Shown here: one piece after another, positions 1 through 24,000 of the stretch
How the letters are laid out: every line of letters begins with the position of its first letter
How positions within the stretch are numbered: position 1 is the stretch's first letter
NCBI RefSeq assembly: GCF_003688725.1
Contig: NZ_REFP01000007.1
Location: 64,291 to 88,290, forward strand
Reading direction: 5' to 3'
Length of the DNA: 24,000 nt
Source of the DNA: Thermoactinomyces vulgaris
Lineage (GTDB): Bacteria; Bacillota; Bacilli; Thermoactinomycetales; Thermoactinomycetaceae
Notes under the pieces: model-generated
Told to the model about the DNA's origin: nothing
Databases searched by the model: none
The model's input: only the letters and a program-made list of their open reading frames with translations
Made by a program: the position numbers and the translations under genes

Positions 1-177
1 GATTTGGAAGACTGGTTTCAGCAGTGGCGGTTCCGGCACATGAAAACCGTGGAGCGGATCATCGGTTACAAAAAAGGAACCGGCGGCTCGTCCGGGGTTT
101 CTTATTTGAAAAAAGGGTTGGACCAATCCTTTTTTCCGGAGCTTTGGCATGTGCGCACAAAACTACAGGCGAGGTGA
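1..177 (+). CDS. kynA: Tryptophan 2,3-dioxygenase, C-terminal fragment (5' end outside window)
   Basis: Frame 1 is open from base 1 to TGA at 175-177 and reads [58 protein letters not shown]. The [19 protein letters not shown]...FFPELW block is the conserved TDO C-terminus as I recall it. It is followed directly by kynU and kynB. It is absent from the ORF track because it has no start codon in the window. Confidence 0.8.
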
Positions 178-1466
178 ATCCGGTGCCGTCCTTCTCCTCT
201 TTTTTTGAAGAAGCATGGGAGCTGGATCAAAACGATCCGCTCGGGAAGTATCGCGGGGAATTTTATTTGCCGGACGGGAAAATCTACTTGGACGGGAATT
301 CATTGGGGTTGCTTTCCAAACGTTCGGAGCTGGCCTTGACGGAAGTTTTGGACAGTTGGAAAAAACTCGGGATAGACGGCTGGGTTCAGGGAAAAAGGCC
401 CTGGTTTTATTTCGCGGAGGATTTGGGGCAAAAGATGGCGCCTTTGGTGGGGGCGCGGCCGGAGGAAGTGGTGGTGACCGGTTCGACGACGGTGAATATC
501 CACCAATTGGTTGCCACTTTTTACCGCCCGCAAGGTTCCCGCCGCAAGATCTTGGCGGATGTACTCAATTTTCCCTCCGATCTTTATGCTTTAAAAAGCC
601 AGTTGATTCTTCACGGATATTCAGCGGAAGAAGACTTGATCTGTGTGCCGTCTGACCCGTCGGGGAGATATTTGGATGAGGATGAAATCATTGCAATGAT
701 GAATGAGGAGGTGGCGCTGGCCTGGTTGCCGGCCGTTTTATACAAAAGCGGACAATTGTTGGATATGGAAAAGTTGACCAAAGCGGCTCATGAGCGCGGC
801 ATCCTCATCGGCTGGGATGCATGCCATTCTGTCGGGGCGGTTCCCCACCGGTTTGCGGAGTGGGGGGTTGATTTTGCCGCTTGGTGCACGTATAAATATT
901 TGAACAGCGGTCCTGGTGGGGTGGCCGGTCTCTATGTCCACAAAAAACATCACGGAACCAAACCGGGGCTTGCCGGTTGGTTTGGTTCGGACAAAGAGCG
1001 CCAATTTGAAATGGCACCGGAGATGATCCCCGGAAGCGACGCCGGGGCTTATCAGATCGGAACGCCGCATTTGCTCAGTATGGCTCCGCTCATTGGATCG
1101 TTGTCCATCTTTGCTGAAGCGGGGATGGAAGCCATACGCAAAAAATCGTTAATGTTAACGGACTTTCTTTTCAAAATGGTGGATCAGATTTTTTCTTCTT
1201 ACGGATTTGAAACCGGAACCCCGCGGAATCCCAAGCAGCGTGGAGGGCATCTTGCTTTGGAACATCCCGATGCCCTTCAAATCAGCAGGGCATTAAAGGC
1301 AGAGGGCGTCATCCCTGACTTTCGCCCTCCCAATGTGATACGATTGGCTCCGGTGGCTTTATACAACTCGTTCATCGATGTTTGTGAAGCCATGAAACGA
1401 TTGAAGCAGATTATGGATGAGAAAAAGTATCAACATTACCCCACTGAATCGAAAGAGGTGACTTGA
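174..1466 (+). CDS. kynU: Kynureninase (PLP-dependent)
   Basis: The translation carries kynureninase hallmarks: [26 protein letters not shown] near the N-terminus and the PLP-lysine region [21 protein letters not shown] place the start at GTG 174, which overlaps the kynA stop as GTGA and is preceded by AGGCGAGG. The track start at ATG 24 lies inside kynA coding sequence in another frame. Confidence 0.9.
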
Positions 1467-2098
1467 TGACCTGGATTGATATTTCCCAGCCCCTTCACTC
1501 CGGAATCCCGGTTTGGCCGGGAGATGCCCCGTTTCAATATGAATTCACTTACACCAAAGAAGAAAGCGGATCGGTCAATGTCGGTCAGGTGCAAATGAGC
1601 ACCCATACCGGAACCCATATTGATGCCCCTTTTCACTTTGACGAGGCGGGGAGCAAGGTGAACGAATTGGATGTGAATCTTTATATCGGCAAAGCCAGGG
1701 TCATTCATTTGCCGGGAAGAGAAAAAATCAAGGCGGAGGACCTGATGGAAAAAGAATGGGGCGGGATAAGCCGCCTTCTGATCCGGACCGATTCGTGGCG
1801 GGATCGGAACGTGTTTCCCGAAGAAATTTGTCATCTTGATCCGGATGCGGTCCCGTATCTGAAAAAACAGGGGATCCGCCTGATCGGGCTGGATGTTCCG
1901 TCCGTGGATCCGATCGACAGCAAGACGTTGCCGGCACACCATGCTTTATGGGATGCAGGCATCCACATTTTGGAGGGGGCGGTTTTGGACAATGTGGAAG
2001 AAGGGATTTATGAATTGATGGCTTTGCCGCTTCCCATTCTCGGAGGGGACGGGAGCCCGGTCAGGGCCGTGATTCGCCCGGTGGCAGAATCCCTTTGA
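1466..2098 (+). CDS. kynB: Kynurenine formamidase (arylformamidase, cyclase family)
   Basis: Cyclase-family metal motif STHTGTHIDAPFHF. Length is about 210 aa, and it is the third gene of the kyn operon. ATG 1466 overlaps the kynU TGA (TGATG) and lies 5 nt after GAAAGAGGTG. The TTG at 1463 used by the track is too close to the SD. Confidence 0.9.
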   Translation: MTWIDISQPLHSGIPVWPGDAPFQYEFTYTKEESGSVNVGQVQMSTHTGTHIDAPFHFDEAGSKVNELDVNLYIGKARVIHLPGREKIKAEDLMEKEWGGISRLLIRTDSWRDRNVFPEEICHLDPDAVPYLKKQGIRLIGLDVPSVDPIDSKTLPAHHALWDAGIHILEGAVLDNVEEGIYELMALPLPILGGDGSPVRAVIRPVAESL

Positions 2099-2104
2099 AG
2101 CGGT

Positions 2105-2136
2105 AAAAAGAGGCGGAGCATTTCCGCCTCTTTTTT
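2105..2136. terminator. Bidirectional rho-independent terminator between kynB and the convergent oxidoreductase gene
   Basis: AAAAA-GAGGCGGA-gcatt-TCCGCCTC-TTTTTT. This is an 8-bp GC-rich stem flanked by an A-run and a T-run, so it can terminate on either strand. Confidence 0.75.
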
Positions 2137-3140
2137 CAGGAGAAGTTTTCGTTGACCAGAGTGACTTTTCCAACCGCCTGGCCCGATTCGAGCCGTCGAT
2201 GGGCTTCAGCCGCTTCTGCAAAAGCGTAAGTTTTTTCATCCAACAAGGGCTTGATTTTTCCTTCATCCACCCACCGGCTGATTTGTCTCAAGATTTCACC
2301 ATGGCGTTGCAGGCCTTTGCCGGTGAGAATCGGGAGGATCATAAAGACGGCATGCAGGGTCAATCCTTTGTTGTGCATGAGGGATAAATCATGCGTGGAA
2401 CGGGCCGCGATGGTGACGACATGGCCGTGGATTTTGACTGCTTGCAGAGAACGGTCGATATTGGCTCCGCCAACGGTGTCGATCACCACGTCAAAGCCTT
2501 CGCCGCCGGTATATTGTTTGACATAGTCATCCACTTCACTTTGCCGGTAAAAAATGGGGTGATCGGCTCCCAACCTTTTGGCGATTTCTGCTTTCCGGTC
2601 TGTGGAGACGGTGGTATGTACCGTGGCACCGGTGAGTTTGGCCAGTTGCAGGGCGATATGGCCGACGCCCCCGGTTCCGGCATGAACCAACACGTTTTGT
2701 CCTTCTTGAATTCGTCCCCGTTCAAAAACGGCTTCCCAAGCGGTGATCGACACCAAGGGAAGGGCGGCCGCTTCTTGGAAGGAGAGCGAGCGGGGTTTTG
2801 GCGCCACCAGCTCTTCGCGGACGAGCAGGTAGTCAGCCAGAGCCCCGCCATGCGTGTTTTTAAAGCCTCCGGCACAGGCAAAAACCTCATCCCCGACTTG
2901 AAAAGAGGTGATCCCTTCCCCGGTTTCTTCGATGACCCCGGCCACATCGCCGTGTAAAACGGCCGGCAGTTCGGGGGCAACATTCGGCACGGCTCCGCTT
3001 CGGATTTTTGTATCAATCGGATTGACACTGGTGGCGGCGACGCGGATCAGGACATGGCCGGGCAACACCGCCGGACGCTGGAGGGTTACCGGTTCAAACA
3101 CATCCGGGGAACCAAATTGGCGGATGATTTGTGCATGCAT
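2136..3140 (-). CDS. Zinc-type alcohol dehydrogenase-like / NADPH:quinone oxidoreductase (MDR superfamily)
   Basis: 334 aa. GroES-like N-terminal region (VLIRVAATSVNPIDTKIRSG), Rossmann glycine motif VHAGTGGVGHIALQLAK, and C-terminal GKVTL typical of zeta-crystallin-like quinone reductases. Strong SD AAAGGAGGAG upstream of ATG 3140. Confidence 0.85.
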   Translation of the reverse strand: MHAQIIRQFGSPDVFEPVTLQRPAVLPGHVLIRVAATSVNPIDTKIRSGAVPNVAPELPAVLHGDVAGVIEETGEGITSFQVGDEVFACAGGFKNTHGGALADYLLVREELVAPKPRSLSFQEAAALPLVSITAWEAVFERGRIQEGQNVLVHAGTGGVGHIALQLAKLTGATVHTTVSTDRKAEIAKRLGADHPIFYRQSEVDDYVKQYTGGEGFDVVIDTVGGANIDRSLQAVKIHGHVVTIAARSTHDLSLMHNKGLTLHAVFMILPILTGKGLQRHGEILRQISRWVDEGKIKPLLDEKTYAFAEAAEAHRRLESGQAVGKVTLVNENFS

Positions 3141-3167
3141 GGTTTTCTCCTCCTTTATTTTTTAACA

Positions 3168-3176
3168 AATATAACA
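3168..3176 (-). promoter_or_regulatory. Candidate extended -10 promoter for the oxidoreductase gene
   Basis: The minus strand reads TGTTATATT (TG-n-TATATT) about 28 nt upstream of ATG 3140. I see no convincing -35. Pattern match only. Confidence 0.35.
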
Positions 3177-3202
3177 TATCTTTGGCGTGAGAAGGAGGAG
3201 GA

Positions 3203-4378
3203 TCACTCGTCTTTGGCTTTGACACCGTAGTCCCGCAAATTGAGATCGACTTTAATGCGAATCGGAACGTCGGCAAACCATTTGACTTCCCATTCATTCT
3301 TGATGCGTTGCCACAATTTGTTGTCATGGATGCGGAGGGCGTCTCCGAAACCGGCCACATCGGCCTGATAAATTTTTTGCATTTTATACAATACCGAACG
3401 CATTTGATGGACGATTTTATCTTCTGCCCTTTTTTCCAAGCGTTTAAGATATTTCGGATCCGTGGCGTCTTCTTCTTCAATCCAGTCTTCCGTCAAATAA
3501 CCTCCGGTTTTTACGTGGACATCAAAAGAAATTTTGTCACCTTCCACACGGGGTTTGATTTTGCTGGACATGTTAAAAATCCTGACGGCGAAAATGGCTT
3601 GATCCTCATCATAAACGTTTAACACGCCGCCTCCCTTTTTTCCGGTGATCCAGTTGACCCCAGCAATGTCTTCGGAATTCATGAAACCGATCAATTTTTT
3701 GTTTCTCCCGCTGATGACAGCGGCATCTTCCAGTACGATTTCATCATTTTTTTTGGCGATGCAGGGGAGCAAAAAGCTTTGGTTGCTGGCCAAAAATTTC
3801 CCTGCTCTTCCATACGTCACCGGCTCTAATATCCGAAGCGAATATTTGGTGTTGTCTGCGATACTGAGAATTTTAAGAGCCGGCAATTCATTGCCTTTGC
3901 TTTTATCATCGCTCTGCAGAAACTCTCCCGCTTTTCCTTTCGTGCACAGGATGGTGCTGCTTAAGCGGACATACGGGCCTCGAAACAGATAGTCCAGCAT
4001 GTTTCGAAAATTCATGCGTTTGGCCAATTCTTCCCCGATCAACGTGATCTTCAGGTGTTGTCCAAGGAGCGGACCCCGGTTGAATAAAGCGACTTCCACA
4101 GCCATCTTGCCTAAGGTGTTTCCGGTGATCGTTGTATTTTCATAATCGATTGTCCCTTCTCCGCTGGAGGGTTGTTTCGGATCCATAATTTGAAGGGTGG
4201 CGTTGATCACCGGTTTTTCCCCTTCAATCCGGACTTCACCGGTCTCTGTGTCACCCAGATCAAGGGCCAGTCCGATATTGGCTGAAGTTTCTTCAATATC
4301 CCGGTAGTCCCAACAGCCTGTGAGCATGATCAGGCTTACGAGAATCAAACTGACAAACAGTCGCCTTTTTCCGTTCAT
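3203..4378 (-). CDS. Spore germination receptor subunit C (Ger(x)C family lipoprotein)
   Basis: N-terminal lipoprotein signal MNGKRRLFVSLILVSLIMLTGCWDYRDIEE (lipobox LTGC followed by the WD.R.IE motif typical of GerAC proteins). 391 aa. GGAGG SD directly after the stop of the B subunit. Confidence 0.9.
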   Translation of the reverse strand: MNGKRRLFVSLILVSLIMLTGCWDYRDIEETSANIGLALDLGDTETGEVRIEGEKPVINATLQIMDPKQPSSGEGTIDYENTTITGNTLGKMAVEVALFNRGPLLGQHLKITLIGEELAKRMNFRNMLDYLFRGPYVRLSSTILCTKGKAGEFLQSDDKSKGNELPALKILSIADNTKYSLRILEPVTYGRAGKFLASNQSFLLPCIAKKNDEIVLEDAAVISGRNKKLIGFMNSEDIAGVNWITGKKGGGVLNVYDEDQAIFAVRIFNMSSKIKPRVEGDKISFDVHVKTGGYLTEDWIEEEDATDPKYLKRLEKRAEDKIVHQMRSVLYKMQKIYQADVAGFGDALRIHDNKLWQRIKNEWEVKWFADVPIRIKVDLNLRDYGVKAKDE

Positions 4379-4389
4379 GTTGACCTCCG

Positions 4390-5496
4390 TTAATTATGGT
4401 GTCTTGAACGCCGGTTGCGGATCCAGGCAACCACCAGTGCGATCGGCACAATGATGAAGACCACGAAGAGCTCGATGTGCACCAAAATGGTGCCCAGGTT
4501 AAAAAATTCATTGATATCCGCCGGCAGGAATGCGATCAAAAAGATCAAGGGAGAGACTCCGTAGATAAAAAAACGGATGTTTTTTCCGGTAATTTGGGAA
4601 ATCCCCAGACAAAAGATGTATTGCATGCTCACATAGGTGGCGAAGATTTGCAAGATCCAGACGGCCAGCAAAAACACTTCATATCGTTCGAAAAATATGC
4701 CTGTCAGTTCGTAGGAGCGGATTAATTCAATGGTCGGAAAAGTGAGGGTGATCGTCTGATCCGGTCCCAATCCGCCCACCACGACAATCACAATGACAAC
4801 GTAAAAGAGTGCGGGCACCAAAATCCCGGCGGAAATCGCTTTCCATGCTTCTTTTTTTCGTTGCATGAATGCGTTTAACACCAACATGAATTCATAACCT
4901 GAAAACGTCAGGGATGAACCGTGAATCCCTTTGATCACCGGTTCCACCCCCATTCCCATGACCGGCAGAATGTTTCGCCATTCAAACACTTTAAAGCTGG
5001 TGGCCAATACGACAAAGAAAAAGAAGAGAGTGATGGGAAGCAAAATTTCAAACATCCGGGCGACGGCAACGATTCCGCCGGTCATCAGATAAATCCCGAC
5101 AAACACCATGAGCGATATGGATACAGCCGGCGGGGTGTTGGGAAGCAAATAGAAGTGTGTCACCTCGGCCATGCCTCTCAATTCATAGCCGGCAGTGATA
5201 AAAAGATATGAGAGAAAGATCAAATTGGCCAAATTGCCGATCCATTTGCCAAAGATTTGCGTGCTGTATTGAAAAAAAGTTTGATCCGGATAATACCGGT
5301 TCAACCGGATAATCAACCATCCCATCAACAGAAGAATCAGGGTTGCAAGAATGACCGAAATCCAACCGTCCTGTCCTTGTGTGTCTTCCGTGACATTCCG
5401 GGGAAGGGTTAGGACGCCCATTCCCAGAATGACCGAGGCGATGAATATCGATGTTTGAATGGTGGTGATCTGTTTCCGATTGCTGTCTAGCATCAC
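4390..5496 (-). CDS. Spore germination receptor subunit B (GerAB/APC-type permease)
   Basis: 368 aa and very hydrophobic with multiple predicted TM segments. The N-terminus KQITTIQTSIFIASVILGMGVLTLPR is typical of GerAB-family permeases. It sits between the A and C subunits. The start could be GTG 5496 or ATG 5493. Confidence 0.9.
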   Translation of the reverse strand: MMLDSNRKQITTIQTSIFIASVILGMGVLTLPRNVTEDTQGQDGWISVILATLILLLMGWLIIRLNRYYPDQTFFQYSTQIFGKWIGNLANLIFLSYLFITAGYELRGMAEVTHFYLLPNTPPAVSISLMVFVGIYLMTGGIVAVARMFEILLPITLFFFFVVLATSFKVFEWRNILPVMGMGVEPVIKGIHGSSLTFSGYEFMLVLNAFMQRKKEAWKAISAGILVPALFYVVIVIVVVGGLGPDQTITLTFPTIELIRSYELTGIFFERYEVFLLAVWILQIFATYVSMQYIFCLGISQITGKNIRFFIYGVSPLIFLIAFLPADINEFFNLGTILVHIELFVVFIIVPIALVVAWIRNRRSRHHN

Positions 5497-5506
5497 GACA
5501 CATCCT

Positions 5507-7060
5507 TCATTGTTTTTGCCGGACCGGGTCTTGGGGTTTTAAGGTGACCGGACGGCGGTTTGTGCGACTCAGCGGCGACCGGAACAAAATGTCTTTCCAA
5601 TCTTGGGTTCGTATGGGGGCAATCGGTGCCAAGTAAGGGAATCCGAAGCTTTCCAAGCGGACGAGATGAGTCATTGTTAACAAGAAAAAGATGATGATCC
5701 CGTACAAACCGAAAAAGGCGGCAAATAACATGAGCACAAAGCGCAAATACCGGAGAGCGATCCCGGCGTTATATTGGGGGATGGCAAAGGATGAGATCGC
5801 TGTCACCGCAACCACCACCAACAAGATGGGACTGACAATGCCAGCTTGCGCAGCGGATTCCCCGATCACCAACCCGCCGACAATACCCACGGTCTGGCCG
5901 ACCGATTTGGGAAGACGGAGCCCGGCTTCCCGCAACACTTCAACTGCCACTTCCATAAACAACGCCTCCAAAACCGACGGGAAAGGCACACCTTCCCGGG
6001 TGGCGGCAATGCTCATCGCCAGCCTTGTCGGGATCAGCCCTTGATGGAAGGAGGTAAAGGCGATATAGAAAGCCGGCAGGGAAATCGACAGAAAAGCAGA
6101 CATGTACCGCAAGTAACGTAGCAGGATCCCCGGAATCCAACGGGTGTAGTAGTCTTCCGGCGATTGCAAAAACATCCAAAACGTGACAGGTACAATCAGG
6201 GCAAAGGAGGTCCCGTCCAGAAGTATCGCCACCCGTCCTTCTGTCAGCGCCCCCGCCACCCGGTCCGGACGTTCGGTGTCTTGCACTTGCGGAAATGGAG
6301 AAAAGGTGTTGTCTTCGATCAAATGCTCAATATAACTGGTGTCCAATACTTCATCGATGTCGATCTCTTTTATGCGTTGATCCACCGTTTTGACCAATTC
6401 CGGGTCTGCGAGGTCCTGGATGTAGACGACTGACGCTTTGCGCTGTGTCCGCCTTCCGAGAACATAGGACTTATAAGTAAGATTCGGCGTGGCCAAACTT
6501 TGCCGGAGCAGCGCCAAATTGACTTCCAGCGAGTTGGTGAAACCGATTTGGGGTCCCCGGACAATTGCTTCGGTTTCGGAGGGTCCCAAGCTGGTTGTCA
6601 ACTTCTTGCTAGTGGCCATTACAATTGCTTGGTCGCATCCGTCCACCAACACGGCCGTGGATCCCCGGATCAAATGGATGAAAATATCCGAATAGCTTTG
6701 AATTGATTTGATCTTATAGAAACTTAAAACGTGGTTTTTGATCAAGTTGATGATTTCATCCGACTGGATGAATTCGGTTTCCCCGGTGGTGAATTCATCC
6801 CAGTTGTGCATCAAACGGTCGAGAATTTGTTCGTTGATGGTTTTCTCATCCACCATTTCTTTCATAAACAAACAGGCCGCCTGGATGTTGGTCCCGCCGA
6901 TTCGAAAGGAACGGATGGTCAAGTCCGGATGTTGTTCTGTCAGTTTGTTGAAATAATTCACATTGGTTTCAAGGTTGTTTTTCAAACGATCCGTATCGGC
7001 TGATTGTTTGTTTTCATGTATGTCTTTTTTCCGTTTCCGGTAGAAATGGCGCTTGATCAA
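5507..7060 (-). CDS. Spore germination receptor subunit A (GerAA family)
   Basis: 517 aa. It has a soluble N-terminal domain followed by a C-terminal TM bundle (GLRLPKSVGQTVGIVGGLVIGESAAQAGIVSPILLVVVAVTAISSF), characteristic of GerAA/GerBA/GerKA. TTG start at 7060 with an AAGGA SD. It begins 14 nt after the stop of the small ORF. Confidence 0.9.
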   Translation of the reverse strand: MIKRHFYRKRKKDIHENKQSADTDRLKNNLETNVNYFNKLTEQHPDLTIRSFRIGGTNIQAACLFMKEMVDEKTINEQILDRLMHNWDEFTTGETEFIQSDEIINLIKNHVLSFYKIKSIQSYSDIFIHLIRGSTAVLVDGCDQAIVMATSKKLTTSLGPSETEAIVRGPQIGFTNSLEVNLALLRQSLATPNLTYKSYVLGRRTQRKASVVYIQDLADPELVKTVDQRIKEIDIDEVLDTSYIEHLIEDNTFSPFPQVQDTERPDRVAGALTEGRVAILLDGTSFALIVPVTFWMFLQSPEDYYTRWIPGILLRYLRYMSAFLSISLPAFYIAFTSFHQGLIPTRLAMSIAATREGVPFPSVLEALFMEVAVEVLREAGLRLPKSVGQTVGIVGGLVIGESAAQAGIVSPILLVVVAVTAISSFAIPQYNAGIALRYLRFVLMLFAAFFGLYGIIIFFLLTMTHLVRLESFGFPYLAPIAPIRTQDWKDILFRSPLSRTNRRPVTLKPQDPVRQKQ

Positions 7061-7074
7061 CGTCAGTCATCCTT

Positions 7075-7188
7075 TCATGAACGAATCCATTGAAAGAGGC
7101 GGGTCACGGCACAAGGAATCACGAGAATCAATATGGCAAAAATGAATATTTTCTTATCCGGAATATGCTCCACGATAAATTCCCACAT
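7075..7188 (-). CDS. Hypothetical 37-aa single-pass membrane peptide, first cistron of the ger operon
   Basis: ATG 7188 is preceded by GAAGGTGA at 5-6 nt. The translation is MWEFIVEHIPDKKIFIFAILILVIPCAVTRLFQWIRS, with one hydrophobic helix. The stop lies 14 nt before the gerAA-like start. The longer track ORF (to 7257) runs through the terminator of the upstream gene, so I reject that extension. There is no homology support. Confidence 0.4.
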   Translation of the reverse strand: MWEFIVEHIPDKKIFIFAILILVIPCAVTRLFQWIRS

Positions 7189-7205
7189 GGTATCACCTTC
7201 ATGGT

Positions 7206-7235
7206 TAGTGTGTTTCAATGTTTTGTTTTTCATGC
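7206..7235 (-). promoter_or_regulatory. Candidate sigma-G-type (forespore) promoter for the ger operon
   Basis: The minus strand reads GCATG (7235->7231), 18 nt, CACACTA (7212->7206). This fits the sigma-G consensus as I recall it (GHATR, 17-18 nt, CAHWHTA). Germinant receptor operons are sigma-G dependent in Bacillus. Caveat: the -10 ends 17 nt before ATG 7188, so the predicted transcript would start at or within the small ORF's SD. Confidence 0.45.
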
Positions 7236-7237
7236 GC

Positions 7238-7265
7238 AAAAAAAGACGGCCGGACATGGGCCGTC
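7238..7265 (-). terminator. Rho-independent terminator of the carboxypeptidase gene
   Basis: The minus strand reads GACGGCC-catgtcc-GGCCGTC followed by TTTTTTT, about 40 nt after the stop at 7303. Confidence 0.75.
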
Positions 7266-7302
7266 ACAGATTTTGTGAGAAAGGATCTTAAATCTTATAT
7301 TG

Positions 7303-8604
7303 TTAATCCTTAGCTTGGCAATATTGTGCCTCTTTTCCGATGACCCGATAGGGACAATCGGCTTGTTCCGCCAGATAAAGAGCCGCTTCCCGGTTCCGTT
7401 CCGTTTCGCGTTCAATGACTTCATCCGGTGGATAAAAGCCTCCGCCGGAGGTTCCTTTCGGATACATTTCAAACGTGAAGGCGAAGATGTTATGTTCGCC
7501 GTATGCCCAGTCGGTCATGTCTCCATCCGTGATGTACAAGTCGCTGGATTGTTGGGGGGTGTAACCGTTGGTTTCAGCCATGGTTTCCCCCATGGTTTTA
7601 AATACCTGATAATCATCAGCGCTCATGTCATCCGGGGTGTTTTCGTAGGTGTATCCGTAGGGCCACAAGATCAATTCGCTGTAGGTGTGAAAACTGATGG
7701 CCGTTTTGATTTGCTGTTCCCCGTTGATCACCCGGCTGTTGACGAAATCGCGGAGAGCAGCAGTTTCCGGTGCGGAAAAAGGAGCTTGTCCGCGATAGGT
7801 TTCACTGGACGGATTGCTGCTGGAACCTCCGCAACAACCCCACTGGTAACCGTAGTTCCGGTTCAAGTCGGTGCCGATGGAGGAAGATCCGCTGTTGGGC
7901 TGGCGATTTTTGCGCCAGTATTGGTATTTGCCGGTGGAGATGTCGTACTCTCCCCCGTCGGGGTTCATATTAAAGAGGATGTAGATTTCCCGGGAATCGA
8001 CAATCTCTTTGATTCTCGGATCGGTGGCATAATTGTCGGTGTACAGGTGGAGCAGATAAAGAGCCATTTCAACGGTTAAATGTTCGCGGGCATGATGCAG
8101 GGAGGCGTAGAGAACTTCCGGCTCGTCTTCATCCTCTTGAACGTTGTCGCTGATCTTCACCGCCCACAGGTCACGGTTTTCATATGATTTTCCAATGCTG
8201 AATTTGCGGACGATGTCGCCGTGATCGGAAACGGCTTGATCAATCTCTTTAACCATTTCGTCATAGTTGTGGTAGCGGGAGTCGGCATCGGGGAAATCGA
8301 GGGTTCCCAACACCGGCTCGGCTTTGGGTTGAAAGCCTTTTTCTTTCAGGCTTTTCAGTTCCGTGTCGGTTGCAAGCACTCTCACATAATCCGCTCCGAC
8401 CTCTTCGATGGATGCACCGGTCCGGGCAATTTCGGTTCGTTGTTCTTTGCTTTTGACTTCAGGGATGTGGTAGAATCCGGTGGTGGAAAAACGGTTTTCA
8501 TCCAAGGATTCTGTTGCGCTGTTGACAAAGCCGGTCATCGGAAAGGCCGCCAAAAGCATCAGGGAGACAGTCAGGGAAAACCACCGTTTTTTACGGGAAA
8601 GCAT
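7303..8604 (-). CDS. Secreted M14 zinc carboxypeptidase, carboxypeptidase T-like (pre-pro-enzyme)
   Basis: The mature region ([16 protein letters not shown]...[17 protein letters not shown]...NPDGGEYD...[38 protein letters not shown]...[15 protein letters not shown]...[13 protein letters not shown]...FAFTFEMYP) is near-collinear with Thermoactinomyces vulgaris carboxypeptidase T as I recall it. That includes the HxxE zinc motif and the FHTYSE histidine. Preferred start is ATG 8604 (GAAAGGAG SD 11 nt upstream), which gives the signal peptide [27 protein letters not shown]. Confidence 0.9.
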
Positions 8605-8640
8605 GGGAACAAAGGCACTCCTTTCAAAAATATAATGAAT

Positions 8641-8691
8641 TGGATAAAGATTGAAACTATTCAATTGATAAAAGAAGGCAATCTTTATCCA
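8641..8691. repeat. Perfect 13-bp inverted repeat (25-bp spacer) in the carboxypeptidase upstream region
   Basis: TGGATAAAGATTG (8641-8653) and CAATCTTTATCCA (8679-8691) are exact reverse complements. The repeat lies 37-87 nt upstream of ATG 8604. Confidence 0.6.
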
Positions 8692-8752
8692 TATGAATAA
8701 TTCTATGTAAAAATATCAAAACCTTCTGAAATTCTTTTTTCTTGCATACTAA

Positions 8753-8818
8753 AAGGCAGGTGCTTTTGGTTTGGTCCTGTTGTTGTTTCACAGAGGATTA
8801 ACCAAAGGCACCTGCCTT
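8753..8818 (-). terminator. Probable mgtE terminator (long-stem hairpin)
   Basis: AAGGCAGGTGCTTTTGG (8753-8769) pairs with CCAAAGGCACCTGCCTT (8802-8818). This is a 17-bp stem with one mismatch and a 32-nt loop, and the loop can itself partly pair. On the minus strand it is followed by a short TTTTAG. It lies about 60 nt after the mgtE stop. The U-tract is weak. Confidence 0.5.
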
Positions 8819-8879
8819 CATCTCCTGATCAGAACTTTGATCGGTACTCAAAGTTTCATCAACCTCGATTCATCAGATT

Positions 8880-10232
8880 TTAAAGTTCCAATATCATTTT
8901 GGCAATCGTCATGTAAATGATCAATCCGGTTCCATCCACCAAGGTGCTGATCAATGGTCCGGAAACGACCGCCGGGTCTGCTTTCAGCCGGCTCAGGATC
9001 AGCGGCAATGCTGCGGAAACCACGGACGACCAGATGACAATAAACATCGCAGCCAACGCGACCACATAAGCCACGTCAAAGGTGACGCCCATGATCCAAG
9101 CCCGGATAAAGCCGATCAGTCCCAGCGACATGCCGAGAAACATTCCGGTGAGGAGTTCTTTTTTGATGACACGGAACAAATCTTGAAACTTGACTTCCCC
9201 GACACCGAGGGCCCGGATCAGTGTGGTGACAATTTGCGAACCGGTGTTTCCGCCTGTCCCGATTAACAAAGGGATAAAAAAGGATAGGGCAACCACTTGA
9301 TCCAGCGTGCTCTGGTAACTTTCCAAAACTGTTGCGGTATAAGCACCTCCGACAAACAAAATGAAGAGCCAGACAATCCGTTTCCGGTATAAACTCCAGA
9401 TGGAGGTTTTGAAGTAAGGTTCGGTCAACGGTTGGCTTCCTCCGATTTTTTGGATGTCTTCGGTTGCTTCTTCCTGAATGACCTCGACCACATCATCGTA
9501 GGTGACGATTCCGATCAACCGGTGTTGCCGGTCCACGACGGGTACGGCATAAAAACCGTAACGGGACAAAACCGATGCGACCTCTTCCTGTCCGGTTTCG
9601 GCCGGAACGGAAATGATATCGGTTTTGGCGATGTCGGAAAGCGGGGTTTTCGGATCGGCCAAAATGATTTCTTTGAGTGAAGCCACGCCAAAAAGTTTGC
9701 CACGTTGGTCGGTGACATAGATGTAGGAGACAATCTCCGCTTCATAACCCACTTTCCGGATGTGCCGGATGGTTTGTTCCCCCGTCCAATAGGCCCGGGC
9801 CGATACATAATCCACTGTCATCAAGCCGCCGGCCGTATCCTCCGGATAAGTCATTAGCTGTTTGATCTTTTTCCGGTAATCCGCCGGGAGCAGCCGTTGC
9901 AACTTTTCGGCTTGCAGCGGGTGGATGGCGAGCAGGAGGTCCACCACCATGTCACTGGACATTTGCTTGATCAATAACGAGGTGACCGTTTCGTCCATGC
10001 GGCTCAGCAACTCATAGGTTCTTTCCGGCTCGAGATATTCCAAAACTTCCGCGGCATGAGCCAAAGATAAATGGGTGATGAGTTCCCGTTGGAGATCCAC
10101 ATCCAAATCTCGGAAAATCTCGGCCAAATCGTATGGTTGCATTTGGCGCAAAAGCTCCAACAAGCGCGTTTCTTTTTTTTCGGAGCAGAACAGGTTTTGC
10201 AACTCTTCCTTGACGAAAGCTGCTTGACTCAT
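8880..10232 (-). CDS. mgtE: Magnesium transporter MgtE
   Basis: 450 aa with the MgtE architecture: N-terminal helical domain, tandem CBS region (DIISVPAETGQEEVASVLSRYGFYAVPVVDRQHRLIGIVTYDDVVEVI), and a C-terminal 5-TM domain with FIPLLIGTGGNTGSQ and ISTLVDGTGLIIY motifs. It is preceded by an M-box riboswitch. Confidence 0.95.
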   Translation of the reverse strand: MSQAAFVKEELQNLFCSEKKETRLLELLRQMQPYDLAEIFRDLDVDLQRELITHLSLAHAAEVLEYLEPERTYELLSRMDETVTSLLIKQMSSDMVVDLLLAIHPLQAEKLQRLLPADYRKKIKQLMTYPEDTAGGLMTVDYVSARAYWTGEQTIRHIRKVGYEAEIVSYIYVTDQRGKLFGVASLKEIILADPKTPLSDIAKTDIISVPAETGQEEVASVLSRYGFYAVPVVDRQHRLIGIVTYDDVVEVIQEEATEDIQKIGGSQPLTEPYFKTSIWSLYRKRIVWLFILFVGGAYTATVLESYQSTLDQVVALSFFIPLLIGTGGNTGSQIVTTLIRALGVGEVKFQDLFRVIKKELLTGMFLGMSLGLIGFIRAWIMGVTFDVAYVVALAAMFIVIWSSVVSAALPLILSRLKADPAVVSGPLISTLVDGTGLIIYMTIAKMILEL

Positions 10233-10250
10233 CTCGTTTCCCCCCTTTTA

Positions 10251-10482
10251 TAAAATAAAAAACTCCCACTGACGATGAGAGCGGGAGACAGAGCAAAACA
10301 AGCCCATTGAAGCATGAGCCGGCCTTTATCTCCCTCATCGAGCTTTGGCACTGCACGGCATAGGTTGTAACAACCAGCTACATTAGAAAAGACCTTCGTT
10401 CCGATCTTTTCTGCTGACCCATTGGCGTCTCTCGACATTTTTGGGCAGTAGCGTATCTCCGAACAGGAACCTCACCTAACAG
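10251..10482 (-). promoter_or_regulatory. M-box (ykoK-type) Mg2+ riboswitch with intrinsic terminator, in the mgtE leader
   Basis: The minus strand reads GTTAGGTGAGGTTCCTGTTCGGAGATACGCTACTGCCCAAAAATGTCGAGAGACGCCAATGGGTCAGCAGAAAAGATCGGAACGAAGGTCTTTTCTAATGTAGCTGGTTGTTACAACCTATGCCGTGCAGTGCCAAAGCTCGATGAGGGAG. This is nearly collinear with the B. subtilis mgtE M-box as I remember it (GUUAGGUGAGGCUCCUGUAUGGAGAUACGCUGCUGCCCAAAAAUGUC...GACGCUAAUGGGUCA...). The expression platform is CTCCCGC-tctcatcgtca-GTGGGAG followed by TTTTTATTTT (10251-10287). Then come the SD AAAAGGGGGGA and ATG 10232. Confidence 0.9.
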
Positions 10483-10521
10483 AGATAAAACCATGACAAT
10501 ATAAGGTTTTGAACGTTGTCA

Positions 10522-10551
10522 AGTATAACGCTTGGCAGAAAGGGTTGTCAA
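10522..10551 (-). promoter_or_regulatory. Candidate sigma-A promoter for the M-box/mgtE transcript
   Basis: The minus strand reads TTGACA (10551->10546), a 17-18 nt spacer, then TTATACT (10528->10522). It lies about 40 nt upstream of the first conserved M-box nucleotides. Confidence 0.55.
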
Positions 10552-10642
10552 TTGATCTTGTGTTGAAATTTCTTAAAGGACATATTGTCATTATATTTTA
10601 TTAAACAAGGGCGGGGAGGGTGCCATCCTGCAACCGGAAAGA

Positions 10643-10671
10643 TTGAATTTTTACGGAAAATTTAGTAAAAT
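10643..10671 (+). promoter_or_regulatory. Candidate promoter upstream of spoVR (sigma-A-like hexamers)
   Basis: TTGAAT (10643-10648), 17 nt, TAAAAT (10666-10671), about 110 nt upstream of ATG 10783. Caveat: spoVR is sigma-E dependent in B. subtilis, and I could not find a convincing sigma-E motif. This call may not be the physiological promoter. Confidence 0.3.
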
Positions 10672-10782
10672 ATACTTATATATTAATATAAATTTCGTTC
10701 TTCCATGAAAGCAGTCGTTCCAGTTCTATGTGGGTCTGAATCAGATATAGAAAGGAATTCCTTTTCGGGAAGGAGATGCGAG

Positions 10783-12186
10783 ATGAGTGTGGACCACAAG
10801 GCGTTGGAACGGGCGATTGCCGAAATCACAGAGATAGCCAAGGGTTTCGGGCTTGATTTTTATCCGATGAGATACGAAATTTGTCCGGCAGACATTATAT
10901 ATACTTTTGGTGCCTATGGCATGCCGACGCGGTTTTCACATTGGAGCTTCGGCAAAGCTTTTCACAAAATGAAACTGCAATACGATTTAAATTTAAGCAA
11001 AATTTATGAATTGGTCATTAACTCTAATCCTTGCTATGCTTTTTTGCTCAAGGGAAACAGCTTGACGCAAAACAAAATGATCGTGGCTCATGTCCTGGCG
11101 CATTGCGACTTTTTTAAGAACAACGTCCGTTTTTCGGCAACTTCCAGAGACATGGTGGAGACAATGGCCGCCAGCGCGGAGCGGATCCGCCAATATGAAA
11201 TGAAGTACGGGAAAGAAGTGGTGGAGGAATTTTTGGATCATGCCCTCGCCATTCAAGAGCACATCAATCCGAGCCTGTTGGATTTAAAAGCCAACCGGAA
11301 GAAAGCGAATCCGTCAACCCCTTCCAAACCTTCCACTCCTTATGATGACTTGTGGGAATTGGATCAACCGGAAAAACACCCGAAGCCTTCTCCAAAAAAG
11401 AAACAATTCCCTGAACAGCCGGAAAAAGATTTGGTTCTGTTTTTGATGAAACACAGCCGGGTGCTGGAAGATTGGCATCAGGACATTTTGACCATTTTGC
11501 GCAATGAGATGTTGTATTTCTGGCCGCAGCTGGAAACCAAAATCATGAATGAAGGTTGGGCCTCCTACTGGCACATCCGCATCATGCGCGAGTTGGATTT
11601 GAATGAAGAAGAGGCGATTGAATTTGCCGGTTTGAATGCCTCTGTCTTGCAACCTTCCAAAACATCCATCAATCCGTATTACCTGGGATTGAAGATGTTT
11701 GAAGACATTGAACGCCGGTGGGATCATCCAACCGAAAAAGAGCAGAGGGAGTTGGGGATGAAGCCCGGGCAAGGGCGGAAAAAAATCTTTGAAGTCCGTG
11801 AGTTGGATTCCGATATTTCCTTTTTGCGGAATTACCTGACCGAAGAGTTGGTGGAAAAACTGGATTTGTATGTATTCCAACGCAAAGGCGACGAGTGGAA
11901 AATCACGGACAAAAACTGGGAGTCGGTCCGGGATGAGCTGGTGATGAGCCGGATCAACGGGGGACATCCGTTCATTGTGGTGAAAGACGGGGATTATGCG
12001 GAAAACGGAGGGTTGTATTTGCTCCACCGGTATGAAGGCGTTGAGTTGGATACGAAATATCTGGAAAAAACGTTGCCGCATGTTTATGCATTATGGGGCC
12101 GCCCGGTCTATTTGGAGACAGTGATTGAAGAGAGAAAAGTGGTTTTTTGTTATAACGGGAAAAAATGCACACGGCGCTATTTGTGA
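10783..12186 (+). CDS. spoVR: Stage V sporulation protein R
   Basis: The N-terminus [83 protein letters not shown], and later [17 protein letters not shown], are highly characteristic of SpoVR. Preferred start is ATG 10783 (GGAAGGAG SD). The track's 10705 start adds 26 unsupported residues. Confidence 0.95.
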
Positions 12187-12190
12187 AAAA

Positions 12191-12230
12191 ATGTCCGCTT
12201 CAATTCGGGGTTGAAGCGGACATTTTTGTT
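12191..12230. terminator. Bidirectional rho-independent terminator between spoVR and the convergent repeat-protein gene
   Basis: ATGTCCGCTTCAA-ttcgggg-TTGAAGCGGACAT is a 13-bp perfect stem, flanked by AAAAAA upstream and TTTTGTTT downstream. Confidence 0.85.
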
Positions 12231-15200
12231 TATTCACCGGAACGCGGCTCCTCCTGTTGAGCATCTTCTGTTCCGGCTTCCGATCCGGTTTCCGGCTCCT
12301 CTTTACCCCGGGTTTTCATTTCCTCTTTATCCGGCGTTTCCGTTTCTTCTTCTTCCAGCTGTTTTTCTTCCCCGGTTGTTTCGGTTTCCGCGATGTCCGT
12401 TGCAGAGGAAATGGTTAACGGGAGAAAGGGTTGGACCGGGTCATCCGTTAATGGGTTGTGGTTTTGTTCATCTTCTTCTTCCTGTTTCACCGTTTTTGGA
12501 TGATGGTCGGAATTGGCGTTTTCCGGTTTTTTCTCTTCGCTTGCGACATTGTCTGTGTCCGGAACCGGGATGGCGGCAGGAATGTCATCCACCGGGGTTT
12601 GTCGGGCGAACCAGTGAAGCAATCCTTCGATGGAGGTCGTGGATTCATGATTGCGGTCGATTTGGATGACAAAGTGGTCGGCGTGATTTTCTTTCAGTGT
12701 CACCAGGCATTCCGGATGATTGGTGATGGCCACGACGGCATAGGGCGATTTAATCGGAGTGGCCAACGGGATTTGAAACGTCCGTCCGGACATATTTTCT
12801 TCCAGTTGGAAGCGGGCAATGCCTGAAACCGTGGCAGGTTGTTCATCCGCAAGGAGCGGACGGAAATTCAATTTCTCCAAGCCGATGCTTTGATCAGCGA
12901 TTTTTTCGGTGGTCACTGCTTGGTCCGTCAGATGTTCCGCAGAAATGGCGCCGGATTCAATGTGTGTTCCCTGGATTTGTTTTTTGGCGATGTGGCAGGA
13001 CAAAATCGCATCATCGTTGATATGGCGGGGGAAGATGGACTGGGATGCCAACTTGTCGGAATGAACGGCTTGATCTTGAAGCAGATCGGTTGAAATGGCT
13101 CCTTGCTCAATGTGCATTTCCTGGATTTGCCGTTGGGCAATGTGCCAGGAGCGCACGGAATCATCTGCGATATGGCGCGGCAAGATGGAATGCGAAGCCA
13201 GTTTGCCGGCATCGACCGCGTCATCTTGAAGATGGGCTTTGGTGATGGCTTCTTCTTGGATGTGCCGGCCGGAGACGGCCGTATCTTCAATATGGTGGCC
13301 TTGGATTTGCTCTTTTTCAATGTGCCGGGACAAAACGGCACCGGCTGAAATGTGCGGGGACAAGATTGCATTTTGGGCCAGATGGCGGGCCGCGATGGCT
13401 TCATCCTGGATGTGTCCGGATGCCACGGATTGTTCCGCGATATGCTTCGACTCGATTTGCTTTTCCTGAATATGCCCGGATTGAATGGCCTCTTCTTGGA
13501 TGTGCCGGCCGGAGACGGCTGTATCTTCAATATGGTGGCCTTGGATCTGTTCTTTTCTGATATGACGTGACAAAACGGCACCGGCTGAGATGTGCAATGA
13601 CCCGACAGCTTCCTCGTTCAGATGATGTTCGCAAATCGAGTTTTCATCCAGGTGTCCGCTTTGGATCTGTTGTTCCCCGATGTGGTGAGACAAAACGGAT
13701 GCGGCGGACAGATGCCGGGACGATATGGAGTCGGATGTCAAATGCCGGGAAGAAACCGTTTCATCACAGAGCAGCTCCCCGGAAATGGATTGTTCCTGAA
13801 TGTGCCGGGCGCTGATTTGCTTATCCTGAATATGCTCGGCGTTGACGGCTTTATCTTGAATATGACGGGATTTGATCTGGTGATTGGCGATTTTTTCGCT
13901 GACGATGGCATGGTCTTTTAAATGGTCCGTGTGAATTTCGCCGTGTTTCAGATGTTTTGCGTTGATTGCCCCGTCCTCAATGTGATTTTCGCCGATGGAT
14001 TGGTCTTGCAGATGGTGGCTTTGGATCTGCTTTTCCCCGATATGCCGGGATAATACGGCTTCAGCGTCAAGATGTCGGGATTCGACCGATTTTTCTCCAA
14101 GGTTGCGGGCATGGATCGCTTCATTTTGGATCAGTTCGTTGGAAATGGACTGGTCTTTGATGTGCTCCGGACCAATTTGTTTTTCCCGGATGTGGCGGGA
14201 GGTGACGGATTCGCTGTGGAGATGGCGGGAATCGATTTCGCCTTCTCCGATTTTTTCTGCGGTCACTGCTTGATCTTTCAAATGCCGTGTGTGAATTTGC
14301 CCGTTTTTGATGTGATGGTCCTCAATGGACTGATCCGCAATATGTTGGTTTTCGATGACGGAGTGGTCCAGTTTTTCTTTGGTGATGGCTCCGTCGACGA
14401 TGTGGGTGGACTGGACGGAAAAAGGTGCGATGTGATGGCCGCTGATGGTGGCGGATCCGATGTGTTTTCCCTGAATGCTTTCATTGGCCAGTTTATCCCC
14501 GTAGACGGATTCGTCCGCCAGATGTTTGTGTTGGATTTGCCCCCGGTCAATGTGTCTGGACTGGATGATCTGTTCTCCCAGATGTTCCCGCAAAATGGTG
14601 TGGTGTCCGATTTTTTCGGACGTGACGCATCCGTTGGCCAGTTTGTTCGAAGTGATGGCAAAGTCGTTGATTTTGTCGGTGGATACCGATTCCGGAGCCA
14701 GTTTGGAAGTGGAAATCGAATGGTCGATCAACTTGGAACCGGAAATGGAATGATTGGCCAAATGTTGCTCATTGATGCTTGCTTCCTGGATGTGGCGTTT
14801 GTTGATGCTGTTTTCTTGCAGGTGTTCTTCGCCGATGATTTTCCTGTTCAGATGTTTTTCCTGAATGGCGCCTTCGGCAATGGCTTCGGCATGGACACTG
14901 TTTGGGGCGATGTGTTGTTCTTTGACGGAATCCGGGGTCAAATGTTCATGGGTGATGATGCCCGGCTGCAAATGATCTTTGTGAATGGATTGATTTCGGA
15001 TTTGTTGTCCGGTGATGGATTGATGGGTGATTTTTTCCCCCGGGATGGATTGTTCCCCGAAATGGTGGGGGCTGATGGCTTTTTCCTGAATGTGGGAACC
15101 TTGAATGGAGCCGGGTTGAATGTGTTGGGATTCGATGGATTGAGATGCGATTTTGTCGCTGGTGACAGCGCCGTTTTGCAATTTGCTTTCGGAGACGGAT

Positions 15201-15901
15201 TCATCGGCCAGTTTTGCTTGGTTCACGACTTCGTTTTCCAAATGAATGGTGCGGATGGAACCGCTTTTTAATTTTTCGCCGCTGATGGACTGATCGGCCA
15301 AATGCTCATTTAAAATATGGCCCAGTGACAAATGTTTGCTTTGGATCGAGCGTTCTTTGAGTTTGCTTTCATTGATGCTGCCGTCTGATAATTTGCTGCC
15401 GGGAATTTCATTGTCTTTAATGTGTTTGGCTTGAATGGAATCTTTTTTGATGTGGCTTCCTTCAATGGAATCATGATCCAGATGGAAGGAGCGGACTGCA
15501 TTTTTGGCAATTTTTTGTGAGGTGACGGCTTCATTTTTCAATTTGGATTCGGTTACGGCCGCCTGTTCAAGGTGATCGGTGCCAATGCTGTCCGGTTTGA
15601 TCTTTTTCCCGCTGATCGACTGGTTGGCGATTTTTTCCTCCGTGACGGCGGCGTCGGCGATGTCATTGGTGTAAATCGGCGAATGGCTTTGCCGGGTCTG
15701 GGTGGATGAAGTTTTTAAAGGTTTGGATAAATCGGACAGTTCCGCGGTGTTTTCCATGTCTTCCAACAGACCGGTTTTGTTCCGTTTCTTTTTCAATTCT
15801 GCTTGCTCCAATTGAATGAGTTCCTCCAAAATTCGTTCATCGGCCATGTAAGGAGAGGGACGTTCCCTTTTTTTGGCTGAATGAGACTTTCTCTTCTTCA
15901 A
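12230..15901 (-). CDS. Large (1,223 aa) decapeptide-repeat, histidine-rich protein of unknown function. It has a basic/coiled N-terminus, about 93 tandem 10-residue units, a non-repeat C-terminal module and an acidic tail
   Basis: A single uninterrupted ORF. TTG start at 15901 sits 8 nt after a strong GAAAGGAG SD. Internal diverged duplications differ mainly at synonymous positions, which supports real translation. No signal peptide. It ends at the bidirectional terminator. Confidence 0.85.
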   Translation of the reverse strand: MKKRKSHSAKKRERPSPYMADERILEELIQLEQAELKKKRNKTGLLEDMENTAELSDLSKPLKTSSTQTRQSHSPIYTNDIADAAVTEEKIANQSISGKKIKPDSIGTDHLEQAAVTESKLKNEAVTSQKIAKNAVRSFHLDHDSIEGSHIKKDSIQAKHIKDNEIPGSKLSDGSINESKLKERSIQSKHLSLGHILNEHLADQSISGEKLKSGSIRTIHLENEVVNQAKLADESVSESKLQNGAVTSDKIASQSIESQHIQPGSIQGSHIQEKAISPHHFGEQSIPGEKITHQSITGQQIRNQSIHKDHLQPGIITHEHLTPDSVKEQHIAPNSVHAEAIAEGAIQEKHLNRKIIGEEHLQENSINKRHIQEASINEQHLANHSISGSKLIDHSISTSKLAPESVSTDKINDFAITSNKLANGCVTSEKIGHHTILREHLGEQIIQSRHIDRGQIQHKHLADESVYGDKLANESIQGKHIGSATISGHHIAPFSVQSTHIVDGAITKEKLDHSVIENQHIADQSIEDHHIKNGQIHTRHLKDQAVTAEKIGEGEIDSRHLHSESVTSRHIREKQIGPEHIKDQSISNELIQNEAIHARNLGEKSVESRHLDAEAVLSRHIGEKQIQSHHLQDQSIGENHIEDGAINAKHLKHGEIHTDHLKDHAIVSEKIANHQIKSRHIQDKAVNAEHIQDKQISARHIQEQSISGELLCDETVSSRHLTSDSISSRHLSAASVLSHHIGEQQIQSGHLDENSICEHHLNEEAVGSLHISAGAVLSRHIRKEQIQGHHIEDTAVSGRHIQEEAIQSGHIQEKQIESKHIAEQSVASGHIQDEAIAARHLAQNAILSPHISAGAVLSRHIEKEQIQGHHIEDTAVSGRHIQEEAITKAHLQDDAVDAGKLASHSILPRHIADDSVRSWHIAQRQIQEMHIEQGAISTDLLQDQAVHSDKLASQSIFPRHINDDAILSCHIAKKQIQGTHIESGAISAEHLTDQAVTTEKIADQSIGLEKLNFRPLLADEQPATVSGIARFQLEENMSGRTFQIPLATPIKSPYAVVAITNHPECLVTLKENHADHFVIQIDRNHESTTSIEGLLHWFARQTPVDDIPAAIPVPDTDNVASEEKKPENANSDHHPKTVKQEEEDEQNHNPLTDDPVQPFLPLTISSATDIAETETTGEEKQLEEEETETPDKEEMKTRGKEEPETGSEAGTEDAQQEEPRSGE
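12863..15670 (-). repeat. In-frame 30-bp (decapeptide) tandem repeat array, about 93 units, degenerate at the DNA level
   Basis: Residues ~78-1013 follow [S/A]-[I/V]-x-x-x-[H/K]-[I/L]-x-x-x without register breaks that I could see. Examples: SIEGSHIKKD SIQAKHIKDN, AVLSRHIGEK QIQSHHLQDQ. On the plus strand this shows as a recurring (g/a)atgtg every 30 nt. Confidence 0.9.
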
Positions 15902-16111
15902 AGGTCGTACTCCTTTCTATCGGGCATTTTCCACTCTCTTTTAGGTATATGCATCAAAATGAAAAATGGAAACATGTCAAATCAAAATCGCACAACGCCA
16001 GTATTCATCGGGTTTCCTAAGAATAACCATTTATTACATATTAAAGGAGCGTGGATTTATGTTAGTATGAACCTAGCTTTGGGAGCGGCAAAAATGGAAG
16101 AGGAGGATTTG

Positions 16112-16786
16112 ATGCAAAACAGTAAAAAATTTATTAAATTGGGAATTACTGTCGCAGCATCTCTTGTGATTTCTACAGGACTTCCGGCAGGCATCACACA
16201 TGCCGCCACTTTGGAAACGGCCAACCATTCCTTGATTTCCCAGATTTTCAAACAGTTTGGTTGGGCGTTCAAGGGAAAAACGGCAAATGCACAGCCTGAA
16301 AATCCGGAAGCTTCAGAACCGTCCGGACAAACCACGGTTCCTGAAAACCAAACTGGACAAGCACCGTCCGATAACGGGCAAACGGATACAGAACAAACAG
16401 CTACGACCAAAGCAGACCAGATTATTGCAACAGGAGAAAAATATTTGGGAACACCTTACCAGTTTGGCGCTAAATCAGGACAAACCAAAACCTTTGATTG
16501 TTCTTCTTTCGTTCAACATGTGTTTAAAGAAAACGGCATTGATCTGCCGCGTAACTCCCGTCAACAATCAACGGTTGGACAAACGGTTCCTTTCAGTGAA
16601 ATCCAAAAGGGGGATTTGTTGTTCTTTGAGCTGAGCAGCAATCCGGGACGGATCGGCCATGTGGGCATTTATGCCGGGAACAACAAAATCTTGCATACCT
16701 GGGGACCGGGTGGTGTCCGGTATGACGATTTGTCCGACCGCTGGTTGAAAGAAGGGTTTGTCAAAGCCCAACGTGTGATTCAGTAA
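16112..16786 (+). CDS. Secreted NlpC/P60 (C40) peptidoglycan/gamma-glutamyl endopeptidase
   Basis: Signal peptide MQNSKKFIKLGITVAASLVISTGLPAGITHAAT, then a low-complexity P/E/Q/T linker. The C-terminal NlpC/P60 domain has the catalytic Cys context YQFGAKSG.TKTFDCSSFVQHVF and the His context GRIGHVGIYAGNNKILH. ATG 16112 follows AGAGGAGGA. The track start at 15881 overlaps the divergent gene and is rejected. Confidence 0.9.
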   Translation: MQNSKKFIKLGITVAASLVISTGLPAGITHAATLETANHSLISQIFKQFGWAFKGKTANAQPENPEASEPSGQTTVPENQTGQAPSDNGQTDTEQTATTKADQIIATGEKYLGTPYQFGAKSGQTKTFDCSSFVQHVFKENGIDLPRNSRQQSTVGQTVPFSEIQKGDLLFFELSSNPGRIGHVGIYAGNNKILHTWGPGGVRYDDLSDRWLKEGFVKAQRVIQ

Positions 16787-16853
16787 ACGTGTGATTCGGT
16801 AAATTCGGAAAAAACATCCGTTGAAAATATTCGTTGTCGCTCCAACGAATGAA

Positions 16854-16893
16854 AATGACTGCTCAGATCTTGTTTCTGAGCAGTCATTTGTTT
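16854..16893. terminator. Bidirectional terminator between the NlpC/P60 gene and the convergent GNAT gene
   Basis: AATGACTGCTCAG-atcttgttt-CTGAGCAGTCATT is a 13-bp perfect stem, followed by TGTTTAATTTT on the plus strand and TTCATTCGTT on the minus strand. Confidence 0.75.
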
Positions 16894-17389
16894 AATTTTC
16901 CGGAACCGGGATTCTGACAGACGGTTCGGATTTCTTCAACACGTCCGCCGGATCGAAATTTCCCCCGCCCAGCCAGAGGGTGTCTTTTCCGGTCGGGCCT
17001 TTACATAGCGAAAAAGCCATCAATCCGCATGAAAAACACAGTTTTAAGCTGGGGATGTTGTCGGAAGCGACCCGGGCATATACTTTCCCCAAGGATTGGA
17101 TCGCTTGCTTCAAAAGTTGTTCCCCCACCCGTTTCCGGCGGTAATCCGGATGGACCGCGATGAAAGATTCTTCAATTCCGTAGTTTCCAAAGACAATGAT
17201 TCCCGCCACTTTTTTTTCGTCATAAGCGGCGGCGATATAAGTTCCTTCCTTCAATTCTCCAGGCGTCAACCGGTGGAACCACCGCATCGCCTGATGGGTG
17301 ATTCTCCCGTCTCCGTATCGTCTCAAAAAGCGGAGCAGGGGTTTTCGGATCCGCTCCAACGATTGCGGCGGAAATGCATGAATTTTCAT
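16892..17389 (-). CDS. GNAT-family N-acyltransferase, last gene of the ATP-grasp operon
   Basis: 165 aa. GNAT core pattern YIAAAYDEKKVAGIIVFGNYGIEESFIAVHPDYRRKRVGEQLLKQAIQSL (beta4-alpha3 CoA pyrophosphate-binding region). Its ATG 17389 overlaps the upstream stop as ATGA. Confidence 0.75.
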   Translation of the reverse strand: MKIHAFPPQSLERIRKPLLRFLRRYGDGRITHQAMRWFHRLTPGELKEGTYIAAAYDEKKVAGIIVFGNYGIEESFIAVHPDYRRKRVGEQLLKQAIQSLGKVYARVASDNIPSLKLCFSCGLMAFSLCKGPTGKDTLWLGGGNFDPADVLKKSEPSVRIPVPEN

Positions 17390-18708
17390 GTCGCCGTCCC
17401 CTCCGATGTATGTGAAAATCCGCTCAGGTACAATGAGTATTCAATCAAACGGCGCAAAGACCGTCTCCGGATGTTGGGTTCGTCAAATTTCATCGGCTTG
17501 GAATTGGCCTCAAAGATCCAAAGGCTTCCGTCTTTTTCAATGCCGAGATCCATCGACATTTCCCCCAGGAGGGCGTTTTGTTGGTTTTCAATCCACCGGG
17601 CGGTCCGGATGCCGACTTGTTCGATCCGTTCTTTGATACGATCTGTTTCGCTGCCAAACACGGATTGAAGTACCGTGTCGATTTTTTCGATGTGCCCTCC
17701 CATGGGAACATGGGTGGAAATTGCCCGTTCGCCGGCCACCCGGACCCCCATCCCTGATAACCCCCATCGGCCGGTGCCGTTTTTCTGGAGCAAAATGCGG
17801 ATGTCAAACGGATGGCCGTGAAAGGTGGCCAACGGGATGCCTTGTTGCAAAATATAGGCGGTTTTTTGTTTCAGCCGGTTGTACAAATCCCAAACTTCTT
17901 TCAGGGTCCGCACCCGGTATTTCTTTTTTTCCCTGGTGGTCTGGTAGGAGAGTTCATAGTGCTGCTTTTTTTTGTCAAGGCGCATCATTTTGATGCCGGC
18001 TTTTCCTTCGACCGGTTTAAAATAAAGAACCGGATGTTTGGCGGCCATGCGCTCCAATTGTTCCATGTGGTGAAGCCGGACGGTTTCCGGTAACAGCCGG
18101 TGTAAGTCGGGAGAAGCGGCAAGCTGTTGGTACAGCGTCCATTTGTCAAAAAAGCCGGGGTTAAACAGGTAAACGCCCGGCATTTGCTGCAGTTGCCGGA
18201 TGGTTTGCCGGACTTCCGGGGTTTTTTCAATCATCCGGTTGGGGATGCGATTGTACACGACATTCGGGAAGGGCAGCCGGGCCGCTTTCCACCGCGGTTT
18301 CACCGAATGAGGATCCAGCAGATATCCGTTGACGGTGGAATGGTTGCCGATGCCTTGGGGCGTAAGGACAAACACGGTGACGCCCATTTCTCTTCCCGTC
18401 CGGATCAAGTCGGCGAAATTTTGGTGATTTCCTCCAAACGGCTTTTTATTGTTTGAGGTTAATATGGCGACAAAAGGACCGGCTTGATAATGATTCTTCC
18501 GGGACAAATGCCTGAGGCGGGCGGGCGTGTGATGGGATTGGCTGGGCCTGCCGTGGGGGTTGAATCTGATTTTCGCTTTCGTGTGACGGCCGATAATGGC
18601 AGAAACCATGCCGGGAAACTGTTTTTTTGGATATCGTCTGAGCGGAACAAATTCCAGGGTGTTTTTGTTTGGTACGATGGACAGCCAGCCGGCTTTGGGT
18701 AATTTCAT
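17386..18708 (-). CDS. YheC/YheD-family ATP-grasp protein, paralogue 4 (D)
   Basis: It shares family blocks with the three upstream paralogues: PFVAILTS, FPNVVYNRIPNR, LPET, VLYFKP, HPFDIRILLQKNG, EMSMDLGIEKDGSLWIFEANSKP. Preferred start is ATG 18708 (GGGGGAG SD 9 nt upstream), which avoids a 28-nt overlap with paralogue C. Confidence 0.85.
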   Translation of the reverse strand: MKLPKAGWLSIVPNKNTLEFVPLRRYPKKQFPGMVSAIIGRHTKAKIRFNPHGRPSQSHHTPARLRHLSRKNHYQAGPFVAILTSNNKKPFGGNHQNFADLIRTGREMGVTVFVLTPQGIGNHSTVNGYLLDPHSVKPRWKAARLPFPNVVYNRIPNRMIEKTPEVRQTIRQLQQMPGVYLFNPGFFDKWTLYQQLAASPDLHRLLPETVRLHHMEQLERMAAKHPVLYFKPVEGKAGIKMMRLDKKKQHYELSYQTTREKKKYRVRTLKEVWDLYNRLKQKTAYILQQGIPLATFHGHPFDIRILLQKNGTGRWGLSGMGVRVAGERAISTHVPMGGHIEKIDTVLQSVFGSETDRIKERIEQVGIRTARWIENQQNALLGEMSMDLGIEKDGSLWIFEANSKPMKFDEPNIRRRSLRRLIEYSLYLSGFSHTSEGTAT

Positions 18709-18728
18709 AAGATGGCGCTCCCCCTTTG

Positions 18729-20096
18729 TTAAATGAAGTTGGTCAGATTTAAACAATAATCGGTTATATATTTTGCAGACATGCGCCCGGCTTCGCGCAA
18801 ACTCGGATGCAAGAAGATGTGCCTGCCCGGTTTGGCATTCACTTCAAAAAGCCAAACGCGGCCGTTGCGGTCCACCCCGATGTCCAGCCCCAACTCTCCC
18901 AGGGTTCCGTCAATCTGTTCTTCCAATGTTTCGGCAATGGTGATGGCGGAGCGGATGATCATTTTTTTCACTTCAGAGGCATGCTGATGGAATGTTTTAA
19001 GAAGCAGTTCATCCGTCCGGATGATGGAGCCTCCGGTCCTGACATGTGTTGTGACGCAACCGAAACCGGCTGCCTTGGAGCCGATGGCAACCACTTTCCA
19101 GTGCCCTTTGCTGTCTTTGTGCATGTGAACACGGAAATCGACAGGTCGGTGGTTATTCCGGATCAACCGGATCCCCTGCTGAACGAGATATTTTTTGAAC
19201 CGGGGAGAGTGGATGCTGCCAAAATAATGGCTGATTAACGCTTTTAAAGACCGGAACAGGTGAAGGACGTTTTTGTTCCCTTTGTGGAACCGGCAATAGT
19301 AACCTTTTCCCGGGTGGTAAGTGATGCGGAAAATCCCCAGCCCCAAACTGCCGCCACTGGGCTTTAAATAGACCATCCGATGCTCTTTCAGCATTCTTTC
19401 CATGATCTCCAGAGTGGGGGGCATGTAAGTTTCGGGCATGAAAGTGGATGTTGCCGGATGGTGGTTCAGCATCTGATGGATGGACCATTTGTTGAAAAAG
19501 CCTTGGTTGAAGATTTTGCAAGCGGTGTTTTTTTTGAAGCGGTTTAAACAGGACTGAACCTGGGCCATGGATTCAGCCCGGCGATTGGGAATCCGTTCAT
19601 AAATGACATCGGGAAACGGTGAGAACAAGGGATGCCAACGATTTTGGAAGAAGTACCATCCCCGGACGGTTTGATTCTGCCAATTCACCATTTCCGGAGT
19701 AAAGACATAGATGAATGGTTTTTCGTCAAAACCCGCTTGAATGAAACTACGAAATAACTGGGTCCGGTTGCCGAAAGGTTGTTCCGGGTGGTGGCGGAAA
19801 CCGGTGGTGAGGATGCCGATCACGGGTCCGAATTTCAACGTTTTGTCGGTAAACAGAGCCCGGATGGTTCCCGTGTAAGGGAAGAGCAACTGTCTGGCGA
19901 CCGCCGGGGAAAGGAAAATCTTGTTTCCGGCCAGTGGAGCGATGATCACCCGGGTGATCATCGTTTTGTTTCCAAGTTGAATTTTAATGGATTGCCCGCT
20001 TTGGCATCCCCATAAATTCCCTAATGCCTGGCTGATCACAATGGCTTTGGCCGGAGTTTTGGAGTGAATTCGTATTTGGCAAAGGATTGATTTCAT
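18729..20096 (-). CDS. YheC/YheD-family ATP-grasp protein, paralogue 3 (C), with an N-terminal ~95-aa extra domain
   Basis: Family blocks: FGPVIGILTT, FPDVIYERIPNR, MPET, MVYLKPSGGSLGLGI, RPVDFRVHMHKD, ELGLDIGVDRNGRVWLFEVNAKPG. The ATG lies 10 nt after the stop of paralogue B, with a GAGGG SD in the gap. Confidence 0.85.
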   Translation of the reverse strand: MKSILCQIRIHSKTPAKAIVISQALGNLWGCQSGQSIKIQLGNKTMITRVIIAPLAGNKIFLSPAVARQLLFPYTGTIRALFTDKTLKFGPVIGILTTGFRHHPEQPFGNRTQLFRSFIQAGFDEKPFIYVFTPEMVNWQNQTVRGWYFFQNRWHPLFSPFPDVIYERIPNRRAESMAQVQSCLNRFKKNTACKIFNQGFFNKWSIHQMLNHHPATSTFMPETYMPPTLEIMERMLKEHRMVYLKPSGGSLGLGIFRITYHPGKGYYCRFHKGNKNVLHLFRSLKALISHYFGSIHSPRFKKYLVQQGIRLIRNNHRPVDFRVHMHKDSKGHWKVVAIGSKAAGFGCVTTHVRTGGSIIRTDELLLKTFHQHASEVKKMIIRSAITIAETLEEQIDGTLGELGLDIGVDRNGRVWLFEVNAKPGRHIFLHPSLREAGRMSAKYITDYCLNLTNFI

Positions 20097-20106
20097 ACTG
20101 ACCCTC

Positions 20107-21207
20107 CTAGCTGTTCAATAAGGCATTCGCATATTGAATGGGAAACTGGATGGCACGCCGCCGCACTTCCAGTTCTCCGGTTTTTAAGAAAACGGACCGC
20201 CCGGGTTTTGAGTTGACTTCAATAATCCAGACATCTTTGTTTTCATCGATGCCGATATCGATTCCCAGCTCTACCAGAGGACCGTGACGGCTTTCGATAA
20301 ACGGGGGCACGATTTCACTCAGATAGTTGATGGTCGAGGAAATTTTGGCTGCTTCTTGCGGGGTGTAATGCTGCTTTAAAAAAGGTTGGAACGGTAAAGC
20401 TTGCCCGCCGCCGTGCAAATTGGAGGTGATGGAATCGGGTTGGCCGGTCCGGATGGCATGCCCCGTTGTTTCCCATCTTTTTTGTCCGTTTTTTTGGACC
20501 AGAATCCTGACATCAAACGGGCGTCCATCCGGTGTGTTCAGCGACAAAAGAGGTTGAAGGATGTAACGGGTGTCCCGGATGGTTTGTTCCACCCAATGGC
20601 TGAGTTGGACCAGGGTTTGAAATTGAACGGAAAAAGGCCGGTTGAATTTCGTCCGCCCTTTCAGCAAGAAAGAGGAGGGGGGGATTTGTTCGATGGCGAC
20701 CACTCCTCTTCCGTGACTGCCGCCATTGGGTTTGATCAAAACACGGTTATGTTTCCGGAGGAAAGAGAACAGCTCTTGTGCATGGGTCAACCGCTTGGTT
20801 TCCGGGAGATAAGTCCGGATTTCCGGATGCTCTTTCAAGATGAGATAGGTTTGGTATTTCCCGCCCAAAGCTCTTCCAAGCAACCGGATTTGCGGGTCTT
20901 GGGTGATTTTTTGAACATGGGGTTTATACTTCATATAATGCCGGGCGTTGACATAATAACAACGGTCATAGATCAAATACGGCAGCGGAACCGTCTGTTG
21001 TTTCCAACGCTGATTGTGATAATGCCAAGCCGGAACCGTTCTGGTTTTCCAATGAATCCGGCCCGGATTGAATATAAAGACTTCCAGCCCCTGCTTTTTT
21101 CCTTCGAGTGTCAGTTGTTCAAAGAATGTGTGCTCTTTAAACGGAGGGTGTTTTTGGTTGTTTCCGTAGCAAACCATTATGCCAAGCCTGTTTTTTTGAT
21201 CGGTCAT
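20107..21207 (-). CDS. YheC/YheD-family ATP-grasp protein, paralogue 2 (B), lacking the N-terminal extra domain
   Basis: 366 aa. Family blocks: RLGIMV, LPYLIYDR, LPET, VLIKPNGGSHGRGV, RPFDVRILVQKNG, ELGIDIGIDENKDVWIIEVNSKPG. The start overlaps the stop of paralogue A as ATGA (21204-21207). Confidence 0.85.
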   Translation of the reverse strand: MTDQKNRLGIMVCYGNNQKHPPFKEHTFFEQLTLEGKKQGLEVFIFNPGRIHWKTRTVPAWHYHNQRWKQQTVPLPYLIYDRCYYVNARHYMKYKPHVQKITQDPQIRLLGRALGGKYQTYLILKEHPEIRTYLPETKRLTHAQELFSFLRKHNRVLIKPNGGSHGRGVVAIEQIPPSSFLLKGRTKFNRPFSVQFQTLVQLSHWVEQTIRDTRYILQPLLSLNTPDGRPFDVRILVQKNGQKRWETTGHAIRTGQPDSITSNLHGGGQALPFQPFLKQHYTPQEAAKISSTINYLSEIVPPFIESRHGPLVELGIDIGIDENKDVWIIEVNSKPGRSVFLKTGELEVRRRAIQFPIQYANALLNS

Positions 21208-22628
21208 CGCCGTTGCCTCCTCATGATCCCGGAAGTCGTCGAAGGAGAAGGGGCGGGAGGATGTTTTCCTTGCTTGGAAAGGTATAGCACGTAGTCGATC
21301 AACCGCAACACGGACGGGCGAAAATGGCTGTTTGGATTAATCACGGTGTCATCGGTTTTGGATGGTTTGGAATTGATTTCAATCAGCCAGATTTTTCCGT
21401 GCACATCAATGGCCAGATCGATTCCGAGTTCGGCGAAATGGCCGTCGGCCAAACGTTCAAACGTTTTGGCGATGTCAAGTGCGGCGGCCCGAAGTTGGTG
21501 GATGGACGGTTTGTTTGGATAGGACAATTCCTTCAAAACATCACTTGCTTTGCGGATTGTACCTCCACGGGCCAGATTGGATACAATATGTTGAATGTTG
21601 GCAATCCGCGCAACGGAAGAAGTGATTTTCCAAACCCCTTCCTTGGTTTTTTGTGCCAAAATGCGAAAGTCTACCGGCCGGTAGTCAAATTTCATCAGCC
21701 TGAGTCCCTGTTGGGCGATGTAAGGCTGGCTTCTGATTTTTTGTTTTAACAATTTCATCAGGCTGGAATGGTTCTTCAAGGTTCGGCGAACCGTTCCCCC
21801 TGGAGTGGACAGTTGATAAATCCACCTGTTTTTGGAATGGGTTATCTTGATGATCCCGCTTCCCAGACTGCCGTTGGTCGGTTTGAGATAAACGGTGGAG
21901 TATCGTTTAAAGAGGGATAAGGCCCTCGGATCGCGGAATGAATAGGTTTCCGGCAATCGCGAACGGATTGCTTCATCTTGGACCAGGATTTGATAAACCT
22001 GTAATTTATCCAAAAACCTCTCATTAAAGATGGGGATCCGGAAAAGGTTTTTTAACAGGGACATTTTTTTCTGCAAAGATTCTTGTTGCTCGATGCGGCG
22101 TGAGTTGATGCGGTTGTAAATTACATCCGGGAGCGGGTATTTTGTACATTGCCACCGGTTTTTCTGTTTGATCCAGACGGTCGTTTCATTCCGGTTTAAA
22201 TCGATGTGTTCCGGCGTGATGACAGCGACCCGGATCCCTCTCATCTGACCGGCAGTGATGCATTCATCCAGAAATTTGGTCATCAGGCCAAAAGGTTGAG
22301 CACGCTTTTCCTGTGGATGGGCATTGATCAAAATGCCAAAAACAGGTCCAAATCGCAAGCGGAGAGAATGTGCGTCAAAATGGGCCCGAATCCATGGCTG
22401 AGGGTTCATTTTCAATTGCTCGGCAAGCTCAGAGCTGATGCAAATCAGTTTATGGTTCATGCGACTGAAAGCGACTCGTCCTTTTGCGATGGCTGAACCA
22501 AATGCGACTGAGAAAACCGGGGTTTTTATCTCCAATTTTTTGGCCAAAGCCTGACTCATCACCAGATCAATGTGGTGAGGAAGCTGATGTTGCGACAAGA
22601 TTTGAATTTGTACTTGTGCCAGCCCCAT
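21204..22628 (-). CDS. YheC/YheD-family ATP-grasp protein, paralogue 1 (A), with an N-terminal ~100-aa extra domain
   Basis: Family blocks: FGPVFGILIN, LPDVIYNRINSR, LPET, TVYLKPTNGSLGSGI, RPVDFRILAQK, ELGIDLAIDVHGKIWLIEINSKPS. Preferred start is ATG 22628 (GGAAGGGGA SD 5 nt upstream). The track start at 22685 has no SD. Confidence 0.85.
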   Translation of the reverse strand: MGLAQVQIQILSQHQLPHHIDLVMSQALAKKLEIKTPVFSVAFGSAIAKGRVAFSRMNHKLICISSELAEQLKMNPQPWIRAHFDAHSLRLRFGPVFGILINAHPQEKRAQPFGLMTKFLDECITAGQMRGIRVAVITPEHIDLNRNETTVWIKQKNRWQCTKYPLPDVIYNRINSRRIEQQESLQKKMSLLKNLFRIPIFNERFLDKLQVYQILVQDEAIRSRLPETYSFRDPRALSLFKRYSTVYLKPTNGSLGSGIIKITHSKNRWIYQLSTPGGTVRRTLKNHSSLMKLLKQKIRSQPYIAQQGLRLMKFDYRPVDFRILAQKTKEGVWKITSSVARIANIQHIVSNLARGGTIRKASDVLKELSYPNKPSIHQLRAAALDIAKTFERLADGHFAELGIDLAIDVHGKIWLIEINSKPSKTDDTVINPNSHFRPSVLRLIDYVLYLSKQGKHPPAPSPSTTSGIMRRQRR

Positions 22629-22639
22629 GACAATCCCCT

Positions 22640-22700
22640 TCCGCCTGTAAAATACTAATGTATGGTATGTGGGCGTCAACCGCATGGTGAATAAAACAGG
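22640..22700 (-). promoter_or_regulatory. Candidate promoter region of the ATP-grasp operon (ambiguous sigma assignment)
   Basis: The minus strand reads ...TTCACCATGCGGTTGACGCCCACATACCATACATTAGTATTTTACAGG. One reading is sigma-A-like: TTGACG (22679->22674), 16 nt, TAGTAT (22657->22652). Alternatively there are two overlapping CATAnnnTA motifs (CATACCATA and CATACATTA) with an AC 17 nt upstream of the first. That resembles the mother-cell sigma-K pattern as I recall it. These are low-information motifs. Confidence 0.3.
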
Positions 22701-22860
22701 CTTGGCTTCGGCGGAAGGGATGGAAAAAAAGCGGGAAAATCGTTAGGATGAAAAAGAGGGGGACTGAAGCCGGACGGGTGGAAGGATGACCTTGTCCACG
22801 GTCACGGTTTCCCGGGATGGTCAGACAGGTTGAAAGGATTGCAAAGAAGGAGGATGACGG

Positions 22861-23550
22861 ATGAACATTACATATCACGGACATTCTTGTTTTGAAATTG
22901 AAACCCCGAAACACCGCATTGTCATTGACCCGTTTTTAAGCGGCAATCCGCTGGCGAAAGCGAAACCGGAAGAGATCAAGGCAGATTGGATTTTATTGAC
23001 GCACGGTCATGACGACCACGTCGGGGATACGGTGGACATTGCCAAGCGGAATCAAGCGACCGTGATCGCCCCCCATGAATTGGCCGTCTGGCTCGGTTTC
23101 CAAGGGGTGAATGCCCATGGCATGTCCATTGGCGGAGGCTATTCGTTTGATTTTGGCCATGTCAAAATGGTGAATGCGCTGCATGGTTCCGGATTTGTCA
23201 AAAATGAAGAACAACAAATCATTTATTTGGGACCACCATCCGGTTTTGTGCTGACCTTGGAAGGTAAAACCATTTACCATGCAGGGGACACTGCGCTTTA
23301 CTCTGATATGAAACTGATTGGAAGAGGAAAAGAAATCGATTTGGCCCTTCTCCCCATCGGGGACAATTTCACCATGGGGCCGGAAGATGCGCTGACGGCT
23401 GCGGAATGGATCGGGGCCAAGCATGTGATTCCGATGCATTACAACACGTTCCCGCCGATCCGGCAAGATGCCGGCGCTTTTGTGGAGAAACTGAATGCCA
23501 AAGGTATGAGCGGCAGTGTGCTTGGCGTCGGCGAAACATTCACCCTCTAA
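22861..23550 (+). CDS. UPF0173-family metal-dependent hydrolase (metallo-beta-lactamase fold, YtkL-like)
   Basis: [33 protein letters not shown]...[16 protein letters not shown], about 229 aa. The N-terminus and the HxHxDH motif are typical of the UPF0173 family. The SD AGAAGGAGGA precedes the ATG. Confidence 0.9.
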
Positions 23551-23630
23551 GATAACGATTTGTAAATTTACTGTAATTGACTCGTAATCTTTTTCCACTA
23601 CAATAGACGAAGATGAAAACCCCCTTTGGT

Positions 23631-23660
23631 AGAGACGGTTTTAAAGCCGTCTCTTTTTTG
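23631..23660 (+). terminator. Rho-independent terminator after the hydrolase gene
   Basis: AGAGACGG-ttttaaag-CCGTCTCT followed by TTTTTTG. Confidence 0.8.
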
Positions 23661-23742
23661 TTTGCTCATAAGGCTGATAAGCCGGTGCTATATAAAAAGA
23701 CAAAAGAATATATTGTTGGTAAATGGTGAGGGGGGAAGGGAA

Positions 23743-24000
23743 TTGAAAGGTAAACGGATGATTGAACTTGGAATCAGTGTGGCCCTTTTGATCATTGCCG
23801 TCCCCAAGCTTCCCTTTGATCTCCATGGAGGGGGAGGAACGTTTTTTTCCCTGATGTGGTTGACGGGGTTATCCCTGAATATCGCGGCCAATATTTTGGA
23901 GATGAAACGGTTGTTGAAAAAAGAACGCAAAGAAAAAATGATCCGGCAATATTTCAGAATGTTGGAACTGAAGAAAACCCTAAAACACCGTCAGATCACC
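23743..24000 (+). CDS. Hypothetical small membrane protein, 3' end outside the window
   Basis: Frame 1 is open from TTG 23743 (or ATG 23758) to the window edge. It is preceded by GAGGGGGGAAGGGAA. The translation ...MIELGISVALLIIAVPKLPFDLHGGGGTFFSLMWLTGLSLNIAANILEMKRLLKKERKEKMIRQYF... has two hydrophobic helices followed by a basic segment. It is absent from the ORF track because there is no stop in the window. The competing minus-strand ORFs here lack an SD and read as low-complexity sequence. Confidence 0.45.
   Translation, partial: MKGKRMIELGISVALLIIAVPKLPFDLHGGGGTFFSLMWLTGLSLNIAANILEMKRLLKKERKEKMIRQYFRMLELKKTLKHRQIT

Follow-up and report, generated by a model that had tools for sequence, protein, structure and literature searches.

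A histidine-rich decapeptide-array protein of the WIAG-tail family in Thermoactinomyces vulgaris, a candidate spore-surface fibre

BclA is the collagen-like exosporium filament glycoprotein of the Bacillus cereus group. It has no signal peptide and comprises an N-terminal anchor segment, a GXX triple-helix shaft with a variable number of repeats and a C-terminal β globular domain, and bclA adjoins rhamnose-synthesis and glycosyltransferase genes. A decapeptide of the form x-A/S-V/I-T/S-x-x-K/H-I/L-x-D, with an aliphatic residue every five positions, is found in phage tail and head fibres, where it occurs in long arrays without insertions or deletions; these fibres are mostly Lys-type (His no more than 3.3%) and are equipped with phage adaptor domains at the N terminus and with receptor-binding tips. 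The phage decapeptide proteins form projecting homotrimeric fibres, the repeat regions of which are not resolved (PMC10575957, PMC12407071). The comparators used here are the fibre gp28 of cyanophage P-SCSP1u (PDB 8I4M) and the capsid chain orf16 of Legionella phage LME-1 (PDB 9EG4), which is apparently a head-decoration protein. In pentapeptide-repeat proteins (Rfr fold; PF00805, PF13599), too, the period is five residues, with an aliphatic residue at its centre. The WIAG-tail domain (NCBIfam NF012201) defines a named family for which no functional study was found in the searchable literature; the proteins that bear this name at NCBI in Caldalkalibacillus salinus and Polycladomyces subterraneus have the domain directly after an array with a largely His [H/K] slot.

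The window, a stretch of 24,000 nucleotides of the Thermoactinomyces vulgaris chromosome, contains a gene for a protein of 1,223 residues. In window coordinates, the features are as follows.

12230..15901, minus strand: complete coding sequence of 1,223 codons plus stop, with a TTG start; an open reading frame has exactly these coordinates
15910..15916, minus strand: ribosome-binding site AAAGGAG, 8 nt upstream of the TTG start, read directly from the sequence
15779..15901, minus strand: N-terminal module (residues 1–41), the basic stretch MKKRKSHSAKKRERP followed by an acidic/hydrophobic motif Y...EL..L..
15680..15778, minus strand: low-complexity linker (residues 42–74)
12860..15679, minus strand: decapeptide array (residues 75–1014), the entry motif PIYTNDIADAAVT followed by 93 units
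12605..12823, minus strand: WIAG-tail domain (residues 1027–1099), matched by NCBIfam NF012201, with the motifs AITNHPEC and HWFA
12233..12571, minus strand: acidic C-terminal tail (residues 1111–1223)
12187..12227, no strand assigned: hairpin with a 19-bp stem and A- and T-runs on its flanks

The hairpin is so placed that it would terminate both the His-rich gene and the convergent spoVR. In the protein, 102 residues (8.3%) are His, and 92 of these lie inside the array. As an earlier, sequence-only reading of the locus had it, the N terminus is basic and the 1,223 residues include no signal peptide; they include no membrane segment either (the maximum Kyte-Doolittle mean over 19 residues is 0.96), and neither a cell-wall anchor nor an S-layer homology domain was found in them. 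Residues 1–1014 are 100% identical to those of the orthologue from Thermoactinomyces intermedius, and overall the two proteins are 96% identical.

The array is strictly regular. Ile, Val, Leu, or Phe occupies each fifth residue at 189 such positions in succession (residues 76–1016) with no insertion or deletion, for which the chance probability is ~1e-118 given an aliphatic fraction of just 0.23 in the array. The autocorrelation is 0.84 at lag 5 for Ile/Val/Leu and 0.48 at lag 10 for His, and the unit, [S/A]-[I/V]-x-x-x-[H/K]-[I/L]-x-x-x, is repeated 93 times (residues 85–1014). Its sixth position, here termed slot 6, holds His in 63 units, Lys in 24, and another residue in six. At least one His is present in 72 of the 93 units, at least two are present in 19, and an HH doublet, the longest His run in the array, occurs in nine. 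The sequence-only reading thus described the 10-residue repeat correctly and its estimate of about 90 array histidines agrees with the count; the array is indeed His-rich, but a histidine "at nearly every unit" was an overstatement, because His occupies 68% of the slots and is found anywhere in 77% of the units. The gradient that it proposed, from Lys-rich N-proximal to His-rich C-proximal units, is real, with His/Lys numbers in slot 6 of 17/12, 21/8, and 25/4 in successive thirds. The residue preceding slot 6 has shifted along with it, from E-K to R-H. At the DNA level, the copies are 60–83% identical and all spacings are multiples of 30 nt, indicating that the periodicity is kept at the protein level and that the array is neither a recent expansion nor an assembly artefact. 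Since His and Lys interchange in slot 6 both within the protein and across homologues, the position appears to be exposed rather than buried.

The kinship of these repeats with the Lys-type decapeptides of phage fibres, which had been recognized from the letters of the sequence, is confirmed by database comparisons. The PHROG 892 tail-fibre family matches 15 stretches of the repeats with E=3.1e-122, nine further fibre or tail PHROGs match them, and BFVD tail-fibre models, whose predicted fold the array shares, do so with E values down to 1e-8. Matches to sequences in the PDB include the trimeric cyanophage fibre and the phage capsid chain, the latter apparently a trimeric head-decoration protein. 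The Pfam entry PF25296 (Decapeptide repeat region) gave no match to the protein at E≤1 and a weak match to remote homologues. AF2, supplied with an alignment, gave a model of the repeats (pLDDT 81) in which each unit forms one short helical turn and there are no β-strands; the model is of a monomer, and its alignment was shallow, with 28 rows, part of which came from this same protein. A search of the PDB with this model by Foldseek gave 0 matches, pentapeptide-repeat structures included, so that, as far as the model is a guide, no solved structure appears to have the fold of this array.

By its sequence the protein belongs to the already named WIAG-tail family. NF012201 matches at 41 bits, above the curated cutoff of 33 (E=1.5e-10), over profile positions 5–77 of 80; the protein has AITNHPEC, and an alignment with relatives shows that it retains the invariant Cys and Trp. 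In common with the NF012201 proteins, it has the basic N-terminal module, the array-entry motif, and an endospore-forming Bacillales host, but the WIAxG motif is degenerate (WIAIG is replaced by WFARQ, with the Trp kept and the Gly lost), giving WFAR in its place. A second difference is that the domain, although it directly follows the array, is not C-terminal: 124 further residues follow, whereas in seven of the nine metagenomic members the chain stops within 10 residues of the motif. The acidic tail (residues 1111–1223; E26, D9, T13, P11) has a net charge of −25. The relatives from Marinithermofilum and Polycladomyces likewise have acidic tails, and an acidic extension after the domain is seen in the Thermoactinomycetaceae members as well as in two unplaced fragments, P0124 and P0126. 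The WIAG-tail domain is predicted by AF2 to form six β-strands at moderate confidence (block-mean pLDDT 52–75).

Relatives were found in Thermoactinomyces, Polycladomyces, Marinithermofilum, and Caldalkalibacillus and at nine metagenomic loci, and the families of all four genera form endospores. They have a common layout of basic N-terminal module, decapeptides, and C-terminal β domain, with a repeat number that ranges from 0 (in P0128) to about 200 and with His in 30–100% of the slots. The sequence-only reading knew of no described His-substituted version of the repeat; in fact, His-rich arrays are the norm in proteins that NCBI labels "WIAG-tail domain", and, of the complete members seen, the present protein is among those richest in His (8.3%, with His in 68% of slots). 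The basic stretch with a "Y..EL[KR][WL]xD[DE]" motif is common to the members L007, L009, and P0128, the array-entry motif PIYTNDIADAAVT is conserved in L007, L009, and L011, and in L007 and L009 linkers of variable length stand where the low-complexity linker is here.

The gene is chromosomal and is convergent with spoVR both here and in Polycladomyces, an arrangement that does not imply co-transcription, and synteny with T. intermedius extends over 20 kb. Four genes for YheC/D ATP-grasp enzymes are near it in the window, and one is beside L009. Other neighbours in the window encode NlpC/P60 and M14 peptidases, a GNAT, and, 2 kb away, the divalent-cation transporter MgtE. Glycosyltransferase and rml genes are neighbours of distant relatives and not of the gene in the present window: L009 is flanked by genes for GT4, GT2, RmlA/B/D, and an APH-family kinase, and 3' of L007 are a double GT2 and two CotS-like kinases (129 and 92 bits, under the NCBIfam cutoff of 172.7). 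An exact σK consensus is present at −59 in L007/L008; the region upstream of the gene in the window has no recognizable match to a σK, σE, or σA promoter. The suggestion of the sequence-only reading that this is a spore-surface component made by the mother cell gains independent contextual support from the conserved pairing with spoVR, from the YheC/D, glycosyltransferase, rml, and CotS-like kinase genes near distant members, and from the σK-type promoter consensus in one allele.

We suggest, with a probability of roughly one half, that the protein is a structural fibre of the WIAG family that is made on the mother-cell side and mounted outside the spore, as BclA is. It would be synthesized in the cytoplasm of the sporulating Thermoactinomyces cell and then placed on the spore exterior, with the basic N-terminal module (residues 1–41) as the proposed anchor. 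The 93 decapeptides would form the shaft, a long thin rod of the repeat type found in trimeric phage tail and head fibres and possibly trimeric itself, in which each unit contributes one short helical turn and the aliphatic residues at every fifth position form a buried seam; the WIAG-tail domain, a β "knob" of 80 residues, and the acidic tail would lie at the distal end. In the solvent-accessible slot where phage fibres mostly have Lys, His is the more frequent residue and the preceding E-K becomes R-H. With His for Lys in the slot and Arg paired with it, the array would carry a net charge of −40 when its His are neutral and of +52 when they are protonated, so the surface of the shaft would be charge-switchable and may be capable of binding metals. 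The proposed design would follow the logic of BclA, the shaft of which also differs widely in repeat number among strains and species, and relatives of the gene adjoin rhamnose-synthesis and glycosyltransferase genes, as bclA does. In contrast to BclA, with which there is no sequence similarity, the shaft consists of helical-turn decapeptides, and the protein contains no GXX collagen-like tract.

The strict five-residue period could also indicate a cytoplasmic pentapeptide-repeat protein with a right-handed quadrilateral β-helix, acting as a DNA mimic (Qnr, MfpA) or as a regulator like HetL, and there is weak similarity of this kind: designed and natural pentapeptide proteins in the PDB match with E values of 3.5e-4 to 4e-3 for the protein and ~1e-9 for the repeat profile, and the NCBIfam models for HetL, Alr5209, and Qnr score 22.7, 17.9, and 13.7 bits. 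These scores, however, are far under the respective cutoffs of 260, 125, and 240, no Pfam pentapeptide model matches, and the small buried residue two positions ahead of each aliphatic (i−2; Ala, Cys, Ser, Thr, or Val) that such a helix requires is replaced by polar and charged residues (Q18/G18/E16/K9 and E19/R19/D9/K8). The true unit has 10 residues, the length of 940 residues far exceeds that of known members, and the AF2 model, the only confident one, has helical turns and no β-strand; this assignment is thus highly improbable, and the β-solenoid envisaged in the sequence-only reading is not supported. It is nearly as hard to maintain that the protein is no spore component but a phage-derived fibre still in the service of a mobile element, whether as a receptor-binding protein, a tailocin fibre, or the tail fibre of a cryptic prophage. 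The repeats do find their strongest database matches in phage tail-fibre families, close strains recombine and diverge most in the C-terminal module, as is often so for receptor-binding tips, and the top structural matches of the WIAG model, although weak and not significant, are distal domains of pyocin fibres and tailspikes. Yet the dN/dS of the C-terminal module is 0.3–0.4 and not above 1, the place beside spoVR is the same in another genus, and no capsid, portal, terminase, tail, baseplate, integrase, or lysis genes are present in the 24-kb window. Neither 50,697 phage genomes nor the 2.9 million viral contigs of IMG/VR gave a match to the WIAG domain. Given these absences and the 20-kb synteny, the His-rich gene is very probably not a phage gene.

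A function chiefly in metal handling, in which the array provides high-capacity binding or sequestration of Ni, Zn, Cu, Co, or Mn, or a metal-cross-linked matrix, and the fibre shape is secondary, was the main functional idea of the sequence-only reading but is on balance unlikely. The 92 array histidines, of which 63 share a single periodic slot, and the nine units with HH would suit it, as would the His enrichment as a family trait (4.4–9.6% in eight of nine metagenomic members and 3.4% in the ninth, versus no more than 3.3% in phage-type homologues) and, weakly, the nearby MgtE gene; trimeric phage fibres, such as T4 gp37, do bind metal ions via His. The free exchange of His with Lys in the slot is nevertheless unexpected for an obligatory metal ligand, and there is mostly one His per unit, 10 residues apart, whereas metal sites typically have HxH or Hn clusters. 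Hpn-like proteins and the HypB His-stretch are the histidine-rich metal binders with which the array was compared; in them the His is clustered. No metallochaperone or metal-regulator genes are adjacent. We regard as still less likely a fibre of the vegetative cell surface or hyphal sheath, or a hydrophilic matrix protein, beside which the sporulation genes lie by coincidence in a genome rich in them. Thermoactinomycetes do have aerial hyphae bearing surface structures, the peptidases next to the gene are cell-wall enzymes, and the gene lacks a recognizable promoter match. The association with spoVR, YheC/D, and CotS-like genes, however, recurs in distant members, and a protein with no signal peptide, wall anchor, or S-layer homology domain has no export route from a vegetative cell, whereas deposition by the mother cell needs none.

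A bolder and doubtful extension of the spore-fibre reading is that WIAG-tail proteins are an unrecognized class of spore-surface filament in endospore-formers outside the B. cereus group, in which repeats of a type shared with phage fibres replace collagen and the periodic His with its compensating Arg creates metal or proton switches between chains on a rod possibly more than 100 nm long, so that outer coat fibres would stiffen, cross-link, or collapse with pH or with Zn, Ni, Cu, or Mn. In this extension, the neighbouring YheC/D ATP-grasp enzymes, which are tubulin-tyrosine-ligase-like, and the GNAT might modify the acidic C-terminal tail post-translationally. The decapeptide repeat is widespread in phage fibre proteins yet has no experimentally resolved structure, and a strictly regular array of 940 residues from a thermophile is a good specimen for solving it. 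The change from Lys to His with a paired Arg offers a natural test case for a pH- or metal-responsive fibre surface, and the array, in which each chain has about 60 imidazoles at regular intervals, could be used as a designable scaffold. The uncharacterized WIAG-tail family and the poorly understood, coat-associated YheC/D enzymes would be tied to a concrete structure. If the spore-fibre reading is correct, spores of endospore-formers outside the B. cereus group bear very long fibres of the decapeptide of phage tail and head fibres, which would be a second route, beside collagen-like BclA, to a filament of adjustable length that needs no secretion system.

The decapeptide-repeat protein is encoded by an ORF of 1,223 codons with a TTG start, located where the sequence-only reading had placed it. 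The features of the locus are as follows.

3203-7060, minus strand: complete gerA-type germinant receptor operon (GerAA, GerAB, GerAC), upstream of spoVR
7303-8664, minus strand: M14 zinc carboxypeptidase, upstream of spoVR
8880-10232, minus strand: MgtE Mg2+/divalent-cation transporter, upstream of spoVR
SpoVR gene, convergent with the repeat-protein gene
12187-12227: hairpin with a 19-bp stem and A-runs and T-runs on its flanks, between the stop codons of spoVR and the repeat-protein gene and common to both
12230-15901, minus strand: repeat-protein gene
8 nt before the TTG start, minus strand: ribosome-binding site, AAAGGAG
NlpC/P60 peptidase gene, divergent from the repeat-protein gene
16892-22685, minus strand: GNAT acetyltransferase and four tandem YheC/D-type ATP-grasp paralogs, an apparent operon
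Metallo-β-lactamase-fold protein gene, a neighbor of the repeat-protein gene in the window

The ORF ends 2 nt from the hairpin, whose position would let it terminate transcription of the two convergent genes in both directions. The gerA operon, the M14 carboxypeptidase and MgtE are ordinary for a spore-former. Three of the four YheC/D-type paralogs have weak similarity to tubulin-tyrosine-ligase or sugar-transfer ATP-grasp proteins.

Residues 85–1014 comprise 93 units of the form [S/A]-[I/V]-x-x-x-[H/K]-[I/L]-x-x-x. Ile, Val, Leu or Phe is present at each fifth residue between 76 and 1016, a run of 189 successive positions free of insertions and deletions; the aliphatic share of the array is only 23%, and the chance probability of such a run is ~1e-118. 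Ile/Val/Leu show an autocorrelation of 0.84 at lag 5, and His one of 0.48 at lag 10. The tandem decapeptide repeat reported from the sequence alone is thus confirmed. The sixth position of the unit, designated the slot, is occupied by His in 63 of the 93 units, by Lys in 24 and by other residues in 6. At least one His is found in 72 units and HH in 9, and the protein has 102 His residues in total (8.3%). The earlier description of a histidine at nearly every unit was therefore overstated (68% at the slot, 77% anywhere in the unit), but the periodicity of His stands, and the trend from Lys-rich to His-rich units is real, with His/Lys ratios at the slot of 17/12, 21/8 and 25/4 in successive thirds of the array. 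The absence of a signal peptide is also borne out, because in a hydrophobicity scan no segment reached the level expected of a signal peptide or a transmembrane stretch.

The DNA of the repeat copies is only 60–83% identical, yet all spacings are multiples of 30 nt, indicating that the register is kept by selection on the protein and not by recent slippage. The sole recent-looking internal duplication (13245-13384 versus 13485-13624; 140 nt, 83% identity, 240 nt apart) corresponds to residues ~765–804 and 845–884, SxHISAGAVLSRHIxKEQIQGHHIEDTAVSGRHIQEEAI; other copies are 60–71% identical. Antisense ORFs within the array (14072-15271 on the plus strand, 399 aa, and others within 12211-15271), which have a periodicity of their own, have no Pfam support as genes and seem to be side effects of repeat DNA that is periodic and poor in stop codons.

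A Pfam search of the protein gave no match, and NCBIfam assigned residues 1027–1099 to the "WIAG-tail domain" (NF012201, 41 bits versus a cutoff of 33). An exhaustive HMMER search with the C-terminal 111 residues against 1.8 billion representative proteins returned only eight matches, at least five of which have the same design, His/Lys decapeptides followed by the domain (…AMT[ND]HP.C…W[IM]A…); the acidic C-terminal tail is also present in several of them. The named sources are Polycladomyces subterraneus (labeled "WIAG-tail domain, partial" by NCBI), Marinithermofilum abyssi and Caldalkalibacillus salinus. Assemblies break within the arrays, which leaves most family records partial; a run of N, a scaffold gap, within the Polycladomyces array shows the cause of such annotations. 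The exact sequence of the repeat protein is absent from a collection of 15 billion proteins, and a full-length homolog search was dominated by repeat-only matches of 19–32% identity and did not recover the protein itself. A metagenome scan with the better-conserved short form of the domain added nine loci with open frames of 250 to >2,083 residues and up to 399 pentads of uninterrupted aliphatic periodicity. In these loci His accounts for 30–100% of [H/K] slots, and for essentially all of them in the fragments L006 and L010. The His-substituted decapeptide, of which the sequence-only reading knew no described version, is accordingly the norm in a family already labeled in databases. Fragment L006 (3-1091) consists of a near-perfect 20-residue super-repeat, GEGEVTGQHIGAGEVTGRHI, with His in 25 of 26 decapeptides, and looks recently expanded, whereas the array of the protein in the window is old and diverged. 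A literature search found no paper describing or studying the WIAG-tail family; the name WIAG is used in one giant-virus annotation.

The complete members L007, L009 and P0128 share with the protein in the window a basic N-terminal segment (the N-module) followed by a Y…EL[KR][WL]xD[DE] motif, and the array-entry motif [VI]YT[DN]D[IL]xDxAVT is common to the latter protein and the metagenomic loci L007, L009 and L011. In P0128, a metagenomic protein of 192 aa, the N-module is connected to the WIAG domain by a non-periodic linker and the decapeptide array is missing; this natural "zero-repeat" form supports an anchor/shaft/knob modularity. The common motifs, the variation in array length and the array-less P0128 together indicate a modular family in which an anchor-like N-module and a knob are combined with a shaft that varies in length.

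When one genome per species was scanned, one further locus was identified, in Thermoactinomyces intermedius DSM 43846, which is collinear with the window across 20.6 kb at 97.7% DNA identity. This places the window in a close relative, within a family of Bacillales whose members are filamentous and form endospores. Codons 1–1014 of the two genes have only two synonymous differences (dS 0.003), as compared with a dS of 0.25 and dN/dS of 0.29 for the WIAG domain, 0.31 and 0.39 for the acidic tail, and a dS of 0.13–0.18 with a dN/dS of about 0.1 for neighboring divergent blocks. Within the 20-kb comparison, divergence is highest at the 3′ end of the gene (12230-13000, encoding the WIAG domain and acidic tail), at 13–17% per 250 nt; the 3 kb upstream are identical apart from the 2 synonymous changes, and the wider region forms a mosaic of blocks with 0% and 4–6% divergence. 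The divergent 3′ end looks like an older allele that was probably joined by recombination at the array/domain junction; two metagenomic fragments represent further alleles (81–85% identical in the best local alignments). Diversifying selection was also weighed for the C-terminal module but discarded, as dN/dS values of 0.29–0.39 with elevated dS fit an imported older allele. The divergence is most readily attributed to module exchange and not to demonstrable positive selection.

When compared with PHROG, the array matched phrog_892 (E = 3e-122) and nine other fiber, tail or virion families. The best 120 remote homologs listed from a collection of 5.8 billion proteins are large proteins, several of which carry T7 tail-fiber N-terminal domains, endosialidase-chaperone domains or phage-fiber repeats. 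The Lys-type repeats of some are matched by the Pfam "Decapeptide repeat region" (PF25296) and DUF5907, neither of which detects the protein in the window in a Pfam search. Alternation of His and Lys at the same slot is also found in the remote homologs, in which total His is at most 3.3%; in the WIAG relatives P0126 and P0129 it is 5.5–5.7%, and in the present protein 8.3%. In one remote homolog, P0040 (1,514 aa), Lys-type decapeptides are followed C-terminally by a CotH kinase domain (PF08757, a family of spore-coat protein kinases), another hint that the repeat is combined with coat-type modules outside phages. Matches of the repeat profile in the PDB include designed and natural pentapeptide-repeat proteins, IcmE/DotG, a tail-tip fiber, the P-SCSP1u cyanophage fiber gp28, and the orf16 chain of the Legionella phage LME-1 capsid (9EG4). 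From the contents of the capsid entry we infer that this chain is the head-decoration protein of LME-1, the name orf16 being absent from the paper. Homotrimers are reported in the P-SCSP1u and LME-1 papers (PMC10575957, PMC12407071), with the distal repeat-bearing parts left out of the models.

AF2 prediction for residues 795–1105 from the single sequence was uninformative (pLDDT <35 for the repeats). A model of residues 795–1004 with a mean pLDDT of 81 (monomer, shallow alignment) was obtained with alignment A4, which contains 28 in-register, non-overlapping, repeats-only segments, 4 from the protein itself and 24 from remote homologs; alignments A2, with overlapping self-segments staggered by MAFFT, and A3, with WIAG members forced onto the repeats, were left out. 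Each decapeptide has the pattern "---HHH----", a helical turn on three residues that ends in the His/Lys, and the model contains no β-strands. Foldseek found no counterpart of the repeat model in the PDB and 16 significant matches in BFVD, of which the informatively named ones are phage tail-fiber proteins. No significant match was obtained for the WIAG-domain model (all E >0.03); a pyocin fiber and a tailspike are among these non-significant matches and serve as a lead only.

The sharing of one slot by His and Lys suggests an accessible position and speaks against a metal ligand that is obligatory and buried. The residue preceding the slot is Arg, His or Lys in 33 of the 63 His units and Glu, Ser or Asp in 19 of the 24 Lys units. 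The His-for-Lys change is thus compensated, in effect "R-H" for "E-K." The computed net charge of the array is -40 if His is neutral and +52 if it is protonated, so the sign of the shaft's charge would flip near the pKa of imidazole. The slot His residues may serve in a pH response, in metal coordination between chains or fibers, or in something else.

The four named hosts all belong to families that form endospores. The gene converges with spoVR in the window and also in Polycladomyces, in which the two are separated by an inserted IS element, a pair of transposase-like ORFs (contig L003, 2022-3493). The four YheC/D ATP-grasp genes are 1.5 kb from the repeat-protein gene, and the distant member L009 likewise has a YheC/D gene at its side; in Bacillus subtilis both YheC and YheD are associated with the spore coat. 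L009 lies amid GT4 and GT2 glycosyltransferases, RmlA/B/D and an APH-family kinase, and after L007 come a double GT2 and two kinases for which "CotS family spore coat protein" is the top NCBIfam match (129 and 92 bits, below the cutoff of 172.7). Spore-surface glycoprotein genes are surrounded by cotS/cotSA and sps/rml genes, with rml genes adjoining bclA, and the gene sets at L007 and L009 resemble these surroundings. An exact σK consensus, AC-N17-CATA-N3-TA, is located 59 nt upstream of the start in both L007 and L008 (chance expectation about 0.7% per region). A scan for σA, σE, σG and σK promoters upstream of the gene in the window found nothing convincing, only a CATA-containing stretch with the wrong spacing, and glycosyltransferase or rml-type glycosylation genes are absent from the 24-kb window. 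The lack of a signal peptide suits deposition by the mother cell, and the YheC/D and GNAT products might modify the fiber, for example at its acidic tail.

The protein is very probably a structural fiber of the WIAG-tail family with a phage-fiber-type shaft. A pentapeptide-repeat β-helix is scarcely plausible, since polar or charged residues fill the i-2 positions, no pentapeptide model in Pfam or NCBIfam comes near threshold, and the AF2 model is without β-strands; on the same grounds the β-solenoid proposed in the sequence-only reading is not supported. The strong PHROG matches would suit a fiber still associated with a phage, but no phage genes are found among its neighbors in the window, and the WIAG domain has no match in 50,697 phage genomes or 2.9 million viral contigs, which speaks against a current phage role and makes this very improbable. 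A vegetative surface or matrix fiber, with which the lack of a recognizable promoter upstream of the gene is compatible, seems quite unlikely. A primarily metal-binding role, which overlaps with the spore-surface model, is doubtful in view of the shared His/Lys slot. We favor, with a probability of about 0.5, a spore-surface fiber of BclA-like design in which a phage-fiber decapeptide shaft has turned His-rich and charge-switchable. BclA has an anchor, a shaft with a variable number of repeats and a C-terminal β knob; analogously, the N terminus would anchor the protein at the spore surface, the phage-fiber-type decapeptides, variable in number, would form a shaft with a His-rich, charge-switchable surface, and a C-terminal β knob would stand at the end of the fiber. 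More speculatively, and with little likelihood at present, the spore filament could be switched by metal or protons and possibly modified by the neighboring ATP-grasp enzymes.

The repeat type is already known from phages and the WIAG domain is labeled by NCBI, the family itself being uncharacterized. What is new here is the link between the phage-type repeat and the WIAG domain, the description of the modular anchor-shaft-knob layout, the documentation of coat-type gene neighborhoods in the family, and the recognition of His-rich shafts as a family trait of spore-formers.

What the first reader, a model, noticed from the sequence alone, without database searches (positions are those of the whole stretch)
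16892..22685. Translationally coupled operon of four YheC/YheD-type ATP-grasp paralogues plus a GNAT: a candidate multi-step amide-ligation system of unknown product
Seen: four consecutive minus-strand genes (about 474, 366, 455 and 440 aa) are clear paralogues. They share blocks such as GP(V/F)(I/F/V)(G/A)IL, P(D/N)V(I/V)Y(N/E)R, LPET, (Y/I/F)(L/F)KP, RP(V/F)D(F/V/I)R, and E(L/M)(G/S)(I/L/M)D(I/L)...W(L/I)(I/F)E(I/V/A)N(S/A)KP. The last block is the ATP-grasp Mg/ATP region. A 165-aa GNAT closes the operon. The junctions are ATGA overlaps (21204-21207 and 17386-17389) or 10- and 20-nt gaps holding only an SD, so expression is probably stoichiometric and coupled. Established: this is the YheC/YheD ATP-grasp family. 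The B. subtilis members are, as I recall, sporulation-expressed and coat-associated, and no substrate or product has been defined for the family. Inference: four diverged ligases in series suggest ordered addition of several different residues, either a defined oligopeptide or peptide tag, or a heteropolymer. The GNAT could cap an amine or act as an aminoacyl/acyl transferase. The gene logic superficially resembles microviridin-type graspetide clusters (two ATP-grasp ligases plus a GNAT), but these ligases belong to a different family and I found no precursor-peptide ORF. A protein or cell-envelope/spore substrate therefore seems more likely than a RiPP.
Basis: partly seen in the sequence, partly recalled or inferred. 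Interest (0 to 1): 0.75.

Follow-up and report, generated by a model that had tools for sequence, protein, structure and literature searches.

The report
Four-ligase spore-coat YheC/YheD operon
This is a real, deeply conserved sporulation operon of four different ATP-dependent amide-forming enzymes plus an acetyltransferase. It is the full ancestral form of the uncharacterised Bacillus subtilis spore-coat genes yheC-yheD, and nobody yet knows what it makes.

Summary
Five minus-strand genes (A 474 aa, B 366, C 455, D 440, GNAT E 165) run from a promoter to a hairpin terminator, with ATGA overlaps or gaps of 10 and 20 nt.

- **Family:** all four ligases match Pfam PF14398 (YheC/D ATP-grasp) at E 1e-74 to 1e-79. 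All keep the ATP/Mg catalytic residues across about 80 orthologues each.
- **Age and order:** the paralogues are ancient (25-31% identity; each group monophyletic, 100% NJ bootstrap). The A-B-C-D order is kept in every one of 80 loci from Thermoactinomycetaceae, Paenibacillus, Cohnella, Brevibacillus and Ammoniphilus that shows these genes, and in Bacillus gobiensis.
- **B. subtilis:** it keeps only B (= YheC) and C (= YheD) at the syntenic yhe locus.
- **GNAT:** it is an accessory, present in 49 of 80 loci.
- **Promoter:** a mother-cell, sigma-K-type promoter (TCACC-N16-CATAnnnT) precedes gene A in 76 of 78 upstream regions tested (window included), against about 3 expected by chance.
- **N-terminal domains:** A and C carry a double-psi beta-barrel like the p97/VAT N-domain.

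No product or substrate is known; a 2021 paper still calls YheD's function unknown. The best reading is ATP-dependent amino-acid ligation or cross-linking on spore-coat proteins. It is a new member of a known but uncharacterised family, of moderate interest.

The parts
22686..22691 (-). -35-like element TTCACC of a sigma-K-type mother-cell promoter
   Evidence: Coordinates. TCACC-N16-CATAnnnT is found upstream of gene A in 76 of 78 loci, against 2.9 in shuffles. C at position 4 of the -35 distinguishes sigma-K from sigma-E promoters (PMC517825).
22661..22669 (-). -10-like element CATACCATA (CATAnnnTA)
   Evidence: The 16-nt spacing from TCACC is the same in Thermoactinomycetaceae, Paenibacillus/Cohnella and B. 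gobiensis.
21204..22628 (-). Gene A, 474 aa: N-terminal double-psi beta-barrel-like domain (about residues 1-95, 22344-22628), then pre-ATP-grasp and YheC/D ATP-grasp domains
   Evidence: PF14398 E = 3.3e-74. The N-domain is homologous to that of C (hhalign 99%, E = 5.6e-18). K249, Q306, D320, R322, E400, D404, E417 and N419 are invariant in 78 orthologues.
20107..21207 (-). Gene B, 366 aa: YheC/D ATP-grasp ligase without an N-terminal barrel; orthologue of B. subtilis YheC
   Evidence: PF14398 E = 4.3e-76. Catalytic residues are invariant in 80 orthologues. It groups with B. subtilis YheC at 97% bootstrap. Its start overlaps A's stop as ATGA.
18729..20096 (-). Gene C, 455 aa: double-psi beta-barrel (residues 1-92, 19821-20096) plus YheC/D ATP-grasp ligase; orthologue of B. 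subtilis YheD
   Evidence: PF14398 E = 1.4e-76. AF2 model pLDDT 94.9. The N-domain matches VCP/p97-type DPBB with TM 0.63-0.72. It is 33% identical to B. subtilis YheD, E = 5e-85, and groups with YheD.
17386..18708 (-). Gene D, 440 aa: YheC/D ATP-grasp ligase with a short, poorly conserved N-extension that is not homologous to the barrel
   Evidence: PF14398 E = 3.3e-79. Catalytic residues are invariant in 80 of the 81 aligned sequences. The N-extension shows no homology to A or C and is absent in Paenibacillus.
16892..17389 (-). Gene E, 165 aa: GNAT acyltransferase, translationally coupled to D by an ATGA overlap; an accessory gene
   Evidence: PF00583 E = 5.3e-10. The R-x-x-G-x-G CoA loop and a subfamily-specific GPTGKPTL motif are conserved in the 50 aligned sequences (49 loci plus the window). 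The gene is present in 49 of 80 loci.
16853..16889 (.). Hairpin terminator (15-bp stem) shared by the operon and the convergent NlpC/P60 gene

Best explanation
**What it is.** The locus is one transcription unit: a sigma-K-type promoter, genes A-B-C-D-E, then a terminator. It is the complete, ancestral form of the Bacillus subtilis yheC-yheD spore-coat operon. It encodes four anciently diverged YheC/YheD-family ATP-grasp carboxylate-amine ligases, all catalytically intact, plus an accessory GNAT.

**Shown:**
- Family membership.
- Intact ATP/Mg sites in all four orthologous groups.
- Conserved gene order across three families of Bacillales.
- Orthology of B to YheC and of C to YheD.
- A conserved mother-cell-type promoter.
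- A p97-N-like double-psi beta-barrel on A and C.

**Inferred mechanism.** The proteins are made together in the mother cell late in sporulation and assemble on the forespore surface, as YheD does in B. subtilis. There each enzyme activates a carboxylate as an acyl-phosphate. The carboxylate would be a protein C-terminus or an Asp/Glu side chain, as for the structural relatives RimK, TTL/TTLL and the graspetide ligases. Each enzyme then joins the acyl-phosphate to an amine, either a free amino acid or a Lys side chain. The four enzymes would act with different specificities, possibly in sequence. Together they would build peptide branches or isopeptide cross-links on spore-coat proteins. The barrels of A and C would hold the protein substrate or partner. 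Where present, the GNAT would acetylate a resulting amine.
For: - **Operon anatomy:**
- **Family:** PF14398 at E 1e-74 to 1e-79.
- **Active sites:** K(P), Q, D-x-R, E...D and E-x-N are invariant in each of the four groups over about 80 species.
- **Gene order:** A-B-C-D is conserved in 80 of 80 loci and in B. gobiensis.
- **Age of paralogues:** each group is monophyletic at 100% bootstrap.
- **B. subtilis locus:** it has only YheC and YheD in the same synteny (YheA/YheB upstream, DUF5342 and SASP downstream). YheC groups with B at 97% bootstrap. YheD is the best match of C.
- **Promoter:** the motif is found in 76 of 78 loci against 2.9 expected. The sigma-K versus sigma-E rule comes from PMC517825.
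- **B. subtilis biology:** yheCD are in the sigma-E regulon and activated by SpoIIID. YheD forms a SpoIVA-dependent shell around the forespore and self-interacts strongly.
- **Fold of C:** the nearest solved structures are graspetide ligases, RimK, Pby1/TTL, Ddl and GshB.
- **N-domain:** a DPBB with TM 0.63-0.72 to VCP/p97 N-domains, which bind proteins.
- **Fusions:** natural proteins with 2-3 YheC/D modules exist in Desulfitobacterium, Anoxybacillus, Salirhabdus and Dethiobacter. This argues that the modules work together.
Against: - No substrate, product or phenotype is known for any family member.
- No candidate substrate gene is co-conserved with the operon across families.
- Fold similarity is equally good to small-molecule ligases (Ddl, GshB, PurK), so a protein substrate is not demonstrated.
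- The promoter assignment is by consensus only. B. subtilis yheCD is reported as sigma-E dependent, not sigma-K dependent.
- The barrel could serve oligomerisation rather than substrate binding.
- B. subtilis manages with two of the four enzymes, and Anoxybacillus flavithermus is reported to lack yheD (PMC3533761), so a strictly ordered four-step pathway is not obligatory.
Confidence: 0.5

Rival explanations
1. The four ligases form an assembly line for a free, non-ribosomal small peptide or amino-acid polymer. The logic would resemble MurC-F, L-amino-acid ligases or cyanophycin synthetase. The GNAT would N-acetylate the product, which would be stored in or deposited on the spore.
For: There are four distinct, conserved, translationally coupled ligases in fixed order. 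Fold similarity also extends to Ddl, GshB and PurK. A GNAT is coupled to D.
Against: No exporter, amino-acid-supply or tailoring genes are co-conserved. The GNAT is missing in 31 of 80 loci. A and C carry a protein-binding-type barrel. B. subtilis YheD is a stably localised, self-interacting coat-shell protein.
Confidence: 0.22
2. The enzymes modify mother-cell-made spore envelope polysaccharide or peptidoglycan (cortex) precursors. They would add or amidate amino acids on stem peptides or glycans.
For: There are weak Pfam hits to the 'sugar-transfer associated ATP-grasp' family PF14397. In Thermoactinomycetaceae the NlpC/P60 gene is the immediate convergent neighbour, and SpoVR lies in the window. 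In B. subtilis, YheD first appears as two rings at the forespore.
Against: The P60 neighbour is lineage-restricted, lies on the opposite strand and has its own signal peptide. No glycosyltransferase or Mur genes are linked. The PF14397 scores are marginal: 33-36 bits against a cutoff of 31.4 for A and B, and below the cutoff for C.
Confidence: 0.1
3. The proteins are mainly structural or scaffolding coat components whose ATP-grasp fold is an exapted relic without catalysis.
For: A comparative-genomics preprint (10.1101/2022.02.25.481979) notes that coat 'enzymes' are 'not necessarily active'. YheD self-interacts strongly.
Against: Every ATP/Mg-binding and catalytic residue is invariant in all four orthologous groups across families that diverged to 35-45% identity. 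A relic would not be expected to keep them.
Confidence: 0.08
4. It is a graspetide-type RiPP cluster: ATP-grasp macrocyclases plus a GNAT, as in microviridin, acting on a ribosomal precursor peptide.
For: The top Foldseek hit is a RiPP-associated ATP-grasp ligase (7mgv), with PsnB and MdnC also listed. The ligases-plus-GNAT gene logic is similar.
Against: The scores are indistinguishable from RimK and TTL. There is no hit to any RiPP-ligase model in NCBIfam or Pfam. No conserved small ORF adjoins the operon. There is no protease or exporter. The GNAT is dispensable.
Confidence: 0.04

Closest known systems
Bacillus subtilis yheC-yheD (endospore coat-associated proteins; Pfam PF14398)
   Same: Same family. 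B is the orthologue of YheC and C of YheD. The chromosomal neighbourhood is the same in Bacillus (YheA-like Com_YlbF and YheB-like DUF445 upstream) and partly so in Paenibacillaceae and Thermoactinomycetaceae. Expression is in the mother cell (sigma-E/SpoIIID in B. subtilis, PMC517825). Function is unknown in both.
   Different: B. subtilis has two genes; this operon has four ligases plus a GNAT. The promoter here has a sigma-K-type -35 (TCACC), whereas the B. subtilis upstream region reads TTCATAT (sigma-E type). The window lacks the YheA/YheB neighbours and has a YtkL-like metallo-hydrolase instead.
Tubulin tyrosine ligase / TTLL polyglutamylases and RimK (protein C-terminal or side-chain amino-acid ligases)
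   Same: ATP-grasp fold with the same catalytic residues. They are among the nearest solved structures. There are weak sequence hits to TTL PF03133 and to TTLL6. Families of paralogues with distinct specificities act on one protein scaffold.
   Different: Sequence identity is only 10-16%. The TTL Pfam hits cover only about 50 of 292 profile positions. The RimK family model scores far below its cutoff (15.6 against 143 bits). No protein substrate has been identified. The N-terminal barrel is not found in TTL or RimK.
Microviridin/graspetide clusters (MdnB/MdnC ATP-grasp ligases plus the MdnD GNAT)
   Same: Multiple ATP-grasp ligases and a GNAT in one operon, with a similar overall fold.
   Different: The ligase family is different. 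There is no precursor peptide gene and no exporter or protease. The GNAT is optional. Expression is sporulation-specific.
MurC-MurD-MurE-MurF ligase series
   Same: The logic of four paralogous ATP-dependent amide ligases that add successive residues. This analogy is from established knowledge.
   Different: The Mur ligases have a different fold (Mur ligase, acyl-phosphate/ADP-forming, but not ATP-grasp). Their substrates are known, and the Mur genes are not sporulation-specific.

Membership tests
YheC/YheD ATP-grasp family (PF14398) | Full-length match to the family profile above the curated threshold | tested here: met
   A 249.8, B 256.0, C 257.5 and D 266.2 bits against a cutoff of 26.8, covering profile positions 2-255 of 255.
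YheC/YheD ATP-grasp family (PF14398) | Intact ATP-grasp nucleotide/Mg and catalytic residues | tested here: met
   K(P), hinge Q, D-x-R, E...D and E-x-N are invariant in each of groups A to D (78-81 sequences each).
YheC/YheD ATP-grasp family (PF14398) | Orthology to the name-giving B. subtilis proteins | tested here: met
   YheC falls in group B at 97% bootstrap. YheD has its best BLAST scores to group C (281 against 229 for A) and joins C in the NJ tree, with 57% support for the exact split. C against YheD gives 33% identity, E = 5e-85. Synteny runs through B. gobiensis.
YheC/YheD ATP-grasp family (PF14398) | Mother-cell sporulation expression | tested here: inconclusive
   A conserved sigma-K-type promoter consensus is found in 76 of 78 loci. 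This is sequence evidence only; there are no expression data.
YheC/YheD ATP-grasp family (PF14398) | Localisation to the spore coat basement layer | not testable with these tools
   Known only for B. subtilis YheD (PMC7911427, PMC7725329).
Graspetide (microviridin-type) RiPP cluster | Adjacent precursor-peptide gene | tested here: not met
   No conserved small ORF (at least 40 aa) lies next to the operon across loci. The DUF5342 small gene of Bacillus is absent elsewhere.
Graspetide (microviridin-type) RiPP cluster | Ligase belongs to the RiPP ATP-grasp maturase families | tested here: not met
   No NCBIfam or Pfam hit to such models at E <= 0.01. The fold similarity is no better than to RimK or TTL.
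Tubulin-tyrosine ligase family (PF03133) | Profile match above threshold over the domain | tested here: inconclusive
   A scores 22.7 and B 27.2 bits (cutoff 20.1), but over only about 33-53 of 292 positions. C is below the cutoff and D has no hit. PDB TTLL6/TTL give E = 0.16-0.9.
RimK family (TIGR00768) | Profile match above the curated cutoff | tested here: not met
   B scores 15.6 bits against a cutoff of 143.4; the other three have no hit.
GNAT acetyltransferases (PF00583), gene E | Profile match and CoA-pyrophosphate loop R/Q-x-x-G-x-G/A | tested here: met
   40.0 bits against a cutoff of 20.7. R-x-x-G-x-G is conserved in the orthologue group; the window copy reads R-x-x-R-x-G.
Double-psi beta-barrel (cradle-loop barrel) N-domain of A and C | Fold match to solved DPBB domains | tested here: met
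   The model has pLDDT 91. Foldseek gives TM 0.63-0.72 and rmsd 2.2-3.5 A to VCP-like ATPase DPBB and p97 N-domains. There is no Pfam sequence match.

The most novel reading that the evidence does not exclude
The operon would encode a spore-coat counterpart of the eukaryotic 'tubulin code'. It would be a set of four (five in Paenibacillus) paralogous ATP-grasp ligases, targeted by p97-N-like barrels. These would build a defined, multi-residue peptide branch or ATP-dependent isopeptide cross-links on coat proteins in the mother cell, optionally capped by a GNAT. This post-translational chemistry has not been described for bacterial spores. It may have been missed because B. subtilis keeps only half of the system.
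Probability: 0.3. Interest if true: 0.8.

Novelty: new member of a known kind. Interest (0 to 1): 0.5.

Why it matters
YheC/YheD proteins are among the widely conserved spore-coat 'enzymes' with no known activity. The family is large: 3,595 clusters at 50% identity in public data.

This analysis shows three things. The common ancestral form is a fixed-order operon of four distinct, catalytically intact ligases. The B. subtilis model retains only two of them. Two of the four carry a protein-binding-type barrel. Together these give a concrete, testable hypothesis: ATP-dependent amino-acid ligation on coat proteins. They also point to better experimental systems than B. subtilis, namely Paenibacillus, B. 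gobiensis and Thermoactinomyces.

If the hypothesis is confirmed, it would add a new enzymatic chemistry to spore-coat maturation, alongside transglutaminase cross-links. This bears on spore resistance and germination.

Tried and rejected
- **Key family paper not available.** Iyer et al. 2009 (amidoligases; PMC3268129, doi 10.1039/b917682a) probably first defined this family. It is not held in the library, so I could not check whether the multi-paralogue-plus-GNAT operon was already described there.
- **Pfam on the N-terminal domains.** A scan of the isolated domains of A, C and D at E <= 10 found nothing meaningful. The fold was identified only by modelling.
- **D's N-extension.** It has no detectable homology to the barrel of A or C.
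- **GNAT against the PDB.** A sequence search gave no hit.
- **Specificity-determining positions.** Only 11 columns are conserved within each group yet differ between groups, and none has three or more states. This gives no usable substrate prediction.
- **Co-conserved substrate or precursor gene.** None was found. The flanking genes (HAD hydrolase, DRTGG/CBS protein, a small membrane protein, HTH regulator, YheA-like) look like synteny rather than function.
- **YheE-like DUF5342.** In Bacillus it follows D directly in B. gobiensis and lies downstream of yheD in B. subtilis, but it is absent from the other 82 loci and from the window.
- **Fused multi-module proteins.** Their modules cannot be assigned to groups A to D because the scores are nearly equal. 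They support joint function but not a particular order.
- **Graspetide, RimK and TTL membership.** All three were considered and rejected or left inconclusive (see the membership tests).

Full report
**Observation**

The window is from a Thermoactinomyces genome. Protein C is 98% identical to a T. intermedius protein.

On the minus strand there are five consecutive genes:
- A, 21204-22628, 474 aa
- B, 20107-21207, 366 aa
- C, 18729-20096, 455 aa
- D, 17386-18708, 440 aa
- E, 16892-17389, 165 aa

The mechanical ORFs for A and D start further upstream.

The junctions are as described. There are ATGA overlaps at A/B and D/E. A 10-nt gap containing GGAGG separates B and C. A 20-nt gap containing GGGGGAG separates C and D. 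A 15-bp-stem hairpin at 16853-16889 lies directly after E. It also ends the convergent NlpC/P60 gene.

All four large proteins match Pfam PF14398 (YheC/D-like ATP-grasp) over the whole profile, at E = 3e-74 to 3e-79. E is a GNAT (PF00583, 5e-10).

**Conservation**

One scan of representative bacterial genomes returned 80 loci. I classified every ORF in them against the window proteins. A-B-C-D order held in every locus that was long enough to show it. Each position gave its best hit to the window gene at the same position. The loci come from 15 Thermoactinomycetaceae, Paenibacillus, Cohnella, Brevibacillus and Ammoniphilus.

An NJ tree was built on the shared region of about 345 aa, using 16 taxa for each of groups A to D and 7 for group F. 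It gives 100% bootstrap for the monophyly of each of A, B, C and D. The quadruplication therefore predates the split of these families. It is not a local amplification.

The GNAT is present in 49 of 80 loci. These include all Thermoactinomycetaceae and about half of Paenibacillus/Cohnella. Brevibacillus has none. A fifth paralogue, F, is sister to B. It follows D or E in 55 loci.

The family is large, with 3,595 clusters at 50% identity. It includes natural fusions carrying two or three YheC/D modules in one polypeptide, in Desulfitobacterium, Anoxybacillus, Salirhabdus and Dethiobacter. This suggests the modules work together.

**Relation to B. subtilis**

In Bacillus gobiensis there are four YheC/D genes of 452, 361, 453 and 341 aa. 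Their best hits are A, B, C and D, in that order. They lie between YheA-like (Com_YlbF, 117 aa) and YheB-like (DUF445, 377 aa) genes on one side, and a DUF5342 gene, a SASP gene and two ABC genes on the other.

The B. subtilis locus has the same flanks but only YheC (363 aa) and YheD (453 aa). YheC falls in group B at 97% bootstrap. YheD matches group C best and joins it in the tree. Window C and YheD are 33% identical, E = 5e-85. B. subtilis therefore keeps a reduced, two-gene form of the system.

YheA-like genes lie divergently upstream of A in 25 of the other loci. YheB-like genes are found upstream in Brevibacillus, Ammoniphilus and some Paenibacillus loci.

**Enzymology inferred from sequence and structure**

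In each of the four orthologous groups the ATP-phosphate lysine (K-P), the hinge Q, D-x-R, E...D and E-x-N are invariant or nearly so (78-81 sequences per group). Twenty-four columns are shared by all four groups. This argues that all four are active enzymes.

An AlphaFold2 model of C (pLDDT 94.9) is closest to several solved ligases. These are graspetide ligases, RimK, Pby1/TTL, D-Ala-D-Ala ligase and glutathione synthetase. The E-values are similar (about 1e-9 to 1e-10) and identity is 10-16%. Sequence searches also give weak TTL/TTLL6 hits. The fold is thus a generic peptide or amino-acid ligase ATP-grasp fold. It has no single closest characterised family.

The first 92 residues of C were modelled alone (pLDDT 91). 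They form a double-psi beta-barrel that matches the N-domains of VCP-like ATPases and p97 (TM 0.63-0.72). A carries the homologous domain (hhalign 99%, E = 5.6e-18). B has none. D has an unrelated extension that is poorly conserved. In p97/VAT this barrel binds adaptors and substrates, according to established knowledge. A protein-binding role here is an inference.

**Regulation**

Upstream of gene A the motif TCACC-N16-CATAnnnT occurs in 76 of 78 loci. Shuffled sequences give 2.9, and 1.9% of random segments from the same loci carry it. In the window it lies at 22686-22691 and 22661-22669. The same motif precedes the B. gobiensis operon.

According to PMC517825, sigma-E and sigma-K promoters share the -10 element and differ at -35 position 4, with C for sigma-K. 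The conserved TCACC is therefore sigma-K-type. B. subtilis yheCD is reported as sigma-E dependent and activated by SpoIIID. Its upstream region reads TTCATAT, the sigma-E type. Either sigma factor points to the mother cell, where the coat is built and ATP is available.

**What is known**

B. subtilis YheD forms a SpoIVA-dependent shell around the forespore and self-interacts strongly. Its function 'has not yet been determined' (PMC7911427; PMC7725329). Four further full-text searches found no biochemical characterisation of any family member.

**Interpretation**

The best-supported reading (about 0.5) is a mother-cell-expressed, coat-associated set of ATP-dependent carboxylate-amine ligases. 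They would add amino acids or form isopeptide links on coat proteins. The GNAT would be an optional capping enzyme.

The rivals are:
- synthesis of a free peptide or polymer (0.22)
- modification of the envelope glycan or peptidoglycan (0.10)
- a non-catalytic scaffold (0.08, disfavoured by the invariant active sites)
- a graspetide RiPP (0.04; no precursor gene and no match to RiPP-ligase models)

**Verdict**

The feature is real, ancient and already annotated as 'YheC/YheD family'. It is a new member of a known but functionally uncharacterised kind.

This analysis adds four things: the orthology map to B. subtilis, the ancestral four-ligase architecture, the barrel domains and the conserved promoter. 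Interest is 0.5.

Noticed in passing
window 12230-15901 (-): A 1,223-aa repeat protein with a WIAG-tail domain (NF012201, E = 1.5e-10) and weak pentapeptide-repeat hits. It ends in a strongly Glu-rich acidic tail. It lies beside the operon in 8 of the 15 Thermoactinomycetaceae loci but not in Paenibacillaceae. An acidic tail is the kind of substrate that TTLL and RimK enzymes use; this link is pure speculation.
   Followed up: partly
window 15881-16786 (+): A secreted NlpC/P60 peptidoglycan endopeptidase, convergent with the operon and sharing its terminator hairpin. The listed ORF start is over-extended into the repeat-protein gene. It is a neighbour in most Thermoactinomycetaceae loci only.
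   Followed up: partly
L083 (Bacillus gobiensis CP012600.1) 5542-10593; L085 (B. subtilis) 5920-8730: B. gobiensis has the full four-ligase operon at the yhe locus, followed by a translationally coupled 69-aa DUF5342 (YheE-like) gene in the position where the GNAT sits in Thermoactinomyces. B. subtilis has only yheC-yheD-yheE. The DUF5342 gene is absent from the other 82 loci and from the window.
   Followed up: yes
proteins P0126, P0247, P0155, P0233 and others: Single polypeptides carry two or three YheC/D ATP-grasp modules, in Desulfitobacterium (1,382 aa), Anoxybacillus (892 aa), Salirhabdus (900 aa) and Dethiobacter (785 aa). One 1,628-aa protein is labelled Patescibacteria.
   Followed up: partly
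window 22670-22685 and the same spacer in L003-L082: The 16-nt spacer inside the promoter is itself conserved within lineages: GGATAGATGTCC in Paenibacillus/Cohnella and ATACATGCCTA in most Thermoactinomycetaceae. It may be a binding site for a regulator such as SpoIIID or GerE. The window differs here (GGTTGACGCCCA), which creates a sigma-A-like TTGACG-16-TAGTAT match.
   Followed up: no
window 22861-23550 (+): A metal-dependent hydrolase of the metallo-beta-lactamase fold (NF001911, E = 6e-93), divergent from gene A. This pairing is conserved in Thermoactinomycetaceae, in Ammoniphilus, in one of the four Brevibacillus loci and in two MAGs.
   Followed up: no
window 3203-7060 (-), 7303-8664 (-), 10705-12186 (+): Other sporulation and germination genes lie in the window: a gerA-type germinant receptor operon (GerAC, GerAB, GerAA), an M14 zinc carboxypeptidase and SpoVR. 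M14 enzymes reverse tubulin glutamylation in eukaryotes, but this gene is about 8 kb from the operon and no linkage was tested.
   Followed up: no
window 24-2098 (+): Genes for kynureninase and a putative cyclase (kynurenine-formamidase-like), that is, tryptophan catabolism.
   Followed up: no
gene E orthologues: The operon-linked GNATs form a distinct subfamily with a conserved C-terminal signature, DN..S..LCF..G..A.....GPTGKPTL. The signature is not seen in a generic GNAT profile, and there is no solved relative by sequence.
   Followed up: partly
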